A stretch of 64,000 bases of DNA from a virus, in IMG/VR virus record IMGVR_UViG_3300028801_000003. One strand, written 5' to 3'. Within the stretch, counting starts at the first letter, position 1. Each line of letters begins with the position of its first letter. The translations under genes were made by a program, and so were the position numbers. Below the pieces are notes generated by a model that searched no databases, was not told where the DNA came from, and saw nothing but the letters and a program-made list of their open reading frames with translations. Positions 1 through 64,000 of this stretch are shown one piece after another.

Positions 1-3000
1 GAGGGTAATCTGAAGTACGACGATAAGGTGCCGCTGGCTGAGCAGTCCGTGCCGAACGGTAGCTTGCGCGACAGCGTCGAAGCGATCCAGAAGATGCCTG
101 CATGGAAGGCTATCGGCAAAGCACTGGACGACTTGAAGTCGCTGCCGCGCACCGCGGCCAGCCATCTGAAAGAGTCCGCGACGCTGAGCGCACTGGCTAA
201 GGCCTTTGGTACGAGCGAGCCGACGCTGTCGGCGCACACTGGTGATGTGCCCGCGATGATCATGCCTAAAGGTGCAGACGGCAAAGTCATCATCAGCCTG
301 AACAAGAACCTGAAAGGTGCGGCGCGCGTCAGCGCGATGATGCACGAGTTCGGCCACCACATCGTCAACGAGAAATTCGAAGCGGCTACACCCGAACAGA
401 AAGCGGCGATCTTCGCCGGCTATAAGGCGTGGCGCGTAGCGCAGCGCGGAGCGGCCGATAACCTGGAGACGCGCCTGTCCAAGGCGCCGCTCTTCTCAGG
501 GCTGCGTCTTATCGACGATATGCGCGGAGCAAGTGCGAAGACACGCGGTCAGTTGACCGATGCGCAGGCGAAGTACCTGCTCTCGGCGCATGAGTACCTG
601 GCTGACTCCGTGGCGCGTGCGCTGGAACAACACACTGGCGCGCAGACCATCGTGGGCAAGTTCATGCAGAGCGTGGCCAAAGCCACGAAGCTCGCGTATG
701 ATCTGGTGCGTGGAGTCGATCCCCGACTGACGGATTCCCCCGCAGCCGTACGGGATTGGGTCCACAGCCTCTACGAGGCACCTGCCAAACCCGACGCCGA
801 CCACGCTCCCCCAGCCTCGGCGTCGGGGGCGGCCCCACGCTCCGGCAGCTCCACGCCCGACGATCTGAGCGCGGCGCTCAACCCTCGCGATCGTGGCATC
901 TTGTACAGCATCCTGCAGCGTCGCGACATGATGCAGCAGCTGCTAGTGGGTGCGGATCACGACACGGCCGAAGCGTTGGGTAACTCCGCGACGCAGATGC
1001 AGACCGCGATCAACGAAGGCTTTAAGAAATGGGTCGCTGGCGATCTCAACCTGACTGATAAATCACTGCTCGGTCCGTTGACGCGGCTGCGCGACGCCGT
1101 CATGACCGCGACCGGTATCGCCACGAAGAACGAACTGGCCGAGCGCATTTTCCAGGACGCCCAGGTCGGACGCACTGACGCGGCCACCAGCGTCGTGCGT
1201 ACCGTGGAGTCCGAACGGCAACAGGCACTGCGCGACGCCGGCGCCACCACACAGGCCGCGATCCGTCATGCGCTGTTTACGACGGCGGAGTTCGCGCACC
1301 TGAAGGTGGCGCCGGCCGCCGGTAAGTTCTTGGCCTCAATGGACGAGCGGCTACGCGCGACGAACATCCCGGCGGCGCACGTGCTCGCCTCTCTCGTGCA
1401 CCGCCAAACGGGCGAACGCGGCGAAGGTCAGCCGATGCTGCAGGCGCGCGCGCAGAAACGCGCGCAGCTGTGGGAGCGCGCGACCAACATCATCAACTCG
1501 ATCCCGGAGAAAGATCAGCCGGCCGTGCTCGACGCACTGCGCTCACAGACGACGCTCGCCGATCCGGTCATGGAGCAGCACCGGCAGAACGTGCTCGGGT
1601 ACTTCAAGGACATCAAGTCGTACATGGATTCGAAGGGTGTCGTCATGGGTCACATCGAAGACTATTTCCCGGTTTCGATGGACCAGAAGGAAGTGCAGAA
1701 CCGCGCGACCGAGTTCAACGCGATGTTGTCGGACCCGAAGCTCGAAGACGGTATGCGCGATTACTTCAAGTCGAAGGGCTGGGATACGAGCGACATGTCG
1801 CACATGGACATGATCAACAAGATGCGTGAGATGGCCGCGAGCCATCCGGACTACACATTGGGTGGGCGTTCGTTCGCCGATACGGGCGCGGCGCCCGGTG
1901 GCAGCGAATTCAAGACGCGCGTCAGCGAGTTCATTTACAAGCAGAACGATCCAGAGCTCAACAAACAGTTCGCCAGTTTCCAGACCAAGGACCTGGAACA
2001 GCTAATGATCCCCTACGCCTCGCATGCGACGAACGTGGCGGAGTTCACCAACGCGCTGGGTAAGACCAGTGACATGAAGACCTCGACGTTCGATCAGCTC
2101 CTTACCCAGGCGCGCGAACAAGGTGCGACCGACGCACACATCCAGACGATGAAGGACTATGTGGACGCCGCCATGGGCAGCTATGGCACTGGACCGAATC
2201 CGTACTTCGCCAAGGCGATCGGTACGTTCGACAAAATGTTCGGCACCAAACTGGGTGACATCAACTCGGCGCAGTGGCAGAAAGCATCACAGGCGATCAT
2301 CGCCTACCAGAACTTGCGCGTGCTGGGGCTCGGGCTGTTTGGCAACATGATCGACCCGCTGGGCGTGTGGACGCGCAGCTCTTCGATGAAGAATACGTGG
2401 GAAGGGTATAAGGGCGCGTATAAAGCCATGATGTCGAAGAACCCGACGTACTTGTCGGACATGGCGCATTCATTGGGCACCGTCGAGTCGCGTGCCGCGT
2501 CCGAGGCGCTGGCGTATAACTACGGTGCATCGAACGAAGATAACGTCAAGTCGTGGTCGTACCGGATCAACCGCGCGCTGTTCAAGGTCAACGGCATGGA
2601 ATCGATGACACATTTCGCGCGGCTGGCCGCGACCGAAGGGGCGAACAAGTTCTTGCTACAGCACGCGCAGACGCCTGGGCCGCACTCGGCACGTTACCTC
2701 GCCGAGCTCGGTATTAAGCCCGAGGACATCAAGGAAGACCCGACGCACCCAGGCTACGTCCAGCGTAATGCCGCGGTCGATAAAGCGCTCTATCAGTTCG
2801 TCGACGAATCCGTCCTGCGCCCAGTGCCGACCCAGAAACCGGGCTGGCACAGTGATCCGCACTTCGCGATCGCCTCGCAGTACAAAGGTTACCTATATGC
2901 GTTCTATGCCACGATCACCGAGCGCATGATCCACGAGGTGAAGAACGGGAACTTGCAGGGCGTCGCGCCAGTCGCGGGGTATTTGGCGGTGTCGATGGCC

Positions 3001-3327
3001 GCGGAGTTGGCGCGCGAGCTGGTGCAGTTCGGCGGCGCGGGTAATCCGAATCGGCAGAACTGGACCGCGGAGGACTATCTGAAACTGGCCGCGTCGCGGT
3101 CGGGGCTGGCTGGCCCGAAGCTGGACACCGGTTTGGGATCGTTGGAAGATGTGGCCAGGGGTAACGTGCCGTTGTCAGCCGTCGCCGGCCCGTCGATCTC
3201 GCAGGCCCAGCAGCTGGGGCGCACCGTTATCGGCGAGCAGCCGGTCAAGAATACGCTGATCGAGTCGCTGCCGGGGCAGAGTTTGTATCACGGGTACTTC
3301 GAGGATAAGGATCATGGCGGACGATAA
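1..3327 (+). CDS. C-terminal >=1108 aa of a giant virion (internal/ejection-type) protein; the 5' end is outside the window; contains an HExxH zincin-like motif
   Basis: Frame 1 is open from base 1 into the listed ORF 28..3327, with no in-frame stop before 28. The motif MMHEFGHHIV is encoded at about 337-366. It is the last large gene of the + strand structural operon. Confidence 0.8.
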   Translation, partial: EGNLKYDDKVPLAEQSVPNGSLRDSVEAIQKMPAWKAIGKALDDLKSLPRTAASHLKESATLSALAKAFGTSEPTLSAHTGDVPAMIMPKGADGKVIISLNKNLKGAARVSAMMHEFGHHIVNEKFEAATPEQKAAIFAGYKAWRVAQRGAADNLETRLSKAPLFSGLRLIDDMRGASAKTRGQLTDAQAKYLLSAHEYLADSVARALEQHTGAQTIVGKFMQSVAKATKLAYDLVRGVDPRLTDSPAAVRDWVHSLYEAPAKPDADHAPPASASGAAPRSGSSTPDDLSAALNPRDRGILYSILQRRDMMQQLLVGADHDTAEALGNSATQMQTAINEGFKKWVAGDLNLTDKSLLGPLTRLRDAVMTATGIATKNELAERIFQDAQVGRTDAATSVVRTVESERQQALRDAGATTQAAIRHALFTTAEFAHLKVAPAAGKFLASMDERLRATNIPAAHVLASLVHRQTGERGEGQPMLQARAQKRAQLWERATNIINSIPEKDQPAVLDALRSQTTLADPVMEQHRQNVLGYFKDIKSYMDSKGVVMGHIEDYFPVSMDQKEVQNRATEFNAMLSDPKLEDGMRDYFKSKGWDTSDMSHMDMINKMREMAASHPDYTLGGRSFADTGAAPGGSEFKTRVSEFIYKQNDPELNKQFASFQTKDLEQLMIPYASHATNVAEFTNALGKTSDMKTSTFDQLLTQAREQGATDAHIQTMKDYVDAAMGSYGTGPNPYFAKAIGTFDKMFGTKLGDINSAQWQKASQAIIAYQNLRVLGLGLFGNMIDPLGVWTRSSSMKNTWEGYKGAYKAMMSKNPTYLSDMAHSLGTVESRAASEALAYNYGASNEDNVKSWSYRINRALFKVNGMESMTHFARLAATEGANKFLLQHAQTPGPHSARYLAELGIKPEDIKEDPTHPGYVQRNAAVDKALYQFVDESVLRPVPTQKPGWHSDPHFAIASQYKGYLYAFYATITERMIHEVKNGNLQGVAPVAGYLAVSMAAELARELVQFGGAGNPNRQNWTAEDYLKLAASRSGLAGPKLDTGLGSLEDVARGNVPLSAVAGPSISQAQQLGRTVIGEQPVKNTLIESLPGQSLYHGYFEDKDHGGR

Positions 3328-3505
3328 AGACTGGATCGCTGGTGCGGTCAAGAAACCGGGTGCCTTGCATGCCGAACTGGGCGTTAAGAAAGGCGACAAA
3401 ATACCTGTCAAGACACTGAGACGCGCCTCCAAAAAGGGTGGTAAGCTCGCCCAGCGGGCGAACTTCGCGCTCGCGATGCACGGCCTACGCCGGCATGACA
3501 GTTAA
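3314..3505 (+). CDS. small basic protein (63 aa), hypothetical
   Basis: ORF track. The ATG is preceded by GAGGATAAGGATC and overlaps the end of the giant gene. The protein is Lys/Arg-rich. Confidence 0.6.
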   Translation: MADDKDWIAGAVKKPGALHAELGVKKGDKIPVKTLRRASKKGGKLAQRANFALAMHGLRRHDS

Positions 3506-3524
3506 CTATCTGAGGTAAAACCAG

Positions 3525-3671
3525 ATGAACAGTGAAATCGAAAGTGCGATGAAAGCGCTGGCCAAGAAGATTGGCGACGATACGCGGCCCATCGACGCGC
3601 TGCAGTTCACGCAGGCGCTATTAAACCTAGCACACGCAAAAGTGATGCTAGCCGACTGCGATAAGCGATAA
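3525..3671 (+). CDS. hypothetical 48-aa protein (below the ORF-track cutoff)
   Basis: Hand translation gives MNSEIESAMKALAKKIGDDTRPIDALQFTQALLNLAHAKVMLADCDKR. AGGT lies 8 nt upstream of the ATG. The ORF fills the gap between neighbouring genes. Confidence 0.5.
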   Translation: MNSEIESAMKALAKKIGDDTRPIDALQFTQALLNLAHAKVMLADCDKR

Positions 3672-3726
3672 AGAGTGCCCAAAGAGGCGCGCCCCCAAGT
3701 CCATCAGCCACGCACCAGGAGTCAGC

Positions 3727-4056
3727 ATGACACCCAAGGAACAAGAAGTCCGGGATAAAGACCCCACACACGTCAGTCGCGACGAAGTTCATCGTCGGAT
3801 CGACCGCGTTGACCACAGCACCCGCGAAGGCGAGAACGTCAGTATTTGCGTCATCACCCTGGACACCGGGTTCAGTGTATCGGCCGAAGTCGATATGCCA
3901 CCGCACGACCTTTCCCGTACGCGTGCGTTCTATAAAGCCATGGACGTGCTCCAGACCGCGATGAACTTCCATCGCCACGAACAACTGCGCTGGATGAAGG
4001 CCCAGGAACAGGAGCTTGATTTCCTGATGGCCACCGGCAAACAGGACGGAGAGTGA
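3727..4056 (+). CDS. small phage protein, possibly N4 gp49 / Sf6 gp66-like
   Basis: ORF track. The core SICVITLDTGFSVSAEV resembles, from memory and unverified, the CxLxLxNGFxVxG core of that family. Confidence 0.55.
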   Translation: MTPKEQEVRDKDPTHVSRDEVHRRIDRVDHSTREGENVSICVITLDTGFSVSAEVDMPPHDLSRTRAFYKAMDVLQTAMNFHRHEQLRWMKAQEQELDFLMATGKQDGE

Positions 4057-4057
4057 T

Positions 4058-4390
4058 ATGACGAACAACGAGTTTAAAGCCTGGTTCGAAGGCTTCAGCG
4101 AAAGCATCGAGCGCACACCGACCGCGAAGCAGTGGGAGAAGATCACGGCGAAGGTCAAGCTGATCGATGGCGCGGTATCCTACCCGTACGTCGTGTATCG
4201 CGATCGGTATGTCGATCGTTATCCAGTATGGCCGTACGGCAACGTCATGACTACGAACGCCAGTATGACAAAAGGACTGAGCGCCGGTGCCGCTACTTCG
4301 GCGATGGGCGCAGATGCGCAGTTGAACAACACACAAAACATGGGCGAGTTCCTACGTAATATGGGCCGGGCAGAAGCTGCCGAATCGTAA
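4058..4390 (+). CDS. hypothetical protein (110 aa)
   Basis: ORF track. It starts 2 nt after the upstream stop. Confidence 0.7.
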   Translation: MTNNEFKAWFEGFSESIERTPTAKQWEKITAKVKLIDGAVSYPYVVYRDRYVDRYPVWPYGNVMTTNASMTKGLSAGAATSAMGADAQLNNTQNMGEFLRNMGRAEAAES

Positions 4391-4446
4391 TGACCATGTC
4401 GCGCGGGTTCGCCTTCCGCCACCATTTTTCCACCGAGGTACTACCA

Positions 4447-4605
4447 ATGAGCAACGATGTCGCACCGAAACAGCAAGCCGGTGAGCCGATCGAACTGTAC
4501 CGCGCGCGAATGAAGGCGTGGGAAAACACACAAAACGCCGAAGCGCTCAGGGTCGAGATCGCCGAAGACGAAACCGATCTATCGAAGCTCGAAAACCAGT
4601 CCTAA
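4447..4605 (+). CDS. hypothetical acidic protein (52 aa; an alternative coupled start lies at 4390)
   Basis: The internal ATG of track ORF 4390..4605 is preceded by GAGGT plus 8 nt. The 4390 ATG overlaps the upstream TAA (TAATG). Confidence 0.55.
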   Translation: MSNDVAPKQQAGEPIELYRARMKAWENTQNAEALRVEIAEDETDLSKLENQS

Positions 4606-4675
4606 ACCTTCACCGCATGACAACAAGGGTGGCTGTAGAAATACACCCACCCTTGATCGTTTCTGGAGAGATGAA

Positions 4676-4936
4676 ATGGCTTTTACAAAAGGTCCTTCGC
4701 AGAACCCGCAAACGCCTGCACAGGCGGCGCGGACACCGGCATCGGCTGCCAAAACCACTTCGACCAAGACAGTCCCGCCGCAGCCGATGCTGCAACCGGG
4801 CGAAACCAACGCCGAGCATCTGGAGCGCGTACGTCAGTGGGCCGCTGACAACAACATCAAATCGCCGGTACAGCAGGCACAGGAGATTGATGCCGCGGCG
4901 TTGAAGCAGGATAAAGAGCGGAGTAAGACCAAGTGA
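4676..4936 (+). CDS. hypothetical protein (86 aa), Pro/Ala/Thr-rich N-terminus
   Basis: ORF track. GGAGAG lies upstream of the ATG. Confidence 0.65.
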   Translation: MAFTKGPSQNPQTPAQAARTPASAAKTTSTKTVPPQPMLQPGETNAEHLERVRQWAADNNIKSPVQQAQEIDAAALKQDKERSKTK

Positions 4937-5106
4937 GCATCGTCTGGGCTGTCATCCTGATCCTGGGACTGATCGCGATCTTCGCAGCAAATAACAAGCC
5001 GAAGGGCAGCGAAGAGTGGCGTAGTTCGACGTTCTGGTTCCTGCTGGCGTTCTGGGCTTATCTGGTGCTCGCGCCGTGGGCCGGACACGTGTTAGCAACT
5101 ACATAA
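4933..5106 (+). CDS. small membrane protein (57 aa, two hydrophobic segments)
   Basis: Hand translation from a GTG that overlaps the upstream TGA (GTGA) gives SIVWAVILILGLIAIFAANN...FWFLLAFWAYLVLAPWAGHVLATT. The stop is TAA at 5104-5106. Confidence 0.55.
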   Translation: MSIVWAVILILGLIAIFAANNKPKGSEEWRSSTFWFLLAFWAYLVLAPWAGHVLATT

Positions 5107-5136
5107 TTCGGCGACCCTCATTAAAGAGGCAAAAAG

Positions 5137-5162
5137 AAAGGGCTCCGTAAGGAGCCCTTTTT
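5137..5162. terminator. bidirectional rho-independent terminator between convergent operons
   Basis: The stem is AAAGGGCTCC / GGAGCCCTTT with loop GTAA. An A-run lies upstream and a T-run downstream, so it reads as hairpin plus U-tract on both strands. Confidence 0.85.
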
Positions 5163-5164
5163 AA

Positions 5165-5305
5165 TTAACCGCCTTTCGTATCGCTGTCGAGACAGTCTCG
5201 CCAAAGAGTCAGCTCAGGCGTGGGTTCGATAACCCCGCAGCGTGGAGGCTCACAGTGGAAACGAGCAATGATCTCTGCTTCTGAGGCGTTATCGATGATG
5301 ACCAT
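5165..5305 (-). CDS. hypothetical 46-aa protein
   Basis: This is the internal ATG of track ORF 5165..5392 (MVIIDNASEAE...). Its ATG shares its A with the TGA of the upstream micro-ORF. Confidence 0.45.
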   Translation of the reverse strand: MVIIDNASEAEIIARFHCEPPRCGVIEPTPELTLWRDCLDSDTKGG

Positions 5306-5421
5306 CAGACTTTCGCCTTCTCGGCTTTCGCCTTGGCGATCAGATTGGCTACCCATTTCGGCTCCGGGATGATATAGCCGAGCACGAAGCACACCGCACC
5401 GACTATGACGGTTGTGATCAC
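5305..5421 (-). CDS. small membrane peptide (38 aa)
   Basis: Hand translation gives VITTVIVGAVCFVLGYIIPEPKWVANLIAKAKAEKAKV. The GTG overlaps the TGA of the upstream gene (GTGA). Confidence 0.45.
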   Translation of the reverse strand: MITTVIVGAVCFVLGYIIPEPKWVANLIAKAKAEKAKV

Positions 5422-5795
5422 GAGCCGGAGCTCGGGGTCGGGGCTGGCGTGGTGCTACCAGCAGCGGGAGTGGTAGCTGCCTGCAGACTGGTGATCAGGT
5501 TGGTGGCATTCTGGTTGATCGTGGCCGTGTTGGCCTCCAGTGCCTGACTGATGCTGGTCAGTGCAGTAACGGCCGCAGCCGCATCGACGTTACCACCAGC
5601 AGCGATCGCGGCAGCCAGAGCATTGATCTCGTTCTGGATGTCGGCGTTTTCCGCCACTTGCGCGGCAGTGTTGGCAGTGATGTCGCTTTGCAGGGTGGTA
5701 ACGATGTCGTCTAATGCGCTCATTTTACTCTCCAGGCGGGCTAGGGAAGCACGGATAAGGTACAGCTCTTCGAGGATGCGGAACTGCGGGTTCAT
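5418..5795 (-). CDS. coiled-coil protein (125 aa) with an Ala/Thr/Asn-rich repeat character
   Basis: This is the internal ATG (MNPQFRILEELYL...) of track ORF 5418..5945. The longer N-terminus would overlap the upstream gene 5806..6012. Confidence 0.65.
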   Translation of the reverse strand: MNPQFRILEELYLIRASLARLESKMSALDDIVTTLQSDITANTAAQVAENADIQNEINALAAAIAAGGNVDAAAAVTALTSISQALEANTATINQNATNLITSLQAATTPAAGSTTPAPTPSSGS

Positions 5796-5805
5796 AATGC
5801 ACCAC

Positions 5806-6012
5806 TCATTTCTTGGGTTTGTCGCGGTTACCGAAACGCCGGCAGTCCAACAGGAATTCCTCCTCGTTGAAAGGGCTGTATAAGCGTAGCACTTGCGCGG
5901 CCGCATCGGTAGCCATCTCAGCCGCGTCGCTCTTACCCTGCGCACGTAGTGCCAGGATCGAGGCGATCAGTGCACGGTAATAGTCTGGAGGTACAGGTTT
6001 AGTGACGGACAT
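5806..6012 (-). CDS. hypothetical protein (68 aa)
   Basis: ORF track. Compact spacing with its neighbours. Confidence 0.6.
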   Translation of the reverse strand: MSVTKPVPPDYYRALIASILALRAQGKSDAAEMATDAAAQVLRLYSPFNEEEFLLDCRRFGNRDKPKK

Positions 6013-6376
6013 GGTGCTGGCCCTCCGCTGCTGCGAGCGTCGTGCGAAGCGCCAGGAGCGCCTCTTCGACGACCCGGATATCCTCGGCGCCGGCCGCTAC
6101 GTCATAGCGCCGTTCGTGGGCGATGCCGTGCTCACGGAACAGACGCTCTTCGAGCGTACCGACGTAGACCATGAATCGCATGATGGCCAGTGAAAGCTCG
6201 GCTGATTCGACGCTGTGATGCGCGGCGAACAGGTGATCCAGGCCAGGACCGAGTTTACTGTCGGCCAGGTCCTCCACCATGGCATAGGTGGTGTTGAGCA
6301 AGCAGTATTCGTCTTGCGAAAGTTTCTCGCCAAGCTCCTTGTCCAGGGCTTCGACAGCTTTTTCTTGATCGGTCAC
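5999..6376 (-). CDS. hypothetical acidic protein (125 aa)
   Basis: ORF track. GTG start with GGAGAA upstream. It is the first gene after the terminator at 6393-6418. Confidence 0.7.
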   Translation of the reverse strand: MTDQEKAVEALDKELGEKLSQDEYCLLNTTYAMVEDLADSKLGPGLDHLFAAHHSVESAELSLAIMRFMVYVGTLEERLFREHGIAHERRYDVAAGAEDIRVVEEALLALRTTLAAAEGQHHVRH

Positions 6377-6392
6377 GGGTTTCTCCAGTGGT

Positions 6393-6418
6393 AAAAAAGG
6401 CGCCCTGGAAGGCGCCTT
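6393..6418 (-). terminator. rho-independent terminator (minus strand)
   Basis: On the minus strand the sequence reads AAGGCGCC TTCCAG GGCGCCTT followed by TTTT. Confidence 0.7.
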
Positions 6419-6552
6419 AGTGTTTGATCACGCCCCCGGAGAATCAACTCAGGAACAGGGTAGGAACGCTCAAACTGGCGAGGTTATGGGTCACTCACGC
6501 CTGGACCCCGATATCAGCTACTCACAGCAGGAACGGGGTCAAGGTACAACGA

Positions 6553-6669
6553 TTAGAACGCGTGGGCAACACCTCGTCCACGAAAAGCGAAATACAGCAC
6601 CAAACCCATCTTGGCGAACTTGGAGCCCTGAATCAGCAGCATCCCCAGCATGCGTAACAAATCGATCAT
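6553..6669 (-). CDS. possible small hydrophobic peptide (38 aa)
   Basis: Hand translation gives MIDLLRMLGMLLIQGSKFAKMGLVLYFAFRGRGVAHAF. Its ATG overlaps the TGA of gene 6666..7076 (ATGA). Confidence 0.35.
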   Translation of the reverse strand: MIDLLRMLGMLLIQGSKFAKMGLVLYFAFRGRGVAHAF

Positions 6670-7076
6670 CGCACCCGCTCCAGTAACTGTGCCGCCAGCT
6701 CAGCTGAGTATCGTAGTCGGGGTATAAATACCTCCGGTAGTACGAGACTGCACCATTCTTGTGGCGTCCACAGGATGAATCCCCGTGCTTTATCTGATGG
6801 TACGCCGACCACCACACACACGTTCTTGCCCGCGTTGTATCGCCGTTCGAGCCACATCTCCTGACGTGCGGAGATGAAGGCTTTACGGTCCTGCATGTTG
6901 TAGCCGTTCTTACCGAACGTTTTAGCTATCTTGAACTCGACCCACAGGTCGCGGTTGTAGTCCAGGTACCGATCCGGGGTGCCGGGCGCCGTGATGCACA
7001 CGGGCGTCATAGACTGAACATGGACCGACGCCGGCAGTTTATCGATCACTGCCTTGGTGAATTTATGCTCGTTCAA
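6666..7076 (-). CDS. PD-(D/E)xK nuclease, VRR-NUC-like
   Basis: ORF track. It shows the pattern GTPDRYL ... DLWVEFK, typical of the VRR-NUC / restriction-endonuclease fold. Confidence 0.55.
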   Translation of the reverse strand: MNEHKFTKAVIDKLPASVHVQSMTPVCITAPGTPDRYLDYNRDLWVEFKIAKTFGKNGYNMQDRKAFISARQEMWLERRYNAGKNVCVVVGVPSDKARGFILWTPQEWCSLVLPEVFIPRLRYSAELAAQLLERVR

Positions 7077-7276
7077 AATGGGAACGGGTCGTCACCCGTG
7101 ACCATGTACTGCAGCATATTGTTCTTAGCCTTATCACGGTCCCTGATCGCTTCGCACCAGCTTCGCTCAAGGCCTTTAGCTATGTTTCCTGCGCTGATGG
7201 CTTCTTCTTTAAGCCGTTCCATCTCGGCCTCGGCCTTCCGAAACTGATCGATGTACCCTTCGAGTCTTTGGTCCAT
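7073..7276 (-). CDS. hypothetical coiled-coil protein (67 aa)
   Basis: ORF track. ATGA overlap with the downstream gene. Confidence 0.65.
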   Translation of the reverse strand: MDQRLEGYIDQFRKAEAEMERLKEEAISAGNIAKGLERSWCEAIRDRDKAKNNMLQYMVTGDDPFPF

Positions 7277-7308
7277 AGAAAGACGCCGCCTTTCGACGGC
7301 GCTCCTTG

Positions 7309-7764
7309 TTACTTGACGTGGTCGAAGAGCGCCGAATGCAGCTCGGCGTACGTGGTCTTGAGCGCCTTCATCTCCGTGGTATGACGCTCGCGCGCCTCAC
7401 GGATCAGGTTCTCCGTCTCCTTGATCTTCGCTCGAAGCTGCGGCGCGCTGTCCGTTTCGCCGACAGCCGGCGTAGCCTGGAGAGCAATCTTTACCGCATC
7501 CTTGGGCTTGTTCGGACCGCGAGGACGACGCGTACGCGCCGGTAGCTCGGCGTGACCACGTGGCAGCGCCGTATCGACAGCCGTTTCGGCCTGCTCTTCG
7601 TGATCTTCCTGATCAGCCGCTGAGTTGGCCAGGGCCTCCTGGCGCTCCTGCTCGTTCAGGTCGTCGTCCGACGGTACCAGATTATCGAGCGCTTTGGCGT
7701 TCTCGGGAGGTACGGTGACTGCACCGCGCTGGGCGATGCGGGAAACGGTGGTTCGGATAGGCAT
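7309..7764 (-). CDS. hypothetical acidic protein (151 aa)
   Basis: ORF track. Asp/Glu-rich centre and basic C-terminal half. Confidence 0.7.
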   Translation of the reverse strand: MPIRTTVSRIAQRGAVTVPPENAKALDNLVPSDDDLNEQERQEALANSAADQEDHEEQAETAVDTALPRGHAELPARTRRPRGPNKPKDAVKIALQATPAVGETDSAPQLRAKIKETENLIREARERHTTEMKALKTTYAELHSALFDHVK

Positions 7765-7776
7765 AGTGATTTCCTC

Positions 7777-8538
7777 TTATCGACGGGCGGCAGGCGCAGC
7801 GGCCCGTGTGGGTTTCTGGTTGCTGGAGACGTAATTGCTCACATCCGGGATCGCTTCGAGCATGGCCGTAGCCTCTTCGCGCAGCTGGAAGTGATCGGCG
7901 TAGTCGCTATTGGCACGCACATTCTCGAAGTTCATCGTGGAGTAACGCGTACCCGGGACCGGCATCGCGGTGATATCCACCACGGCTTTGATCGGCGGGC
8001 CGCCCAATACGCGCTCCACCTGACGAGCGAACCCGTCGAAGAACTTGATGGAGGTGGGTGGCACGGAAATGATGAAAATCTCCGCGTTGTCCAGATCGGC
8101 GGCCTGCTCTTCCAGGATCACAGCCAGTTCGCGGCTGTTCTTGCACGCCTTACCTTTACCTGTGGCTGAGCTACCCCACTGATCGTGTGCGCAGCCATGA
8201 CACATATCGTGCTGTGGCTCTGGGGACTCTGGGCACGGCTGCATGTTGGCCAGCACCTTACCGATCGCGAAACAGCCCGGCGGCAGTGGATTGCCGGCCT
8301 GATACGGATGCGGATACCAGGTGTTCTTCGACACGAAGTCCACGACGATGACACTGATCGTGGTATCGAGCTCAGCACCGTCGGGAGTTGACCAGCGACC
8401 ATTGGTATTGATGGACAGACGCGGACCGGAACCACCTGCTGAGACCTGATCCTTAATCGATTCAGCGGCGAGCTGCTGATCAATCGTGGCCAGGTCAGTC
8501 TTGGCCGGTCGTACTGCGACACTCTTTTCTTTGCTCAT
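7777..8538 (-). CDS. conserved-looking phage protein with a Cys cluster (possible DNA-binding/recombination accessory); function unassigned
   Basis: ORF track. It carries the motif CPESPEPQHDMCHGCAHDQWGSSATGKGKACKNSRELAV. It sits between a Gp157-like gene and the replication genes. Confidence 0.7.
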   Translation of the reverse strand: MSKEKSVAVRPAKTDLATIDQQLAAESIKDQVSAGGSGPRLSINTNGRWSTPDGAELDTTISVIVVDFVSKNTWYPHPYQAGNPLPPGCFAIGKVLANMQPCPESPEPQHDMCHGCAHDQWGSSATGKGKACKNSRELAVILEEQAADLDNAEIFIISVPPTSIKFFDGFARQVERVLGGPPIKAVVDITAMPVPGTRYSTMNFENVRANSDYADHFQLREEATAMLEAIPDVSNYVSSNQKPTRAAAPAARR

Positions 8539-8543
8539 TGTGA

Positions 8544-8912
8544 TTACTCTCGTCGTTTCTGGAGGGATTCGTAGGTGTACAACTCCACCCCAGGGATGGC
8601 TTTTCCTTTACGCTGCTCCAGGAGTTCAGCGAAAGGTTTGGCTGATACCCGTCGCTCCAGGAGCTCGGGGTGTTTTGACACGACCTTATAGAACACTTGC
8701 CAGTCCTTTACCTGTGGCCGTGTCTTCTCCACCAGTGTCACGGTCAACTCAGGATTACGGACCTTATCCACGCCCTGTTCCTTCATGGCGTCCAGCAGGG
8801 CCTCTTCGGTGATCTTCAGCAGACGATCGCTCTCGATGAGCCGAGAGCGATGCACCGAGGCTTCGTTGTCCGCTTCGACCACCGCGGCAAGCAACTCGCC
8901 TAACGTCGCCAT
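8544..8912 (-). CDS. hypothetical protein, possibly Siphovirus Gp157-like
   Basis: ORF track. The size and helical N-terminus resemble that family, and the C-terminal segment (TVTLVEKTRPQVKDW ... IPGVELYTYESLQKR) also does, from memory. Confidence 0.6.
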   Translation of the reverse strand: MATLGELLAAVVEADNEASVHRSRLIESDRLLKITEEALLDAMKEQGVDKVRNPELTVTLVEKTRPQVKDWQVFYKVVSKHPELLERRVSAKPFAELLEQRKGKAIPGVELYTYESLQKRRE

Positions 8913-9085
8913 TAGACGGCCTTTAACCCATCGCCGAAGAAATGTTCCAGTGCACGATCAATCGTGGTTGGTTCATACTCTCCGGCCGCTTCCAGTGACG
9001 CCGCCAAGGGGTTACGAAGATACGCCTTTTTTGGTGCATCCACGATATTGGCTGTCAGATACCGCAGTACCGATACGGCGCTCAT
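8912..9085 (-). CDS. hypothetical protein (57 aa)
   Basis: The internal ATG of track ORF 8912..9097 overlaps the upstream TGA (ATGA). Confidence 0.5.
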   Translation of the reverse strand: MSAVSVLRYLTANIVDAPKKAYLRNPLAASLEAAGEYEPTTIDRALEHFFGDGLKAV

Positions 9086-9270
9086 AGTATTTTCCACAGG
9101 TGCTTCTCCGTTATTGCCACTTTATCAGGATGCTCCTTTAGGCCAATCGAAGCATCCTTGTACCCCACCTCGTACGCCTTACGCGCAACCGCATTGAGTA
9201 TCTCGTGCAGCTGTTTGCGCGTCAGGTTTTTAAGACTTGTTGTAAAAGCTGTCGACCTTGACGGCGGCAT
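9082..9270 (-). CDS. hypothetical protein (62 aa)
   Basis: ORF track. GAGGAG lies 10 nt upstream. It overlaps the 3' end of the polymerase gene by 41 nt. Confidence 0.5.
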   Translation of the reverse strand: MPPSRSTAFTTSLKNLTRKQLHEILNAVARKAYEVGYKDASIGLKEHPDKVAITEKHLWKIL

Positions 9271-11212
9271 TTAATGGCAGCTCCTCACACCACCACGCGG
9301 GTGTGGACATGATTTCCTTGGTGCGGTTCGCCAGTTCTTCGGCGCGTTTCTTGGCGATGATCATGCCGATTTCGTCGTGCGTCGACATGACGATCCGTGC
9401 ATCGGGGAACTCTTCCGCGATCTGGACCATCTGTTCGCCCAGCAGCACACGGGACAGGAACTGACAGACGTTCTCCACCGCCAGGCCGCCATAGAACTTG
9501 ACCGGACCGCGACGGCCGACATAGATCATGTTGCCTTCGTCATCCTGGTGCATGTTCGGGTAGAACATGTACCCACCATGGGGACCATGGATGTAGGCGC
9601 CACGCGTACCCATCTCGAAGATCAGCGGGCCGTCCTCGATCTCGCGGTTACCGATAAAAGCCAGCCGCGCGGTGCGTTCGGTGATCTTCCAGTTATCGCG
9701 GATCATGTTGTTCGTATTACGCCAGCGAATCAGGTTTTCGTTGGTCTCTTCCAGCGACTGCACCATGGGTGGACCAAACTGCCCGACGCGGAAGGTGTAA
9801 TTGATCTTACGGTGACCTGCGCCGTACCCCGCACTAAGTTCGAAGACCTTACCGACGAAACGCTCGTCCGGGTCTTCCTCTGCATCGATCGGCCGACCGT
9901 AGATCGCCGCGGCCGCGAAGCAGTAGATGTCCGGACCTTCCTTCCTGTCATAGCGGCGGAACACTTCGAGCTTGTCCAGCTGTTTGGCCTTCCATGCGTT
10001 CATCCGCGCTTCGATCTGGCTGGCGTCGGCGATGACCATCAGCGTACCGTGTGGTGCTACCAGCGCCTTACGTATTTCTGCGCCCGGCCCTCGACGCGGA
10101 GGGTTCTGCCAGTTGACGGCGTCGCCGCCGCCCCAGCGCTGAGTACGCGCCGCGCAGTAATTGAGATAGATCGGCGTCGGGTAATCCACACGTTTAAGTA
10201 GAGTCTCGGAGCGAGTCTCCACGATCGACGATTTGGACATAAGGCGTGCTTCAACAAGATCGCGGACGTGTTCAGTCGGATGCTCAAGCAGTACCTTGAA
10301 GTCAAGGTCATTCTTGGCGAAAGCGTATGCCTCCTCACCAGTGCGACCGCTGATCTTGGTAGGTGGCTCGACGCCTGCCGCTTCCATGTGGACCGCGAAT
10401 TTCTGGGCACTACCCATCTCTTTGAGGAGGAATTGGTTGCGTGATAATGCGGGTTTGACATAGGTCTTCCCTTTCGACGTGTACAGGTCGTAGCGTAGCT
10501 GCTGGTGTTCAAGCAGGGTATCGAGTGTCGACTTCAGCGGCACGGCGAGGCGGTCCAGGATGCCTTTCTTGCGCTCCAGTTCAGACTCATACAGCCGCTG
10601 CAGACGCGCACCATCGAGCAGCATCGTGGGCTCGGCGTACATCCGCACGGTGATATCGATCAGCTTGAGCTCGTTCTCCGGGACGATCCCTTTAAGTGCC
10701 CCGTAGATCGCGATGACGTCCTCCACGTCGTCACCGTTATAGAGAGCCATATGCTCCAGCTCATCTGGCGTGAAGTCAGCGAGGCGCTTACCCTTGACAT
10801 TGACAAGGGCCGCCGCATTCTTTTTGCCCTCCCGGCCCATTTTCTTCGAGACCTGATCCAGGCTCGCTGATTCGTCCACACCGAACACGAAACGCGCCAT
10901 AGCCATCGTGTCCAGCCAGAAACACGGGTACACACCAAAATGATGGGTAAGGATCAGCCCGTCGAAATTCGTGTGATGCGCGAGGCAGCCGGTAATCGAC
11001 CAGTCGATCGTGCGCAGACCATTATAGATCGCGTCGTAGCCGATCCACACCTGTGGGCGTGCGTTGGTACCTACGAGCTTGAGCGCCATGGTCTGCGCTT
11101 CGAACTCAGGACTACGGATGTATTCCGTGGTGGCCATCTTCGACAGACTGTGGCTGTCGGAGTAAAACGTCTCGAAATCAAGTGCAGCAATCTGTTTGAA
11201 TGGTACGGACAC
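9230..11212 (-). CDS. family A DNA polymerase with 3'-5' exonuclease domain
   Basis: The motifs seen are ALDFETFY (Exo I), IADASQIEARM (motif A), GKVFELSAGYGAG (motif B) and VMSTHDEIG (motif C). Confidence 0.92.
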   Translation of the reverse strand: MSVPFKQIAALDFETFYSDSHSLSKMATTEYIRSPEFEAQTMALKLVGTNARPQVWIGYDAIYNGLRTIDWSITGCLAHHTNFDGLILTHHFGVYPCFWLDTMAMARFVFGVDESASLDQVSKKMGREGKKNAAALVNVKGKRLADFTPDELEHMALYNGDDVEDVIAIYGALKGIVPENELKLIDITVRMYAEPTMLLDGARLQRLYESELERKKGILDRLAVPLKSTLDTLLEHQQLRYDLYTSKGKTYVKPALSRNQFLLKEMGSAQKFAVHMEAAGVEPPTKISGRTGEEAYAFAKNDLDFKVLLEHPTEHVRDLVEARLMSKSSIVETRSETLLKRVDYPTPIYLNYCAARTQRWGGGDAVNWQNPPRRGPGAEIRKALVAPHGTLMVIADASQIEARMNAWKAKQLDKLEVFRRYDRKEGPDIYCFAAAAIYGRPIDAEEDPDERFVGKVFELSAGYGAGHRKINYTFRVGQFGPPMVQSLEETNENLIRWRNTNNMIRDNWKITERTARLAFIGNREIEDGPLIFEMGTRGAYIHGPHGGYMFYPNMHQDDEGNMIYVGRRGPVKFYGGLAVENVCQFLSRVLLGEQMVQIAEEFPDARIVMSTHDEIGMIIAKKRAEELANRTKEIMSTPAWWCEELPLNAAVKVDSFYNKS

Positions 11213-11252
11213 GATGCGCTCCCCAGCGAATGAGGAGCTATCGTACTACGTT

Positions 11253-11876
11253 TTAGAACGGTGTGGGAGGGTCATCGGTGGCGGTCACCGACGGACCACC
11301 ATAACCCCAGCCTAAAGCATTTGCCGGGATAGTAGTTGCGGCCATTTGTGCTTGCAAAGCCTGCGTCGCCGCGAGCACGCGCTGCTGCTCTGCTGATAGC
11401 ATAGCCCGGGCTCGTGCAGGCGCCGCCTGAGCTATTGCCTGTTGAAACGCTTCGCGCGATTGTTCATAGACGCTCGTCGCATCTGGCACGGCCGGTACCG
11501 TTGAAAAACGAGTGCCGGCATGAATTTCCATGCGTTCTTCACCACTTTCCCGCGACCACGACCGTGGTCGCGGTACAGCTTCGGGCCGCGGCGGCGCTGT
11601 GGGCAGCACGAGCGGTTCCATCTTCGGGTGCTCGATGTATTCCAGCGTATGGCCCTCCTCCGGGGTATCGTTGAAGATGTAATATTTCTCCGCCCGTGCA
11701 TTTTTCTTGGCGCAAATGAAGCGTGCATAGGGCATAGCCTCGCCATAGCGCGGCGTCATATGCTGCATGAAGACTGCGTACAGTTGGTCTTCAGTCATGG
11801 GCTCGTAGGACGGGATAATACTGACGACCCAGTACCGGTTCCCATCATTTTTTAGTAAAAGTTCTGTTCGTGCCAT
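11253..11876 (-). CDS. hypothetical protein (207 aa) with a Pro-rich centre and Gln/Ala-rich C-terminus
   Basis: This is the internal ATG (MARTELLLKNDG...) of track ORF 11253..11915, preceded by GGAGGAGCC. Confidence 0.7.
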   Translation of the reverse strand: MARTELLLKNDGNRYWVVSIIPSYEPMTEDQLYAVFMQHMTPRYGEAMPYARFICAKKNARAEKYYIFNDTPEEGHTLEYIEHPKMEPLVLPTAPPRPEAVPRPRSWSRESGEERMEIHAGTRFSTVPAVPDATSVYEQSREAFQQAIAQAAPARARAMLSAEQQRVLAATQALQAQMAATTIPANALGWGYGGPSVTATDDPPTPF

Positions 11877-11887
11877 GGCTCCTCCAC

Positions 11888-11922
11888 AAAAAAAAAGGGT
11901 GCCATGCCAATGCACGACACCC
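11888..11922 (-). terminator. rho-independent terminator (minus strand)
   Basis: On the minus strand the stem is GGGTGTC ... GGCACCC, with one G-U pair and a 12-nt loop. It is followed by T9, immediately upstream of the next RBS. Confidence 0.7.
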
Positions 11923-12050
11923 CTAAAAGGACCAGCAGGCCGGATTAAGCTACCGGCCGTTGGCGCTGCGGCGACATCTAGGGGAAGGAGTAAGACCCCG
12001 CCGCGCCCGACCGCGAGTCGGGACGCTGCTGGGTAAACTAAACCCTACCC

Positions 12051-12497
12051 TTAGACCACCGAGACGCTGACGACGTCGCGACCGCGCACGCCGATGGCTA
12101 CCACGATGCCGCGGCTACCGGCAGTACGACGCGCCTCGGAGGACGTCGCGAACGACGGCTTCTCGAAGGTACGGCCGTTGAACACGGCATAACGCACGTA
12201 CGTCGCGCGCTGCTCCGAAGCGCCGATCAGTTTCATCGTGCCGCGGCGCTCGTTGAACTCAACCGCGAACGAACCGAAGTGATTGCCCTTGCGGGTGCTG
12301 GCGTTGCTATGTGCGGAGTGAGCCGAGCTGTACGCCTTCGAACCGATGCAGAACGGCGCATCCTTGGCGTTGTACAGATTGAAACCCAGGGTTTTGCTGG
12401 TGCTGGCCATGGACTGCAGCTCGGACGAATCGATGGCCAAGTGGGACACATCGGTGTGACGGCCGTCAGCGGTGAGGATGGCATTGATACGGGACAT
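12051..12497 (-). CDS. hypothetical protein (148 aa)
   Basis: This is the internal ATG (MSRINAILTADG...) of track ORF 12051..12530, preceded by AAGGAG. A terminator follows it. Confidence 0.7.
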   Translation of the reverse strand: MSRINAILTADGRHTDVSHLAIDSSELQSMASTSKTLGFNLYNAKDAPFCIGSKAYSSAHSAHSNASTRKGNHFGSFAVEFNERRGTMKLIGASEQRATYVRYAVFNGRTFEKPSFATSSEARRTAGSRGIVVAIGVRGRDVVSVSVV

Positions 12498-12556
12498 GGA
12501 GTTACTCCTTGGGATTGATGATGCCCACATGCGGGCGATGGAACGATGAACGCAGA

Positions 12557-13714
12557 TCAGTGAACGGTATCTGCGGTTTTGGTAGCCGACGCGTCAGCTA
12601 CCGGGACAAGCTCCGTTGTGGGAGGCGTTTCCACCTTCGGCGCTTCCACCACGACGACCGGCGGAACAAACGGTTTGGCATCTTTCAGGAACACGCGTAG
12701 ATCGTGTTCGGTTTGCAGGCAGTCCGCTACGATGGTCCAATCCATGTCGCTCTTCATGTTCGGACCGGTCTTGCGCTGCTGCGCGATATTGGTCGCTTCA
12801 TACACGTAGCGATTATCACTGGCCAGATCATTGGCGAGATCGGTCGGCAGGAATGCCTTCATCGACTCGGACCAGACCAGCTCCGTATTGTCCACGATGA
12901 TGTGCATCGGGCAGAACGTCTTCAAGTGCAGCGACCACTTTGATTCAAACAAATCCGAACCGCCGAAGGTACGCTTGATCACTTGTTCCAGGTTCGTCGG
13001 CGCTTTCGTTCCAACCGGCGTGCCAACCGTTTGGCTCGTCGCGTCTCGCTCCTTGTAGGTTCGGGAATCGGGGTCCCATACTTTGTTTCGGTAGTCGTAG
13101 CTCCCGCCGCCAGCATAGCCGCCGTAACCTCCGAAGCTGTCCTGCCCGCGATAAGCGTTCCCCGTCGTGACGTTGAAATACCCCCGAAAGCTGGTATTTG
13201 AATACCAGCAGCCCTCCGACCAAAGGCCTTGTTTTTCGTTACAGATAACGTACTCGCCGCCATCGAACAGGAACGCGACCTTCTCGGTTCCGGCGAAGGA
13301 CTCGATAACCGGACGCAGCGACTTGATCTGTTCGAGGTTCAGCGTCTTGACCATGTCTTCGGCGAACTCGCGTGAATCGCTTCGCTCCGCATCGCCTTTG
13401 CAATGCACATAGTTCAGACACGGGCCGTTATGCATCAACACGCCGTTGTCAATCGCAAACGGATGGCAATTGGCCTCGTCGGTCTTGCCCTTGGTTGCGA
13501 TACGAAAATGCACGAACGCCATGGTCTCGGTGGTGACGTCCTTCGAATACGACTTGAAGAACTTGTCGAAGGCGAAGAACCCTTTCTTGGTAACGACCTT
13601 CCCGTTTTCACCGATGTACGCGTAGCCCGCACCGTGCGGATTGGCCTTGAACGAATTGGCCAGATGTTCCTTGCTGACCCAGTGGCCAGCGGGTTTTACG
13701 ATAGCAATACACAT
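12557..13714 (-). CDS. Ntn-type (class II) glutamine amidotransferase-like protein with an uncharacterised C-terminal half
   Basis: This is the internal ATG of track ORF 12557..13849, preceded by AAGGAAG. The protein starts Met-Cys (MCIAIVKP). It also shows HFRIATKG, NCHPF and LMHNG, as in PurF/YafJ-type Ntn amidotransferases. Confidence 0.75.
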   Translation of the reverse strand: MCIAIVKPAGHWVSKEHLANSFKANPHGAGYAYIGENGKVVTKKGFFAFDKFFKSYSKDVTTETMAFVHFRIATKGKTDEANCHPFAIDNGVLMHNGPCLNYVHCKGDAERSDSREFAEDMVKTLNLEQIKSLRPVIESFAGTEKVAFLFDGGEYVICNEKQGLWSEGCWYSNTSFRGYFNVTTGNAYRGQDSFGGYGGYAGGGSYDYRNKVWDPDSRTYKERDATSQTVGTPVGTKAPTNLEQVIKRTFGGSDLFESKWSLHLKTFCPMHIIVDNTELVWSESMKAFLPTDLANDLASDNRYVYEATNIAQQRKTGPNMKSDMDWTIVADCLQTEHDLRVFLKDAKPFVPPVVVVEAPKVETPPTTELVPVADASATKTADTVH

Positions 13715-13724
13715 ATCAACTTCC

Positions 13725-15506
13725 TTATGCGGTGAGCTCAGCCAGCGGTCGCGCCTCGACCATTGACTTTGCAGTGGGTACGCCAATGCGCGAAGTGAGA
13801 TTCGGATATTTTGCGCTGTTGTCCGCGAGCCAGCTGCGGAATTGAGCACTGATGTTCGGGTCTAGCACATCCAGATCGTTGTCCAGCTGTGATGTAAACT
13901 CCATACCGCCGACGCAGTATTCGACACACGCCATGAAACCTTCATAGCGAATATTCGAGCCAAAAATACGCGTCTCCAGTACCTGGTTACCGCTGCGAAT
14001 ATGCACCGGCTGATACTTACCACGCGATGCGAACTGGCTGAGCGCGGTGCCATTGAACGACGTACCGCCAGTGATCGACTTGAATTTCGCTGGAGTGATC
14101 AATTCATAGCCGCCCGAGTGTGGCGATTTGTTCATGGTCATGAACTTGTCGAGCGACGCCAGTTCTTCCATGCCCGGTGGTGTACGGTCTTCGCTGTCAC
14201 CCGCGCCGTAGATTACCTTACGACCCGAAATGAACTTCGAGATCGCGGCGGCGTTATGCACGAACGCGACAAACCGCAGGATGTGATTGGGCGCGCGGTC
14301 ACTGACATCCATGTTCACATGGATACCTGCCAGACGACGGTTCTTCCAACCCTCCGCACCGCCAGCGACCAGTTTCTCCAGCAGCCAGCGCCAATGCGCA
14401 TCCGGTGCCTGATAACCTTCGAGCAGCGGTAACGGTTCGGAAATGATTTCGCAGCCGGACGTAACACCGGACAGTGACGAATCCGATTCGATGATGAACG
14501 GACGGTTCCCGGTGAACCGACCATCGGGTTCGACATACCGCGACAAGAATTTCTGGAAATGCGTGTTGGTCTTGAAACCGCACTCCAGTTCAACGCCGAC
14601 GTGCCGCGCGTAACCGCTGCGTTTTGGAGAGTGGCGCCAACCGCGCTGGACGCCATGATAGCCACCGATGCGGCCATTCGTGTTGCCGCGCACCCAGCGA
14701 CCATCCTCTTCGTAGATCGCGCCGCGTGCTTCGTTCGGACGACGCCAGACCAGGTCACCACCTTCGATCTCGACCCATTCGACATTCGCTGCCCACACCA
14801 GTGAGCCAGTGATCGAATCGCGGCGAACCGCGTCGGTAGTCAGGAGTGAAGGGTGTATCTGCTCCGTGACGCCCTCTTCGTTAACAACGACACGTGCCAT
14901 GCGGGTGTTCGGTGCTTCGAGCTTCGTACGTTTGCAGGTTACGAAACTGTCTGTTTCGTAGAATGCTGCCGTGTCGCCTTCATCCAGGCGCCAGAACCGG
15001 AACTTGAATGTGCGCGCCAGTTTGTCGACCTGTTCGGCCTTGGCATTGCCGATGATATAATTCAGATATGAATCGTTACCGCTGCGAATATGGTAAAACA
15101 GTTTGTCGTATGCCGTCTTGATCTTGATCGATTTGCGCGACCAATAAGCGATGTGCTTCGCATAACGTGCGAGGTTACGTCCCGGATGCAAACCGACGAA
15201 CATGCCCTGATTCTTTAGTGTTGCGAGCAGGAAGCTCTGTGCATCGGCTTTCATAGTGGCCGGCGCATCATGCAGATGCACCTTAGCCATTAGCGTATTG
15301 GTCAGGTTTGCCCGTGCATCTTCGCGCAGTTGTACTTGCGCGCGTGCTTCGCTACCCAGTGCGATCACGTCGTCTTTGGTGTAGCCCATATCCTTCAGGC
15401 GTTCATTGAATCGCTTCGTCCATTCTTCAATGGACGTGTACCCATCGCAGGGGAGTTTGGCAGTCAACGCTGCCGCCATCTCCAGTAATTTTTTTACATG
15501 TTTCAT
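13725..15506 (-). CDS. amidoligase (Amidoligase_2 / glutamine-synthetase-like COOH-NH2 ligase) with an ~300-aa unknown N-terminal region
   Basis: ORF track. The C-terminal half shows HVGVELECGF, IIESDSSLSGVTSGCEIISEPL, AGIHVNMD and VLETRIFGSN, in the order expected for the family. Confidence 0.75.
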   Translation of the reverse strand: MKHVKKLLEMAAALTAKLPCDGYTSIEEWTKRFNERLKDMGYTKDDVIALGSEARAQVQLREDARANLTNTLMAKVHLHDAPATMKADAQSFLLATLKNQGMFVGLHPGRNLARYAKHIAYWSRKSIKIKTAYDKLFYHIRSGNDSYLNYIIGNAKAEQVDKLARTFKFRFWRLDEGDTAAFYETDSFVTCKRTKLEAPNTRMARVVVNEEGVTEQIHPSLLTTDAVRRDSITGSLVWAANVEWVEIEGGDLVWRRPNEARGAIYEEDGRWVRGNTNGRIGGYHGVQRGWRHSPKRSGYARHVGVELECGFKTNTHFQKFLSRYVEPDGRFTGNRPFIIESDSSLSGVTSGCEIISEPLPLLEGYQAPDAHWRWLLEKLVAGGAEGWKNRRLAGIHVNMDVSDRAPNHILRFVAFVHNAAAISKFISGRKVIYGAGDSEDRTPPGMEELASLDKFMTMNKSPHSGGYELITPAKFKSITGGTSFNGTALSQFASRGKYQPVHIRSGNQVLETRIFGSNIRYEGFMACVEYCVGGMEFTSQLDNDLDVLDPNISAQFRSWLADNSAKYPNLTSRIGVPTAKSMVEARPLAELTA

Positions 15507-16810
15507 CGTGCTCTCCTTCGTTGTGAGGCCACCACAAGTTCTAGAAAATCGTTCATGTTGACTGTCTTCTCGTCGAGGCGGTTATAGACCATCTCTTCGA
15601 CCGTGTTTGTCGCTTGAATCAGAATGGTGTTAGTGACTTTATCCTGCGCTCCTCGATAGATACGATGGATGGCCTGTTTCAAAAGGTCAGCCTCATAGAA
15701 CGGTGAAAGGATGATGCACGCCTCGCCCCGGGTCAGGGTCAAGCCGTGAGCACCGGTGCGCGGATGCAGGAGAATGGTCTGGTACTTACCCTCTTGGAAT
15801 TCATCAACGATTCGATCGCGGTCGCGTTGTGCTACGAGACCATCGATAATCGCGAACCGTATCCCTCGCGACGTCAAGAGCTTGCTCATTTCTTCGCGCT
15901 GGTGAAACCAGTTGAAGAAGACGACCGAGTGCTGATACTGATCGATGATGTCCGCACCGAGTTCGTATCGCTGTGTATCAACCAGAGCATACGACCGTTC
16001 TTCGCCGCCGTCATACACGGCACCGGAGGCGATCTGTAGAAGCTTTTGCCGCAGGCTGGATGCATGAACTGCATTCACCCGTTCTTCGTTGATGATCGCC
16101 ACCATGTTCGTGGCGAATTCTTCGTAAATCTTTTGTGTTTTCTTATTGAGTTCGAACGGATATCGCGCTACGTGATTCGGCGGTACGTGCGTCATCACAT
16201 CTTCGAATGCGTGCCGGATCGAGATATCGCTGATGAGACTGAAGACGGCGTCCGACGCGCCAGGTTTGTCGTGCCACTTCAGCATGTTCGCGCTCGGGCC
16301 GACCTGTTCAGCCTGCTGTACGGACCCACGGAAATGGTAGTAGGACGGTCCCAGACGTTTGCCGCCGTCCAGGATCAGCATCTGATGCCACAGCTCCGTG
16401 ACTGAATTAGGGTTGGGCGTGCCCGTCAGGAGCAATCGGCGGCGGAACTGTTTGCTCAATTGCCGCATCGCCTTGGACCGTTGCGATGTGGCATGTTTGA
16501 ATGTGGTCGATTCGTCGACGATCAGTTTGTCGAACCCGCGCATGAGCTTGGGGTTCTTAACCAGCGCCGTGACTGCGTCTGTATTGGTGATGACGATCTG
16601 TGTATCGATCGCAAACGCCGCTTCCCGGTTCTTTGCATCGGCGATGGAATAGCTTAACCACGGAAAATAGTCATCGACCTCGTGGCCCCACGCACTACGC
16701 ATGAGGGTCTTGGGACATACCACGAGCGTACGGCCATCGCTGCCCAGGTTGTAGTCATCGTTGATGATCAGAAGATGCGCCAGCGTCTTCCCCGTCCCAG
16801 GAGCGGACAT
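15503..16810 (-). CDS. SNF2-family helicase/ATPase (annotated from the first ATG; conserved sequence continues upstream, see findings)
   Basis: The motifs seen are GTGKT (I), VDESTTFK (II), LLLTGTPNPNS (III), HPRTGAHGLTLT (V) and QAIHRIYRGAQ (VI). The frame is open up to 16948. Confidence 0.85.
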   Translation of the reverse strand: MSAPGTGKTLAHLLIINDDYNLGSDGRTLVVCPKTLMRSAWGHEVDDYFPWLSYSIADAKNREAAFAIDTQIVITNTDAVTALVKNPKLMRGFDKLIVDESTTFKHATSQRSKAMRQLSKQFRRRLLLTGTPNPNSVTELWHQMLILDGGKRLGPSYYHFRGSVQQAEQVGPSANMLKWHDKPGASDAVFSLISDISIRHAFEDVMTHVPPNHVARYPFELNKKTQKIYEEFATNMVAIINEERVNAVHASSLRQKLLQIASGAVYDGGEERSYALVDTQRYELGADIIDQYQHSVVFFNWFHQREEMSKLLTSRGIRFAIIDGLVAQRDRDRIVDEFQEGKYQTILLHPRTGAHGLTLTRGEACIILSPFYEADLLKQAIHRIYRGAQDKVTNTILIQATNTVEEMVYNRLDEKTVNMNDFLELVVASQRRRAR

Positions 16811-16889
16811 GTCATATACGATGTCTGACTCACTCCCGAACTGGCGAGTGAACGACTGATGCAGCCATGGTTCCAGCTTTTTGGCGATG

Positions 16890-17456
16890 CTAGCCCTTCG
16901 TCGCGGCGGTCTCGTCCTTCCACGAGAAGTCGCGTTTCTTGGTATGGGTCAGGATGTAAGTCTTCACTTCGACAATCATCATGTTATGTGCGGTCTCCTC
17001 CATGTGCTTGTCGTACTCGGCGCGATCGGCGGCACGCAGGACGGTAACGCTGCCATCACCATGCAGTGCTTCGATGATCGCCATCGCTGGTGTATGCGTA
17101 CCTTGGCGAACGGCTTCACGCTGCGCCGCAATCACTGTCGACGTCGTCGCCGAGACTTTGTGGCTCTTGATCTTGGCGATCTTCGCCGGATACTTTTTAT
17201 TGCCGTAGATGCGCCGGTCTTTCACGATGTGATGTCCGCGGTGCATGCACGTTACCAGGCTGTCCGTGTCGGCGTTGCCATCGACGCGGAAAAGCAGTTT
17301 GCCTTTCCAGCGATAGTTCATGTTCGAAACGAGCGACTGTACCTGCTTATAACTGAGCTCGTTCTTCTCAATCAGCAGGACGTCGTTCTGTTTCAGTGCC
17401 TTGAGCTTCGTGGGCCAAGGACTGTCGTAATTGATGCGAGGCTTTACGTTTGCCAT
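16890..17456 (-). CDS. hypothetical protein (188 aa)
   Basis: This is the internal ATG (MANVKPRINYDS...) of track ORF 16890..17684. It overlaps the upstream TAA (TAATG). Confidence 0.65.
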   Translation of the reverse strand: MANVKPRINYDSPWPTKLKALKQNDVLLIEKNELSYKQVQSLVSNMNYRWKGKLLFRVDGNADTDSLVTCMHRGHHIVKDRRIYGNKKYPAKIAKIKSHKVSATTSTVIAAQREAVRQGTHTPAMAIIEALHGDGSVTVLRAADRAEYDKHMEETAHNMMIVEVKTYILTHTKKRDFSWKDETAATKG

Positions 17457-17674
17457 TACCACTCCGCCCAACCGGGATAAAAGATTTCCTTCCCGCAGGA
17501 AACGTTTGCGCACACGTATGGTTTGTTCTTGGGACCAGCGACCTCGATGATATCTTGATGTTCGCTGCAGTGCGGGCACTCCACCATGACGCCGTGCATG
17601 GTGTCGTCGACGAAAACAGCGCACTGTTTCTTGCGGCCGAAGTCGAGTGTCGTTCTCATGTATACGGTCTCCAT
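17456..17674 (-). CDS. small zinc-ribbon protein (72 aa)
   Basis: ORF track. It carries CPHC ... CANVSC Cys pairs. Confidence 0.6.
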   Translation of the reverse strand: METVYMRTTLDFGRKKQCAVFVDDTMHGVMVECPHCSEHQDIIEVAGPKNKPYVCANVSCGKEIFYPGWAEW

Positions 17675-17838
17675 TCAATATCACGGATACTTACTACGTG
17701 GCCGCCTGTGTTATCGCCGTTCCAGCTACCCATACGCACCAAATCGCTATCAAGGTACGTGCAATAACCGAAATGCCACGAAACTTCTCCGTAAACGCGC
17801 CAGTGGACCATGCTGCCAGGAGGTGGGCGCCGATTCAT
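17656..17838 (-). CDS. hypothetical protein (60 aa)
   Basis: The internal ATG of track ORF 17656..18012 overlaps the TGA of the exonuclease gene (ATGA), with AGGAG upstream. The C-terminus is IEWRPYT. Confidence 0.5.
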   Translation of the reverse strand: MNRRPPPGSMVHWRVYGEVSWHFGYCTYLDSDLVRMGSWNGDNTGGHVVSIRDIEWRPYT

Positions 17839-18536
17839 TTTGTTACTCCTACAGGGCAAACCCCAGTCCCCTGGGGTGAATAGGGACACCATCGACACGT
17901 GAGTTTCGATGGCGAAGGGCGGAAGTACCTGTCTTCCATCATCTTCTGAACTTCGTTGTCGAGCTTGACCTGTGCCTTCTCTAACTTCTCGGGCAGAAAA
18001 GTGATCTGCCACGTGTCCGGGAGATCGAGGTACCAGAGCTCAGCCTCGTAGCTCTCATAGCCAGGATCGTGGAGCATCGCTGTGATCGAATAGAGCTCAC
18101 ACTGACCATAGTGCTTGAGTTCGTTGCCGTATTTTTTGCCGGTCTTGTTGTCGATGGTGAGGTTGATTTCACCAGGAACCACGACCTTGATATCCGGAAT
18201 CACCACGAGCCAGCGATCTTTCTCTTCGCACGGTTTCCAGTTGTGGTCCAGATAGAATTTGCGTTCCACTTCCACTGTACCCAGACCGTCGCGGCGGATG
18301 TTACGCACGTCGATCAATGGACCGTCGAACTTGACCAGATCATTTGGGAATGGCGCATCATCAGCGAGGATGAAATCCTCAGCCAGTTTATGGCGCTGTG
18401 TGCCGCGCGTATTGGCCGCTTTCTCGTCACGAGGTGGTTCAGGACTGTGGTCGATGTACTTGAGCTTCGCCCAATAGTGACAGGACCGATAAACAGTCAG
18501 TAGCGAGTGTGACCATTTTTCGATGTGGTCGCTCAC
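17835..18536 (-). CDS. Cas4/RecB-like PD-(D/E)xK exonuclease with a Cys cluster
   Basis: The motifs seen are VIPDIKVVV ... IDNKTGK (D, ExK-like) and QCELY (QxxxY). There is one N-terminal Cys (YRSCHYW) plus the C-terminal CRWCPYSPQGTGVC. Confidence 0.75.
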   Translation of the reverse strand: MSDHIEKWSHSLLTVYRSCHYWAKLKYIDHSPEPPRDEKAANTRGTQRHKLAEDFILADDAPFPNDLVKFDGPLIDVRNIRRDGLGTVEVERKFYLDHNWKPCEEKDRWLVVIPDIKVVVPGEINLTIDNKTGKKYGNELKHYGQCELYSITAMLHDPGYESYEAELWYLDLPDTWQITFLPEKLEKAQVKLDNEVQKMMEDRYFRPSPSKLTCRWCPYSPQGTGVCPVGVTK

Positions 18537-18967
18537 TTACTCTCCCGTGAATCGGCGGACATGGCGTCGTCTATGTATGTCTCAAGAGCTTCGCCAATAG
18601 GCAGAACGGCGTAAGGGTTTACCCGCTTTTTACGAAGCCACCGATACCTAGCCGCATCCTTCGCCCCACCGGAATCGGCTGGAGGGTGGGTGAATAGTGT
18701 CATCGAGTACAGACCGTTGCCGGGGTAAGTTTCATCCCAAGGAATCGAACAAGACTTTCCATCCAGCGTTTCAACTTCAACGAATCGCGGGTCGTTTCCT
18801 TTACGCCAATCAACAATGAAGCGAACCGCCTTCGCATCCTCGCGGGATTTCAGGAGGGCGGCGAGTTGATATGCGGTGGCTTGTAATGCGCGCAAAGATA
18901 CTTCGCCGCCTTCGCCGTCAACCGCATCGGCTAGTTCTTCCGCTTCCTTCGACGTGTACGTTTTCAT
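18533..18967 (-). CDS. hypothetical protein, mosaic module type A
   Basis: ORF track. It shares ALLKSREDAKAV and LFTHPPADSG with 19467..19751, with identical 25-nt and 32-nt DNA blocks. Confidence 0.7.
   Translation of the reverse strand: MKTYTSKEAEELADAVDGEGGEVSLRALQATAYQLAALLKSREDAKAVRFIVDWRKGNDPRFVEVETLDGKSCSIPWDETYPGNGLYSMTLFTHPPADSGGAKDAARYRWLRKKRVNPYAVLPIGEALETYIDDAMSADSRESK
18675..18699. repeat. 25-nt exact repeat (partner at 19513-19537)
   Basis: tcggctggagggtgggtgaatagtg was read at both positions. Confidence 0.85.
18825..18856. repeat. 32-nt exact repeat (partner at 19630-19661)
   Basis: accgccttcgcatcctcgcgggatttcaggag was read at both positions. Confidence 0.85.
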
Positions 18968-19048
18968 TTAACGCATGCCCCACGCGAAGATTAAGATCAA
19001 AACTGCACATCCAAAAAACATGATGAATCCGGAAGGATTAGTTTTCAT
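18968..19048 (-). CDS. small membrane peptide (26 aa)
   Basis: Hand translation gives MKTNPSGFIMFFGCAVLILIFAWGMR. There is an ATGA overlap upstream, and its stop abuts the next ATG. Confidence 0.4.
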   Translation of the reverse strand: MKTNPSGFIMFFGCAVLILIFAWGMR

Positions 19049-19470
19049 GGCGACCTCGGGGCGGCGGCTGTGAAGTAATCAAACACAACTTTGTCGTTGT
19101 ATGTCATGCCAATGCCGCTGCGAAGGACCGCCTTCCTTCCATCTCTGCAACGAATAGCTATGCATTTATGGCCTACGTCAATCTCCCACCCATCCGGCAC
19201 GCCAGTCGATGGCTGGGAGGGTGGCTTCATAGAGCACTTCGATGCCGAATATCCAGAGCGATGCTCGCCCCAGTTCTTATGGCAAGCGGGACATTCCTTA
19301 GGCACAGCCTCACTCTCCCGGCGCTTTAGCTCAAGATCGATGGCGCATACGCATGTCAAAATCGGATATGGATTTGCTTTCCATCCTTCACGCATTACCG
19401 AAATGTATACCTCGCGCAAAACGTCGCACACCTGTTCCAGCGACACGGGATTACTCGGGGTCATGGTCAT
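19045..19470 (-). CDS. hypothetical Cys-rich protein, mosaic module type B
   Basis: ORF track. It shares PPSQPSTGVPDGW and the C-terminal AAPRS with 19842..20195, with identical 36-nt and 18-nt DNA blocks. Confidence 0.7.
   Translation of the reverse strand: MTMTPSNPVSLEQVCDVLREVYISVMREGWKANPYPILTCVCAIDLELKRRESEAVPKECPACHKNWGEHRSGYSASKCSMKPPSQPSTGVPDGWEIDVGHKCIAIRCRDGRKAVLRSGIGMTYNDKVVFDYFTAAAPRSP
19050..19067. repeat. 18-nt exact repeat (partner at 19847-19864)
   Basis: gcgacctcggggcggcgg was read at both positions. It covers the C-terminal AAPRS codons. Confidence 0.8.
19189..19224. repeat. 36-nt exact repeat (partner at 20031-20066)
   Basis: cccatccggcacgccagtcgatggctgggagggtgg was read at both positions. 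Confidence 0.85.
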
Positions 19471-19751
19471 GCGACTTGCTCCTGATCGACATCATTAATG
19501 ACTTCACCGGACTCGGCTGGAGGGTGGGTGAATAGTGGGACTTGCATGTTTGTGGCACAGCACATAGTTTCGTAACCATGTGGTGTTGGCACTATCCCGA
19601 TGTACTCGATTCCACAGTCCGCTATCGCCACCGCCTTCGCATCCTCGCGGGATTTCAGGAGAGCGGCGTATTCACGCAGGAAAACGGGTGTTATTTGATC
19701 GCCACATGACTCTAGAAAGTCTGCATGACGTTCTACATCAACCCTTTTCAT
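19467..19751 (-). CDS. hypothetical protein, mosaic module type A'
   Basis: This is the internal ATG (MKRVDVERHADF...) of track ORF 19467..19829, preceded by GAGGT plus 6 nt. Confidence 0.6.
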   Translation of the reverse strand: MKRVDVERHADFLESCGDQITPVFLREYAALLKSREDAKAVAIADCGIEYIGIVPTPHGYETMCCATNMQVPLFTHPPAESGEVINDVDQEQVA

Positions 19752-19841
19752 ACCAATACCTCGCCATGATCTTTGCAAATTGATACGCATCCTCGGCTTG
19801 CTTACGCATGGCCCTATTAAATAATTCACTCGACGTGTAGT

Positions 19842-20195
19842 TCATAGCGACCTCGGGGCGGCGGATTTAATAGCTTGCTTGAGCGCCTTACCTGTCGCAT
19901 CGAGATGACGAAAGGCACGGTTCGCATCAGGATCGACAATCGCGTTTCTCTCGTTGTAAGGCTTCGACTCTCCACGGAGGGCAAATATGTCATTGACGGC
20001 ACCGAGATACAGTGATGCAGCCAGGATCAACCCATCCGGCACGCCAGTCGATGGCTGGGAGGGTGGGGATGTGTAGAGTGGAACCATTACTGGATTGAGC
20101 TGGACGTAAGATACTTCCATAGCAAGTGCGCGCTTATCTTCCAAGTAGATCGGGTGCACATACCCGACCGGCTTCTCGTTTGTGTAGTTGGTCAC
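19842..20195 (-). CDS. hypothetical protein, mosaic module type B'
   Basis: ORF track. ATGA overlap with the primase-helicase stop. Confidence 0.7.
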   Translation of the reverse strand: MTNYTNEKPVGYVHPIYLEDKRALAMEVSYVQLNPVMVPLYTSPPSQPSTGVPDGLILAASLYLGAVNDIFALRGESKPYNERNAIVDPDANRAFRHLDATGKALKQAIKSAAPRSL

Positions 20196-22639
20196 TTGAT
20201 CGCCCTCACGTTATCGGCTGGCATCTTGACGCCGAGCAGATCGGCGTACATCGTCTGCGCGGCTTCGGACACTTTCCACGCCGGTGCCTTCGTACCACGT
20301 ACCGTTTTATCGTGGCGTTTGTCGAACACGGGTTGATTACTGAGCAGGTTATATCGCTGGAAGATTTGACGTTGCGACGCTTTGGTCTCCGGGAAAATCT
20401 TATCGCTGATCGCGATCATGCGGAACAGGACGTACAGGTCTTCATGGCGCAATGCGGTCAGCGAGCCGTTCATCATCCCGCGAATCAGATCGTCGTATTC
20501 GCGCGATGGCAGCATCTTGCCGGCGAAATCGGTCTGCAGCTGGATGGTCGACGGGCGTACCTCCAGGAAATACTCCACATCGCCTTCGTCGATAGCGCGT
20601 GCGGCGCGATCCAGCAGATTATGCGTCGCCTCATACACACGTGTCTTGGTCTCGCCGACGTATGGTGTGTTTAGTCGGTTGTTATCGACCTGAATTTCGC
20701 CCAGGAACTGAGCGAAGGCTGCCATTTCCAGACCCTCCGTCACTGTCGCCAGTTCGTTGGGCGAGACCAGCAGTCGTTTCTCCTGGAACTCGCCGAAGTT
20801 GAACCGGCGATCGTGCGCCTCGATGACGACCGGGCGCGATTTGCTGTTCGAGCACACGATGAAGTTCGCACTGTTGGTCGCTTCGCGTCCGGCTTTATGC
20901 ATACCGCGGATCACGATCTGGGGCTCGGTGATCCAGTCGCGCAGTTTGCTCATCACGTTGGAGGCGTCGATCGATTTGCTCATCGCCGCTTCGTTCAAGC
21001 TGACAATCAGCTTACCTTCCAGGAACTCGTTGAACTTGTCGTTCACGTGTTCGTACAGTTGCTGCGTCACGGCGTCGTTACCAAACAGGTGCCGGCAAAT
21101 GTAGTTGGTCAAGAACCCTTTACCAGTACCTTCGATGCCAGACACGACCCAGGCGGTGTTTGATTTCTCCCGACGCTGAAATACCGCGGCAATCCAGTTG
21201 AGGAAATAGGTCATTGCGGTCGAGTCGTTCCCCAGTACGCTGTCCAACACACGGTAGGTGACCGGTGCGATGCCTTTGAGATGCTCTTCCAGCTGACCAT
21301 TGACCTGACGTGTACGCGGGATATCGGCGAACTGTTTCACCAGATCGGTCTGGCGATACAGGTTGATCATGGGGTAGCCGTCTTCGAAACGAAGTGCAGA
21401 AGTCATATTGAACACCAGATCGTAATGCGGGAAATTAGGAGCGCGTGGCACGCCGTAGCTGGCCAGCCACGAGTTAGCCGCATCCTTACTCGTCATGTCA
21501 ATACGCAGCTGATCGTTGGCACGGTCGTAGGACCCCACATACAGCTGTGATCCGCGGTTGGTCGCGTAAAACGCCAGTGGTTCGATTGCACAGGACTGCA
21601 TCGCTTTTAGCGGTACGTTTTTCGACGTCTTGATCAGCGCCTTATACAGGTCCGGTGCGACGGATTCGGTGACCAGGAACGGCTCGCCTTTATGGTTCCC
21701 AATCAGGTTGGGGTCTTTCAGGTTGATGTAATATGCCAGCGAATTACCACCGTTGAGGTTGAACCGAATGTATCCTTCGCCCGATGGCTTGATGTCGTGC
21801 ACGACGGCCGGTTCAGCATCGATAAGCATCTCGATGCCCTTATGGGTGCGTGTCGTGTACGGGCGCGCCGGCATGCCTACCGCTTCGCGCAGTTCGGTGA
21901 TCTGTGCATGCAGATCGGCGGCCGGTACACGCTTGAAAGGCGTGATCGTTATGGCGCGTCGTGCGCCGTCGTTGAGAGCAAGAGCTCCTGAGACCGGCGG
22001 GACGAAACCGAAGCAGCGCGGTGGGGCGATATAGATGAGGCGCGAGGGGACACAGACGGATCGATCCAGCGGGAAATGCAGTGCAATGCACGAATCAGAA
22101 AGTTTGATCTGCTTTTTGAGGTGTTCGTTGGTGAAATTAAGATGGGTAATCCAGTCCGTGAGTTCTGCCGTAGTGGCGGGTTTGTCCAGAAGCATGAAAA
22201 TATGGCAGCTGAGCTGGGTGGCGTCGGGGCGAAAGCACGAGCCTGATAGCTGAATAATGGCGTCCACATCCTGGCATTCGGGAGGAAGGTAGCGGGCAAT
22301 GGCGACCAATGCGCCTTCGACAGTGGGAGCGCAGTCCACTTTATCGAAATCGAAGACGACCCAGGAACTGGGAGCGTCGAGCCACGCACCAGCACGAGAT
22401 TCGTTGGCCAGTGGTCGGCTGAGATTCCCTTTAAGGAGGGCGCGGCCTTGCGCTCCATGATCGCCCAGGGCGAAGAAAAAGTCAGTGATGTTATCAACGG
22501 ACTCGACATGGGAGGTTACCTTCTGTACCAGCGGATAGGACGTGGTGTGGTAGGACTGTTCGCGGTTGTTGTACGTGATGGTCTTCGTCAGAGGGACAGG
22601 ACCGGAAAGGAACGTCAAATCCATGAAGGAAGTGTCCAC
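20192..22639 (-). CDS. bifunctional AEP primase-polymerase / SF3 (D5-like) helicase
   Basis: The motifs seen are WVVFDFDKVD (DxD), SCHIFMLLD (sxH), Walker A VSGIEGTGKGF, Walker B-like LIVSLNEA and motif C FIVCSN. Confidence 0.85.
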   Translation of the reverse strand: MDTSFMDLTFLSGPVPLTKTITYNNREQSYHTTSYPLVQKVTSHVESVDNITDFFFALGDHGAQGRALLKGNLSRPLANESRAGAWLDAPSSWVVFDFDKVDCAPTVEGALVAIARYLPPECQDVDAIIQLSGSCFRPDATQLSCHIFMLLDKPATTAELTDWITHLNFTNEHLKKQIKLSDSCIALHFPLDRSVCVPSRLIYIAPPRCFGFVPPVSGALALNDGARRAITITPFKRVPAADLHAQITELREAVGMPARPYTTRTHKGIEMLIDAEPAVVHDIKPSGEGYIRFNLNGGNSLAYYINLKDPNLIGNHKGEPFLVTESVAPDLYKALIKTSKNVPLKAMQSCAIEPLAFYATNRGSQLYVGSYDRANDQLRIDMTSKDAANSWLASYGVPRAPNFPHYDLVFNMTSALRFEDGYPMINLYRQTDLVKQFADIPRTRQVNGQLEEHLKGIAPVTYRVLDSVLGNDSTAMTYFLNWIAAVFQRREKSNTAWVVSGIEGTGKGFLTNYICRHLFGNDAVTQQLYEHVNDKFNEFLEGKLIVSLNEAAMSKSIDASNVMSKLRDWITEPQIVIRGMHKAGREATNSANFIVCSNSKSRPVVIEAHDRRFNFGEFQEKRLLVSPNELATVTEGLEMAAFAQFLGEIQVDNNRLNTPYVGETKTRVYEATHNLLDRAARAIDEGDVEYFLEVRPSTIQLQTDFAGKMLPSREYDDLIRGMMNGSLTALRHEDLYVLFRMIAISDKIFPETKASQRQIFQRYNLLSNQPVFDKRHDKTVRGTKAPAWKVSEAAQTMYADLLGVKMPADNVRAIK

Positions 22640-22708
22640 TGAGGGGTGAAGAGCGGGTGATCAGTCTACGCTCAACGCCGCAATGCGCGCCAGCCCCACA
22701 GGTTGTGT

Positions 22709-22891
22709 CTACGAAGAGCTTCGTTCACTACGCGCATGTTCATCGATCGCTGATCGGATCGCGTCGAGGCGCTCCAGTAACTGCACGCGGAGCTGCACCA
22801 GCACGTGGATTTCCTTCGCCATCTGACCGCTGATGGCTTTTCCTTTGGCATAGAGCTTGTGTAACTCGGGCAAGTCGGTGGGTAAGGTCAT
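22709..22891 (-). CDS. hypothetical helical protein (60 aa)
   Basis: ORF track. Confidence 0.5.
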   Translation of the reverse strand: MTLPTDLPELHKLYAKGKAISGQMAKEIHVLVQLRVQLLERLDAIRSAIDEHARSERSSS

Positions 22892-22900
22892 GGGTGATGC

Positions 22901-23098
22901 TCATTCAGGTGGGGCGCACTGGATGGAAACTATCTGCGGTGGGTCGTTAATGCTAAACGGCCTGTCGTACCAAGCCACCGCTTTCAGATGCATATCGTTG
23001 CACTGTTTCGTCGCTTCGGTGATCTGCGCATTGGTTAGTGGCGGATGATCCATCGCGCAGCCCTGCAGCAGGAACAGGATCATGAGAAAGGGTTTCAT
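22901..23098 (-). CDS. lipoprotein (65 aa)
   Basis: This is the internal ATG of track ORF 22901..23182. It has the signal MKPFLMILFLLQGC with an LLQGC lipobox. Confidence 0.65.
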   Translation of the reverse strand: MKPFLMILFLLQGCAMDHPPLTNAQITEATKQCNDMHLKAVAWYDRPFSINDPPQIVSIQCAPPE

Positions 23099-23212
23099 GA
23101 TGTTTTTTCCAGTCGCGGCGCTTTGGTGAGTCCTGACAAGATGGTTATCAAGTGTGATATAGGTAATCTGTGGCCAATGCATCAGGTGTTCTCCATGGAT
23201 TCGGCAGTGAGG

Positions 23213-23710
23213 TTAGTACGGCGTGTTGGCTTTGACGCAGGAGTCGTGCTCGTAGCCATCAGCAACGCATGCGTCGATCGCCGCCTGTTGCAGCTGGTAG
23301 CGCCCTTGCGCTGTCGTGATGCCGTATGCTTGCGCCAGCCGGCCATGGGCATCGACGCGGCGTAGCAGCTGACAGTTGGTGTCGGCGACACCCTTACCGG
23401 CGCTAACGCCAAAGCCCGGGCCAGAGACACCCACCTGCGCAGTGTTCATGCAGTTGTCCGAACTGAAACCTGCGGCGTAACCGCCGCTGATAACGGCGGG
23501 CGCTTCGCGGTCCAGACCGGAATAGTGCACGCTCTGGGACGTAGGAATCGGTGCCTGGTTCGAGATGATATTGAGGTTGGTGTTCTGCGCGTTGCCTTGA
23601 TTGGCCTTCACGTCGCTGGATGAACCCGATGATGCACCTGATTGGCTGGTGCTCTGCGCGAAGCAGGGAGCGACGACGAACAACGCGATAAGTACGAGTA
23701 GCTTTTTCAT
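23213..23710 (-). CDS. secreted protein (165 aa) with signal peptide and 4 mature-region Cys
   Basis: This is the internal ATG of track ORF 23213..23746. It has the signal MKKLLVLIALFVVAPCFAQ. Confidence 0.7.
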   Translation of the reverse strand: MKKLLVLIALFVVAPCFAQSTSQSGASSGSSSDVKANQGNAQNTNLNIISNQAPIPTSQSVHYSGLDREAPAVISGGYAAGFSSDNCMNTAQVGVSGPGFGVSAGKGVADTNCQLLRRVDAHGRLAQAYGITTAQGRYQLQQAAIDACVADGYEHDSCVKANTPY

Positions 23711-23744
23711 GATGTGTTCCCCGTGAATTGGTTGATGGTTCACC

Positions 23745-23772
23745 AAAAAACCCCCTGGCTTTCGCCAGAGGG
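23745..23772 (-). terminator. rho-independent terminator (minus strand)
   Basis: On the minus strand the sequence reads CCCTCTGGC GAAA GCCAGGGGG followed by TTTTTT. Confidence 0.8.
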
Positions 23773-23797
23773 TTCGTTGTCACGCATGAACCAGAAC

Positions 23798-24187
23798 TTA
23801 GAAATTGAAGCCGGCGAAACCGCCAAACGTTGCCCCTGCCGCACCGGCTGCGGCATTACTCGCAGCCGAACCACTGGCATTGCCCTTGGCCTTACCGCTG
23901 GACTTGCCGTTGACCGTGTTGCTGGAGCTCGTGGCCGAACCGGTGGTCACGGTGACGCCGCTCTTGCCCGTCTTGGTGCTGACACCTGCCGAACCTTCGG
24001 TCGTATTGCTGTCGCTGTCGGTGGCCTTACCGGTATCGTTGACACTGCCACCGGCCGAGCTCGATGCACCGGACTGCGAAACAGCGATGCCACCGGCGAT
24101 TGAACCACCAGCCGATGCGCCATTGTTGTGTGCGAACGCGGTACCACATGCCAGGCACAAGACCAAAGCGATGAACATGTTCTTCAT
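23798..24187 (-). CDS. secreted Gly/Ser/Thr/Ala-rich low-complexity protein (129 aa)
   Basis: This is the internal ATG of track ORF 23798..24286. It has the signal MKNMFIALVLCLACGTAFA and the C-terminus FGGFAGFNF. It has its own terminator downstream and an ~300-nt non-coding region upstream. Confidence 0.7.
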   Translation of the reverse strand: MKNMFIALVLCLACGTAFAHNNGASAGGSIAGGIAVSQSGASSSAGGSVNDTGKATDSDSNTTEGSAGVSTKTGKSGVTVTTGSATSSSNTVNGKSSGKAKGNASGSAASNAAAGAAGATFGGFAGFNF

Positions 24188-24503
24188 GAGTTTTCCCTCT
24201 GAGGTTTGGGTGCGGAGAAAGAACAGTCGGTGTCCACCCATACCATCGACTGTGTTAGTGAAAAATGTCGGCTCCGACATGCACATCGGTTTCTATCGTT
24301 CGCCTGCCGACCTGCGAACTTGCGCCTTCGGAGCGCAAAACTGAGGCCCTATCGCCGGGAGGGCCATCCCGTGGAATGTATTCGGCAAACTCCCACTCAC
24401 CGGAGGAGCGACTCACCGACTGTCTGCATGTGTTTCGAGATCGACATATAGTCCGAGTTACTCTACGCACATCGATGCAAAAAGTGGCTGCCTTATTCAC
24501 GCG

Positions 24504-24686
24504 TTACTCCTCCGTTGCCCGCAGGAGCGAAATTTCAACAATGGGCCAGTTATGGTCTGTGTACCAACGGTATGTCTCCATTTTCTTGCGTACTTCAGAA
24601 ACATCACGTGATAAAGTGTCCAGTAACATTTGTGCAGATAAACCAGTAGTCGGTGCACTTCGGTAAACCAGTGCGTAGTAGCTCAT
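24504..24686 (-). CDS. small paralog array member 17 (divergent)
   Basis: ORF track. ATGA overlap with member 16. The C-terminus is NWPIVEISLLRATEE. Confidence 0.55.
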   Translation of the reverse strand: MSYYALVYRSAPTTGLSAQMLLDTLSRDVSEVRKKMETYRWYTDHNWPIVEISLLRATEE

Positions 24687-24895
24687 GACACGCGTTCTGC
24701 CGTGAGCTGCACGACATCCCAGCCATAACTACGCGCTACCTGCCACGTGCTATGGGGGTTACGCGGAAGACAGAGATTACGGCTCTCTTCCTGCGTGCGT
24801 GCGATGGTATCAACGATAATACGCACGAAGTGCACATCGCTCGCTGAGACGTTGGTTGTGCCACATACGTGCAAGGCCCAGATCAGTGTCTTCAT
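24683..24895 (-). CDS. small paralog array member 16
   Basis: The internal ATG (MKTLIWALHV...) overlaps the upstream TGA. It shows the motifs TIARTQEES and WDVVQLTAERVS. Confidence 0.6.
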   Translation of the reverse strand: MKTLIWALHVCGTTNVSASDVHFVRIIVDTIARTQEESRNLCLPRNPHSTWQVARSYGWDVVQLTAERVS

Positions 24896-25089
24896 GATAC
24901 GCGCTCCAACTTGAAGCAACGTGGTGTGTAGTCTGCCACACTGTGATCGGTTTCGATGCGCGCGATGGCGATGCATTGCTCTGCCGTGCGACTGAATGTT
25001 GCGCGACAGATTCGATCGCCCAGATGCGCGATGACGTCGTTATTGTCATTGATGCTGTATGCGTCGTTGTAGATCATCCAGAAGTGCAT
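24892..25089 (-). CDS. small paralog array member 15
   Basis: This is the internal ATG (MHFWMIYNDAY...) preceded by AGGAGG. It shows the motifs TFSRTAEQC and YTPRCFKLERVS. Confidence 0.65.
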   Translation of the reverse strand: MHFWMIYNDAYSINDNNDVIAHLGDRICRATFSRTAEQCIAIARIETDHSVADYTPRCFKLERVS

Positions 25090-25099
25090 GGATCGCCTC

Positions 25100-25735
25100 C
25101 TAAACAATGATCCCGTTGATATGTCGTAATAGATAACGAGGAAACAGCGCTGCCACAGTCGTTGATGGCGTACGACGTTGCTCCAGGTTCCACAAACGAA
25201 GATCGAAGGTCGGCGAAATACGTACGCGGTGATGTCCAAGGTCCTGATCGATCCACGCCTTGATCTCGACACCGGTTTTTGTACCGATGTCATTGGCCGT
25301 GCATGTCAGGATGGAGTGCATTTTGTCGTTCGCTTCGAAGAACGTGACTTCGTAGAGCGTCGTTTGGCTAACCATTTGCGGCGCAGTCGGATAGCCTCTA
25401 ACAGGAAATTTGGGTAGACCGGTGGTGACCTGGACACGTCGAGCTTCAGGGAGCGGCGCAGGCGTGCGATCTCCACTTTCAGTTCGTTCGAGTCCATCGT
25501 CATATAGGTCTGGAGCCAGTTGGTATCGCTCAAACGTACGGTCAATGGCATCAGCAATCGCCTTCATAACACCTGCGTAGAGGGCATAGCCTATCAGGAA
25601 CAGGATGATGGACGCGGCGAGCTCCTTGGCGCTGATCAGCGGCAGGAGCAGGGCGAAGAGCACTGTCGCCAAGAGGAACGCACATAGTACCAAGAGCGCG
25701 GAAGGGAGGAACGGTCGCAGCCAGCCCAGTTTCAT
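25100..25735 (-). CDS. membrane protein (211 aa, two N-terminal TM segments)
   Basis: ORF track. It contains LLVLCAFLLATVLFALLLPLI and IILFLIGYALYAGV. ATGA overlap upstream. Confidence 0.7.
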   Translation of the reverse strand: MKLGWLRPFLPSALLVLCAFLLATVLFALLLPLISAKELAASIILFLIGYALYAGVMKAIADAIDRTFERYQLAPDLYDDGLERTESGDRTPAPLPEARRVQVTTGLPKFPVRGYPTAPQMVSQTTLYEVTFFEANDKMHSILTCTANDIGTKTGVEIKAWIDQDLGHHRVRISPTFDLRLWNLEQRRTPSTTVAALFPRYLLRHINGIIV

Positions 25736-26151
25736 GTCGTTACTCCCAGCTTGATGCGTTTCTTCGTGCCGGTCGTCTTTGGCCCAAAGTGCTCACACAT
25801 ATACATGCGCGTAATCAGCTCGGGCATCTCGTCCTCGACGACGCGGGCCTGCATCATACGCTCATCCTGAATCGCGTCATAGGCGCCTTCGGTTGCCCCG
25901 GTTATCCAGTCCGCGCCGATACGCAGCCCGGAGAGCAGTGCTTCGCGCAGGATATCGGCTGAGGTATCCGTTACGACGGCGCCCTTTGTGCGTTCAGCGT
26001 TGTCTTCGAACCTCGCACAAAGATCGAGGAGGGCATTAACCAGGTGCTTGTCCTCGATGCGCGACAGCGGTTTATTCAGAAGAATGCGTTCAGCTGCGCT
26101 GGTGAGCAGGATCACCAGCATCGAGGGTGGGGGGTTACGGACGCGGCTCAT
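25732..26151 (-). CDS. hypothetical protein (139 aa)
   Basis: ORF track. TAATG overlap upstream. Confidence 0.65.
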   Translation of the reverse strand: MSRVRNPPPSMLVILLTSAAERILLNKPLSRIEDKHLVNALLDLCARFEDNAERTKGAVVTDTSADILREALLSGLRIGADWITGATEGAYDAIQDERMMQARVVEDEMPELITRMYMCEHFGPKTTGTKKRIKLGVTT

Positions 26152-26375
26152 TACGAGGCCAACGGCTTGACGAGGTACTTGTGCACGACACAGCCGCGCT
26201 CGGTCAGATCGCGTTTGATCTTCTGCGCATCCTGCGTGATGCCCGTAGCGCGCTGGCGATTGCTCGCAAGCATCGTCCAGCAGTCTTCCGGGTCTTTACC
26301 CGCCGACGCCAGGAGTGGTTCGCCTTCCTTACCCTTGAGGTCCGGCTCGGCAACGAAATACAGATACATGGCCAT
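26151..26375 (-). CDS. hypothetical protein (74 aa)
   Basis: The internal ATG (MAMYLYFVAEPD...) is preceded by AAGGAG plus 7 nt. Confidence 0.6.
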   Translation of the reverse strand: MAMYLYFVAEPDLKGKEGEPLLASAGKDPEDCWTMLASNRQRATGITQDAQKIKRDLTERGCVVHKYLVKPLAS

Positions 26376-26624
26376 GAATTGTCTCCTTCGTGTAAATCGA
26401 AAAAAGTTGTGAACGGGAATGGTGAAACGTGTGACGCGCGTCGCACTAAGTGTTTGGATCGTGTACAACGCATACCAGTCATGGCGCCATGTTTGGCATT
26501 TGTCGCGGATAAGATGTTTATTACCTTCGCGTTCTATGCTGTAGAACGTTTTTATGATCAACGATAGTCTGCCGTCACCCCAACTATCGTCGTGGCATAC
26601 GGCGCAGAACGGCCAGCTCTTCAT
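26151..26624 (-). CDS. small paralog array member 14, without its own stop codon; reads in frame into the 74-aa ORF
   Basis: The ATG at 26624 overlaps the TGA of member 13 (ATGA). The family-like end WRHDWYALYTIQTLSATRVT is followed by 18 in-frame codons spanning the RBS of the next gene. Confidence 0.45.
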   Translation of the reverse strand: MKSWPFCAVCHDDSWGDGRLSLIIKTFYSIEREGNKHLIRDKCQTWRHDWYALYTIQTLSATRVTRFTIPVHNFFRFTRRRQFMAMYLYFVAEPDLKGKEGEPLLASAGKDPEDCWTMLASNRQRATGITQDAQKIKRDLTERGCVVHKYLVKPLAS

Positions 26625-26848
26625 ACGCGCCTCAATTCGCAGGGTTGGACTATGCGATTGCGCTCGTTGTTGCCCTTGGGTGTTCTTGGGTCTGTCAAGT
26701 ACAGTTCCCGCGTGCTGGCTCGATCTGTGCTGATCGCGGCGCGAATATGCGGGCACAGGTTGAGCCACTGCTGTGTTAATTCGTACTTACTTAGGTGATA
26801 CTCAGTAGCGTAATCGGGGTACTGTTTCGAAACGATGTAAATGATCAC
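26621..26848 (-). CDS. small paralog array member 13
   Basis: ORF track. The GTG start (MIIYIVSK) is preceded by AAGGAGG. The C-terminus is VQPCELRRV. Confidence 0.6.
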   Translation of the reverse strand: MIIYIVSKQYPDYATEYHLSKYELTQQWLNLCPHIRAAISTDRASTRELYLTDPRTPKGNNERNRIVQPCELRRV

Positions 26849-27129
26849 GGTACCCTCCTTACTGCGGTCCGTGTCGGTCGCCAGATACGCCTATTCCCAT
26901 ACTGATAAATCTCATCAGTTTGAGATAACTGACACAATTCGGCGGTGCGTGCTATGCAGCACATAACAATCTCGTCGTAGAGGTACAGGTACTGTAGATC
27001 ACTATCGTTGTACATCGTGCTTACATTTATATCCCATGGCATATACACGATACGCGCGATACATTGTTTCTTTACAGGCCGCTGCGCACATAGTGCGTCG
27101 AGATTCGATCGAGGAATGAAACGGTTCAT
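26845..27129 (-). CDS. small paralog array member 12 (N-terminally extended)
   Basis: The internal ATG overlaps the upstream TGA. It shows the motifs IVYMPWDINV, CIARTAELC and WRPTRTAVRRVP. Confidence 0.6.
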   Translation of the reverse strand: MNRFIPRSNLDALCAQRPVKKQCIARIVYMPWDINVSTMYNDSDLQYLYLYDEIVMCCIARTAELCQLSQTDEIYQYGNRRIWRPTRTAVRRVP

Positions 27130-27317
27130 GACACACGACTCAGTTCGACGCGATACGGATGCCATCGATTATTACGTTCCATGTGACTGATCGTTTCTGC
27201 GGTCAGTTCTTCATAGTGAGAGAATGAGTTCCTTACCCATGCGTGGTTGAGCCATATCTGTGTGTGTTCGTGTTTATAGCCAGTCAGGAAAGCCATGTGC
27301 CATTTCATGTAGATCAT
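27126..27317 (-). CDS. small paralog array member 11
   Basis: The internal ATG overlaps the upstream TGA. The protein reads MIYMKWHMAFLTG ... SFSH ... WHPYRVELSRVS. Confidence 0.7.
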   Translation of the reverse strand: MIYMKWHMAFLTGYKHEHTQIWLNHAWVRNSFSHYEELTAETISHMERNNRWHPYRVELSRVS

Positions 27318-27529
27318 GGCGCACGCTCCAGTTCGGCGCCGAAGGTACAGCGCCTGAATCCTCCCGTGCATGTGCCGCGCTCTTTCGCTGAATGTTGAGC
27401 GCCGATCTTCGTACGATGAAAATCGAGATACGTGTATATGGTATCGGGCATAAGAATACGTAGGCGGTGCGCGATCGTATCCTCGATGTAATACCGATAT
27501 GATCCGGTGCGGCACATATAGATTTTCAT
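27314..27529 (-). CDS. small paralog array member 10
   Basis: ORF track. The N-terminus is MKIYMCRTG and the C-terminus is FGAELERAP. ATGA overlaps on both sides. Confidence 0.6.
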   Translation of the reverse strand: MKIYMCRTGSYRYYIEDTIAHRLRILMPDTIYTYLDFHRTKIGAQHSAKERGTCTGGFRRCTFGAELERAP

Positions 27530-27717
27530 GCTATGCGCTCCAGCTCAAAGCTTCGCACGGTGTTCGATCCGATGAGGAACTCCAATCCGATCGCGTTAGT
27601 GGATGCAGCGTTGCTACAGATGCTGTGCGCGTGTTCAAAGAGAAAAGCCTGATCGGAAGGGACTATTCCAGTCATCCCTTTTCCCCATTGGCTATCAAGT
27701 ACGCAGAAGGCGATCAC
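27526..27717 (-). CDS. small paralog array member 9
   Basis: The GTG at 27717 overlaps the upstream TGA (GTGA). The protein reads IAFCVLDSQW ... VRSFELERIA. Confidence 0.55.
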   Translation of the reverse strand: MIAFCVLDSQWGKGMTGIVPSDQAFLFEHAHSICSNAASTNAIGLEFLIGSNTVRSFELERIA

Positions 27718-27920
27718 GGCGTACGCTCGATCAGGAATGCCGTCGCGGTTTGATGGGGTGGTCCGTAGTTTTGTGTGTTGTTGTATTCGCGGGCGGCCAC
27801 AATAGCTGTGTACGAGTCCCAGGCGATGCACTGGTAATTCCAGCTGAATAGCCAGTTGTTTAATGTTCTTTCTGTCCATTCGCTCACGGCAGGATGAGGT
27901 GCATAGACTTTAAATATCAT
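27714..27920 (-). CDS. small paralog array member 8
   Basis: The internal ATG overlaps the upstream TGA. The protein reads MIFKVYAPHP ... TAFLIERTP. Confidence 0.6.
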   Translation of the reverse strand: MIFKVYAPHPAVSEWTERTLNNWLFSWNYQCIAWDSYTAIVAAREYNNTQNYGPPHQTATAFLIERTP

Positions 27921-28114
27921 GTCACCCTCCGCACTATGCATTGATAGGGACGCCACGTTGTTTGCTGTACGTTGTATAGGTGCTGACAATCTATGGGGCT
28001 GCGCGCAAACGAACGCTGAACTAACGCGTTCATGGTCATGTAATAGATACGCGCTTGCGTTTGTTGTTCAGCATGTCCAAAGAGATCGTGGTGCCACATC
28101 ACATACACAGTCAC
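27917..28114 (-). CDS. small paralog array member 7
   Basis: The GTG at 28114 overlaps the upstream TGA. The protein reads TVYVMWHHDLFG ... SFARS ... WRPYQCIVRRVT. Confidence 0.7.
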   Translation of the reverse strand: MTVYVMWHHDLFGHAEQQTQARIYYMTMNALVQRSFARSPIDCQHLYNVQQTTWRPYQCIVRRVT

Positions 28115-28323
28115 TGCCGCACCAGTTTTATTTGCATCGTAGTGCGTGCGTCGAGAACCGCTTGTCGTGTTGTTTGCTCGCGGCGATACCAGAATTCGAC
28201 ACAAAGTTCCATCGTCTCTTCCGCACTTCGTCCGATGGTGTTTTCGAGTTCTTTGATTTCGGAGTTCAGTCCGAACAGCCTACTTTCGTAGTAATTTATA
28301 TGTCGTACGCAGAAATAGATCAT
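28111..28323 (-). CDS. small paralog array member 6
   Basis: The internal ATG overlaps the upstream TGA. The protein reads MIYFCVRHINYY ... TMQIKLVRQ. Confidence 0.6.
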   Translation of the reverse strand: MIYFCVRHINYYESRLFGLNSEIKELENTIGRSAEETMELCVEFWYRREQTTRQAVLDARTTMQIKLVRQ

Positions 28324-28559
28324 GGCGTCTCCCGCTCGATCAAAAGAGGTCGACCGACGAACTGTCTGCATGATCGAGTATCTGGGTTGTGTCTATTAAC
28401 TTTATCGCCCGAGGCAGCTAATAGCCGCATGAGTTCCATGCTATCGACAGGGTTACGTGCCAGTGTCGCGATGTTCCATTGACGCATGATCCAGTTTTCG
28501 ATGTATAGATCAGTCCATCCCTGCGTGCAGCTCTCATGAATAGCGGCGAAAATGATCAT
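28320..28559 (-). CDS. small paralog array member 5
   Basis: ORF track. The protein reads MIIFAAIHES ... GRPLLIERETP. ATGA overlaps on both sides. Confidence 0.6.
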   Translation of the reverse strand: MIIFAAIHESCTQGWTDLYIENWIMRQWNIATLARNPVDSMELMRLLAASGDKVNRHNPDTRSCRQFVGRPLLIERETP

Positions 28560-28759
28560 GGCACGCGTACCAGTTCAAAGCGACAGGGAACAAAAGTGCG
28601 GTTCGTGTAGCGCCCCGTGGGTCGCTGGAGTGCCGCTTCGCGCCCACAGCTCCGCGCGTCGCGCTGGATGGTAAGGCGTGTTTTTGGGTCGGCGAAATAG
28701 CTCATGGTGGGGCTACTTGTCAGATTATAGGGGGATATGCTCATTATCCAGATAATCAC
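28556..28759 (-). CDS. small paralog array member 4
   Basis: ORF track. The protein reads MIIWIMSISP ... VPCRFELVRVP. Confidence 0.6.
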   Translation of the reverse strand: MIIWIMSISPYNLTSSPTMSYFADPKTRLTIQRDARSCGREAALQRPTGRYTNRTFVPCRFELVRVP

Positions 28760-28965
28760 GTAACCCTCCTTATCTGTAAGCGATGCGGGCGCCAGCCGTT
28801 ACGTACAGCGCCAACGGTGATGGTGTGGTCGCACGCCGTTCGTTTGCGCGACAAGGTGTAGCGCTTCGATAGAAGCAGCGACTGTAAGTAACCCTCCGCG
28901 TCGATGATGTGATCAGGTACGTCGTGCGTCGAGCTAAGTTCTGGGCGCCAGGCGATGTAGATCAT
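28756..28965 (-). CDS. small paralog array member 3
   Basis: The internal ATG overlaps the upstream TGA. The protein reads MIYIAWRPELSS ... GWRPHRLQIRRVT. Confidence 0.7.
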   Translation of the reverse strand: MIYIAWRPELSSTHDVPDHIIDAEGYLQSLLLSKRYTLSRKRTACDHTITVGAVRNGWRPHRLQIRRVT

Positions 28966-29150
28966 ACGCGGGTCAACTGGACGCGTATGGGGCACCACGC
29001 GTTGAATTGCATGTTGAAGTACGTGCTAAACACTTCTTCAGCATGTCGAGCGAAGCTACTACGAATGACTTTGTCATTCATCCATGTATCGAGTATTTCA
29101 CTGTGTTTAAAGTTGATCAGGGATGGGTGCCAGCACATCCAGGCTACCAC
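28962..29150 (-). CDS. small paralog array member 2
   Basis: GTG at 29150, with a 7-nt overlap with member 1. The protein reads VAWMCWHPSLINF ... SFARH ... WCPIRVQLTRV. Confidence 0.65.
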   Translation of the reverse strand: MVAWMCWHPSLINFKHSEILDTWMNDKVIRSSFARHAEEVFSTYFNMQFNAWCPIRVQLTRV

Positions 29151-29338
29151 TGCCGCACCAGTTCGCACCGGTAGGCGTGCCATGATTGCGGCATGATTTT
29201 CGAGGGGGAGTACAACTGTTCGACGTGCTTCGCACTACGAGCGAAGTAATCACGTTTGGTGTGCAGGTTTGTGAGTTTTGCGCGGTCGTCGTAGACGTTA
29301 CCCATCAATGCTGGGTGCCAGATCATAAAACAGTTCAC
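29144..29338 (-). CDS. small paralog array member 1
   Basis: ORF track (GTG start). The protein reads NCFMIWHPALMG ... YFARS ... WHAYRCELVRQW. Confidence 0.7.
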   Translation of the reverse strand: MNCFMIWHPALMGNVYDDRAKLTNLHTKRDYFARSAKHVEQLYSPSKIMPQSWHAYRCELVRQW

Positions 29339-29339
29339 G

Positions 29340-29816
29340 TTAGCCCTCCAGCATGGTTTGATCGTTTTGGGGTTTAGGTACGGCGCGTTTACGGTTCAGG
29401 ATGGCGTCGAGCTGCGCGAAGGTCATGGGTGCGCTGTAGCTCGCAGCTAAGTCCTCGATGCGCTGTGCTATGTACAAGCGCGACGCATAGGTGCGTGGGA
29501 ACTTGAGCTTCATGGCGATACGCGTCAGTTGTGCGCTGGTGTAACGCTTCAGGATATTGACGGTCGTTACGCTATCGGGGGATTTGTCTACCATATGACT
29601 GACGTCGAATTTGTCGGCGTTATTTTGGTGGATGCGTTTGCTTAGTTCCATGCGTTCTTCGAGTGTCTTCAGATCCCAGTTCCAGTCGTTGGCCTTAGTG
29701 ACGATGGCTCGATCAGCTTCTTCGCGGGTCAGCTTCTGGTAGTCGATGCTAAGCGCCAGGCACAGGTGGCGACGCTGCGAAGAGCTAAGAGCTAGGACAT
29801 CTTTGGGTTTGATCAC
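29340..29816 (-). CDS. hypothetical protein (158 aa); first gene downstream of the AT-rich control island
   Basis: ORF track. GTG start with AAGGAAA upstream. Confidence 0.7.
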   Translation of the reverse strand: MIKPKDVLALSSSQRRHLCLALSIDYQKLTREEADRAIVTKANDWNWDLKTLEERMELSKRIHQNNADKFDVSHMVDKSPDSVTTVNILKRYTSAQLTRIAMKLKFPRTYASRLYIAQRIEDLAASYSAPMTFAQLDAILNRKRAVPKPQNDQTMLEG

Positions 29817-29943
29817 GGTTTGTGTTTCCTTGTGACAAGTCTTGAAGTGCGTCGTACTAGGAACGAAGGTCTTTGATGGTTTGTGGCATAAAAACCTCGA
29901 AAAAAGTTTTGAGACTTGTGTTAATTCACTTGGGGAAATGCAT

Positions 29944-29955
29944 GTAAACGTTTAC
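29944..29955. repeat. 12-bp perfect palindrome GTAAACGTTTAC
   Basis: Read directly. It lies in the AT-rich island. Confidence 0.6.
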
Positions 29956-30186
29956 GCCAGAGAGATACACAGTTAAGATTTTGTTAATTCTTTGGCTGGA
30001 TCGTCGATCTGGAAAAATGTAATGGCTATCTGATGCGGTTTGTAGGTGTTTTGGTTGTGCTTATCAGGATGTCGGAGACGTGTCAACTCTGTTCAGAATG
30101 TGTATACTATTTTCTAAGGAATCATATAGTTATAAAAAAAAGCTGTTCAGTTACAAAAATATCTTTTCCAAACTTTTTTGATTTCG

Positions 30187-30210
30187 GAGTATTGTTGTAC
30201 AACAATACTC
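30187..30210. promoter_or_regulatory. 24-bp perfect palindrome (candidate operator)
   Basis: GAGTATTGTTGTACAACAATACTC equals its own reverse complement. It starts immediately downstream of the candidate -10 element of the leftward promoter. Confidence 0.6.
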
Positions 30211-30240
30211 GATATAGGCAAGTTTGGAGCTAATTGTAAA
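30211..30240 (-). promoter_or_regulatory. candidate sigma70-type leftward promoter
   Basis: On the minus strand there is TTTACA (30240-30235), an 18-nt spacer and TATATC (30216-30211). A second TTTACA lies at 30250-30245. Confidence 0.4.
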
Positions 30241-30277
30241 AACATGTAAACTGTAATCTGATGCAAATCAGACACTT

Positions 30278-30307
30278 GAAATGTGAAATGTAAGTGAAAA
30301 TGTAAGG
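30278..30307. repeat. three tandem AAATGT(G/A)A units; related copies lie near 29935, 30015 and 30243
   Basis: The sequence gaaatgtg aaatgtaagtg aaaatgtaagg was read directly. It abuts the stop codon of gene 30309..30515. Confidence 0.55.
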
Positions 30308-30308
30308 A

Positions 30309-30515
30309 TTAAACTTTTGTTAAGGAAAACAGTCTATTCAGCTCCTGTTTATCTTGCCAAAGTTTCTCGTTTTGAGCGGCTAAAACGACGTTTGCGCGCT
30401 CCACGCTGTCGACTTTTAGCTTTAGCAGTTCGTTCTCAGTACGAAGTTCTTGGTTCTGTATACGCAATTGAGTCAGTGTCAGTTCTTTATTCTTCGATCC
30501 TGCTGGGCGCGTCAT
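30309..30515 (-). CDS. small coiled-coil protein (68 aa)
   Basis: ORF track. It has a heptad-like Leu/Gln/Glu pattern and sits alone between a terminator and the AT-rich island. Confidence 0.6.
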   Translation of the reverse strand: MTRPAGSKNKELTLTQLRIQNQELRTENELLKLKVDSVERANVVLAAQNEKLWQDKQELNRLFSLTKV

Positions 30516-30559
30516 ATTTAGTACCTCGCACTTTGCACTTCGCTCTAAGTTCGAGCTGC

Positions 30560-30591
30560 ATAAAAATACGCAGCGGCTTTCGCCGCTGCGT
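30560..30591 (-). terminator. rho-independent terminator (minus strand)
   Basis: On the minus strand the stem ACGCAGCGGC GAAA GCCGCTGCGT is followed by ATTTTTAT. Confidence 0.75.
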
Positions 30592-30607
30592 CGTCTTACA
30601 TCTCACG

Positions 30608-31444
30608 TTACTTTGAGACAGCTTTCTTCAACTTGGCGCGTGCCATTTCCTGAATCGCACGCAGACCCATCAGCTGTTTCTCCTGACGCTTGCGGCGACT
30701 TTCCTTGAAGCGCAGTTCCATCAAATCGAGACATTCCACCAGATCGTGAATCTGGCTGAACGATTCGTCCTTCTCCTGCACTACGGCGTACGGCATCATC
30801 TGCTCCGGTTCCCAGCCGTAAGCTTCAGTGATGAGCTGGAGGAAGATGTGCACTTCCTCCAGCGCTGCCAGCACGATCTCGTGGTCTTCCTGACCGCTGT
30901 AAGCCTGATCGTTGACGTCGTAGTCACCCAGCGGCTCCAGACCGTAGGGTGCACTACGATTCTCTTCGCGATAATCCACAAATGCTTCGAGATCGAAATC
31001 ACCTTTCAGGTCCAGTGCACGCCGATACGTCATGTTGCCGATGAAGTTCAGAGCCTTCTGAACCGCGTAGCACTCCTTATAGATCATATTGAGCGCAGCC
31101 TTGGGGTCATCACCCATGGCCTCCAGCGTGAAGTCGATGACCTTGGAGAGGTCGTGACCCGACGCTTCGAAGATGCCAGCCAGCGTCTCGGCGCTGTCAC
31201 GAGCCAGCGGGTCCTCCAGCCCTTTGCCCGTGTTCTCCGACACGTTGACCACGGCGCGATCCAGCAGCGCCTTGGCTACGTGCGTCAATCGAAAATCAGA
31301 CAGCTTGGTGGTAGCCGTTTCGGCCGAGGTCTCAGCCTCGACGAGCTCGGCCAGTTTATCGATCGGTGTGACGTCGACGGTATCCACGAGTTTGGCAGTG
31401 GCTTTGGGTGCGTTGTCGAGTGTCAGTGTGGTTTTGTCAGACAT
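30608..31444 (-). CDS. strongly acidic protein (278 aa), hypothetical
   Basis: This is the internal ATG (MSDKTTLTLDNAPK...) of track ORF 30608..31606, with GGAGAA upstream. It is Asp/Glu-rich throughout and is followed by its own terminator. Confidence 0.7.
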   Translation of the reverse strand: MSDKTTLTLDNAPKATAKLVDTVDVTPIDKLAELVEAETSAETATTKLSDFRLTHVAKALLDRAVVNVSENTGKGLEDPLARDSAETLAGIFEASGHDLSKVIDFTLEAMGDDPKAALNMIYKECYAVQKALNFIGNMTYRRALDLKGDFDLEAFVDYREENRSAPYGLEPLGDYDVNDQAYSGQEDHEIVLAALEEVHIFLQLITEAYGWEPEQMMPYAVVQEKDESFSQIHDLVECLDLMELRFKESRRKRQEKQLMGLRAIQEMARAKLKKAVSK

Positions 31445-31615
31445 GTTGTTCTCCAGTTTGATTGACGAGTTTGCATACGTGAAAACGCGGGTGATCGTGC
31501 GTCGTAAACCCAACCAAGTTGTTAGAACGCAGGGTGAAGCAACACCCCACGAGCGAGTATGCATAGAACTCAGTTCTTGGCTCATCGACCGATGAGTCGC
31601 TGCCACCAGCTGCGC

Positions 31616-31825
31616 TTAACGCGACGTGGTGGAATTCTCTTTGCAACAACTGCAGGTGGGGTCAGCCACTCGCGCATCGCAATCGCATCGCGTTGTTTGG
31701 CTCGCATAACCCAATACCCTGATCAGTTGAATGACAAGCGCCAGCACCAGGATGGGCCAGCACAGACACAGCACGTAATAGATGATGACCACGCTGATCA
31801 TCATCTTGGTCAGTAGCCAGATCAT
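31616..31825 (-). CDS. membrane protein (69 aa) with a Cys-rich tail
   Basis: The internal ATG overlaps the upstream TGA. The protein reads MIWLLTKMMISVVIIYYVLCLCWPILVLALVI ... CDCDARVADPTCSCC. Confidence 0.6.
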   Translation of the reverse strand: MIWLLTKMMISVVIIYYVLCLCWPILVLALVIQLIRVLGYASQTTRCDCDARVADPTCSCCKENSTTSR

Positions 31826-32118
31826 GACGTCGCCCTCGTCAGTCGCCCGGCGTAACGCTGCCAACCCTTACGGGTCAGCCGCTCATAACCGGCGAAGTGG
31901 GCGTAGCCACGCAGATAGATACTGAACAGTATCGCTGCGGCCTCTGCTTGCATCAGACCGTCAGTCGATGTTCCGATGAACATGCAGATGACGGTGCCGT
32001 GCAACACGACATCGACGCATCCTTTGTAACCGACCAGCCGACGCATCGTCGTACCCGACAGATGCGACAGCAACAGATAGAATGCAGTGAATGAAATCAG
32101 CGCGTCGATGAAGATCAT
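31822..32118 (-). CDS. membrane protein (98 aa)
   Basis: ORF track. It has several hydrophobic segments. ATGA overlap upstream. Confidence 0.65.
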   Translation of the reverse strand: MIFIDALISFTAFYLLLSHLSGTTMRRLVGYKGCVDVVLHGTVICMFIGTSTDGLMQAEAAAILFSIYLRGYAHFAGYERLTRKGWQRYAGRLTRATS

Positions 32119-32441
32119 GACTGCAGTCCTCCTGCAGACGTAGTCTGCGGATTGTTTGTTTGCTCCTTGTCCGCCGGAACATGCACCTTGTACTTGGTAC
32201 GACGTGCGGCGATCAGTTGATCCGTGCGCTCGGTGATCTCGCGCAGCTCATCGATCGGCGCACGTGCTACCTTGTGCGCGAGTGCTTCAGCATCAGCCAG
32301 CTGACGCGCTTGATACTCGATACGCACACCGCGCGCGATGTTACGCAGCAGCATGAACGTACCGATGACGCCATCTTCCATGTGCCACACGATGTTGGAT
32401 GGACGCACGTTGTTGATGAACTCACGCAGATTCTTTTTCAT
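32115..32441 (-). CDS. hypothetical protein (108 aa)
   Basis: ORF track. Confidence 0.65.
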   Translation of the reverse strand: MKKNLREFINNVRPSNIVWHMEDGVIGTFMLLRNIARGVRIEYQARQLADAEALAHKVARAPIDELREITERTDQLIAARRTKYKVHVPADKEQTNNPQTTSAGGLQS

Positions 32442-32604
32442 GATCGTTCTCCAGTAGTTGAGTAATTGATTTACGTATGTCGTCGACCGTCGGTTCAGGT
32501 CGAAAGTTGTTCAACTCTTCGATCAAGCGTTGGCGATCACACAACAACTGACTGACGTGGCTACGAAGACGAATGATCTCTGATGCCATGACGGACTTCA
32601 GCAT
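32422..32604 (-). CDS. hypothetical helical protein (60 aa)
   Basis: This is the internal ATG (MLKSVMASEIIRLRS...) of track ORF 32422..32754. The longer N-terminus overlaps other candidate ORFs. Confidence 0.45.
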   Translation of the reverse strand: MLKSVMASEIIRLRSHVSQLLCDRQRLIEELNNFRPEPTVDDIRKSITQLLENDHEKESA

Positions 32605-32663
32605 GAGCGAATCCTCTTGAGTATCCACAGCCAGATCGCCATCAACACGATGATGCCGATCAT
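32598..32663 (-). CDS. possible 21-aa transmembrane peptide
   Basis: Hand translation gives MIGIIVLMAIWLWILKRIRSC. Its ATG overlaps the TGA of 32660..32869 (ATGA). Confidence 0.3.
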   Translation of the reverse strand: MIGIIVLMAIWLWILKRIRSC

Positions 32664-32869
32664 GATTGCACCGTGTCGCGATACACACGTGCAGCAACAC
32701 GTAGTGCATTGACACGACGTACTGCAGCATCAGTGATGTGCTGTGATGCAACACCCAACTTCACTTTGTCAGTCATACGTGCAACGTATGGTTTAGCAAT
32801 GTTCATTGCAGTGAATGTGATTGCATCCATACCAAGACACACAGCAGCAGTAGCAATGATCATGATCAT
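32660..32869 (-). CDS. small protein with an N-terminal hydrophobic segment (69 aa); first leftward gene
   Basis: This is the internal ATG (MIMIIATAAVCLG...) of track ORF 32660..32905, with GGAG upstream. Its codon usage looks different from the rest of the genome, with many GCT/GCA/ACT/CGT/GTT codons. Confidence 0.55.
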   Translation of the reverse strand: MIMIIATAAVCLGMDAITFTAMNIAKPYVARMTDKVKLGVASQHITDAAVRRVNALRVAARVYRDTVQS

Positions 32870-32959
32870 CAACTCCGTAACCGTTCGACATTGAACACAG
32901 AACAACTGTCCTGCCTGAACGAAGTGAAGGCATGCCTACCCCCCGGGGATATGGAGTTC

Positions 32960-32985
32960 CTTTTGACATTGCTCAAAGTCAAAAG
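32960..32985. repeat. inverted repeat CTTTTGAC (10 nt) GTCAAAAG
   Basis: Read directly in the divergent intergenic region. Confidence 0.6.
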
Positions 32986-33074
32986 CGAACAGCATAGGCA
33001 TCGCTACGCTGGGTAAGGGTAGGGGGACCCACCCCGATACAAGATCGTTTTTCTGTAGAAATCGACTTGAGGCA

Positions 33075-33127
33075 CCTAGTTCTTCGCGCCTGGTACCTAG
33101 CACTTATATTTTTAGCTCCTAGCTCTT
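33075..33127. repeat. three CCTAGnnCTT direct repeats at 21-22 bp spacing
   Basis: cCTAGttCTT at 33076, cCTAGcaCTT at 33097 and cCTAGctCTT at 33119. Confidence 0.55.
33083..33110 (+). promoter_or_regulatory. candidate rightward promoter (weak -35, good -10)
   Basis: TTCGCG, a 16-nt spacer, then TATATT at 33105-33110. An inverted repeat follows at 33128-33147. Confidence 0.3.
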
Positions 33128-33147
33128 AGTACGAAGCTCTTCGTACT
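33128..33147. promoter_or_regulatory. inverted repeat AGTACGAAG CT CTTCGTACT (candidate operator)
   Basis: Read directly. The related half-site CGTACTTCG recurs at about 33162. Confidence 0.5.
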
Positions 33148-33209
33148 TTGAGCTTCGATCGTCGTACTTCGTTCGAGGTACCCCCGGGGTCTTTCATCCT
33201 GGAAAACGC

Positions 33210-33461
33210 ATGCTAAGCTGCCGCAACGAAGCTGCCAGCCAAAAAGCCATGGACCGACAGGATTTTTTGAACCCGCGCGTACATATTGGCTGGATCGCAG
33301 CGCTAACCATCGCCCTGCTCGGTAAGGGTATTGCCACTTATTTCGACGTCATCGACATACAGAAAACCCAAACAACGGACGAAGCCGCACAAACCCGTGC
33401 CATGGATAAAATGGAACGAGACATCGACCAACTGCGGAATCATCCATGCCAGAAAAACTGA
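33210..33461 (+). CDS. single-TM small protein (83 aa), holin candidate
   Basis: ORF track. It has one hydrophobic segment (IGWIAALTIALLG) and is the first gene of the lysis-proximal cluster. There is no motif support. Confidence 0.4.
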   Translation: MLSCRNEAASQKAMDRQDFLNPRVHIGWIAALTIALLGKGIATYFDVIDIQKTQTTDEAAQTRAMDKMERDIDQLRNHPCQKN

Positions 33462-33958
33462 CTTACGACGCCGAAACACAAAAGGTTTTTGACGACGAAG
33501 AGCAGATCATGCAGGTAGCGCATCGTGATATCGTCAAATATCCCCCCGTCGTGTATTTTCCTGCCGAACAGGCCGCACGGATGCTGCGAGATTACGAGAA
33601 ATTCCTGGAAAAGACCGCTGGTTTGACCCGCGCCGAGGTCGAAATCATGGTCTTTACGGACCTTCGTTCGACGATCGACGCACTACGCTCGACGCTGATC
33701 AATTTGCACCATATCGGGACCGTTCGCAGCGCCGTTTTACTGCATGTAGCCCTTTTTATGGGCGTCGAACCGCTGCGCAAGATGACGGAAATGTTCGACG
33801 CCCTGCGAAAATCGGACTACGATGCGGCCTACCGGCACTTGATGCTTAGCGCGTGGCCGGGGTTGGTGGGAGTTAACCCGCACGAACGGATGCGCGTGCT
33901 GAATCTGGCCGAACAGCTGCGCACGGGGAATCCAAACGCTCACGAGACGACAGTCTGA
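33446..33958 (+). CDS. lysozyme-fold C-lobe-like protein lacking the catalytic N-lobe
   Basis: ORF track. The segment RSAVLLHVALFMGVEPLRKMTEMFDALRKSDYDAAYRHLMLSAWPGLVGVNPHERMRVLNLAEQLRTG aligns by eye with T4 lysozyme [62 protein letters not shown]. No E-D-T catalytic segment is present. Confidence 0.6.
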   Translation: MPEKLTYDAETQKVFDDEEQIMQVAHRDIVKYPPVVYFPAEQAARMLRDYEKFLEKTAGLTRAEVEIMVFTDLRSTIDALRSTLINLHHIGTVRSAVLLHVALFMGVEPLRKMTEMFDALRKSDYDAAYRHLMLSAWPGLVGVNPHERMRVLNLAEQLRTGNPNAHETTV

Positions 33959-34809
33959 TGACTACCGAAGCACGAAAACTCGATCTCTACGGCCAGAACC
34001 AGCTCAAAGTCTGGGAGGGGCTGGCCGGCTCCAACGGTAAGCCCGCACTCCTTGCTTATAGGGATTCGGCCGGTGTCTGGACCATCGGTTGGGGCCATAC
34101 CCATGATGTTCAACCGGGGGACACGTGCACTGAAGCCCAGGCGCAGAGCTATTTCGACGCCGATTTAGCCCCCACCGAAGCGGCGATCCAGGAATTGGTG
34201 CAGGTACCACTCACGGATAACCAGTTCGCGGCGCTGGTTTGCTTCGTGTTCAATGTCGGCGTCGAGGCGTTCAAAGAGTCGACACTGCTGAAGAAATTGA
34301 ACCCGCCCAATAGCCAATACGCGGCCGTACCGGGTCAGCTGGCACAGTGGAACGAGATCACCAACCCGGTAACACACCAAAAAGAGGTGTCACAGGGTCT
34401 GGTGAACCGTCGCGCACTGGAAACGACGCTCTGGCTGACGCCCGACGCCGCCATCAAGCCCAGCCAGGTCATTGTGGCCGATCCAGTGGCGCCGGTCCTG
34501 ACCCGCAGTGATTTGCGCCAGGTGCCCAGCTCCAGTGCGACGCCCGAACCGCCCCCCACACGCCCGACGCAGACGAAATCGGGCCAGGCGACCATTGCGA
34601 CCGTCGTCACGGGTACGGCTGGCGCCATTATCCAGGGCGCGGACCAGGCGCAGCACATCAGTAACGCCATTTCCGGCGCGCTGATGGGTAACGCCTCCAC
34701 CAGTCAATATTTCGTCATCCTGTCCTGCGTTCTGGCGGCGGCATCCGTCGGGTTCGCGGTGTATGTCTACTGGCGCAACCATCGCCAATACGGAGGTTCG
34801 ACATCATGA
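33958..34809 (+). CDS. GH24 (T4/P22-type) lysozyme with a Pro-rich linker and a C-terminal transmembrane segment
   Basis: The motifs seen are LKVWEG ... AYRDSAGVWTIGWGHT ... LTDNQFAALVCFVFNVG. The C-terminus contains YFVILSCVLAAASVGFAVYVYW. Confidence 0.85.
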   Translation: MTTEARKLDLYGQNQLKVWEGLAGSNGKPALLAYRDSAGVWTIGWGHTHDVQPGDTCTEAQAQSYFDADLAPTEAAIQELVQVPLTDNQFAALVCFVFNVGVEAFKESTLLKKLNPPNSQYAAVPGQLAQWNEITNPVTHQKEVSQGLVNRRALETTLWLTPDAAIKPSQVIVADPVAPVLTRSDLRQVPSSSATPEPPPTRPTQTKSGQATIATVVTGTAGAIIQGADQAQHISNAISGALMGNASTSQYFVILSCVLAAASVGFAVYVYWRNHRQYGGSTS

Positions 34810-34994
34810 GTACCGAAGACACCGGTGAGACCGCCCCGGAAACCAGCACGCCGGGCATCGCTGTGACGGTAACCACCCAGAACGGCGAAGTGACCACGCT
34901 AATCCACCGTTTCGAAGCCGATGCGGAGAAGAAATGGGACGCGTTCGAAGCGAAAGTGCGCGAGCTGATCGCCGCGGCGAAGGCACGGTTGTGA
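34806..34994 (+). CDS. hypothetical protein (62 aa)
   Basis: ORF track. ATGA overlap with the lysozyme stop. Confidence 0.6.
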   Translation: MSTEDTGETAPETSTPGIAVTVTTQNGEVTTLIHRFEADAEKKWDAFEAKVRELIAAAKARL

Positions 34995-35197
34995 CGCCCG
35001 AGGATTGCCAGAGCCGGCAGTTTTTGCTCGCCCTGGCCGACGAAGTGAGCCACGCGTCGTTGCACCTGCGCACGGATATCATTAATCCCATGCACGAAGC
35101 CAAGATGCTGCAGCATGCGATCTACGCGCTGCAGTATTTCGCGACCTTGGTGCCCACTCACGACCTCGGTGTCACAGGAGATAAACATGACGCTTGA
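34991..35197 (+). CDS. hypothetical protein (68 aa)
   Basis: The GTG inside track ORF 34934..35197 overlaps the upstream TGA (GTGA). Confidence 0.5.
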   Translation: MTPEDCQSRQFLLALADEVSHASLHLRTDIINPMHEAKMLQHAIYALQYFATLVPTHDLGVTGDKHDA

Positions 35198-35618
35198 AGC
35201 GAAGCTCATCGTCGGCGCGCTCCTGGTCTTCGCCCTGATTCTTGGTGTGTGGTACTTCCATCACACCGCTTACGATGCCGGCGAAGTGGCGGCGGTACCG
35301 AAGATACAGGCCAAGATCGACGCTTCTGACAAGAAAGCGGACGCGCAGGCCGCGAAGCAGACAGCGGTAGCGCAGAAACAGGTCGATACCATCACGGTAG
35401 CGGCCAGCACCCAGGCAACGGTCGAGGCGAAAGCGGCGATCGTCTATAAAACCAAAGTCACGGTGGCTACTCATGACGATCCGACTTACGCTGATCAGCT
35501 TGTCCCTGCTGAGTTTAGTGGCGTGCGCGCCAGCCGCCATAGTGCGATTGCCGCCAGCGCCAGTGCATCTGCCGCTGCCGCCCAAGAGCTCTATGCTCCC
35601 GTGCCTGCCGCCCATTGA
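35187..35618 (+). CDS. i-spanin (Rz-like)
   Basis: The internal ATG is preceded by AGGAG. It has an N-terminal TM (LIVGALLVFALILGVWYF) followed by an Ala/Lys/Gln-rich helical region. It contains the o-spanin start in the +1 frame. Confidence 0.75.
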   Translation: MTLEAKLIVGALLVFALILGVWYFHHTAYDAGEVAAVPKIQAKIDASDKKADAQAAKQTAVAQKQVDTITVAASTQATVEAKAAIVYKTKVTVATHDDPTYADQLVPAEFSGVRASRHSAIAASASASAAAAQELYAPVPAAH

Positions 35619-35769
35619 CGAAGCGCCCGGTATCACCCAGGGCGAACGCGAGATGGCGGACACCTTGAACGATGAGAACTGGCAGGCGTGCATCGACCAC
35701 CACACCGATGCGCTGAAGTATTTCCGCGTCCTCGAAATCGGTGGCTGGCTGCCGGTTCCTACGATATGA
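35473..35769 (+). CDS. o-spanin (Rz1-like lipoprotein), overlapping architecture
   Basis: ORF track. It has the lipobox LSLVAC and a Pro-rich mature region. It starts inside the i-spanin gene and extends beyond it. Confidence 0.75.
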   Translation: MTIRLTLISLSLLSLVACAPAAIVRLPPAPVHLPLPPKSSMLPCLPPIDEAPGITQGEREMADTLNDENWQACIDHHTDALKYFRVLEIGGWLPVPTI

Positions 35770-35963
35770 TCGCCAACGAGCTGCAGTATTTGCAGGCGTG
35801 CATCGACGAGCTCGAACGACTGCGCGACATCACACTCAAGCCGATCACATTCGATCCAGACCGAGGGCGTACCGATGAAAGAGCGCGAACAGGCACCGGT
35901 GGCGGACCGCGGCGAGCGGCTCAACCGCGCCGGCCGACGCAAAGCGGACGCGATCGCGCGTAA
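35766..35963 (+). CDS. hypothetical protein (65 aa); its 3' part overlaps the next gene
   Basis: The ATG overlaps the o-spanin TGA (ATGA). The first ~38 aa look protein-like (MIANELQYLQACIDELERLRDITLKPITFDPD). The remainder is Arg/Gly/Pro-rich. Confidence 0.4.
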   Translation: MIANELQYLQACIDELERLRDITLKPITFDPDRGRTDERARTGTGGGPRRAAQPRRPTQSGRDRA

Positions 35964-36057
35964 GCAGCGCCACCTCTTCAACCGGTACAAAGCCCACATG
36001 AAGGACCAGGGCTACGACGCCACGTTCGACGATTTCGTCAAGAGCATGCCCCAGTGA
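35875..36057 (+). CDS. hypothetical basic protein (60 aa)
   Basis: ORF track. GAGGG lies 7 nt upstream of the ATG. Confidence 0.6.
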   Translation: MKEREQAPVADRGERLNRAGRRKADAIARKQRHLFNRYKAHMKDQGYDATFDDFVKSMPQ

Positions 36058-36437
36058 AGCAACCGCTCAATCTCACCCTGTCGATCTGGCAGAACCAGAC
36101 CTTCGACGATTCGTTGGCGCTGACCAACGAAGACGGCACGATCGTCGATCTGACCGGGTACAGCGCGGAGATGATGGCGCGCTTCGACCCCACTGACGCC
36201 GATCCACCGTTGATCGACTGGGGTACTGAGACCGGTGAGATCGCGATCGACGGCGCGGCCGGTACGATCACGTTCGCCGTGACGGCCGCGGCCACGATGG
36301 CGCTGCCCACGGCGAACGAACTGACCCAGTGGTTCTACGACCTACGGATTTTCAACACGGCGTCGCCGGTGTATGCCGAACGTGTGATTCAGGGCGCGAT
36401 GGTTATCTATCCTGCCGTTACACGCCCCGCATCATGA
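36054..36437 (+). CDS. hypothetical beta-rich protein (127 aa), possibly virion-associated
   Basis: ORF track. GTGA overlap upstream. Confidence 0.65.
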   Translation: MKQPLNLTLSIWQNQTFDDSLALTNEDGTIVDLTGYSAEMMARFDPTDADPPLIDWGTETGEIAIDGAAGTITFAVTAAATMALPTANELTQWFYDLRIFNTASPVYAERVIQGAMVIYPAVTRPAS

Positions 36438-37009
36438 GTGAGATTATCACTGTCGTCGTCGATAAGCCGATCACCGTGACGCACGTATCGCGCGGCGCCG
36501 TCTCAACCCCCGTCCGACGTGGCGTGGGGCTGACCGCGCAGACGTCGCAGCAGGTGACGGTGCGCACGGTGGAGAAAGTCGCCGTCCCCGTAAAAACACA
36601 GTCGCCCACGGCGGTCAATATCCCGGGTATTCAGGGGCCACCGGGCTCGCCGGGGGATTTGACGTTTACCGTGACCGCCGGGGAGAATTTAGGTTGGCCT
36701 ACGGTGGTGGCGATCGATGCCGGTGTAGCCCACGCCGCCGATCCGAATGCGGTCGAGGATATGGTGCTGCAGCTGGCGGTGACGACCCAGGCAGCCGCTG
36801 TCGGTACGCCCATTATTGTCGCGACGCAGTTCTCGGTCACCGAAAGTGGTTGGAGCTGGGTGCCAGGACGTATTTATTTGTCGACAGTAGGGGGCGGTAT
36901 CACGCAGACTGTCCCCAATGACACTAGCGCTATTCTCGAAGTGGGTCGCGCCATTTCAACCACCACCATCGAATTCAACGTTCAGACCGCACTTTTGAGG
37001 GCTCCCTGA
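36434..37009 (+). CDS. tail-fibre-like protein with a short collagen-like stretch
   Basis: The internal ATG overlaps the upstream TGA. It contains GIQGPPGSPGD. Its C-terminal half resembles that of the next gene. Confidence 0.6.
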   Translation: MSEIITVVVDKPITVTHVSRGAVSTPVRRGVGLTAQTSQQVTVRTVEKVAVPVKTQSPTAVNIPGIQGPPGSPGDLTFTVTAGENLGWPTVVAIDAGVAHAADPNAVEDMVLQLAVTTQAAAVGTPIIVATQFSVTESGWSWVPGRIYLSTVGGGITQTVPNDTSAILEVGRAISTTTIEFNVQTALLRAP

Positions 37010-37533
37010 TGACCGGTAAGACTTTTCTACGGCGCGACAGTACGACGAATCTATCGGGTGAACAGGTCGGCGTCCAGATTGGCTCCGGCGCAACGAACGC
37101 CGGTGATATCCCCGCACTGAACTCTGCGGGCGTCATTGATTCCACCCTGCTCCCCGCGGGTATCGGCGAAGCCTCGCTTGCGCTCCCCGCGACAGAAGCG
37201 CTCGCCGCCGGTGCGATGGTGAATATCTGGTCGAGTTCGGGCGTCGCCAGCGCGCGTAACGCCAACGCCACGGACACATCGAAGCCCGTTTCGGGGTTCG
37301 TCACAGCTGCCGTATCGTCAGGCGCCACTGCTACGATCTTTTTCCCCGGTCAAATCGTGACGGGTGTTTCGGGCCTGACGATTGGCGCACCGGTCTACCT
37401 GAGCACGACGTCTGGCGCGGTGACGACGACGGCGCCATCAGCATCGGGGAATTTGGTGTGCGTGCTCAGTCAGGCGGCGATCAGCGCGACGGAGTTCGTG
37501 CTGGAGAAAGTCAGCTCGATCATCCATGCATAA
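37009..37533 (+). CDS. tail-fibre-like protein
   Basis: ORF track. The N-terminal segment GDIPALNSAGVIDSTLLP is typical of fibre N-termini. It is paralogous by eye to 36434..37009. Confidence 0.6.
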   Translation: MTGKTFLRRDSTTNLSGEQVGVQIGSGATNAGDIPALNSAGVIDSTLLPAGIGEASLALPATEALAAGAMVNIWSSSGVASARNANATDTSKPVSGFVTAAVSSGATATIFFPGQIVTGVSGLTIGAPVYLSTTSGAVTTTAPSASGNLVCVLSQAAISATEFVLEKVSSIIHA

Positions 37534-37536
37534 TGT

Positions 37537-37980
37537 ATGACGACAGCGACTCCTCTTGTCCGCGATGCCACGTCGCAGTTATCCGCTGAGCTGCCCGCAG
37601 GAGTCGTACTTAACTGGGCATTTCGACAGGCCACGGCGATTGTCAGCCCTAGCGGGTTGGCGCTGCAGAGCACAGTAGCTATTGCGCGGTGCATCAAAGT
37701 GTTCAATATTACGGCGACGCAGCCGTGCCGCTTACGGCTGTACAGTACGACAGCGCATCAGGCGGCGGATTTTTCACGACTGGTGACGTCGTATCCCCCT
37801 CAGTTTTCTGGTCTGTTGCTCGAAGCCATACTGACCACGACGAATCTTACACTCGATTTCCCGGCTGTTGAGGTATGTAATAACGAATCGACACCGTCGG
37901 TCAATATCGCATATTCACTCGAACCGGCCAGCGCTATCGCTACCACAGCGACGCTCAATTATATCGTCACCCAGGTTTAG
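37537..37980 (+). CDS. hypothetical structural protein (147 aa)
   Basis: ORF track. Confidence 0.6.
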   Translation: MTTATPLVRDATSQLSAELPAGVVLNWAFRQATAIVSPSGLALQSTVAIARCIKVFNITATQPCRLRLYSTTAHQAADFSRLVTSYPPQFSGLLLEAILTTTNLTLDFPAVEVCNNESTPSVNIAYSLEPASAIATTATLNYIVTQV

Positions 37981-37989
37981 GATGCGCTT

Positions 37990-38973
37990 ATGTCATTAGG
38001 AATGCTCACCCTTTTCGGCCCGACGACGCCGTCAGGTTCGCCCGGCACATGGACGCCTAGCTCTGGCGCGCCGACGCTGACCGGCCAGAACGGTTCGCTC
38101 TGCGCGGTGCTCGATTGGGCGATGGCACAGAAGAGCTGGACGACTTTATTTAGTACCACCAATAGCCGCGTCTACAAACAGGCAGCGGGCAACGGAAATT
38201 GTCTTTTAGTAACACACGATAGCGCCGTTGTTACAGCGGCAAACTTTTGTCTTTGGCGCGGCGCAGAGACGGCAACAGCGGCGACATCGGCAGGACTCGG
38301 TAATCCTTTTCCTACGGTAGCTCTAGCTGCCGATACTGCGCAAAGACTTCAGCTTTCGCAAACAGCGAGCGCAACAGCCGTCGCCTACCAAATTCAAATA
38401 AGTGATAGGTATATAAGACTGCTAACCCAATCTTCAACGACGGCCAGTGGTTGGCAGGGAACCCATTTCGGTGATCCTCCCGCGACTTACTCGGGGGATA
38501 ATTACGCTACTGTTTGTACCGGTATTGGTGGCGTAGCAAATCAGATCGACATATTTACCTCAATTTCTAATGTAAATTTGATGGATGGTTGGTTTGATAG
38601 AACTATAGATGGGACATTGCTTAGCTCATATGCGCAGGCGGGGGGTCGTTTCGGACAATCGGTTTGGGGGCTTTTCCCCAATAATCCGGTAGCTATGGGT
38701 GGTTATTTGAACCGTATCCTGCGCGACAAAATAAGTATGCAGTGCTTCGGATCAAAAACTACTACTTCAGGTGTGTTAGCCATACCAAATCGTGTTTGGA
38801 TACCTAATCTGTGGAGTCCTCTACATAATGGCATCGGTACTTCGTTACTTACAGGCCAAACGTTCACAGATACGGCGTACAACGCCTCATCCATATTTCG
38901 TGTTTATATAGGGGCTAACAGCTCTTGGTTAATCGTGGAAGAATCAGATACGTGGAGCATTCCCAGTGGCTAA
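37990..38973 (+). CDS. hypothetical structural / receptor-binding candidate (327 aa)
   Basis: ORF track. Its 3' half is AT-richer than its neighbours. Confidence 0.65.
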   Translation: MSLGMLTLFGPTTPSGSPGTWTPSSGAPTLTGQNGSLCAVLDWAMAQKSWTTLFSTTNSRVYKQAAGNGNCLLVTHDSAVVTAANFCLWRGAETATAATSAGLGNPFPTVALAADTAQRLQLSQTASATAVAYQIQISDRYIRLLTQSSTTASGWQGTHFGDPPATYSGDNYATVCTGIGGVANQIDIFTSISNVNLMDGWFDRTIDGTLLSSYAQAGGRFGQSVWGLFPNNPVAMGGYLNRILRDKISMQCFGSKTTTSGVLAIPNRVWIPNLWSPLHNGIGTSLLTGQTFTDTAYNASSIFRVYIGANSSWLIVEESDTWSIPSG

Positions 38974-40000
38974 CTGGCCCGACGCTGGCCGTTACGCGTT
39001 AGCTTCTATCTCTAATGCGTGTAATGTAGGTTCAGTAGAAAATCAGCTACCGTATTACGGATTTTATCCGTTATCAGCTAATACACCTTGGCACGGCGGT
39101 GGATTGTTCACCCAGTTAAAGTCTCCCACTGGTGTAATTATACAAATACCCGGTACGGTGCCGGGAGACAATATTGCGTTGCTTTATCGGGGCATCCTCG
39201 TTGACCAAGTGTGGGCGGGAACGTCGACATACTTTTATGACGTCAACGACGGCATTTATATGGCCATAGATTGTACCAACGGACAGACTTGGGAAATTAT
39301 TGTCGCGGGTACCGCTGCAACTGTCGTGCCTATCGCAGGGGCGTTGACTACGCGCCCCACGACAGGCCTCGTATTTCCGCTTGGTCTGTACAACGGAGGC
39401 GCCGCAGTGGGGAACATTTATAACCAGTATTTTATAACCAACGGATCATTCGCGATCCCCACGGGCGTTTTACAGGTTAAATATAAGATCGTCGGTCCTG
39501 GTGCAGGTGGTGGTGGCAGCGTCAGCGGCTCGACAGCAGGTGGTGGTGGCGGCGGCGGCGGCGGCGCAGGCGAAGGAATTATCGCTATCGGCACCAACAC
39601 CGCACTGGCTGTCGTAGTCGGTACTGGCGGTATCGCTGGTGGTGTAGGCGGCAGCGCATCTAACGGCGCGAATGGTACACCGACGTCTATCACAGGCACG
39701 GGTATAAGCATCGTCGCTAATGGTGGTAACGGCGGTACGTTTTCTGCGAGTGGTGCGCCAGCGTCAGGTGGCACGGGTGGTACGGTTACCGGCGCTTCGT
39801 TCAGTGAAACAGGAGGCACCGGTGGCCAAGGCGTTACTTATGGCAGCGGGTTAGCGCAACCGGGAGCCGCCGGTGGCCCTGCGGGTTCTTTCTCCTCTGT
39901 GTTGGGCGGCACTTACGGCATGGGCGGCGGTGGCGGCGCAAATGGCATCAGCGGACAGGCCGGAACACAGGGATACGTGATATTTGAGTGGGTGGCGTGA
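38966..40000 (+). CDS. Gly-rich fibre-like protein (344 aa)
   Basis: ORF track. The C-terminal ~170 aa is dominated by GGxG/GxxG repeats and includes a run of eight Gly. Confidence 0.65.
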   Translation: MANWPDAGRYALASISNACNVGSVENQLPYYGFYPLSANTPWHGGGLFTQLKSPTGVIIQIPGTVPGDNIALLYRGILVDQVWAGTSTYFYDVNDGIYMAIDCTNGQTWEIIVAGTAATVVPIAGALTTRPTTGLVFPLGLYNGGAAVGNIYNQYFITNGSFAIPTGVLQVKYKIVGPGAGGGGSVSGSTAGGGGGGGGGAGEGIIAIGTNTALAVVVGTGGIAGGVGGSASNGANGTPTSITGTGISIVANGGNGGTFSASGAPASGGTGGTVTGASFSETGGTGGQGVTYGSGLAQPGAAGGPAGSFSSVLGGTYGMGGGGGANGISGQAGTQGYVIFEWVA

Positions 40001-40014
40001 TATAAAGTGGACCC

Positions 40015-40464
40015 ATGAGTATGCTAACCGCCGACGAACAGAAGCTGGTCTATAACATCGAAGTGATGGGGATGACCCAGCTGCGGGCGGCGCAGCTGTG
40101 CGGGCTGGAAACGACCTACGCCAATATATTGATGCGCCCAGAGGTCAAAATTGCACGCGAGAAATTGCGCGCGCACGTGCGCGAACAGGTCAAGATCACC
40201 CGCGAAGATGTGGTCGCTGGCCTGCAGGAAGCGATCGAGATGTCACGTATGATCACTGACCCCATGGCGATGATTGCCGCGTGGCGCGAAACGGCCAAGA
40301 TTCTGGGCTTCGATAAGCCAGCCGAAGTGCATATCACTATCACCGGCGATATCCGCGAGCTGCGCCAACAGATCAAATCCCTGCCCGAGGCCGAATTGCT
40401 GCGTCTGGCGGATGAAAGTAACATCGTCGACGCCGATTTCTATCCCATCGAGCGTACCGCGTGA
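40015..40464 (+). CDS. terS: terminase small subunit
   Basis: ORF track. It has an N-terminal HTH-like segment (MTQLRAAQLCGL) and lies immediately upstream of, and overlapping, terL. Confidence 0.7.
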   Translation: MSMLTADEQKLVYNIEVMGMTQLRAAQLCGLETTYANILMRPEVKIAREKLRAHVREQVKITREDVVAGLQEAIEMSRMITDPMAMIAAWRETAKILGFDKPAEVHITITGDIRELRQQIKSLPEAELLRLADESNIVDADFYPIERTA

Positions 40465-43103
40465 GCACACCAGCGGTTTTGAAGCCGCTGATCTACTGCG
40501 GCTCGTGTGGCGTCGAGCAGTCCATCACCAATTTCCGACTGCTGAGCGAAGAGCCGCCCATTTTTGTGGATTTCTGCGGCACCTGCGAGAAACAGTTCGG
40601 CACGTTGAGTCTGTACAACAAGCATTTGGGTAGCCGCTGGGTGACACGACGTGCGCGGCAGCTCGTCGTGAGCGGCCAGGACACCAAAGCGGTCGTTTTG
40701 GAGAACCAGGCGCTCAATTATCGCGAAGAGCAGACCCGCGAGTTCGCGCGGCGCGAATTGGCGCGGAAATATCTGTTGTATTACGTCAAACAGTTCAATC
40801 CGGACTATAAATCGGGGTGGGTGCACAAGGATATTGCGCGCCGTCTGGAGCAGTTTGTACGCGAAGTGGAGCAGGGACTGTCCCCTCGGCTCATGATTTT
40901 CGTGCCGCCGCGGCACGGGAAAAGTACCTTGGCGTCGTTGGAACTGCCCGGTTGGGTGCTCGGGCTGCATCCCGAATGGGAGGTGATTTCGGCCTCCTAC
41001 GCGTCTAGTTTGCCGATCGGGTTTTCGCGCGTTATCAAAGATCGACTCAAAGACCCCGATTATCAGGCGATTTTTCCTGGGACGAAGCTGCGCGCTGACG
41101 CGCAGGGTGTCGAAGAGTGGTTTACGACGAAGCGCGGCCGCTACCGTGCGGCCGGTGTAGAAGCGGGTATCACCGGTACCGGCGCGCACATCCTCATTAT
41201 TGATGACCCGATCAAGGACTATCAGGAAGCACAGTCACCGAAAGTGCGCGAGAACGCGTACAACTGGTATACCTCGACCGCACGTACTCGTATGGCGCCC
41301 GGCGGCGGCGTATTGCTGATTCAGTGCATGACTGGCGATACGTCCGTACTCATGGCTGATGGCAGCGGAAAAGCGCTGGAGCACATTAAAGTCGGCGACG
41401 CGGTGGCGACATACGACAACGGTTCGTTGTCGGCGTCTGTAGTGGTTAACTGGGCGAATCAAGGCCCTGATTACATCTATGCGATCACGACGACTTCCGG
41501 TACGATTGTCAAAGCTAACGAGCGGCATCCGTTTCTCGTTCAGCGCGACGGAGTTCCGGAATGGATAAAGTTGAAAAACCTGCGGGTTGGGGACGTGATA
41601 GTGCGGGTAAATCACTCCACTGGGGAAAATGGAAAGGGGTTGTCTGCTCCCACGAAGGATGCGGCAAACCGGTGGTCACTAAAGGCTATTGCAGCTCGCA
41701 TTACAACAAAGCTCGTTGGGCTAGTGGCGTGCGCCCCCCATCCGTCAATCCCGTTTCGCGCCGCGCCGCTCACCTTAAACACCGATACGGGCTCGAACAC
41801 ACCGATTACCTACGGCTCGTTGAAGAGCAACGCGGATTATGCGCTGTCTGTGGGCTCCCCCCAGGCAAAAATGTCCGCGCGCACTGGGGCAGCAAACTTT
41901 GCGTCGACCACAACCATCGCACCGGAAAAGTCCGCGGACTGCTCTGTAACGATTGCAACCTCGCTGTTGGATACGGCAAAACCGAAGACGTGTTACTCCG
42001 AGCCGCTGCGTACGTGCGACTTCATACTGGATGAAATAGTAAGCATCGTAGAAAGCGGCGTTGAGGACGTTTTTGACATACAGGTGGCCGGAACAGAAAA
42101 CTTCATCGCCAACGGGTTGGTTAGCCATAACACTCGCTGGCATGACGGTGATCTCTCCGGGCTGCTGTTGTCGGATAAGCAGGCGCTCCTCGAAGCGGAC
42201 GTACCGCTCGACGAAATCGATAACTGGCAGGTGATTTCCTACCCGGCAATCGCCGAGTACGACGAGTATTTGTTCCCGGATCGCTCGATTCAGACCGCGC
42301 CGGAAGTTGTACCGGAAGGGGCGATCCTGCTACGCCATAAAGATGATGCGCTACATCCGGAGCGATACACGTCGCTCGAACTGCGGCGTATCCGTAATAC
42401 GATGCCATCCGTGCAGTGGAACGCACTGTTCCAGCAGAATCCAGTACCGGAGACGGGTGAATACTTCACGAAAGACATGTTTCGTACCTTCTCCGCGCTG
42501 CCTGGCGCGGAGGATGATTTCATCTGGTTTACCGCCTGGGACCTGGCGATTGGTGAGAAGGCTCAGAACGACTGGACCGTCGGTACCGTGGCGGCGTACC
42601 ACTATTCGGGCGCGATCTACGTCATGGACATGGTGCGCGCGCGCATGAATATGTACGGTATCATCACCGCCATGATGGCGCTGGCCAAGAAATGGCCGCA
42701 CATCCAGGTGATGGGTATCGAGCAGGGGCAGATTTACAAGACCATGGCGCCGCTGCTAAATGAGGCGATCCAGAAGGAGAAGCTCAAGCTGTCGCTGTCC
42801 GAGGAACTCAAACCCGTCACCGATAAGTTGATGCGTGCCCGGCCGCTGCAACAGAAGATGCAGATGGGTCTGGTGCATTTCCCTACGGCGCAACCGTGGG
42901 TTAGCTTGGTCGAGCGAGAGCTGCTACGATTCCCCAGCGGCACGCACGATGATATTGTCGATTCACTGGCTTGGCTTATCCGCATGTCGATGGTACTTTC
43001 TCCGCCGCGCCCGCAGAAGGCGCGCAATCAGGGGCGTAAGCCTGAAAGTTGGAAAAAACAACTGGTCGCCAATTCTGGCGCTAAATCCTTCATGACGGCT
43101 TGA
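40461..43103 (+). CDS. terL: terminase large subunit precursor interrupted by a 269-aa intein; N-terminal CxxC...CxxC zinc-ribbon-like extension
   Basis: The motifs seen are Walker A VPPRHGKS and Walker B HILIIDDP. The conserved LLIQ-TRWHDGDL motif is split by the intein. Confidence 0.9.
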   Translation: MSTPAVLKPLIYCGSCGVEQSITNFRLLSEEPPIFVDFCGTCEKQFGTLSLYNKHLGSRWVTRRARQLVVSGQDTKAVVLENQALNYREEQTREFARRELARKYLLYYVKQFNPDYKSGWVHKDIARRLEQFVREVEQGLSPRLMIFVPPRHGKSTLASLELPGWVLGLHPEWEVISASYASSLPIGFSRVIKDRLKDPDYQAIFPGTKLRADAQGVEEWFTTKRGRYRAAGVEAGITGTGAHILIIDDPIKDYQEAQSPKVRENAYNWYTSTARTRMAPGGGVLLIQCMTGDTSVLMADGSGKALEHIKVGDAVATYDNGSLSASVVVNWANQGPDYIYAITTTSGTIVKANERHPFLVQRDGVPEWIKLKNLRVGDVIVRVNHSTGENGKGLSAPTKDAANRWSLKAIAARITTKLVGLVACAPHPSIPFRAAPLTLNTDTGSNTPITYGSLKSNADYALSVGSPQAKMSARTGAANFASTTTIAPEKSADCSVTIATSLLDTAKPKTCYSEPLRTCDFILDEIVSIVESGVEDVFDIQVAGTENFIANGLVSHNTRWHDGDLSGLLLSDKQALLEADVPLDEIDNWQVISYPAIAEYDEYLFPDRSIQTAPEVVPEGAILLRHKDDALHPERYTSLELRRIRNTMPSVQWNALFQQNPVPETGEYFTKDMFRTFSALPGAEDDFIWFTAWDLAIGEKAQNDWTVGTVAAYHYSGAIYVMDMVRARMNMYGIITAMMALAKKWPHIQVMGIEQGQIYKTMAPLLNEAIQKEKLKLSLSEELKPVTDKLMRARPLQQKMQMGLVHFPTAQPWVSLVERELLRFPSGTHDDIVDSLAWLIRMSMVLSPPRPQKARNQGRKPESWKKQLVANSGAKSFMTA
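41325..42131 (+). mobile_element. intein in TerL (Cys1 ... His-Asn / +1 Thr)
   Basis: The N-terminal blocks are CMTGDTSVLMADG and ANERHPFLV. The C-terminal blocks are VFDIQVAGTENFIANGLVSHN followed by T. The insertion lies between Q288 and T558 of the listed ORF. Confidence 0.85.
41561..42034 (+). CDS. endonuclease VII / HNH-type nuclease ORF lying inside the intein in a different reading frame
   Basis: ORF track, in a frame offset from terL. It contains CSHEGCGKPVVTKGYCSSHY and CAVCG...LCVDHNHRTGKVRGLLCNDCNLAVG. GGAG lies 7 nt upstream of the ATG. There is an in-frame stop at 41516-41518 upstream, and the ORF has its own TGA at 42032-42034. Confidence 0.75.
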   Translation: MDKVEKPAGWGRDSAGKSLHWGKWKGVVCSHEGCGKPVVTKGYCSSHYNKARWASGVRPPSVNPVSRRAAHLKHRYGLEHTDYLRLVEEQRGLCAVCGLPPGKNVRAHWGSKLCVDHNHRTGKVRGLLCNDCNLAVGYGKTEDVLLRAAAYVRLHTG

Positions 43104-45232
43104 GCGCAATGGCGAACGACGAAAGCAAAGCGCAAGACAACTACGAAGGCTATCGTTTCTGCCGCAATCAAGGGCACGACGATTTCTTGCGTCGTTCGGC
43201 TCTGAGCTACGATTTCTACGCCAATCGTCAGTGGTCCGCTGAAGAACAAGCGGAGATGCGCGAGACGAACCGGCCGACCATTACGGTCAACCAGACGTTC
43301 CGCACCCTCGATTCCATTGTGGGCGAAATGCTGTACTCCACTGGCGACGTGCGGTTTACCCCTTCCTCGATCGACGCGCAGGACGACGCGGCCGATGCGA
43401 TGGATAAAATCTGGGTCAACACGAACCAGATAAGCCGCACGGAATTCTTTGAGCCGCAGGTATTGCTCGACGGCATGTTAACCGGCCGTGGATACTACGA
43501 CATCCGCGTCGAGTTCGATCAGCAGTTGATGGGCCAGATCAAGATCGGCCGCAAACGCCCGCAGAACATCGTGTTGAACCCCCAGATCGCTAGCCGCGAT
43601 CCCGATAAATGGCCCGAGGTCTACGAGACGCGGTACACCAGCATCGACGAAATCAGTCTTATGTATGGGTCGGCTGCGGCCGAAGAGATCAAACAGGCAG
43701 GTCAAGGCGCATTTCTGTGCCCGGAAGATCGGTATGAGGAGCGGCTGCTCTCGAATCGCATCGACTTGTCAGCACCGACCGGTTTCGACCTTAATCGCTC
43801 GCCAGATGCCCAGAACTACCTAAAGACGCGCCGGCTGATCGAGCGACAGTACCGCGTCAATAAGTACAAGAATTTCTTCGTCGAGCCGTCCACCGGCGAC
43901 ATGTCGGAAGTACCGGAGAACTGGGACCGTAACCGCGTGGCCGCGATGGTCGAAGCCGCCGGTGTGCAGGTCATTAAGCGCCGTTGTTCAACCATCCGCT
44001 GGATGGTGACGTGCGACCGGTTCGTCCTGCATGACGAGGATAGCCCGTACAACCATTTTACCATCGTGCCGTTCTTCCCCTGGTTTGTTGACGGTTACAC
44101 CATGTCGATGGGCGAGAACCTGGTCGACATGCAGCGCATGATGAACAAGCTGTATTCCCAGTACCTGCACATCCTGAACAGCGCAGCGAATTCTGGCTGG
44201 AAGGTCAAATCGGGCACACTGCTTAATATGACTGAGGAAGAGCTGGAAACGAAGGGCGCCAAGACCGGTCTGATCGCGGTTGTCAATGATATGGCTGGCC
44301 TGGAGCGTATCGAGCCCGGTACGCTGCCGGCAGGCCACGATCATCTGGCGTCAACCGTGCGCGCGATGTTCGACGACGTGTCCGGTTACACCCAGACCAT
44401 GAAAGGCGCGGACCGTGCTGACGCCGCTGGTAAGGCGATCGACGCGAAGATTACCCGCGGTTCGGTCAACCTGGCCACAGCCTATAACGCGATTTACCAC
44501 GCCAAGACCATGCTCGCCGAGCGCACGCTGGACCTGGCGCAGACCTATTACACCGAAACGCGGTATGTGCGTATCGCCGACGGCAGCGGCCAGCCGTCGA
44601 CTGGCACCACGCTAAACCAGCCAACTCCCGAGGGCTCGTTCCTCAACAATATCTGTGTCGGCAAATACATGGTGTCGATCGTCCCGAGCACGCAGCGCGA
44701 GACGGTGGATCAGAACGCGTTCGACCAGTTGGTGAAGATGCGCGAAGACCTGGGCGTCAAAATCCCGGATAGCGTGCTCATCCAGTACAGTGCCCTGCCA
44801 GACAAGAAGAATGTCCAGACGGCGATCCAGAACGCGGGCGGTACGCCGCAGCAGCAGGCGCAGGCGCAGCAGCTGGAGCAGCAGATGCAGCAGGCCGAGC
44901 TGGAAGACAAACAGGCCAGCGCCATGAACTCGCGCGCCCAGGCCGAGCTGGCCATCGCACGGTCGGGCAAAGCCAACGCCGACGCACAGTCCGATCCGAA
45001 TGCGGCGCGGCTGCAGATGGATCAGGCCCGACTCAACGCCGAGCAGAACCGCGACGATCAAGCCAACCAGTTGAAGCAGCGCGGGCAGGACATTGACGCG
45101 GCGACCAAACTGACTGACATTGAGTTGAAGCACCAACGCGAGTCCAAGAAAATGGAACTCGACGCAGCAGCAAAGAAAACCCAAGCGGCAGCAAAACCAA
45201 AAGCCGCCCCCAAGTCAAAACAGCCACGCTAG
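43100..45232 (+). CDS. portal protein (P22-like length with a long Gln/Ala-rich C-terminal helix)
   Basis: ORF track. The TTG start overlaps the terL TGA; an alternative ATG lies at 43109. The call rests on position after terL and the size. No motif check was possible. Confidence 0.7.
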   Translation: MSAMANDESKAQDNYEGYRFCRNQGHDDFLRRSALSYDFYANRQWSAEEQAEMRETNRPTITVNQTFRTLDSIVGEMLYSTGDVRFTPSSIDAQDDAADAMDKIWVNTNQISRTEFFEPQVLLDGMLTGRGYYDIRVEFDQQLMGQIKIGRKRPQNIVLNPQIASRDPDKWPEVYETRYTSIDEISLMYGSAAAEEIKQAGQGAFLCPEDRYEERLLSNRIDLSAPTGFDLNRSPDAQNYLKTRRLIERQYRVNKYKNFFVEPSTGDMSEVPENWDRNRVAAMVEAAGVQVIKRRCSTIRWMVTCDRFVLHDEDSPYNHFTIVPFFPWFVDGYTMSMGENLVDMQRMMNKLYSQYLHILNSAANSGWKVKSGTLLNMTEEELETKGAKTGLIAVVNDMAGLERIEPGTLPAGHDHLASTVRAMFDDVSGYTQTMKGADRADAAGKAIDAKITRGSVNLATAYNAIYHAKTMLAERTLDLAQTYYTETRYVRIADGSGQPSTGTTLNQPTPEGSFLNNICVGKYMVSIVPSTQRETVDQNAFDQLVKMREDLGVKIPDSVLIQYSALPDKKNVQTAIQNAGGTPQQQAQAQQLEQQMQQAELEDKQASAMNSRAQAELAIARSGKANADAQSDPNAARLQMDQARLNAEQNRDDQANQLKQRGQDIDAATKLTDIELKHQRESKKMELDAAAKKTQAAAKPKAAPKSKQPR

Positions 45233-45244
45233 AGGAAATGATCC

Positions 45245-46282
45245 ATGGCCGCAAAAGATGGTGGTAACCCGGGCGATGCAACGATCGATCTGTCAAAGGT
45301 TGAGAAAGGGGCAGGCGATGGGCTCGCGGCGTCCCTAACGGACGTCGATAAGATGGATTTCGGCGACGAAGTCACCGAAGAGACACCCCTTACTGAGAAA
45401 GATCCGTCGAAAAAGGCGCCGGCTAAAAAAACCAAGGTCAAAGAAAAAGAGGCAGTCGTCGAGGAACCGGTCGAGGAAGAGGAAGAAGAGTCCCCCGACG
45501 CAGAGGACGAAGAGGAAGAGGAGGAGACCGACCCGGTCGTCGAAACTCCACCCGCCACAAAAAAGCCCGAAGTCAAAATGGTACCGCAGGCGCGCATGAT
45601 GCACGTCAAGGCGCAGCGCGATAATCTGGAAACGCGTCTGGCCGAAGCCAATGCGCAGCTGGAAAGTCTCAAGCAGTCCACGGGTAACGCGAAGAACGCT
45701 CAGCAATACGAAGAGCAGATCAGCAATCTGTACATCGAGCTGGAAAAGAAACGCGCCGAAGGTAACGTAGCTGAATCTGCCGCGTTGGCGCGTCAGCTGG
45801 ATCGTATTAAGGATGACGCCAACAAGCGTCAGGCCCAGATGATCTCGCAGATTGAGGCGCGTAACCAGCTGGAACAGCGGGTTTACGATGCTGTCGTGGC
45901 CCAGTTGGAGCTGGCTGACCCACGGGTCAACCCGGATTCGGACGAGTTCGATCAGGACCTGGTTCGTGATATGGACTCCATGACCCGCGGTTACGAGGCG
46001 CAGGGCACACTACCGTCCGAAGCCCTGAAGCGGGCCGCTACCCGCATTCTGGGTAAGGACGTGTTGTCGGACCGGAAGAGCCTGCGCGAAAAACAGCCTG
46101 AGCCAAAAAAGACCGACCTGAAGAAGAACCTCGACGCGGCCAAGAAAATCCCGCCGTCGTCAACCAGTGAAGAGCGCACTGAAAAGGCGCAGTCGTTGAA
46201 ACCGTCAGCAATGACGCGCGATGAATTCGCCAAATTGCCAGAAGCGACCCAGCGTCGTCTCATGGGTGATGAACTCGAATAA
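45245..46282 (+). CDS. scaffolding protein
   Basis: ORF track. It is highly charged and helical with a poly-Glu stretch, and it lies between the portal and capsid genes. Confidence 0.7.
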   Translation: MAAKDGGNPGDATIDLSKVEKGAGDGLAASLTDVDKMDFGDEVTEETPLTEKDPSKKAPAKKTKVKEKEAVVEEPVEEEEEESPDAEDEEEEEETDPVVETPPATKKPEVKMVPQARMMHVKAQRDNLETRLAEANAQLESLKQSTGNAKNAQQYEEQISNLYIELEKKRAEGNVAESAALARQLDRIKDDANKRQAQMISQIEARNQLEQRVYDAVVAQLELADPRVNPDSDEFDQDLVRDMDSMTRGYEAQGTLPSEALKRAATRILGKDVLSDRKSLREKQPEPKKTDLKKNLDAAKKIPPSSTSEERTEKAQSLKPSAMTRDEFAKLPEATQRRLMGDELE

Positions 46283-46500
46283 AAACTGTTGCGTGGTTGT
46301 AAACGTTCGTGTAACGTGCGGGGCGCATGGTTCATCATGCCGCCCCGCGCTGCGTTAATGCCGATTCGTCTCCGCCGAAGGACGTAAAACTTCAGTGCCG
46401 CGCCCGTGCTGCGACAACGCCGATTCCGCTACGTCTTGAGCGTTTACCGAGACACAACTCCCCCTAGCATTTTTGTCCACATCGGACAGAGGAATCGGCA

Positions 46501-47625
46501 ATGGCAACTACCAACTTTGCACGCCAGACTGACGAGCAGAAGACCGCCTGGTCGCTCAAGTTTTGGCACAACTACCGCAACAAGATGTTCCTGGGCAACT
46601 TCACAGGCACGTCCCCCGATAGCATGATTCAGCGGATCGACGAGCTGAAGATGTCGGAAAAGGGCGCACGCGCTGTGATCACGTTGGTCCCCGACCTGGT
46701 CGGCGACGGTGTGGTCGGCGACAGCCAGTTGGAAGGTAATGAGGAAGAGCTGAAGTCCGCCGATCAGGTGATTCGCATCGACCAGATGCGCAACGGTAAC
46801 CGTCTGGAAGGCCGCATGGCTGACCAGAAGTCCGTGGTGAACTTCCGCAACAACTCAATGAACACCCTGACCTACTGGATGGCCGATCGTTCCGATCAGC
46901 TGGCCTTCCTGACCTTGTCGGGCGTGTCATACAGCTTCCACAACAACGGCGCACCGCGTATCGGTTCGGCGTTCCCGGGTCTGGAATTCGCCGCTGACGT
47001 CACACCCCCGACGTCCGGCCGCCACTTCCGCTGGAACGGCACGAACAAGGACCTGGAAACTGCGAACACCGCGTCCATTGCTGCGACCGACCTTCCTTCG
47101 TGGGAAATGCTGGTCGACATCAAGGCGCAGGCTGTCGAGAGCATGATCCGCCCGATTCGGTCGGAAGATGGTATCGACGTGTACAACGTGTTCATGACCG
47201 CCAATGGCATCGCGGCTCTCAAGAAAGACCCCAGCTTCATGGAAGTCTGGAAGTGGGCGCAACAGCGCGGCGACGAGAACCCGTTGTTCAAGGGTACGCC
47301 GCGTGCCGGCACCAAGGGCATCTTCATCGACGGCCTGAACATCCTGGAGTACAAGCACGTCTTCAACACCACTGGTGCCGCGTCTGGTTCCAAGTGGGGT
47401 TCGGGCGGCACGCAGGATGGCCAGCGCGTACTGCTGTGCGGTGCGCAGGCACTGGGCTTCGCCGACGTGATGGGACCGAAGTGGGTCGAGAAAGACTTCG
47501 ACTACGACAACAGCCCGGGCATTTCGGTCGCCAAGATCATCGGCATGCTGAAGCCGCAGTTCCCGTCCGCCCTGACCGGCGTCACCGAAGACTTCGGTGT
47601 TATGTGCATCGATACGGCCATCTAA
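46501..47625 (+). CDS. major capsid protein
   Basis: ORF track. The call rests on position after the scaffold gene, strong GC3 codon bias and a strong terminator after the next gene. Confidence 0.75.
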   Translation: MATTNFARQTDEQKTAWSLKFWHNYRNKMFLGNFTGTSPDSMIQRIDELKMSEKGARAVITLVPDLVGDGVVGDSQLEGNEEELKSADQVIRIDQMRNGNRLEGRMADQKSVVNFRNNSMNTLTYWMADRSDQLAFLTLSGVSYSFHNNGAPRIGSAFPGLEFAADVTPPTSGRHFRWNGTNKDLETANTASIAATDLPSWEMLVDIKAQAVESMIRPIRSEDGIDVYNVFMTANGIAALKKDPSFMEVWKWAQQRGDENPLFKGTPRAGTKGIFIDGLNILEYKHVFNTTGAASGSKWGSGGTQDGQRVLLCGAQALGFADVMGPKWVEKDFDYDNSPGISVAKIIGMLKPQFPSALTGVTEDFGVMCIDTAI

Positions 47626-47637
47626 GAGGATATTCCC

Positions 47638-48063
47638 ATGCCACTTCCCTCCACCGCAGGCCCGCGTTACTGGGTGGGCCGCCAGTACGGCCTGGATATC
47701 CTGGCTGACTACGGCGCTGGCACCAACGACATTGCCGATGGTGTCATCATCAATCTGCCGCCCAATTCGCTGTTGGTTTCGGGCGCGGTCAACGTGCAGA
47801 CGGTTTTCGGTGGCACCTCACCGATGCTGACGGCCGTTGACAACTCCGCCACACCGTTGTCGCTGTTCGGCAACGTCGCAGCTGATGCCGTCGGCATCAC
47901 TGCGGCGCTGACGGCCGGCGCTGATGTGTTCTACCCGTTCGGCGCCACGATCACCATCAAGGTGGCTGGCGGCACGGTTACCCCCGGTCTGGCCCTCGTT
48001 CGTCTTTCGTACCTGATCAAGGATCGCGAAAACGAGGTCTATACGGTCGGCGCGTACCCGTAA
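47638..48063 (+). CDS. beta-rich head-associated protein (decoration candidate)
   Basis: ORF track. It lies immediately after the capsid gene and before the terminator. Confidence 0.55.
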   Translation: MPLPSTAGPRYWVGRQYGLDILADYGAGTNDIADGVIINLPPNSLLVSGAVNVQTVFGGTSPMLTAVDNSATPLSLFGNVAADAVGITAALTAGADVFYPFGATITIKVAGGTVTPGLALVRLSYLIKDRENEVYTVGAYP

Positions 48064-48078
48064 TAAGAGTTCTGGCGT

Positions 48079-48127
48079 GGCTGCTAGGCTTGGGGGTGGG
48101 TCTCCACCCCCTTTTTTTCTAGCAGCC
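48079..48127 (+). terminator. rho-independent terminator with nested outer stem
   Basis: The inner stem GGGGGTGG GTCT CCACCCCC is followed by T7. The outer arms are GGCTGCTAG / CTAGCAGCC. Confidence 0.85.
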
Positions 48128-48182
48128 TACGACTGGAGCCAGTAATATCTCCATCAGCCACCACCAGTAGAGGATTACACGC

Positions 48183-48746
48183 ATGCCACTCGAAATGACG
48201 GCACCGCGCAATTACACCCTGCGCACGAAGTCGGGTCACACCATCAAGTTTCTGGCAGGACAGCCGCAGTTCGTTCCTGACGAAATCGTCTCCGAAGCCC
48301 TGGCGGTTAATATTCTGCCGGTGGAAGGCGGCGTGATTCGCGACACGGACGACAGCGGTAAGGGTGTACAGAAGGTCATTATCACGGGTTTGTTGCGCGA
48401 CGCGATGCTGCTACGTGCCATTGACGACATCATGCGGGAAAACGACGTCGAGAACTTTGACGCCGGTAGCCGCCCGAAGGTCAACGTGATCAACGACCGC
48501 AGTGGTCTGGGTATTACCGCAAAAGAGCGTAGTGACGCCCTGGAGAAGTACCGCAAGATCAAGGCGGAGCAGGACGAGCTGCCGACACATAAGGCGCTCG
48601 ACACCGTTCTTGCTGTGCAGTCCCTCAACACACCGAGTGACTTCAAGGAATACGCGTTGCTGCTGGAAGTACCACAAGAAAAGCTGACGGGTCTGTCGCT
48701 GCGCGAGCAAAAGCAGGTGCTGCTGGCTAAAGCTATCCGGAGCTAA
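48183..48746 (+). CDS. hypothetical virion-module protein (187 aa)
   Basis: ORF track. GAGGA lies upstream. Confidence 0.7.
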   Translation: MPLEMTAPRNYTLRTKSGHTIKFLAGQPQFVPDEIVSEALAVNILPVEGGVIRDTDDSGKGVQKVIITGLLRDAMLLRAIDDIMRENDVENFDAGSRPKVNVINDRSGLGITAKERSDALEKYRKIKAEQDELPTHKALDTVLAVQSLNTPSDFKEYALLLEVPQEKLTGLSLREQKQVLLAKAIRS

Positions 48747-48748
48747 CC

Positions 48749-49456
48749 ATGGGCGTTGTGACCACGACCGATATCGTCAACCGCTTCCGATCGGAAGTCG
48801 ATGACATCATTCGTGGCACCGGCGCCAATGCAGACAACGATGTCTTGTGGAAGTGCGGCGAAGTCGACGGCTATCTCAACGAAGCCGTCAACCAGGTCGC
48901 CACCGAAACACTCTCGTTATATAAGACGTTCGACATCCCCTACCTCGCGGCAAACGGCCCCTACGTGCGTTTGCCGACGGGGTATGAGGTGCTCGATATT
49001 GATGTCATCTACCTGGTTACGGCGCGCCGTCTTATCACGGAGCGTAACGCTGTCGATCGTATTCACCACCACAACGACTACGGTTACTACGGTGGTGAAG
49101 AAGGTTGGGAGATCGCTACCGGTAAGCCGCGGCATTTCACCCGCGACTTCAAGATGAATCAGATTCGGCTATGGCCGGCCCCCGCACCGGATATGGACGA
49201 CACAATGCAGATCACGGCGGTCATTGGCGCGGTGGATATGCAGCCAGGCATGCCGTCACCGTTCCAGAGCCCGAAGGATATTCGACTCATCCTGACCTGG
49301 ATGAAGCATCTGGCTTACGGTAAGAAAGACGCCGATACGTTCGACGCTGACGCGACGACGCGCTATAAAAATGACTTCGAAAACGACGCCGCGAAGCGCA
49401 AATATGAATGCCAGCGCCTGCGCCGGGCGCCTTCTTCTGTCCGGTTTTCCTGGTAA
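48749..49456 (+). CDS. hypothetical head-completion/adaptor candidate (235 aa)
   Basis: ORF track. Position only. Confidence 0.65.
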   Translation: MGVVTTTDIVNRFRSEVDDIIRGTGANADNDVLWKCGEVDGYLNEAVNQVATETLSLYKTFDIPYLAANGPYVRLPTGYEVLDIDVIYLVTARRLITERNAVDRIHHHNDYGYYGGEEGWEIATGKPRHFTRDFKMNQIRLWPAPAPDMDDTMQITAVIGAVDMQPGMPSPFQSPKDIRLILTWMKHLAYGKKDADTFDADATTRYKNDFENDAAKRKYECQRLRRAPSSVRFSW

Positions 49457-49461
49457 CGGCG

Positions 49462-50757
49462 ATGGGGAACACCGCTTCCGACACCACCCAGGCACCGTTA
49501 ACGTTTATCAAAGGGGTCGATAACCGCAGCAACGAGACCAAGATCGCCGCGGGTTATGCCCGTGCCGCCGACAATGTGGATATCGACCGCGACGGTACAG
49601 TCAGTGTTCGCGACGGCTACGCGCTGCTGACGTCACTCCCGGGCGCGCACTCGTGCTGGGCTGACGAAAGCCTCTCTTTCTACGCGTTCGTAGCCGATGC
49701 GACGTCGCTGTATCTCATAGGCCTCGACGGTACGTTGACGACGCTGGCCACAGGACTCGCTGGTACGGATGTGCATTACGCTCCGATTGGCGGCCGCATT
49801 CACTGGTCGAATGGTTACCAGACCGGTATCGTAACGGCGCACGGCGCAGCGACTCCATGGGGTGTCGAGACGCCGCTGCTCACTTTTGCGCTGTCAGCGT
49901 CCACCATCGGCGGTCTCCATGCGGGTCGCTATGGCGTCACGATGACGTTCGCCAATGCGGCGCGCGAAGAGGGCGGCGCACCCGATCCTGTCTATATCGA
50001 CGTCGCCGAGGGCGGCGGCATCCTGATCACTTCCATTCCCGCCGCACTCGGCACAGGGGTGGTGAGCGCGCGGGTTTACCGCACAGACGCCAATGGCCCC
50101 GATTTCCTGTACACACAGAGTGCTACTCCTGGCGCTGGGCAGCTATTGCTTGGCACGCAGCAGCTCGGGCGTCTACTGACGACGCTGTTCAAGGATCGGT
50201 TTCCCGCCGCGCTGTATCTACTGGCGAAAGCCGGTCGAATCTTTGGTGCAGTAGGGCGCCGCTTGGTCTATTCCGACCCGTTGTATTACGGCTTGACTAA
50301 CACCACGGACAATTTCCTCACCTTTCCCGACGACATCACCATGATCGCCGCGCCTGAATCGGCGCAGTTTGTCATGTACGTGGCGACGACGAAGAAGGTG
50401 TATATGCTCACCGGCGCGACAGTCGATACCGCGACACGTACGACGGTGGCCAACGTCGGTGCGATCCCTGGCTCCATGGCGATGATTCCGCCCGAAGAAG
50501 CGGCATTGGAGAACGTCGACACGCCGATACCGTTCTGGGTGGGCGGCGACGGTATCCCCTACGTCGGTACCACGGTAGGTGTTCAACCATTGAGCGCCCG
50601 ATTCGTATATCCTATCTACGATAAAGCAGGCGCTGCGTTCCTGCAGGATGAGGGGCGCAGTCGTTATGTCGTATCTGGTCAAGGTGGCCGCACATCTGGA
50701 TTGGCAGCTTCAGACAGCGCGGTAGCGACAGTATTCAACAACGGCGGCGGCGAATAA
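49462..50757 (+). CDS. hypothetical tail/virion protein (431 aa)
   Basis: This is the internal ATG (MGNTASDTTQ...) of track ORF 49408..50757, 5 nt after the upstream stop. Confidence 0.7.
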   Translation: MGNTASDTTQAPLTFIKGVDNRSNETKIAAGYARAADNVDIDRDGTVSVRDGYALLTSLPGAHSCWADESLSFYAFVADATSLYLIGLDGTLTTLATGLAGTDVHYAPIGGRIHWSNGYQTGIVTAHGAATPWGVETPLLTFALSASTIGGLHAGRYGVTMTFANAAREEGGAPDPVYIDVAEGGGILITSIPAALGTGVVSARVYRTDANGPDFLYTQSATPGAGQLLLGTQQLGRLLTTLFKDRFPAALYLLAKAGRIFGAVGRRLVYSDPLYYGLTNTTDNFLTFPDDITMIAAPESAQFVMYVATTKKVYMLTGATVDTATRTTVANVGAIPGSMAMIPPEEAALENVDTPIPFWVGGDGIPYVGTTVGVQPLSARFVYPIYDKAGAAFLQDEGRSRYVVSGQGGRTSGLAASDSAVATVFNNGGGE

Positions 50758-50759
50758 GG

Positions 50760-50936
50760 ATGCTTCCTGAAAAAGTGCCCGAAAGTCAGATTACAGAGCG
50801 TCTCGCTGTTTGCCATGCTTGCGAGTTTCATGGCGTGGTACCAGTGATAAAAACAGAGATATGCAAGGCGTGCGGTTGCCCGCTCATCAACAAAACGAAG
50901 TTCCTGAAATCAACGTGCCCACGCGGCAAATGGTGA
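50760..50936 (+). CDS. Cys-rich mini-protein (58 aa), zinc-binding candidate
   Basis: Hand translation gives MLPEKVPESQITERLAVCHACEFHGVVPVIKTEICKACGCPLINKTKFLKSTCPRGKW. It is below the track cutoff and is tightly packed between its neighbours. Confidence 0.5.
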   Translation: MLPEKVPESQITERLAVCHACEFHGVVPVIKTEICKACGCPLINKTKFLKSTCPRGKW

Positions 50937-51526
50937 TCACCATGCATATGCTCTCTCATCTCAAAGCCGAATTCGCCCGCGCCATGCGCAATTTCCGCTA
51001 CGAGCGTGCGCCCGAGGGCCTGTACTTCACAGCGCAGAAAGCGCTCTTTGGCGGCGTTTTCTCCACCAGTGAAGACGACGGTCTGACCTGGGCGCCGTCA
51101 AAGAACACAGTGGCGCTCGAAGGTCTGGATGCGATCTTCACGTGCTTCTTTAACAACGGTTCGCCTCCGACAGCGTTCTATCTGGCGCCGTTCACGAATA
51201 ACACGAACCCGTCTTCGGCGCTGACCGCGGCGACGTTCGCCGCATCGCAGTCCGAGTACACAGGCTACACCCAGACGACCCGCGTGCCATGGGTTCAGAA
51301 TGGTGCGTCGTCTGGCCAGACGGTGAGCAATAGCAACGCACCGGGGGTATTCACAATCGGTGCGTCCGCTGTGACGATCACGGGCGCAGGTTTCATCGCA
51401 TCAGCCTCGGCGAAAGGGGCAACGACCGGCGTTCTTATCGCCGCGGCGTTGTTCGGCGCACCGAATTCCCTGAATCCGGGTAGTACGCTGCAGGTGCAAT
51501 ACAGTCTGGCTGGCACGCCTGCGTGA
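50930..51526 (+). CDS. hypothetical virion protein (198 aa)
   Basis: The internal ATG (MVITMHMLSHLK...) of track ORF 50810..51526 overlaps the stop of the mini-ORF. Confidence 0.65.
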   Translation: MVITMHMLSHLKAEFARAMRNFRYERAPEGLYFTAQKALFGGVFSTSEDDGLTWAPSKNTVALEGLDAIFTCFFNNGSPPTAFYLAPFTNNTNPSSALTAATFAASQSEYTGYTQTTRVPWVQNGASSGQTVSNSNAPGVFTIGASAVTITGAGFIASASAKGATTGVLIAAALFGAPNSLNPGSTLQVQYSLAGTPA

Positions 51527-54195
51527 CGGCTTACGCCGGCGTATGGAGCGTCGTATCTGACGGACCCGTATCGCCGGCGGCAATGGCTGCTGCACGGAAG
51601 CTTGTTGGCAGTATGTTCGATATCGGCGGTATCCCGACGCGTTCGCTGCGTCTCGCTGATGGCACGACGATCGCCGCAATAATTGTCAACGGCATCCCCA
51701 AGGTAGTGATCAAGCAGCCGCAGGCAGTATTTAACGTGGTGAGCTTCCCAACGGCTCTATGGGTGCCCCGCGGTTTCGTGGTTTACCCGGCATGGCACAG
51801 CGAACCTTTCGGCGTGGGTCTACCGGTCATCCCGGACGGTAGCGCAGGGCCATACGACCCAACCAACCTCGCGCCTGGCTTGGCAAAAGCACGATGGACG
51901 GCAGGTGGTCCCTGTGGCGAGGTGCTTCTCAGCCCGGATTTAAATGCCGGATATCAGGCTAATAAGTTCGCTCTCCAGACCCCGCTGCTGTCGGATAAAA
52001 CTAAAGGTCCGACATTCTCCTGGAGCGGTACCGGCGCCTACGATGCACGTACCCCGGACGGTAAGTGGTCGGCTTACCGCATGGAATTCGTATATTTCAC
52101 GCAGCACTTTAGTGATGAGTCACCCGCTAATTGCCAGGCGTTGTTCGAAGCGGTGAACACATACCGTACTGGATTGAGTCTGCCACCAGTTAATCTCATG
52201 CCGCGTGGTTGGTACCACCCCGCACAGATCATGACGTCGATCATGCAAGCGGCCGGTGCGTCGACCCCAACGAACCCAAATTACCCGGCGACGTACGCTA
52301 CACCCGCCGACCGTCTGACCAAAGAAGGCTACGGTGCACAGTGGTTGGGTCAAACATTCAGCAGTTTTAACCGTGATGACACGCCGCTGGCTTTTGAGTT
52401 CCTGCAGAATGGTGGCTCGGCTGCCAGCGTATTGTCTGCGTGGCTCGCTGATCCGACCATGACAACGCAGCTCCAGACGAATGAAGGCGCGGCGGTTATC
52501 AGCGACACTGGGTTTCGGGGTGGCTATTGGGCGTTCAATCTCATCGAGCGCACTCACTGGATCGAAGCTGGTAACCAGAGCTGGCAGAGCGCCGACACCG
52601 ACTTACCACCCCTTTCATGGATGGGCTTCGCCAGCCTCAATCTGGCGTGGGAAACCTACCGCGCTACACTCAACCCCGACCCTACAACGCAACCCACTAC
52701 ACCGTTCCTATCAGCCGGCAACTTTATTGATAGCCATGGCGATTGCTGGCTTAAATACCCGCGTTCCGATACGCCGGGACTCGCGGATTACGAGCCGGCC
52801 ATGAGCCGGCACATTTTTATGCGCGGTCGAGCGATCGCGTTGGCGCCGAATGGTGGCCTGGTGTGGGGTGCTACGTTGATCGCCAATGGCGCAAATGATC
52901 GGTTGGTGGCGCTCATTCACCACCCAGCCGATCAGCCGTCGGATGCAATGGCGAACGGTTCAACCCGGTATCTTCGCGTTTGGTGGTGCGATATCCCGAC
53001 GCGCCCGAACCTGCGCGCTGCGCCGCAAGAGACAATTACCGGTACGGATTCGACAGATACATGGGGGTGGAAAGGCGGTGATTTACTGGACCTGGGCGTG
53101 ATGCCCGACCCATCGAGCGGTTCACCGGCTAGTGGTTCGCCCAATGCGTTGAAGATGGCCAGTCAGTGGCGTTTCTCACCAGATGGCAGCAAGGCAATAT
53201 GCTTACGCGATTACGCCGCATTCGCTGACTACGCGTCGATCTATGATACAGGTGGCGCGTCATTCGTCGTGCGGGCTTACTATGGCGCACGTCCACGCGC
53301 CGTAGAGCTGACGTTCGCGCTTAGCCCCACGGCTGTGACGACGACCGTTACGTTCCACGACTACACGGCTGGGTGGTCCACACCGTCACGGCCTATCGCC
53401 AAACCGCTGGATTGTACTGACAGCACGGGAACGGTGCAGCTTTGGGAATACACCACGGTGCCGGTAGCCGTCGATTACGACGCTAACGGTAATGTGCTGT
53501 ACGCTTACTCGGGCTTTCTGGACGACGTGTTCGCGTCCGGCGATATGCGCTATGTGTATCTTGGGACAGGTTCCGCGAGCGTCGCTTACCCCACTGATCT
53601 ATCATACCGCGCGCTGCTTGGCGCACAGGTCAAGACGGCATCGCAGAACGTTTTCCCCTGGACGTTCCAGATCGCTGACGTCGTAAACGGCGTCTATGCC
53701 AGTGAAGGGGGTATGCCGGCGTTAGCTTTCAACTCGGCCACTAGTGAACTGACATTCACTACGCCTCCATGTTTTCCCTTCACTACCGCGCTGGTCCACG
53801 ATGTACGATTCTTTAGGACAGGAGCGTTGATTAGTGACACGTGGTACCCTGCGCCCGACGGTTTAGTGTTCACGTATCTCACCCCCTGTATCTACTTGCG
53901 ATCGGGCTTCAGCGGTATTTTTATCGATCTCCCGCAGGCCATGTCGCGCACACTACAGCTGTTCGCAGCGACGCGTTTCGGCAAAAACATGACCAGCTAT
54001 CAGCTGGCACCAGTGCCCATTGCGGCGGTGTATGTAGATGTTCCACCTAGCAGTCCCGACTGTAATTGCAATCTCGATATCAGCGCAGCGCTACGTTTCA
54101 TGACGACGACCGAACTCTCCCCCCGCGGCGGCGGCATATCTTCTGACGTACAATTACCCGACGCCGATTGGCTGATCTACGCAAAGGTAGTATGA
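51523..54195 (+). CDS. large tail protein (890 aa)
   Basis: ORF track. ATGA-type overlap upstream. Size and position only. Confidence 0.75.
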   Translation: MTAYAGVWSVVSDGPVSPAAMAAARKLVGSMFDIGGIPTRSLRLADGTTIAAIIVNGIPKVVIKQPQAVFNVVSFPTALWVPRGFVVYPAWHSEPFGVGLPVIPDGSAGPYDPTNLAPGLAKARWTAGGPCGEVLLSPDLNAGYQANKFALQTPLLSDKTKGPTFSWSGTGAYDARTPDGKWSAYRMEFVYFTQHFSDESPANCQALFEAVNTYRTGLSLPPVNLMPRGWYHPAQIMTSIMQAAGASTPTNPNYPATYATPADRLTKEGYGAQWLGQTFSSFNRDDTPLAFEFLQNGGSAASVLSAWLADPTMTTQLQTNEGAAVISDTGFRGGYWAFNLIERTHWIEAGNQSWQSADTDLPPLSWMGFASLNLAWETYRATLNPDPTTQPTTPFLSAGNFIDSHGDCWLKYPRSDTPGLADYEPAMSRHIFMRGRAIALAPNGGLVWGATLIANGANDRLVALIHHPADQPSDAMANGSTRYLRVWWCDIPTRPNLRAAPQETITGTDSTDTWGWKGGDLLDLGVMPDPSSGSPASGSPNALKMASQWRFSPDGSKAICLRDYAAFADYASIYDTGGASFVVRAYYGARPRAVELTFALSPTAVTTTVTFHDYTAGWSTPSRPIAKPLDCTDSTGTVQLWEYTTVPVAVDYDANGNVLYAYSGFLDDVFASGDMRYVYLGTGSASVAYPTDLSYRALLGAQVKTASQNVFPWTFQIADVVNGVYASEGGMPALAFNSATSELTFTTPPCFPFTTALVHDVRFFRTGALISDTWYPAPDGLVFTYLTPCIYLRSGFSGIFIDLPQAMSRTLQLFAATRFGKNMTSYQLAPVPIAAVYVDVPPSSPDCNCNLDISAALRFMTTTELSPRGGGISSDVQLPDADWLIYAKVV

Positions 54196-54196
54196 G

Positions 54197-54640
54197 ATGA
54201 CGATAGCTCTTTCCAACGCGCTCGCCACGACACAAACCGCGCTGCTGGCCAGTCAGCTGACTGGTGGGTTTATCCGTCTATTTGCCGGCACGCGTCCAAC
54301 GACACCCGATCAAGCCGAAGTTGGTACCCTGCTTGGCATTGTGACCAACGACGGTGTGGCCGGTTCCGGCCTTCATTTCACTAGCGCCGGTGCTATTTTG
54401 CAAAAATCCACGGAGCCTTGGGTATTTTATGGCGTGGCTACCGGTACCGCTGCGTGGTTCCGAATCGTCCAACCAGGTGATACCGGCGCCGCGGATATGA
54501 GTGCTTTGCGCATCGACGGAGATATTGGCACAGTCGCCGGCGTCCCTGGCGATATGAACTGGACTGACACCGGGGTACTCACAGGTGTGCCGTATACGCT
54601 CGATCAATTCTTTTATCTCATCCAACCGGTAGGGCACTGA
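54197..54640 (+). CDS. hypothetical virion protein (147 aa), paralog of the next gene
   Basis: ORF track. It shares a plan with 54642..55082 (GGFIRLFAGTRP vs SGFLYLFSGPVP; TGTAAWFRI vs TGTTTFYRF). Confidence 0.65.
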   Translation: MTIALSNALATTQTALLASQLTGGFIRLFAGTRPTTPDQAEVGTLLGIVTNDGVAGSGLHFTSAGAILQKSTEPWVFYGVATGTAAWFRIVQPGDTGAADMSALRIDGDIGTVAGVPGDMNWTDTGVLTGVPYTLDQFFYLIQPVGH

Positions 54641-54641
54641 C

Positions 54642-55082
54642 ATGTCACTAAAATCAACGGGTTTGGCCACGTACCTGGCCGTTACTGGCAGCATGAAAGC
54701 AGGGCTGGACAGCGGTTTTCTCTATCTCTTCAGCGGTCCGGTACCGGTAAGCGCTGATGACGCGATCGACGGCAGCAGCGTCATGCTCGCCAAGATCAGT
54801 GTCAACGGCGACGGTGTAACGGGCCTGACGTTCTCGGCAACGGCGACAGGTGGTGTACTCACAAAAACGTCGTCAGAAGCATGGAGTAGCACGATTGCCG
54901 CAACCGGAACGACTACGTTCTACCGTTTTTGCGAAGCGAGCGATGCGGGAAGCGCCAGCAGCACTACGGCAAAACGTGTACAGGGTACGGTGGGTACGAC
55001 GGTCGCCAGCGACGGCGTACTGACTAGCACGAGTCTCACAGCGGGCAACACGCAAACGATCAGTCTGTTCCAGATTTACTGA
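54642..55082 (+). CDS. hypothetical virion protein (146 aa), paralog of the previous gene
   Basis: ORF track. Confidence 0.65.
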   Translation: MSLKSTGLATYLAVTGSMKAGLDSGFLYLFSGPVPVSADDAIDGSSVMLAKISVNGDGVTGLTFSATATGGVLTKTSSEAWSSTIAATGTTTFYRFCEASDAGSASSTTAKRVQGTVGTTVASDGVLTSTSLTAGNTQTISLFQIY

Positions 55083-55086
55083 TCGT

Positions 55087-55410
55087 ATGCTTCTGAAGAC
55101 CACCAATGATGTTTTTGTGCCGGCAGTGCCGGCGCAGGACTATCGCCCGTACTCGAAGACGTGCCCGGGTGGTAGCCCTGTGCCGCCGCAGGGTGCGAGT
55201 AAAACTGTGTGCGGTACATTAAGTGTGTATGTGTTTGTCGCCTTCGACACAGCAGCGAAGCCCATTAACGTAGCTGAGACGATCATCCAGTTGCCCGGTC
55301 TCCCACCTACCGTGTCGTGGTCCTCGTCCTGGGACACCGATCTGTCTACATCACTGCCGTTGCTCGTTTCTTCGATGCCTTACTGCGCGACGATCCAGGT
55401 CTACGAATGA
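55087..55410 (+). CDS. hypothetical protein (107 aa)
   Basis: ORF track. Confidence 0.6.
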   Translation: MLLKTTNDVFVPAVPAQDYRPYSKTCPGGSPVPPQGASKTVCGTLSVYVFVAFDTAAKPINVAETIIQLPGLPPTVSWSSSWDTDLSTSLPLLVSSMPYCATIQVYE

Positions 55411-55937
55411 TCGACGTCCACATCATTTTGCGGACAGATACGCCACTGGCGTGGCGTCAGCAGTGCCTCGAAAGCGCCAGCAAAGCGGCCGTCATGGCCG
55501 GGTACCCCGTGTTTATCCACCCGGTCGACGCGGTGGCCGGCCATATCGGCCAGGCGCGGGCCAATGGCTACGCACAGGGATCGCAGTCCTTCGTTACCTA
55601 TGTAGACGATGACGACTACCTCCTGCCGAATGCTTTTGCGGTGCTGAATGATGCACTGGCATCAACCCCCGATGCTATCTTCCCCGCTGAGCTCGCTCTA
55701 CAGAACGGGCAGTTTTGCGATGGGCCTCAACGTCATCACCTGGCTGTGTATCGACGTGATCAGTTAATCGACCACACTGCCTGGGTGGTATGCGGCGACT
55801 TGGCGCAAATGACCGCGGCATCAAAAGGAACCTGTATCGACGTGCCAGAACGTGTCTATGTGCACCGTTTGTATCAGAGCCCAGGCCGCGCGCTGCGTCG
55901 CGAGCACCACGAAGAATTGAGGCGCGCCCGTGGCTAA
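55407..55937 (+). CDS. GT-A fold (GT2-like) glycosyltransferase, small (176 aa)
   Basis: The internal ATG overlaps the upstream TGA. It contains IDVHIIL ... ARANGYAQGSQSFVTYVDDDDYLLPNAF, which matches the RNxG ... DxDD pattern of family 2 glycosyltransferases. Confidence 0.6.
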   Translation: MIDVHIILRTDTPLAWRQQCLESASKAAVMAGYPVFIHPVDAVAGHIGQARANGYAQGSQSFVTYVDDDDYLLPNAFAVLNDALASTPDAIFPAELALQNGQFCDGPQRHHLAVYRRDQLIDHTAWVVCGDLAQMTAASKGTCIDVPERVYVHRLYQSPGRALRREHHEELRRARG

Positions 55938-56355
55938 CATCCTTCTCGACGCTGCCAATTGGCGAGACCAAACGAGTCTGGCGATGCCGCCGGCGTGGTG
56001 GACTGGCACCACCTACGATTACATCGGTAACTCAGGCACCGGCCTCTACTATATCGGCGCGTCGATGGAATACCGCGGGACGGTGAACGCGGGCGACGTC
56101 ATCAGCTTTTCGATCCTATCGACCAGCGCTGACCCGACGGAGTTCGATGTTACGGTCGACGGAACGCAGGTCTATTCACAGACCCTGGTTGCTGGAACGA
56201 CTTATACGTGGAGCAGCACAGCGTTCGTCGGCGGCGAAACCGTCCTGGTTAATCTGGGCGCTGGTCAGTTTCTCTATTCGCAAGATGCGGTCCTGACACC
56301 TACCGACATCTCCGCCGACTTCTGGCAAGACTTCGTAGGCACGGTGGAGCTATGA
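55930..56355 (+). CDS. hypothetical beta-rich protein (141 aa)
   Basis: ORF track. Confidence 0.6.
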   Translation: MANILLDAANWRDQTSLAMPPAWWTGTTYDYIGNSGTGLYYIGASMEYRGTVNAGDVISFSILSTSADPTEFDVTVDGTQVYSQTLVAGTTYTWSSTAFVGGETVLVNLGAGQFLYSQDAVLTPTDISADFWQDFVGTVEL

Positions 56356-56825
56356 GCGATTGCTACTTCGACGGTTCCGGTTGTCTCATCTGCCCTGAGC
56401 AGGAGGCAGCGCCAGCGGTACCTGCGCGCGTCGATCACCAGGTGGTGATCGGCTGGAATGCTGGCGCCAACAGCATTGCGGTGCAGGACGGAAATCTGCA
56501 TGTGGTGGTCACGAATCAAGCTTTAGTCGCCGCAGTAGTGGTAGGACTCAAGAGCGACCGCGACCGTCAGACCGTACCCGATTTGATTGAACACGGTTGG
56601 TACTTCCAGTCGCTGGCCGGGGTCGGCGTTGCACAGGTGATTGAGCGCGGCGTGACAAAAACGATGGTCGCCGCCTATGACTTTTCAGATGCGTTCGAGC
56701 TTCGGCGTGTGAATGGTCTGGTGACTTACCTCAAGAACGATGCGGCGGTCTACACGTCTACTGTGCCCAGTCTTGGCTCGAAAGTGGTGAACAGCTGTCT
56801 CTACGCCAGTGGTGACAATGTATGA
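56352..56825 (+). CDS. hypothetical protein (157 aa)
   Basis: ORF track. ATGA overlap. Confidence 0.65.
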   Translation: MSDCYFDGSGCLICPEQEAAPAVPARVDHQVVIGWNAGANSIAVQDGNLHVVVTNQALVAAVVVGLKSDRDRQTVPDLIEHGWYFQSLAGVGVAQVIERGVTKTMVAAYDFSDAFELRRVNGLVTYLKNDAAVYTSTVPSLGSKVVNSCLYASGDNV

Positions 56826-58150
56826 GCATCGTTTTTGAAGCCTATACTGACAATGACGGACAGGTAACCGCCAAGCTCCCCGCATCGGCATCCTTCACTG
56901 ATCTGGCGAACTTCGTTCATGCCCAGCTGGGCCTGATCGGTTCTCTAGAAGGAAGTCAGAGCAACGACGGGGTTTTCAACGAGCTGCTGCCGCCGCTAAG
57001 CGGCGAGTTCTTCGATGCCGCTGGCGGCTTGGTGCGCGCTGGCCTTCCGCTTTCCGTGAACTGGTCGAGCAACGAGCTCGCGCCAGAACTGGCGATATTC
57101 AATACCAATCTGCCCTACCCTTCCACCTATTTCGTTGGCGCGCAGACTGGCGATGCGCAGGTCCACGGTGCGCTGATTCTTTCATCACTGCTGTCGAACG
57201 CTACGTCATTACTGCGCGCCAGTCTGTCACCGACGGTGTATTTCAGCGACGGGTACGTAGGCAACGATCGTGTGGCATTGCTGATCCAACAACCATCGAT
57301 ACAGTCATCCATGACACCGGGTATTACGGTGGCGCTGGCAGATAGTTTTGGCGGGGCCGATACCGCGATAGCTGCTTTCATCCACGCCATCATCGACATG
57401 TTCACCATGTCGGACACCTACACCACGCTGACGCATGCACTGCAGGCGCTACGCGATGGCATGTCGCTGCGCGACCTGGCCGTGCTCATTCATACGGCAG
57501 GGCTGCTGGATGCGTTCATCGCCAGCGCAGTGCTCAGCGACCGGGCGCAAGTCACGGTGTTCCTGAAAGACGCCGCCGCCTTCGACGATACCGCCAACGC
57601 CAAGAGTCAGATTCTCGCGGCGATCAGCGATGCGCTGTATGTCCACGTCACACTGACCACCGGGCAGGATACTTACACGGCTTGGGTTATGACGCCCGAG
57701 ACCAAGGCGATGCGCAGCTACGGTAACTGGCCGTTTAATAGTTACGCGCAGATCGGCGACGTCGTGCTGGCTGCCGGCCCGCAGGGTGTTTTCCGCTTGG
57801 GTGGTACGGCAGATATCAGCACGGCGATCATCGCGCGCGTACGGTCAGGGCTGCTCAACTTCGGCACCAGCAAACTCAAACGCATCGACCGCGCGTACCT
57901 GGGCTACACGTCCAGTGGTACGCTGTGCCTGCGCGTGTGTGCACTGTCGGAAACGGGTACCAAAGTGGAATACACTTACAAGATGGCGCCGCAACCGGCT
58001 GGTGGCCCAGTGGAAGGTCGTGTCCAGGTCGGGCGTGGCCCGCGCTCCGTGTACTGGTCCTTTGAACTATGTAACGATGCGACCGGTAGCGATTTCGAAC
58101 TTCACGATATTTCGGTCCTGCCGATGGTACTGACTGGGAGGATCATCTAA
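56822..58150 (+). CDS. hypothetical virion protein (442 aa)
   Basis: ORF track. ATGA overlap. Confidence 0.7.
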   Translation: MSIVFEAYTDNDGQVTAKLPASASFTDLANFVHAQLGLIGSLEGSQSNDGVFNELLPPLSGEFFDAAGGLVRAGLPLSVNWSSNELAPELAIFNTNLPYPSTYFVGAQTGDAQVHGALILSSLLSNATSLLRASLSPTVYFSDGYVGNDRVALLIQQPSIQSSMTPGITVALADSFGGADTAIAAFIHAIIDMFTMSDTYTTLTHALQALRDGMSLRDLAVLIHTAGLLDAFIASAVLSDRAQVTVFLKDAAAFDDTANAKSQILAAISDALYVHVTLTTGQDTYTAWVMTPETKAMRSYGNWPFNSYAQIGDVVLAAGPQGVFRLGGTADISTAIIARVRSGLLNFGTSKLKRIDRAYLGYTSSGTLCLRVCALSETGTKVEYTYKMAPQPAGGPVEGRVQVGRGPRSVYWSFELCNDATGSDFELHDISVLPMVLTGRII

Positions 58151-59295
58151 TGTCCGACTCACAACCGGCGCTACTGTATCCCGATGCGATCGGCTCCGGC
58201 CCTATCGTTTACGACGCCTACGATAAGTGGTCATCGATTGCCTTGCAGGCGTTCGCCACGGCGCAACAGCTCGCCTCGCAACTGGCTAATATCCCGCTCA
58301 GCCCGGTCGCGTTTAACGCCAGTTTCGATCCGCAGTTGGCGCTCAGCGCGTTTCCCGTCATGCCCGCGCCACTCGTGCCGCCGGGTCTGGGGTTCAACGA
58401 ACCATCGCTGCCATCGCCACCCACCGTTTTTACCATTCCGATGCTGCCGCCAGCACCGTACGTGTCCGATCTATTGGCCACGATGGAAGGTGTCATCAAC
58501 GCGCTGCTGGCCGGTGGTAACCTGATCCCGGCCGCGGTCGCCGATCAGTTGCGCAACCGTGCTTATACCGAAGCGTTCACCGAAGAGCAGCGTGCGGTCG
58601 ATCAGGCGTATGACGAGTTCGCCGCACGCGGGTTCTCCGAACCGAGCGGTCAGCTCAATCAACGCGTGACTGAAGCACGGTCTGACGCACGCCAAAAACG
58701 GCAGATGGTCAACCGCGATGTGTTCATCCAGGAGCAGACGGTCGCGATCGAGAACCTGCGTTTCGCCGTGACATCGGGCATCCAGCTCGAAGGTACCAAG
58801 GTCCAGGTCTACGTTTCCCAGGTCCAGGTCGACGTGGAATACGCCAAACTGGAAGTGGAACAGCAGCGCATTGCACTGGACGGATGGCGTGCATTGGTCG
58901 AGCGTTTCGACGCGCAGCTCAAAGGCGAGATCGCCCGGGTCGATTCCGCAGTCGAAGTGTTCAAGGCGCAGGTACAGATTTATACCGCACAGGCGCAAGT
59001 CGCCACGATGGCTGGCGAGTACGACAACCGCCGGTTCCAGCTGAACCTGACGCAGGAGCAGGCCATCGTCGACACTGAGATGAAACGGCAGGATCAGCAG
59101 TTCGAGCAGATGAAGTACCTGACCACGATCATGATGGAGATCAAGAAAGCCCTGGCGCAGGTTTCGGCGCAGTTGGCTTCGGCCGCGATGAGCGCCGTGA
59201 ACGTGGGCGCGTCCTTGTCCAGCAGCACCAGCGAGAGTGTGGGTTACAGCTTGAGTGTCGGGTTCTCCGGCAGCATGGACAGCAGTGACTCGTGA
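58150..59295 (+). CDS. coiled-coil internal virion/ejection protein candidate (381 aa)
   Basis: ORF track. It has a long Gln/Glu/Ala/Val heptad-like region. TAATG overlap upstream. Confidence 0.7.
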   Translation: MSDSQPALLYPDAIGSGPIVYDAYDKWSSIALQAFATAQQLASQLANIPLSPVAFNASFDPQLALSAFPVMPAPLVPPGLGFNEPSLPSPPTVFTIPMLPPAPYVSDLLATMEGVINALLAGGNLIPAAVADQLRNRAYTEAFTEEQRAVDQAYDEFAARGFSEPSGQLNQRVTEARSDARQKRQMVNRDVFIQEQTVAIENLRFAVTSGIQLEGTKVQVYVSQVQVDVEYAKLEVEQQRIALDGWRALVERFDAQLKGEIARVDSAVEVFKAQVQIYTAQAQVATMAGEYDNRRFQLNLTQEQAIVDTEMKRQDQQFEQMKYLTTIMMEIKKALAQVSAQLASAAMSAVNVGASLSSSTSESVGYSLSVGFSGSMDSSDS

Positions 59296-59340
59296 AACAC
59301 AGTATGATAGCGACCATCGGCAGAGCGCCGGGAGCGATGT

Positions 59341-59838
59341 ATGGCCCTTAATCCGAGTCTCATGAGTCTGCCGGGCGTAGCTAATGGGCTGCGCCGCGCG
59401 CAGTTGGCGCAGATTAGTGACCCTACCAGTATCGCTGCGCGCGATAACCCCAACAACGACGGCTCGATCCTGTCGCGTACGTACCCCGGGCTCTTCGGTC
59501 AGGATGCGCAACCGTCGCTCAACGCGCAGTTCAACGCGCAGCAGCAGCAGGCCACACAGGCGACGATCCAGCGTCAAGGCAATATCCTGACCCTGCGGCG
59601 TCAGCAGCTGGCACTCGCCGAAGACCCGCAGACGCAGCTGCAGCTACAGCAGCAGCGCAACGTCCTTAATCAGCGCCTGCTGAATTCGAAACTCAGTGGG
59701 TACGGGCAGAACATCTACGGCAACGTCAACCCATCGGCTGCGACGAATCCTCTGGGCGCGACACCGAGCACCGTGAATACCGGTCTGGGCACTGGCCCTG
59801 ATGACGACGACGAGGAAGATAAATATGGCAGCTACTGA
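59341..59838 (+). CDS. Gln-rich protein (165 aa), internal virion candidate
   Basis: ORF track. Confidence 0.65.
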   Translation: MALNPSLMSLPGVANGLRRAQLAQISDPTSIAARDNPNNDGSILSRTYPGLFGQDAQPSLNAQFNAQQQQATQATIQRQGNILTLRRQQLALAEDPQTQLQLQQQRNVLNQRLLNSKLSGYGQNIYGNVNPSAATNPLGATPSTVNTGLGTGPDDDDEEDKYGSY

Positions 59839-60031
59839 TCCGGGTTTGCGTCGCGGTCAGGCGCTGGAAGACTTCAAGAAAAAGCGCGCCTCGATCCGCC
59901 GCGCGTATCCTGGCCCGTCAGGACAGGGCGCCGTACCGACGCTTGGTGGCGGTTCGTTGCCACCGCAGATGGGCGGTCCATCCGCCGTGGCCGGCTCACC
60001 GGCCGGTATTTTCCCACCGAAGGTAGGCTGA
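59825..60031 (+). CDS. Gly/Pro-rich small protein (68 aa)
   Basis: The internal ATG of track ORF 59801..60031 is preceded by AGGAAG. Confidence 0.5.
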   Translation: MAATDPGLRRGQALEDFKKKRASIRRAYPGPSGQGAVPTLGGGSLPPQMGGPSAVAGSPAGIFPPKVG

Positions 60032-60032
60032 C

Positions 60033-61706
60033 ATGGCCGCTGCTGTAGACCCGACTATCGATTACAACGCCAAGAGTTTCATCCGGCGCACGGGTCCGTC
60101 GCCGGTTTATGATCCGACGTATGGCACGTCGATGACCAACCCATACCAGGCTGCTCCGGTCGATCCTACCTATGGGACGTCAGTACAGAATCCATACGGT
60201 CGGGCGACTGCGCCGCTGCCTCCGGTCACCGGTGGTAACGCAGCAGGCATGACGATCATGAACACGAACTACGGCCACCCTGACCAGGGCGGCAGTGGAT
60301 CGGGCGGTGGCGGCCCAACGATGGACCCGGGCGCTAAGCCCGGTGGTCTGTCGTGGCTGCGCGGTATCGGCGACACCACGAATATGCCCAGCGGTATCGC
60401 TGGTATGGGCGCGGGAGCGACGCCGGCCGAAGTGGCGCAAGCAGCTGACTATGGGCAGAAAATGGCAGCTGCCCAACAGCAGGCGGCGGCGACGCCAGGC
60501 GCTAGCGGGGCCGCCACCGTACCGACCGTGTCCACGGCGGATAATATCTCGCAGAGCAATCTCGCGGCAGTCAATCAGCTGGGCGCGCCATTGGCACCTG
60601 GTGTGTCGCGCTACGCGCTGGGCGGTGGTGCGTCGGTTGATCCGTCCGACGCTACACGTATCTACACGACGCGCGGCGCGAACGGCGAGCCGGTCTTCAC
60701 GGATAACGCGAACTACGCGGCATCGGTATCGACGGGCGGTTTGCGCCGCGGCGACGTCAATAACGCGGTCTACGACAACAGCCAGCAGTCGGTAAATAAC
60801 CCGCGCGCCGGTTTTCAGTACGCGACATCTGATCTCGGTTCACAGGGTCTTACTCCCGACAAGCTGTCGAACCTCGATCCGGCATCGGCGCAGCAAGCGC
60901 AGGCTTATGCGACCGCGGGCGCGAATACCAACACGGACCAAGGCGTGTCCAATCTGATGGACGCGAACCTGCTGCGCTCGCGCAACGTCGGCGGTTCGCC
61001 GTCGTTCGGTAACGCACAGCAGCCCGGCGCGAACGTCTTCGGCGGTACCGGCGTAGGTGGTGCAGGCGCAGGCGGTATGCCGTCGGGCATCGGGAACCTG
61101 CCAGTGCAGACGCAGACGCAGGTGTTCTCGGCGCTGCAGCGGGCGCAAGCCGCGGCCGATCGCAACAAAACACAGGCAGGCGAACTTGCCGTGCAGCAGG
61201 GTCGAGCCGCCGTGGAAAAAGGTCAGAGCGATCAGAAGATGGCGGATGACGCTGTCAACCAGTTCGGCAACCAGGAAAAGACTGACCCCAACCAGGCTGC
61301 GATCGATTTGTCGAACCGTCTCGAAACCGACCCGGACAAACTCAAGGCGCAGCTGGCGACGCCAGCCGGTCGTGAGTTGGCCGCGACACTACTGTCCAAG
61401 GTCGCGCAGCCGGGTGCCTCGGCGTCACTGAATCCGTGGGAAGTCGGTGCGCGAACCGCTGTCCCGCAAACACGTTGGCAGGACCTCGCGCTCGATCCGA
61501 AGACCGGTGCGTTCAACGGTTTTAAGGAACCGGGGAGCGGCGACACCGTCGATAATCCCGAGTATCCTGTGCAACGCGGTCTTGGCCGCCGCTTGGTCGC
61601 CGCATTCACTCCAGGGGACTCGGTGCTGCGCAGCGCGAACTATGGCCCGGGCATCAATAACCTGTCGCCTCAACAGCTGCAGATTCTGAAGAACAGCGGT
61701 CAATGA
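60033..61706 (+). CDS. Gly/Ala/Gln-rich internal virion/ejection protein candidate (557 aa)
   Basis: ORF track. Confidence 0.7.
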   Translation: MAAAVDPTIDYNAKSFIRRTGPSPVYDPTYGTSMTNPYQAAPVDPTYGTSVQNPYGRATAPLPPVTGGNAAGMTIMNTNYGHPDQGGSGSGGGGPTMDPGAKPGGLSWLRGIGDTTNMPSGIAGMGAGATPAEVAQAADYGQKMAAAQQQAAATPGASGAATVPTVSTADNISQSNLAAVNQLGAPLAPGVSRYALGGGASVDPSDATRIYTTRGANGEPVFTDNANYAASVSTGGLRRGDVNNAVYDNSQQSVNNPRAGFQYATSDLGSQGLTPDKLSNLDPASAQQAQAYATAGANTNTDQGVSNLMDANLLRSRNVGGSPSFGNAQQPGANVFGGTGVGGAGAGGMPSGIGNLPVQTQTQVFSALQRAQAAADRNKTQAGELAVQQGRAAVEKGQSDQKMADDAVNQFGNQEKTDPNQAAIDLSNRLETDPDKLKAQLATPAGRELAATLLSKVAQPGASASLNPWEVGARTAVPQTRWQDLALDPKTGAFNGFKEPGSGDTVDNPEYPVQRGLGRRLVAAFTPGDSVLRSANYGPGINNLSPQQLQILKNSGQ

Positions 61707-61714
61707 GGTAAGTA

Positions 61715-64000
61715 ATGCCTATCAGCCTGTCGGACTACTTCGCCCAACGGCAACCTAATCCGACGGCTGTAGCGCCGCCCCCGGCGCCTACTGACGCGGA
61801 TAATAACGCCGCGATGGACGCTGCCAATGACTTGGCAGCACGTACGGCGTATACACGGGCCAGCCCATTCCTCGGTGGTATCGCCGCTGGCTACGACCAA
61901 CTCGGCCAGGGGCTGACGGCTACTCACGGCTTGATTCAGGCTGCACTTTCTAGCACCCCCGACGACACGGCCAACGCCGTGGCGACACTGCGCCGTTCGC
62001 AGGCCATTGGTCAACAGGCGGCGCAGTATACGCCGCAGGGCGCGGGCTCACTGTCCGATGCCTGGCAGTCCGGTAACCTCGGCACCTACGCACAGTACAA
62101 ACTCGGCAACATGATCCCCGGCACCGCAGCGGCGGTCGCGGCCGGTGCAGTCACCGGCGGTATCGGTGGTCTGGCTGAAGGCGCGGCCGGTCGTTTGATT
62201 GGTGGCGTCGCTACGGATGCCGCTGAAGGTGCAGCATTACCTACCGCTGCCGATGCAGCAGCGGCGGCCGCCGGCGAAGCCGCTCCCGCTGCAAGCGATG
62301 CTACTGTCGCTGCGACCAAAGCGGCGGTCGAACCATCCGTCACACCCGGTACGATAGAGACGCCGATCCCCACCGAGCAGTCCAATGTCATCGGTAAACA
62401 CCTGGGCGAGTTCGTCGGTGCGGGTGGTGCGGGCGCGGTGCAGTCTGCTCCGGGCGTCGTCGATGATGTGGTCAATGACCCGGGCGATGGCTCGACGCTG
62501 GCCGAGCGCGCGCAGAAAGGTCTGGCCACGTCGGCGCTCACTGGCGCGATCTCTGCTGCTCCTAGCCTCGCGCTTCTCGCGCGGTACGGACTGAGTGGCG
62601 CGGCGACCGAAGCAATCGCCGGTCAAGCACCGGGTATGCTGGCGCGTATTGCCAAGAACGCGGGCGAACAGGCTGCGATCGGCGGGGCATCCAATGCCGC
62701 GAACGTCGCGGTCGATCGCGCTGCACACGCATGGATGACTGGCTCGCCAGCCGCCACACCGGCACTCCCGGACTACATCAACGCCGTCGCTGATGGTGTA
62801 CTGGGTGGTGCAGTATTTGGTGCGCCGGCCGGTTTCAAAGGCGAGCACAGCGTCTCCGACGCGATGCAGGAGAACACCTCCACGCTCGCCAGCGAGATCA
62901 AATCGCGGTTCTCGAAGTTCGGCAACGGTTCGGCTGAAGGACTCAAGCCCGGTACGCCGATCAATGACGACGGTACGCCGCGCGCCACAGCCGGTGCGCA
63001 GTTCGACGACGCCCTGGCCACGGTGCAGGATGATCCGGCCACACACTACGATGATCTGGTCAAGTCAACCGCACCGTATAACGTCAAAGATGACGGCACC
63101 ACGGCGACGTTGAATGGCCCGGCGTCGGGCCTCGTCAATCCCGAATATATGACGTCGCGTGCACCGCAGTACGACGTGCTGTTCGATTCGCCCACCGAGA
63201 AGACGGTGGCGTCGATGCTTAACGACGATCAGTTCACCGCGCAGGCCGTGCCCGGCATCAAGGCCGTGGCCAGCGCGATCACTGACGGCTGGTCGAGTCT
63301 CTCGGCGAAAGACAAGAACACCGCTTCGTCATTCATCAAGACGACGCTCGATCCGGAGCAGCAATCCAAACTTACTCGCGTCCTGGCCACCGTCGACAAG
63401 ATGGACCCGGATACGAAGGCACGCGTGGATTTTGCCAAGGCCGGCCCCGATCTGGCCTCCGGCGAAGAAGCGCCGAATGACACCACCGGCCTGACGGAAC
63501 AGGAGCAACCGCAGGGCCTGGGTTACGTCGATGACGACACCTATAAGAACGCGCAGTTCTTCCAGAAGAAGGGTGGTCCTGCGCGTTCCACACCCGACAA
63601 TGAGAACGTCCGTTTGACCAAAGGCGATGGCGCACCGGTCGATTTCAACCTGAAGCAGGCCGCGTCCAGCGTCACCCAGACGCCGGAAGGCCGTGCGTTG
63701 CTACAGGGCATGGGCGACCGTAAGCTCACTGCGATCTTGGCAGTGCAAGCCGAAGCCCTTGATCGCGGTCACGTCATTGACCCGGCGTCCATCACCGCGG
63801 GTAAGCGCGTGTTCCCCGGCGAAGGCGGTACGCTGTCGCCCAATGAAGCCGCGATCGCCCGCGCAGCGATGACTAAACAGGCCAAGGCGCACGCACCTGT
63901 CGAAGAGACGCCCGGTCGCGCCGCGCCCACGAACGACGCGCTGGGCATGCCGGCCGACGCCCAGGCGAAAAGTGCTGATGGCGTCAATGAGATGAATGGC
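61715..64000 (+). CDS. N-terminal >=762 aa of a giant ORF that runs off the 3' edge of the window
   Basis: Hand translation from the ATG at 61715 (MPISLSDYFAQRQPNPTAVAPPPAP...) stays open to base 64000. It is absent from the ORF track because no stop lies within the window. Confidence 0.75.
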   Translation, partial: MPISLSDYFAQRQPNPTAVAPPPAPTDADNNAAMDAANDLAARTAYTRASPFLGGIAAGYDQLGQGLTATHGLIQAALSSTPDDTANAVATLRRSQAIGQQAAQYTPQGAGSLSDAWQSGNLGTYAQYKLGNMIPGTAAAVAAGAVTGGIGGLAEGAAGRLIGGVATDAAEGAALPTAADAAAAAAGEAAPAASDATVAATKAAVEPSVTPGTIETPIPTEQSNVIGKHLGEFVGAGGAGAVQSAPGVVDDVVNDPGDGSTLAERAQKGLATSALTGAISAAPSLALLARYGLSGAATEAIAGQAPGMLARIAKNAGEQAAIGGASNAANVAVDRAAHAWMTGSPAATPALPDYINAVADGVLGGAVFGAPAGFKGEHSVSDAMQENTSTLASEIKSRFSKFGNGSAEGLKPGTPINDDGTPRATAGAQFDDALATVQDDPATHYDDLVKSTAPYNVKDDGTTATLNGPASGLVNPEYMTSRAPQYDVLFDSPTEKTVASMLNDDQFTAQAVPGIKAVASAITDGWSSLSAKDKNTASSFIKTTLDPEQQSKLTRVLATVDKMDPDTKARVDFAKAGPDLASGEEAPNDTTGLTEQEQPQGLGYVDDDTYKNAQFFQKKGGPARSTPDNENVRLTKGDGAPVDFNLKQAASSVTQTPEGRALLQGMGDRKLTAILAVQAEALDRGHVIDPASITAGKRVFPGEGGTLSPNEAAIARAAMTKQAKAHAPVEETPGRAAPTNDALGMPADAQAKSADGVNEMNG

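What the first reader, a model, noticed from the sequence alone, without database searches (positions are those of the whole stretch)
12557..15506. Phage amidoligase plus Ntn (class II) amidotransferase-like gene pair embedded in the replication module
Gene 13725-15506 has the Amidoligase_2 signature in its C-terminal half (GVELECGF, ESDSSL..CEIISEPL, GIHVNMD, LETRIFGS). This half is fused to an ~300-aa unrecognised N-terminal region. The adjacent gene, 12557-13714, starts Met-Cys and carries HFRIATKG, NCHPF and LMHNG, fitting an Ntn glutamine-amidotransferase fold. It also has an unrecognised ~185-aa C-terminal half. Co-occurrence of these two families in phages was predicted computationally, in comparative-genomics work on amidoligases, to make a peptide-like metabolite or a peptide tag. 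As far as I know the substrate and the role in infection are unresolved. Here the pair sits between an SNF2 helicase and the DNA polymerase. A nucleic-acid or replication-protein-directed modification is therefore one possibility, but that is inference only.
Basis: partly seen in the sequence, partly recalled or inferred. Interest (0 to 1): 0.7.

Follow-up and report, generated by a model that had tools for sequence, protein, structure and literature searches.

The report
Phage amidoligase plus Ntn-amidohydrolase gene pair
Two adjacent early genes of an uncultured 65-kb phage encode an ATP-dependent amide-bond ligase and a cysteine glutamine/gamma-glutamyl amidohydrolase; this pairing has been known in phages since 2009, its substrate is still unknown, and here it appears as a divergent, largely unannotated subfamily in which the two genes are always adjacent.

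Summary
On the minus strand, X (13725-15506, 593 aa) has a glutamine-synthetase-like carboxylate-amine ligase domain at residues ~299-575. Y (12557-13714, 385 aa, starts Met-Cys) has a class-II Ntn glutamine amidotransferase domain at residues 1-178. Both Pfam hits fall below the curated cut-offs. Predicted structures and invariant catalytic residues support both fold assignments. The remaining parts match no known family: X has a basic helical domain and a degenerate zinc-ribbon-like domain; Y has a Gly/Tyr-rich linker, a ~105-aa beta-rich domain and a disordered tail.

X belongs to a distinct "X-type" branch of about 1100 clusters, labelled "unknown function" in PHROGs. In 15 of 15 distinct loci, an X-type gene is followed on the same strand by a Y-type gene starting Met-Cys. 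This holds in three unrelated genomic contexts, so the pair is an autonomous module.

No experimental function was found in the literature searched. My favoured mechanism, by a thin margin, is a split glutamine-dependent amidoligase. A gamma-glutamyl ligase/hydrolase pair is almost as likely. An unexplained extra is X's invariant C-terminal alanine. Verdict: a new variant of a known kind, of moderate interest.

The parts
13725..15506 (-). Gene X, 593 aa: X-type amidoligase (whole gene including stop codon)
   Evidence: ORF. Only 17 full-length homologues among 5.8 billion proteins. The family profile finds about 1100 representative clusters. AF2 model pLDDT 87.4.
15012..15506 (-). X residues 1-165: all-helical basic domain (pI 9.7) with no known family
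   Evidence: Secondary structure. No Pfam hit even at E = 10. pI. Found only in the closest two tiers of homologues.
14613..15011 (-). X residues 166-298: beta-rich domain, a degenerate zinc-ribbon/LIM-like module ending in the invariant GYHxxxRxW motif
   Evidence: Tier-2 homologues keep five invariant Cys here (CxxC...C...C...C). The window protein keeps only C191. One structural neighbour is annotated 'LIM domain containing protein'. Y and H of the motif are invariant in 78 diverse sequences.
13782..14612 (-). X residues 299-575: glutamine-synthetase-like carboxylate-amine ligase (Amidoligase_2-like) catalytic domain
   Evidence: Pfam Amidoligase_2 18.5 bits, below the cut-off of 22. Foldseek hits. 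Invariant E306, E308, E340, D342, S344, E353, H396, N398, D400, E511, R513. The same acidic/His/Arg set is invariant in 78 distant relatives.
13728..13781 (-). X residues 576-593: flexible tail ARPLAELTA ending in an invariant C-terminal alanine
   Evidence: pLDDT 50-55. The last residue is Ala in 17/17 and 15/15 close homologues, and in 46/128 distant ones against a 7.6% background (p ~1e-19). It is encoded by GCA, GCC, GCT or GCG in different loci.
12557..13714 (-). Gene Y, 385 aa: Ntn (class II) glutamine/gamma-glutamyl amidohydrolase with C-terminal extension (whole gene including stop codon)
   Evidence: ORF and Met-Cys start. 104 homologues, about 30 of them full length. AF2 model pLDDT 81.
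13181..13714 (-). Y residues 1-178: Ntn class-II GATase domain with nucleophile Cys2
   Evidence: GATase_6 23.2 bits, below the cut-off of 27. Foldseek matches GlmS (6.5e-7), EgtC (1.7e-4) and PurF. Invariant C2, R71, T74, H84, N96, G97, S112, D113. The direct alignment to GlmS has an offset of +2, which places R71, N96 and G97 on GlmS Arg73, Asn98 and Gly99.
12983..13180 (-). Y residues 179-244: disordered Gly/Tyr/Ser-rich low-complexity linker
   Evidence: pLDDT 32-56. Sequence GGYGGYAGGGSYDY. Only 20% identity, but the same composition in homologues.
12665..12982 (-). Y residues 245-350: conserved beta-rich C-terminal domain with no known family
   Evidence: pLDDT ~90. Invariant W281 and conserved WS/YVY/DW motifs. 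No credible Pfam hit even at E = 10; the only match was Neogenin_C at E = 0.08, 13.3 bits against a cut-off of 25. Present only where X carries its N-terminal domains.
12560..12664 (-). Y residues 351-385: disordered Ala/Pro/Thr-rich acidic tail ending ..TVH
   Evidence: pLDDT below 50. 34 of 104 homologues end in His.
12051..12497 (-). Gene Z, 148 aa: small basic protein (pI 10.2) co-transcribed after Y; lineage-specific companion of unknown function
   Evidence: Ribosome-binding site and ORF. Conserved in L004, L005, L006 and L014 but absent from L012/L020, L013, L023 and L025. No family hit.
11895..11924 (-). Intrinsic-terminator-like hairpin (13-bp stem followed by a T7 run) downstream of Z. 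It probably ends the SNF2-X-Y-Z transcription unit.
   Evidence: It lies between the Z stop (12051) and the start of the next gene (11876).
15503..16810 (-). SNF2-family helicase immediately upstream (context). Its stop codon overlaps the X start codon.
   Evidence: SNF2-rel_dom 88.6 bits and Helicase_C 49.3 bits. Overlap shown.
9230..11212 (-). Family A DNA polymerase downstream (context)
   Evidence: DNA_pol_A 51.4 bits. 33% identity to the polymerases of Pseudomonas phages KPP25 and phiR18.

Best explanation
X and Y form a self-contained two-enzyme amide-bond module that is expressed with the replication genes.

Shown at the level of fold and residues: X is an ATP- and Mg-dependent carboxylate-amine ligase of the glutamine-synthetase fold, which works through an acyl-phosphate intermediate. 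Y is a cysteine N-terminal-nucleophile amidohydrolase whose pocket is built for free glutamine or a gamma-glutamyl amide.

Inferred: the two act as a split class-II amidotransferase. Y hydrolyses glutamine and passes the ammonia to X. X uses it to convert an ATP-activated carboxylate into a carboxamide. The lineage-specific extra domains (X N-terminal domains and the Y C-terminal domain) would hold the two proteins together.

The carboxylate substrate is unknown. It could be a metabolite, a peptide or cell-wall peptide, or a protein carboxylate.
For: The folds and catalytic residues are intact in both proteins. Y keeps the equivalents of GlmS Arg73 and Asn98-Gly99, and a conserved SD(S/T) Asp. 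In 15 of 15 distinct loci, X is followed by Y on the same strand with gaps of -10 to +81 nt, down to ~25% X identity. This holds in at least three unrelated contexts: after SNF2, after the primase, and among non-replication early genes. In the more distant contexts no third gene travels with the pair. The two enzymes must therefore be sufficient together. Amidotransfer is the only scheme in which a glutaminase plus an ATP-dependent ligase gives a net product. The Y C-terminal domain occurs only with X proteins that carry the N-terminal domains, as expected for docking domains. The genes are tightly coupled for translation and lie in one transcription unit.
Against: No characterised class-II (Ntn) glutaminase works as a separate subunit. 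From established knowledge, the known two-subunit amidotransferases use class-I glutaminases. Every characterised glutamine-synthetase-fold ligase activates a glutamate gamma-carboxylate, and stand-alone Ntn relatives such as EgtC are gamma-glutamyl hydrolases. As I recall it, the Pfam description of Amidoligase_2 calls the partner a 'thiol peptidase'. No prediction of the X-Y complex could be run, so neither an interface nor an ammonia tunnel has been shown. The same pocket residues suit glutamine and gamma-glutamyl amides equally well. The substrate is unknown.
Confidence: 0.35

Rival explanations
1. Gamma-glutamyl writer/eraser or carrier pair, following the logic of EgtA/EgtC, PuuA/PuuD or PafA/Dop. 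X ligates the gamma-carboxylate of glutamate to an amine on a metabolite, peptide or protein lysine. Y, acting as a thiol peptidase, hydrolyses that gamma-glutamyl amide or processes its precursor.
For: The best structural matches of X are PafA/Dop, YbdK (GCS2 family) and glutamate-cysteine ligase. Y matches the stand-alone gamma-glutamyl hydrolase EgtC as well as GlmS. In Xanthomonas phage DES1 and Stenotrophomonas phage StenR_269, Y-type Ntn genes sit in clusters with gamma-glutamyl cyclotransferase, ATP-grasp and GS-like ligases. That is the gene content of a gamma-glutamyl peptide pathway. EgtA plus EgtC is a characterised precedent for a GS-fold ligase working with a class-II Ntn hydrolase (established knowledge).
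Against: With only two genes, a ligase and a hydrolase acting on the same bond would form an ATP-wasting futile cycle. The precedents all have an intervening enzyme or a tag protein, and none is conserved next to X-Y. Z is absent in half the lineages and ends VSVSVV rather than Gln or Glu.
Confidence: 0.3
2. DNA or nucleotide hypermodification, or covalent modification of a replication protein. The pair would amidate or aminoacylate a base side chain or a replisome component.
For: The pair is a stable member of the Primase-PDDEXK-SNF2-X-Y-PolA block in at least 10 divergent lineages. It lies upstream of primase/helicase/polymerase genes in OM43 phage MEP401. The N-terminal domain of X and protein Z are basic. 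Lee et al. report amidoligase and amidotransferase genes of unknown role inside thymidine-hypermodification clusters (PMC8989533).
Against: No dUMP hydroxymethylase, 5-HMUDK, aGPT-Pplase, DpdA or other base-modification gene was detected among the neighbouring ORFs. The same module occurs away from replication genes in Tesla/Marvin, L017 and L018. Early genes cluster with replication genes in phages in any case.
Confidence: 0.1
3. Modification of cell-envelope peptides, for example amidation or extension of peptidoglycan stem-peptide carboxylates. This could block superinfection or tune lysis, as proposed for phiEco32-type clusters.
For: This proposal is attributed to Iyer et al. 2009 in PMC10580990. 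MurT/GatD and AsnB-type enzymes are precedents for glutamine-dependent amidation of peptidoglycan (established knowledge).
Against: Neither X nor Y shows any evident signal peptide, membrane segment or link to a lysis cassette. Expression is with the replication genes. The hosts of the phages that carry the module have very different envelopes (Mycobacterium, OM43 and others). This is a proposal about the substrate and could coexist with either mechanism above.
Confidence: 0.1
4. The similarity is due to chance, or the genes are decaying and non-functional.
For: Both Pfam scores fall below the gathering thresholds. X matches no PHROG family and no GenBank phage.
Against: The models are confident and give specific fold matches. 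Catalytic residues are invariant across 16 to 78 homologues. Linkage holds in 15 of 15 loci.
Confidence: 0.01

Closest known systems
Phage Amidoligase_2 (PF12224) plus class-II GATase gene associations described by Iyer, Abhiman, Burroughs and Aravind in 2009 (phiEco32, LUZ24/tf/UFV-P2, mycobacteriophage Marvin, OM43 phages MEP401/402)
   Same: The two folds and their adjacency in early regions of phage genomes are the same, and the function is likewise unresolved. MEP401 gp05/gp06 and Tesla gp108/gp109 belong to the same X-type/Y-type subfamilies.
   Different: The LUZ24, DES1 and StenR_269 type uses a different ('classical') amidoligase branch that the X-type profile does not detect. That branch comes with ATP-grasp ligases, gamma-glutamyl cyclotransferase and a long AsnB-like GATase. 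Here the module is just two genes. X carries a helical domain and a degenerate zinc-ribbon domain, Y carries an extra C-terminal domain, and both score below the Pfam thresholds.
EgtA/EgtC of ergothioneine biosynthesis (GCS2-type gamma-glutamyl ligase plus stand-alone class-II Ntn gamma-glutamyl hydrolase)
   Same: It combines a GS-fold ligase with a stand-alone Cys-Ntn class-II enzyme in one pathway. Y matches EgtC structures (E = 1.7e-4) and X matches YbdK of the GCS2 family.
   Different: No EgtB- or EgtD-like intermediate enzymes are present. Sequence identity is only 10-15%. The context is a phage, and the substrate is unknown.
PafA/Dop pupylation enzymes
   Same: They are the top PDB structural neighbours of X (probability 0.97-0.99). 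They follow a ligase-plus-amidase logic on a glutamate/glutamine gamma-group.
   Different: Dop is a paralogue of PafA, not an Ntn enzyme. No Pup-like tag ending GGQ or GGE is encoded nearby. TM-scores are low, at 0.2-0.37.
Class-II glutamine amidotransferases (GlmS, PurF, AsnB)
   Same: Y has the N-terminal Cys nucleophile, the Arg73 and Asn98-Gly99 equivalents and the fold.
   Different: In those enzymes the Ntn domain is fused to its synthase domain. Here the putative synthase (X) is a separate polypeptide of a fold not known to partner with class-II glutaminases.

Membership tests
Amidoligase_2 (PF12224) / GS-like carboxylate-amine ligase superfamily | Score at or above the Pfam gathering threshold | tested here: not met
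   18.5 bits against a cut-off of 22. Only 10 of 78 X-type relatives reach E <= 1e-3.
Amidoligase_2 (PF12224) / GS-like carboxylate-amine ligase superfamily | Glutamine-synthetase-like catalytic fold | tested here: met
   AF2 pLDDT 87. Foldseek against the PDB gives Dop/PafA, YbdK, GCL and GS at probability 0.94-0.99. Foldseek against BFVD gives phage 'Amidoligase enzyme' proteins at E = 3.8e-13.
Amidoligase_2 (PF12224) / GS-like carboxylate-amine ligase superfamily | Conserved acidic, His and Arg residues for metal and ATP binding (ExE, ExDxS, GxE, GxH, ExR) | tested here: met
   E306, E308, E340, D342, S344, E353, H396, E511 and R513 are invariant. The same set is invariant in 78 distant relatives. 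Equivalence to the GS metal ligands is inferred, not superposed.
Amidoligase_2 (PF12224) / GS-like carboxylate-amine ligase superfamily | ATP-dependent amide-bond formation | not testable with these tools
   This needs an enzyme assay.
Amidoligase_2 (PF12224) / GS-like carboxylate-amine ligase superfamily | Conserved neighbourhood with a GAT-like Ntn enzyme | tested here: met
   15 of 15 distinct loci.
Class-II (Ntn) glutamine amidotransferase domain | Score at or above the Pfam gathering threshold (GATase_6 or GATase_4) | tested here: not met
   23.2 against 27, and 13.9 against 23. Several homologues do carry precomputed PF13522 or PF13230 hits.
Class-II (Ntn) glutamine amidotransferase domain | Catalytic Cys directly after the initiator Met | tested here: met
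   MC start in all 23 aligned homologues and in all 15 loci.
Class-II (Ntn) glutamine amidotransferase domain | Ntn alpha-beta-beta-alpha fold | tested here: met
   Foldseek gives the GlmS glutaminase domain at E = 6.5e-7, plus EgtC and PurF.
Class-II (Ntn) glutamine amidotransferase domain | Glutamine-pocket residues (Arg73, Asn98-Gly99, Asp123 in GlmS numbering) | tested here: met
   R71, N96 and G97 align at an offset of +2 to GlmS and are invariant. D113 as the equivalent of Asp123 is inferred from the invariant SD(S/T) motif and was not aligned.
Class-II (Ntn) glutamine amidotransferase domain | Covalently fused synthase domain with an ammonia channel | tested here: not met
   The C-terminal half of Y is a linker plus a ~105-aa domain with no known family. 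Whether X supplies the synthase function in trans could not be tested.
Thymidine-hypermodification gene cluster (Lee et al., PMC8989533) | Presence of dUMP hydroxymethylase or TET/JBP together with 5-HMUDK and aGPT-Pplase | tested here: not met
   No such Pfam or NCBIfam hit in 16 early-region ORFs. Small ORFs were not all scanned.
Pup-like protein-tagging system | Small disordered tag protein ending in Gln or Glu encoded with the ligase | tested here: not met
   The only conserved small neighbour, Z, ends VSVSVV and is missing in half the lineages.

The most novel reading that the evidence does not exclude
The X-Y module may be a new kind of phage conjugation or amidation system that acts on a macromolecular carboxylate rather than on a metabolite. 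One version concerns the alanine alpha-carboxylate at the end of X's own flexible tail, which is invariant in close relatives. The ssrA-like ..LAA/..AVA endings of many relatives make this version attractive. That carboxylate could be the substrate or the regulator of the ligase. Glutamine-dependent C-terminal amidation could, for example, mask a ClpXP-type degron. The module would then be tied to the replisome in this clade.
Probability: 0.08. Interest if true: 0.85.

Novelty: new variant of a known kind. Interest (0 to 1): 0.45.

Why it matters
The pairing of amidoligase and GATase genes in phages has been an orphan prediction since 2009. The genes are annotated in many phage genomes, including therapy candidates, and are often called nitrogen 'auxiliary metabolic genes' without any biochemistry behind the label. 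This locus defines a minimal form of the system with only two genes that are always adjacent. That makes it the simplest version to reconstitute. It also links about 1100 protein clusters that PHROGs labels 'unknown function' to a definite enzyme chemistry. If the substrate proves to be a protein, a nucleic acid or a cell-wall carboxylate, it would reveal a new route of host takeover.

Tried and rejected
- **GenBank phage searches with X.** blastn and tblastn of X against GenBank phages found no match.
- **Sequence searches against the PDB.** Single-sequence searches and profile searches gave nothing significant for X and only marginal class-II GATase hits for Y.
- **Profile-profile comparison.** hhalign of the X-type profile against the bona fide amidoligase of StenR_269 aligned the right KY..lEvRiF motif, but at 1.3% probability, which is uninformative.
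- **Family scans of the accessory domains.** Pfam scans at E = 10 of the X N-terminal domains gave nothing, and the Y C-terminal domain gave only one negligible match. NCBIfam and PADLOC scans of the full-length proteins gave no hit for X or Z and nothing beyond the class-II GATase N-terminal domain for Y.
- **Search for base-modification genes.** A Pfam scan of ten further early ORFs found no nucleotide-metabolism or base-modification gene.
- **Search for prophage relatives.** A scan of one genome from each of 185,579 species found none, so the host could not be inferred.
- **Wider locus search.** The search for related loci with the broad 78-sequence alignment failed because no stretch was conserved enough.
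- **Natural Ntn-amidoligase fusion.** I considered that Tesla gp108 might be such a fusion. It is not: gp108 is the X-type ligase and gp109 is the separate Ntn protein.
- **Z as a Pup-like tag.** I rejected this because of its C-terminus and its patchy distribution.
- **Terminal Ala as a by-product of Y's ribosome-binding site.** I rejected this because four different Ala codons are used and the gaps between the genes vary.
- **Not possible here.** There was also no separate fold search of the accessory domains.


Full report
**Observation.** The two genes lie on the minus strand. X is 13725-15506 (593 aa). Y is 12557-13714 (385 aa); its true start is the Met-Cys at 13714, not the upstream GTG of the longer mechanical ORF. 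Gene calls on identical metagenome contigs agree with these boundaries. The X start codon overlaps the stop codon of the SNF2 helicase gene (ATGA) and follows a GAAGGAG ribosome-binding site. Y starts 10 nt after the X stop codon, behind AAGGAAG. A third gene, Z (12051-12497, 148 aa), follows with its own ribosome-binding site. A hairpin with a 13-bp stem and a T7 run at 11924-11895 comes next. SNF2-X-Y-Z therefore looks like one transcription unit. A 207-aa gene and the family A DNA polymerase (9230-11212) lie downstream of it.

**Family assignment.** Amidoligase_2 scores 18.5 bits against a cut-off of 22, and GATase_6 scores 23.2 against 27. X hits no PHROG family. The best PHROG for Y is labelled 'unknown function'. 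X has no DNA or tblastn match in 50,697 GenBank phage records. Sequence searches against the PDB were marginal. I therefore used predicted structures.

- **X.** The model was built from 16 homologues and has pLDDT 87.4. It shows helices at residues 1-165, a beta-rich region at 169-290 and an alpha/beta domain at 300-575.
  - Its PDB neighbours are all carboxylate-amine ligases of the glutamine-synthetase fold: Dop/PafA, YbdK, plant glutamate-cysteine ligase and glutamine synthetases. Probabilities are 0.94-0.99 and E is about 2e-3; TM-scores are low because the query has several domains.
  - Against viral models the top hits are phage 'Amidoligase enzyme' proteins (E = 3.8e-13). The hits also include the amidoligase of Pseudomonas phage tf and Mycobacterium phage Tesla gp108.
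- **Y.** The model was built from 23 homologues and has pLDDT 81. It matches the GlmS glutaminase domain (E = 6.5e-7), EgtC and PurF.

**Catalytic residues.**
- X keeps E306, E308, E340, D342, S344, E353, H396, N398, D400, E511 and R513 in all close homologues. The corresponding ExE, ExDxS, GxE, GxH and ExR residues are invariant in 78 distant relatives.
- Y keeps C2, R71, T74, N96, G97 and D113 in all 23 aligned homologues. A direct alignment to GlmS has an offset of +2, which puts R71, N96 and G97 on Arg73, Asn98 and Gly99.

Both proteins therefore look catalytically competent. The observation and the fold-level reading are confirmed.

**The parts with no known family.**
- X residues 1-165 form a basic helical domain (pI 9.7).
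- X residues 166-298 are a degenerate zinc-ribbon or LIM-like module.
  - The next tier of homologues keeps five invariant cysteines there, followed by an acidic run and an invariant GYHxxxRxW motif. The window protein keeps only C191.
  - One structural neighbour is annotated 'LIM domain containing'.
- Y residues 179-244 are a disordered Gly/Tyr-rich linker. Residues 245-350 form a confident beta-rich domain. Residues 351-385 are a disordered Ala/Pro-rich tail ending TVH.
- None of these regions gives a credible Pfam hit even at E = 10.
- They are conserved, though less than the catalytic domains: 30-37% identity against 56-60%.

**Distribution and linkage.**
- Only 17 proteins among 5.8 billion are full-length relatives of X.
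- A profile search of 1.84 billion cluster representatives finds about 1100 at E <= 1e-3. Most of them align from the zinc-ribbon region onward.
- Only 10 of 78 sampled representatives reach Amidoligase_2 at E <= 1e-3. Cultured members fall in PHROGs 16683 and 22302, both labelled 'unknown function'.
- The broad X-type profile recognises MEP401 gp05 (E = 2e-36) and Tesla gp108 (E = 4e-37). It does not recognise the classical amidoligases of DES1 and StenR_269. X-type is therefore a distinct branch.
- In all 15 distinct loci that carry an X-type gene, a Y-type gene starting Met-Cys follows on the same strand, with gaps of -10 to +81 nt.
- Within this phage clade, the order Primase-PDDEXK-SNF2-X-Y-(Z)-PolA persists in seven other fetched lineages (L004, L005, L006, L014, L020, L023, L025), down to about 31% identity. 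One further lineage has Primase-X-Y-PDDEXK-SNF2-PolA, so the pair moved as a unit.
- In OM43 phage MEP401 the pair lies upstream of an unrelated primase, helicase and polymerase. In Tesla and Marvin it sits at the right genome end among small genes. L017 and L018 show other contexts.
- Z accompanies the pair in only five lineages.
- The pair is therefore an autonomous two-gene module. Its place in the replication block is a trait of this clade, not of the module.

**Literature.**
- PMC10580990 reports amidoligase and GATase genes in MEP401/402 and in more than 30 related genomes. It cites Iyer et al. 2009 for proposals of cell-wall modification, and Mageeney et al. 2012 (phage Marvin) for secondary-metabolite synthesis, and states that the function remains to be explored.
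- LUZ24-like phages carry amidoligase, GATase and ATP-grasp genes (PMC3890496).
- PMC8989533 notes amidoligase and amidotransferase genes of unknown role inside thymidine-hypermodification clusters.
- An eLife paper treats such genes as nitrogen auxiliary metabolic genes, without enzymology.
- I found no experimental substrate. The Iyer paper itself is not held.

**Mechanism.** The fold, the intact active sites and the obligatory pairing are shown. Everything beyond that is inference.

- *Split glutamine-dependent amidoligase (confidence about 0.35).* I favour this narrowly. Y would make ammonia from glutamine and X would amidate an ATP-activated carboxylate.
  - It is the only scheme in which these two enzymes alone give a net product.
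  - It also explains the strict adjacency and the accessory domains that occur together.
- *Gamma-glutamyl ligase plus hydrolase (about 0.30).* This is nearly as likely.
  - It follows the logic of EgtA/EgtC or PafA/Dop, and it fits the known chemistry of GS-fold ligases better.
  - It also fits the gamma-glutamyl-cycle gene content of the DES1 and StenR_269 clusters.
  - However, it needs a third component that is not conserved next to the pair.
- *DNA or replisome modification (about 0.10).* This has only positional support. No base-modification genes were found.
- *Cell-wall peptides.* These remain a possible substrate under either of the first two mechanisms.

**Unexplained feature.**
- X ends in alanine in 17 of 17 and 15 of 15 close homologues. 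It does so in 46 of 128 distant ones, against a 7.6% background (p ~1e-19).
- The alanine is encoded by all four Ala codons and sits at the end of a low-confidence, flexible tail.
- Many relatives end ..LAA, ..AAA or ..AVA, which resembles an ssrA-type degron. This resemblance is a lead only.
- It could instead be a docking motif, a pseudo-substrate or a true substrate.
- Y ends in histidine in 34 of 104 homologues.

**Verdict.** The finding is real and correctly identified at the fold level. It is a divergent, poorly annotated two-gene variant of an association already described in phages, and its substrate remains unknown. I rate it of moderate interest. It is a good minimal system for finally assigning a function to this association.

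Noticed in passing
window 13728-13781 (X residues 576-593): X ends in an invariant C-terminal alanine on a flexible tail. This holds in 32 of 32 close homologues and in 36% of distant ones against a 7.6% background. All four Ala codons are used. Many relatives end ..LAA, ..AAA or ..AVA, which resembles an ssrA-type degron.
   Followed up: partly
window 12560-13180 (Y residues 179-385): Y has a Gly/Tyr/Ser-rich low-complexity linker (GGYGGYAGGGSYDY). Many shorter Y-type homologues, and Tesla gp108, have Tyr/Gly-rich C-termini. Y's own disordered tail ends in a conserved ..TVH.
   Followed up: partly
window 12051-12497 and 11895-11924: Z is a small basic protein (pI 10.2) with no family hit, conserved after Y in five lineages only. 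It is followed by a strong terminator-like hairpin.
   Followed up: partly
window 9000-18000: No sigma-70-like promoter matches were found, against 5.7 +/- 2.4 expected from shuffles. The replication block may be one long operon, or it may use non-sigma-70 promoters.
   Followed up: no
window 7777-8538: A 253-aa Cys/His-rich protein (phrog_27714, unknown function) is found downstream of DNA polymerase A in most related lineages where the contig extends that far.
   Followed up: partly
L004 4554-5882; L006 1-1710: Relatives of this phage encode a TROVE/Ro60-like protein (with vWA) and an AAA ATPase in the same early block. The window phage has neither. L006 also has a ThyX gene at 16838-17653.
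   Followed up: no
window 28-3327: A 1099-aa ORF on the plus strand matches 'virion structural protein' PHROGs (phrog_30152, E = 2e-43).
   Followed up: no
whole window: The phage is far from cultured phages: its best polymerase match is 33% identity, to Pseudomonas phages KPP25 and phiR18. It has no tRNA genes and no Rfam hits. Proteins identical to X occur on many ~64.7-65.2-kb metagenome contigs, so the window covers nearly a complete genome that has been sampled repeatedly.
   Followed up: partly

Follow-up and report, generated by a model that had tools for sequence, protein, structure and literature searches.

A chain of overlapping paralogous small genes in the leftward arm of an uncultured podophage

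About 4 kb of the ~65 kb genome of an uncultured phage is given to a head-to-tail chain of about 17 related genes. The chain was examined in the window, by which we mean the whole 64,000-nt stretch of IMG/VR record IMGVR_UViG_3300028801_000003. Judged from their sequences, the genes almost certainly constitute a real, old and clade-specific family of true paralogues whose similarity is not created by the sequence of the junctions. The whole reading, to which we assign a probability of roughly 45%, is that one polycistronic operon of a ~65 kb podophage would encode this old clade-specific family as diversified binders on one scaffold.

The gene chain and its junctions

Tracing of minus-strand ORFs across 24504-29338 yields 19 consecutive ORFs (g01 to g19), 17 of which are 60–95 codons long. 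The coordinates, the count of 17 small ORFs and the interruption by only three other ORFs agree with the preliminary description, as does the chaining almost entirely by ATGA/GTGA: exact stop-start overlaps of this type occur at 15 junctions, with an unbroken run of 12 4-nt overlaps from g02/g03 to g13/g14. The g01/g02 junction is a 7-nt overlap (GTGGTAG), the g14/g15 junction is a 1-nt overlap (TAATG), and g16 and g17 are separated by a 10-nt spacer that contains AGGAGG. The head gene of the operon (29340..29816, on the minus strand, as are all genes described below) encodes a 158-aa protein that is not a family member. The GTG start of g01 lies 5 nt after a GGAGGG motif, and g19 ends with a TAA stop that is followed by a ~300-nt gap. 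The consensus of 35 junctions is cTGGaGCG.GTG.C/ATGA/tCgtcT, and Shine-Dalgarno cores of 4 nt or more occur at 24 of 40 junctions. No terminator-like site was found on the coding strand inside the array, and the folding energies of the junctions do not differ from those of shuffled sequences (mean z 0.06). The reported AT-richness of the block is real but modest, with 50.8–51.9% GC in the family parts, 56.7% in the interrupting trio and 57.1% in the window.

Translationally coupled operons with ATGA overlaps are a general feature of bacteria and phages. The array shares with them the overlapping stop and start, the Shine-Dalgarno sequence inside the upstream coding sequence and the lack of internal terminators. 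In contrast to such operons, its chain is unusually long and regular, and its junctions lie inside the conserved C- and N-termini of the proteins. The ~25 nt of each junction are therefore under a double constraint, as RNA and as protein.

The interrupting trio comprises the C-part of g14 and two non-members, g15 (25732..26151; 139 aa) and g16 (25100..25735; 211 aa), the latter with a hydrophobic N-terminus and the look of a membrane protein. All three are far better conserved than the family members. In the 157-aa ORF g14 (26151..26624), a degenerate family-like N-part (26376-26624) is in frame with a 74-residue C-part (26151-26375), which is 58–72% identical across four phages and is the only part annotated by gene callers. 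The member at 26376-26624 had been described as having lost its stop. It does run in frame into the next gene, but this is no recent accident: four phages show the same continuity, and the N-part of one of them still scores as a member.

Protein-level similarity and the predicted fold

Masking of the C-terminus had been set beforehand as the test that could refute the family, and the similarity among members survives it. The profile was built only from members outside the window, after 3 N-terminal and 8 C-terminal residues had been cut from their sequences, and the targets were trimmed likewise; 567 ORF segments from the same window and 1717 shuffles served as controls. Thirteen of the 17 window members outscore all 567 control ORFs and at least 99.7% of the shuffles, which bears out the claimed paralogous protein family. 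The most typical member is g17 (24892..25089; 65 aa; 29.4 bits), which has its own AGGAGG Shine-Dalgarno sequence. It is followed by g02 (28962..29150; 62 aa; 24.4 bits, and 30.4 bits with a larger external profile), g12 (26845..27129; 94 aa; 21.4 bits), g07 (27917..28114; 65 aa; 17.8 bits), g08 (27714..27920; 68 aa; 13.3 bits), the last member g19 (24504..24686; 60 aa; 12.4 bits), g11 (27126..27317; 63 aa; 12 bits), g01 (29144..29338; 64 aa), g04 (28556..28759; 67 aa) and g05 (28320..28559; 79 aa) with 10.8 bits each, g06 (28111..28323; 70 aa; 10.1 bits), g18 (24683..24895; 70 aa; 9.2 bits) and g13 (26621..26848; 75 aa; 8.6 bits). The 26-residue N-terminal extension of g12 also occurs in members of L010 and L007, and the best match of g05 is the second domain of a fusion protein of L007.

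With the same masked profile, g03 (2.5 bits), g09 (1.7 bits), g10 (0.6 bits) and the N-part of g14 (0.2 bits) are not significant. By its termini and central motif g03 (28756..28965; 69 aa) is a member, and it reaches 14.5 bits at full length. Within the chain, g09 (27526..27717; 63 aa; ends MIAF... and ...FELERIA) and g10 (27314..27529; 71 aa) have family-like ends around a core without detectable relation. At the sequence level, family membership cannot be demonstrated for g09, g10, the N-part of g14 and, in part, g03. The second, larger external profile recovers 10 members at p<0.005 and 3 further members at p<0.05, and an exhaustive HMMER search of 1.84 billion representatives gave four outside homologues with the same ends.

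The caveat that the embedded Shine-Dalgarno sequence encodes part of the C-terminal conservation is correct, but it does not explain the family, given the similarity that survives masking. The codon of the invariant C-terminal Arg varies (CGC, CGT, CGG and AGG), with its third position free, so that selection acts on the amino acid. In every member, GC3 is higher than GC2.

The three motifs noticed earlier are all present: an N-terminal M-I-x-[WYF], a central [TS]-[IF]-[AS]-R-[ST]-[AP]-E-x-C and a C-terminal W-x-P...L-x-R-V-[STP]. Structure prediction on representatives had been suggested, and AlphaFold2, with the 17 paralogues of one genome as the input alignment, gave a confident beta-alpha-alpha-alpha-beta model for g17 (pLDDT 89, pTM 0.70), which comprises a strand (residues 2–8), three helices (16–24, 26–30 and 36–46) and a second strand (54–60). 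The members share a framework in which a beta-strand directly follows the start Met, the central motif forms a helix N-cap, and a C-terminal beta-strand leads into the L-x-R-V-[STP] tail. Conserved positions fall on the secondary-structure elements, and the sequence between them is highly variable, in length too. The composition is unusual (high W, C, H, Y and R; low G, K and A), and the pI ranges from 5.0 to 10.4. The family had not been recognised in the preliminary description, and searches of Pfam, PHROGs, NCBIfam and PDB sequences and of PDB and BFVD folds gave no match; neither in sequence nor in fold is any member similar to known anti-defence, takeover or regulatory proteins. The products are small (60–95 aa) soluble alpha/beta proteins of a previously undescribed ~65-residue type.

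Related phages and the history of the array

At least two other, diverged phages have the array in the same position and split by the same three genes: the 10 kb Logan contig L007 (~14 members, trio, 4 members) and IMG/VR UViG_3300010383_000008, in which 14 members, the trio and 7 members are followed by a phosphatase. The primase of the latter is 66% identical to that of the window phage. All three phages have in common a layout of head gene, 13–15 members, conserved trio and 3–7 further members. Orthologues of the head gene (162 aa in L007 and 150 aa in UViG_3300010383_000008) lie ahead of both arrays. The suggested search for copy-number variation gave member totals of ~17 (window), ~19 and 21 in the three phages; gene order also differs, and one-to-one orthologues are recognisable for only some members. 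A single further member stands alone in the replication module of UViG_3300010383_000008. The 159-aa protein P0015 of L007 contains two family domains and is a natural in-frame fusion of neighbouring units. Such fusions are sited exactly at junctions, which is consistent with junction-mediated events but does not prove them. Population variation was not seen, other contigs being 99.9–100% identical.

The family had been thought to be expanding, which the comparison contradicts. Significant member pairs number 12 between genomes versus 6 within one genome. Even the closest paralogues in any one genome share no more than 41% identity, and for many members the best match lies in another genome; the array is therefore old and slow-changing and not a recent expansion. 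It is a set of subfamilies that diverged before the phages separated, and its members have been gained, lost and reshuffled slowly.

The closest cultured relatives are the Pseudomonas phages KPP25 and phiR18 (Kochitakasuvirus), which likewise have ~64 kb genomes with divergent early and late arms. Their major head protein is 56% identical, and their primase, helicase and DNA polymerase are related to those of the window phage. In KPP25 the family HMM gives no member (best E=0.35), and none of the 31 early proteins are paralogous to one another; its early arm, unlike the array, has 4-nt overlaps at only 5 of 30 junctions. To our knowledge, paralogue arrays of this size are unusual in a 65 kb tailed phage. 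Multigene families of other viruses include the MGF families of ASFV, the 'genomic accordions' of poxviruses and the multi-copy AcrID1-like family of rudiviruses. These resemble the array in being tandem paralogues of a small protein that vary in copy number and occupy a variable, accessory part of the genome, but only the array members are strictly translationally coupled. Accordion families consist of recent, highly similar copies, whereas identity within the array is at most 41% and its subfamilies predate the phage split.

Expression and possible function

Translational coupling, with transcription from a conserved sigma-70-like promoter, is very probably how the array is expressed. It had been placed among the first regions transcribed, but ~2.8 kb of leftward genes and a strong terminator hairpin come first, and the array has its own promoter region. 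The terminator-like hairpin (30568..30591, minus strand; a 10-bp stem with 8 GC pairs, then a T-run) is predicted to close the upstream leftward transcription unit before this region. The promoter candidate (TGAACA, 17 nt, TATGAT; 30121..30149, minus strand) falls within a ~45-nt block (TTTTGTAACTGAAC...TATATGATTCCTTAG) with a near-identical counterpart in L007; the surrounding spacer (35% GC) is otherwise unalignable with that contig. Just upstream of the block, the perfect 24-nt palindrome GAGTATTGTTGTACAACAATACTC (30187..30210) is a candidate regulator-binding site, and at the corresponding place in L007 there is a perfect palindrome of another sequence. The array genes would in all likelihood be co-transcribed from this promoter beside the phage-specific palindrome and translated by termination-reinitiation, in which each UGA stop shares bases with the start that follows (AUGA/GUGA). 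A GGAG-like Shine-Dalgarno sequence lies 8 nt upstream of this start, within the last codons of the preceding gene. Coupling would operate without stable RNA structure. Position and promoter type are what suggest early timing.

A role in host takeover or counter-defence is plausible, if tentative. The early accessory clusters of lytic phages that serve host takeover include the SPO1 gp37-gp60 module and the T7 class I genes. Like them, the array comprises many small genes on a leftward (early-type) arm between a regulatory region and replication genes, with a host-type promoter, no database homologues and fast evolution. Takeover clusters consist of unrelated genes, whereas at least 13 of the 17 array genes are paralogous and have one fold in common. 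The lack of recent duplicates is also unlike the trace expected of a fast arms race by gene amplification.

Strict coupling should yield roughly equimolar products, an outcome no less suited to a multi-subunit assembly than to independent effectors. It is conceivable, although we consider it unlikely, that the paralogues come together as subunits in a single hetero-oligomeric assembly, in which the exposed terminal beta-strands of neighbours pair into a larger sheet or filament in the infected cell, coupling along the whole chain supplying equimolar amounts. The only two long strands of the g17 model lie at the two ends of the polypeptide, an arrangement that usually needs a partner to complete the sheet, and the natural in-frame fusions (P0015, and g14 in four phages) point the same way. 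Such an assembly fits poorly with a variable copy number, an unconserved gene order, one-to-one orthologues for only some members and the lone member in a replication module.

Small nucleic-acid-binding regulators or chaperones, whose conserved Arg and aromatic residues contact DNA or RNA, are an improbable identity for the members. Arg is near-invariant at three positions and Trp is conserved at two, the pI is above 7.8 in 10 of the 17 members, and the weak, non-significant fold neighbours are ferredoxin-like RNA/nucleotide-binding domains (RRM, Cas2, PII-like), all of which would suit this role. These fold matches have E values of at least 0.8 and TM scores of at most 0.33, however, several members are acidic (pI 5.0–6.7), Pfam reveals no helix-turn-helix or ribbon-helix-helix signature, and it is difficult to see why a 65 kb phage would need ~20 different regulators.

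We give slightly less credence to the idea that the ORFs are mainly a translational relay, kept open and coupled to bring ribosomes to the downstream trio (and to the phosphatase of the relative), and that their proteins are largely dispensable. The much better conservation and genome-like GC of the trio, the AT-richer family parts with their unusual composition, and the restriction of the family pattern in g09 and g10 to the ends next to the junctions are in line with a relay. Against it, the central motif is far from the junctions, and the predicted fold is kept from phage to phage despite member identities below 40%. The strong Shine-Dalgarno sequence of g17, after a spacer, implies that coupling is not obligatory for downstream genes, and the 3–7 members downstream of the trio relay, in the window phage, to nothing. 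The notion that the repeated ~20-nt junction is itself the primary feature, a DNA or RNA site every ~200 nt with the protein family as a by-product, is close to refuted: its consensus CTGGAGCG(Y)G..C-ATGA-TC is better conserved in three phages than most of the protein sequence, but more than 50 consecutive inter-junction segments in these phages are open in the register set by ATGA, similarity remains with the termini removed, the Arg codon switches family (CGN to AGG) with the amino acid kept, the junctions show no excess RNA structure, and the pattern is absent from other IMG/VR contigs, chance hits aside.

Counted for a panel of binders were the conserved structural elements with variable stretches between them, the wide range of pI, the differing copy number and order, and KPP25, with its lack of paralogues and family members and its few 4-nt overlaps. 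As such a panel, diversified on one scaffold, the members might each target a different host protein or host variant, in host takeover or counter-defence, and the panel might be kept by slow birth-and-death evolution, not by rapid amplification.

Organization of the gene chain and its junctions

Minus-strand tracing from position 29816 passes through the 158-aa head gene (29340–29816), which heads the operon and is not a family member, and then through 19 consecutive ORFs, g01 (29338–29144) to g19 (24686–24504). Seventeen of these are small (60–95 codons), a count that takes in the first 83 codons of g14 (26151–26624). The block that interrupts the small ORFs before g17–g19 is composed of the conserved 74-residue C-terminal part of g14 (g14C, 26151–26375), g15 (25732–26151) and g16 (25100–25735), here called the trio. 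Exact ATGA/GTGA overlaps were observed at 15 junctions of the chain; of the remaining three, one overlaps by 7 nt, one by 1 nt, and one has a 10-nt spacer that carries AGGAGG ahead of g17. The coordinates (24504–29338), the count of 17 and the motifs of the preliminary description are correct, as is its remark that the block is AT-richer, with a GC content of 50.8–51.9% in the family parts compared with 57.1% for the window. The interrupting trio has 56.7% GC, and GC3 exceeds GC2 in all members.

Public gene calls on this phage miss six of the 17 ORFs, so that the array is hidden by automated annotation and the family is invisible to current annotation. In the calls on L005, a contig of the same phage, g02–g05, g07 and g09 are absent from the stretch equivalent to window 26621–29150, and g14 is shortened. 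An 81-codon ORF (24255–24500, minus strand) begins 4 nt past g19. Its resemblance to the family is weak and confined to the central motif (VTRTICRSRNTC; E=0.056), which makes it a possible twentieth member in decay.

The 35 junctions aligned from four phages give the consensus cTGGaGCG.GTG.C, followed directly by ATGA and then tCgtcT. The GGAG in this consensus is located at -12 to -9, 8 nt ahead of the start codon, which is a normal Shine-Dalgarno distance, and a Shine-Dalgarno core of at least 4 nt is found at 24 of 40 junctions. The G that closes the variable codon before the Arg is strongly conserved despite the varying amino acid, which indicates a nucleotide-level signal. Conversely, four codons (CGC, CGT, CGG and AGG) are used for the invariant C-terminal Arg, so that the third position is free, and its retention through these codon changes indicates a protein-level signal. 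The preliminary description was right to caution that part of the C-terminal conservation is encoded by the Shine-Dalgarno sequence of the next cistron: about 25 nt are doubly constrained, yet this is not what creates the family. RNA structure does not distinguish the junctions, as 70-nt segments fold no better than shuffled sequences (mean z 0.06, sd 1.18; 39 junctions). The features of a translationally coupled operon are present, namely a stop/start overlap and, suitably spaced within the upstream gene, a motif resembling a Shine-Dalgarno sequence, and no terminator-like site was found on the coding strand inside the array. From these sequence features we strongly infer that the array is carried on one transcript and translated by termination-reinitiation. 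The junctions provide a clean natural case in which about 25 nt simultaneously serve as Shine-Dalgarno sequence, stop, start, protein C-terminus and protein N-terminus.

The array proteins form a new protein family

All-against-all BLASTP within the window revealed a clear core of g01, g02, g07 and g11, with other pairs marginal; g02 and g11 match at E=9e-7 with 2 N-terminal and 8 C-terminal residues removed. An exhaustive HMMER search with the core alignment against 1.84 billion representative proteins retrieved four small proteins on other contigs, which share the N-terminal, central and C-terminal features and are accompanied on their contigs by further chained members. A first profile was built from external proteins only, trimmed by 3 residues at the N-terminus and 8 at the C-terminus, and the targets were trimmed equally. 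The preliminary description had allowed that the similarity might disappear once the terminal residues were masked. It persists: 13 of the 17 window members outscore all 567 control ORF segments, which were drawn from the remainder of the window, as well as 99.7% or more of 1717 shuffles. A second profile of 45 external members, including the third phage, supports 10 members at p<0.005 and another 3 at p<0.05. Four small ORFs (g03, g09, g10 and g14N, the family-like N-terminal part of g14) fail with the masked profiles. Among them, g03 is recognisable only with the termini included, and the relation of g09, g10 and g14N to the family is not detectable beyond their ends. The central motif [TS]-[IF]-[AS]-R-[ST]-[AP]-E-x-C is recognisable in most members from the window, the related contigs L007, L009 and L010, and UViG_3300010383_000008. 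Taken together, the array proteins are a real, new protein family.

No match to a described family was found, and the preliminary description had not recognised one either. None of the 17 members matches Pfam-A, PHROGs v4 or NCBIfam 20 at E<=0.01, and PHROGs gives no match for the head gene or the trio either. The best E value is 1 in a PDB sequence-profile search, 0.79 (TM 0.25) with Foldseek against PDB and 0.16 with Foldseek against BFVD, none of them significant. A known fold was taken as Foldseek E<0.001 or TM>0.5 to an annotated structure; TM values of 0.5–0.6 were reached solely by small phage proteins that are themselves uncharacterised, at E>=0.4. The tblastn search of g11 against phages returned only noise. 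Word-indexed searches at the protein level, queried with g14 and with two alignments of the family, returned only the window phage, fragments of L007 and L009, and one short ENA contig.

The g14 gene joins a family-like segment to g14C. Gene callers annotate it as its last 74 codons only, and this part (g14C) is 58–72% identical across four phages. In all four, the frame upstream of g14C is open through a segment whose central motif has degenerated, reading YSIEREGNKH in the window (segment 26376–26624), NSLCRNRAEL in L007, HSLQRDPDEC in UViG_3300010383_000008 and YSISREETE in P0020. In UViG_3300010383_000008 this segment reaches 10.4 bits against the masked profile (p<0.001). The read-through into the next gene, previously described as a member that has lost its stop, is therefore a feature conserved in four phages and no recent accident. 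An AlphaFold model of full-length g14 from a 2-sequence alignment is uninterpretable in the N-terminal part (pLDDT ~30). The g14C model shows a strand-strand-helix-helix-strand layout at moderate confidence (pLDDT 57–86). This layout and a SAGKDPEDC motif are only suggestive of g14C being itself a slow-evolving family member; hhalign of g14C against the family is not significant (P=0.07 over 14 columns).

Phage setting, upstream region and related arrays

The window is nearly the complete genome of an uncultured podophage of ~65 kb, with PHROG matches to primase (20192–22639), helicase, DNA polymerase, large terminase, portal and major head protein. The minus-strand genes left of ~33100 head towards the replication genes, and the lysis and structural genes are on the plus strand and run rightward. 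The closest cultured relatives are the Pseudomonas phages KPP25 and phiR18 (56% identity in the head protein). Neither the window nor, by megablast, the array region has a nucleotide-level match among 50,697 phage records. Contigs of the same phage (~64.5–65.2 kb) are present in ENA, JGI and Logan assemblies at 99.9–100% identity; the copies L005, L006 and L011, from different ENA/JGI samples, are 100%, 99.98% and 99.9% identical, and one protein is indexed in 92 blocks of the collection. This is an unusually clonal, widespread uncultured phage or, possibly, a recurrent contaminant. A scan of GTDB genomes with the head protein gave a single mis-binned MAG contig (58% identity) and no pointer to a host.

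Other features of the genome were observed in passing. The large terminase (40461–43103, plus strand; 880 aa) contains an intein, with Pfam Intein_splicing at residues 324–557 and Hint-type matches, that separates the ATPase from the nuclease domain. Five short direct-repeat blocks at 18660–20220 (22–39 nt, 77–100% identical) are spaced by ~800–842 bp, which points to a diverged tandem duplication of an ~840-bp segment immediately downstream of the primase. Between the array and the primase, three consecutive small genes (22901–24187, minus strand) appear secreted- or lipoprotein-like, with signal-peptide-like N-termini, Gly/Ser-rich bodies and, in one, an LQGC lipobox.

The array had been proposed to be among the first regions transcribed. 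It is not the first leftward unit: it is preceded by ~2.8 kb of other small leftward genes and a 278-aa gene, and these preceding genes end at a strong terminator-like hairpin (30591–30568). Past the hairpin lie a 68-aa coiled-coil gene and a 492-nt spacer at 35.6% GC. Within the spacer, a candidate sigma-70-like site (30149–30121; TGAACA, 17 nt, TATGAT) falls in a promoter-like block of ~45 nt (around 30121–30160), of which L007 has a nearly identical copy and UViG_3300010383_000008 a partly recognisable one. A perfect 24-nt palindrome (30187–30210) is located just upstream of this block. At the equivalent relative position, L007 (region 3740–3840) bears a different perfect 26-nt palindrome (ATGTGACGTCACATGTGACGTCACAT), which suggests that phage-specific regulators may act on a shared promoter. 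The arrangement fits a host-RNA-polymerase promoter under a phage-specific DNA-binding protein, with timing not firmly indicated.

Syntenic arrays were found in L007, L008 and UViG_3300010383_000008, and chained members in L009, L010 and a JGI contig of 1.4 kb. On L007, a Logan contig of 10.3 kb, a 297-aa gene is followed by a spacer of 35% GC and by the head gene (162 aa). An insert of 164 aa and ~14 chained members come next, ahead of the g14/g15/g16 orthologues and 4 more members. The IMG/VR record UViG_3300010383_000008, reassembled from stored chunks, is circular (65,202 bp, 55-nt terminal repeat, ~62% GC), and its primase is 66% identical to that of the window. Here a 318-aa orthologue and a spacer precede the head gene (150 aa); 14 members follow, then the trio and 7 further members, the last of which is ATGA-coupled to a metallophosphoesterase-type phosphatase. 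This phosphatase (L002ext, 3382–4074; 230 aa) has GDIHG...GNHE motifs and resembles the lambda Ser/Thr phosphatase; the window phage has no such gene at the equivalent position. The copy number therefore varies between related phages, from ~17 in the window to ~19 in L007 and 21 in UViG_3300010383_000008. A singleton of the latter phage (L002, 8200–8473; MQLWAMLNHW...RCSFARERQD...VKLTRVPSKRQYK) stands alone in the replication module, indicating that one member has moved out of the array; it is closest to the last pre-trio member of L007 (37% over 70 aa).

The array and its overlap junctions are conserved across a small phage clade. KPP25, used as a control, lacks the family, shows no paralogy among its 31 early proteins and has 4-nt overlaps at only 5 of 30 junctions; the family is also absent from the more distant relatives L003 and L004. 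The IMG/VR and metagenome scans added only one further full genome. Protein-anchored IMG/VR scans with the 278-aa gene, the lysozyme and the head-gene alignment returned nothing, as did a first junction pattern against IMG/VR, and a two-junction pattern against JGI metagenomes gave two chance matches in repeat-rich non-phage DNA.

With termini masked, 12 significant pairs join members of different genomes and 6 join members of one genome. The highest within-genome identity is 41% over 58 residues, so that the recent near-identical tandem copies of a genomic accordion are absent. Recognisable orthologues are non-collinear; g11, for instance, finds its match in the first L007 member after the trio. 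These sequence comparisons speak against a recent amplification and indicate an old family whose members are slowly gained, lost and reshuffled. Contigs of the window phage are too similar to each other (99.9–100%), and orthologues in other phages too diverged, for dN/dS.

Predicted fold and possible function

AlphaFold2 modelled g17 with pLDDT 89 and pTM 0.70, on an alignment made of the 17 paralogues. The model comprises a strand (residues 2–8), three helices (16–24, 26–30 and 36–46) and a last strand (54–60). The conserved N-terminus forms the first strand, and the central motif (31–39) lies just before and into the last helix, where its S/T-x-x-E pattern fits a helix-capping box. The last strand is made by the conserved W-x-P and a hydrophobic run, and the R-V-[STP] tail lies outside it. 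Members have pI values of 5.0–10.4, and their composition is rich in W, C, H, Y and R. The family proteins lack signal peptides and membrane segments, and secretion or membrane targeting was rejected because the N-terminal hydrophobic run is just 5–7 residues long. A Zn or disulfide site was likewise rejected, since the two frequently conserved Cys are V/T in several members and g11 has no Cys.

We tentatively prefer a reading in which the members would be diversified binders that share a single scaffold and form a panel aimed at host proteins, for takeover or counter-defence. This reading is favoured by conservation that is confined to fold-determining positions, by intervening stretches and overall charge that vary widely, by copy number and order that drift between phages, and by the location of the genes in an accessory, early-type part of the genome. 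Regarding signs of an anti-CRISPR or anti-defence locus, the Pfam and PHROGs searches gave no homology at all, no HTH gene that could be an Aca-type regulator was found in the operon, and a palindromic site precedes the promoter.

The main rival is a hetero-oligomeric assembly of the members, to which the equimolar coupling, the two terminal strands and the natural fusions lend weight, whereas the varying copy number and order count against it. One such fusion is P0015, a 159-aa two-domain family protein of L007; MAFFT placed every paralogue on its second domain, trimmed termini notwithstanding. It is improbable, although conceivable, that the gene chain encodes a protein chain, in which ~20 equimolar coupled paralogues would be joined by their terminal beta-strands and the products of neighbouring cistrons would pair. 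An ordered hetero-polymer or combinatorial scaffold would then form in the infected cell, with the conserved fusions (the L007 two-domain protein and g14) as fixed links; such an intracellular structure, built by the phage from a collinear operon, would be of a new kind. Less likely are a pure translational-relay role for the coupled cistrons, a nucleic-acid-binding role for proteins of such varied charge, and a purely nucleotide-level repeat, the junctions carrying both nucleotide-level and protein-level signals.

Tailed phages of ~65 kb seldom tolerate paralogues. This clade devotes ~6–7% of its genome to 17–21 copies of one undescribed fold, and we argue that an arrangement kept through deep divergence points to a strong advantage in having many different copies. 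If the members assemble together, they would represent a new type of phage-encoded structure. Should they be binders directed at the host, the array would amount to a natural library that uses a single small scaffold, and it could indicate new host targets or defence systems.
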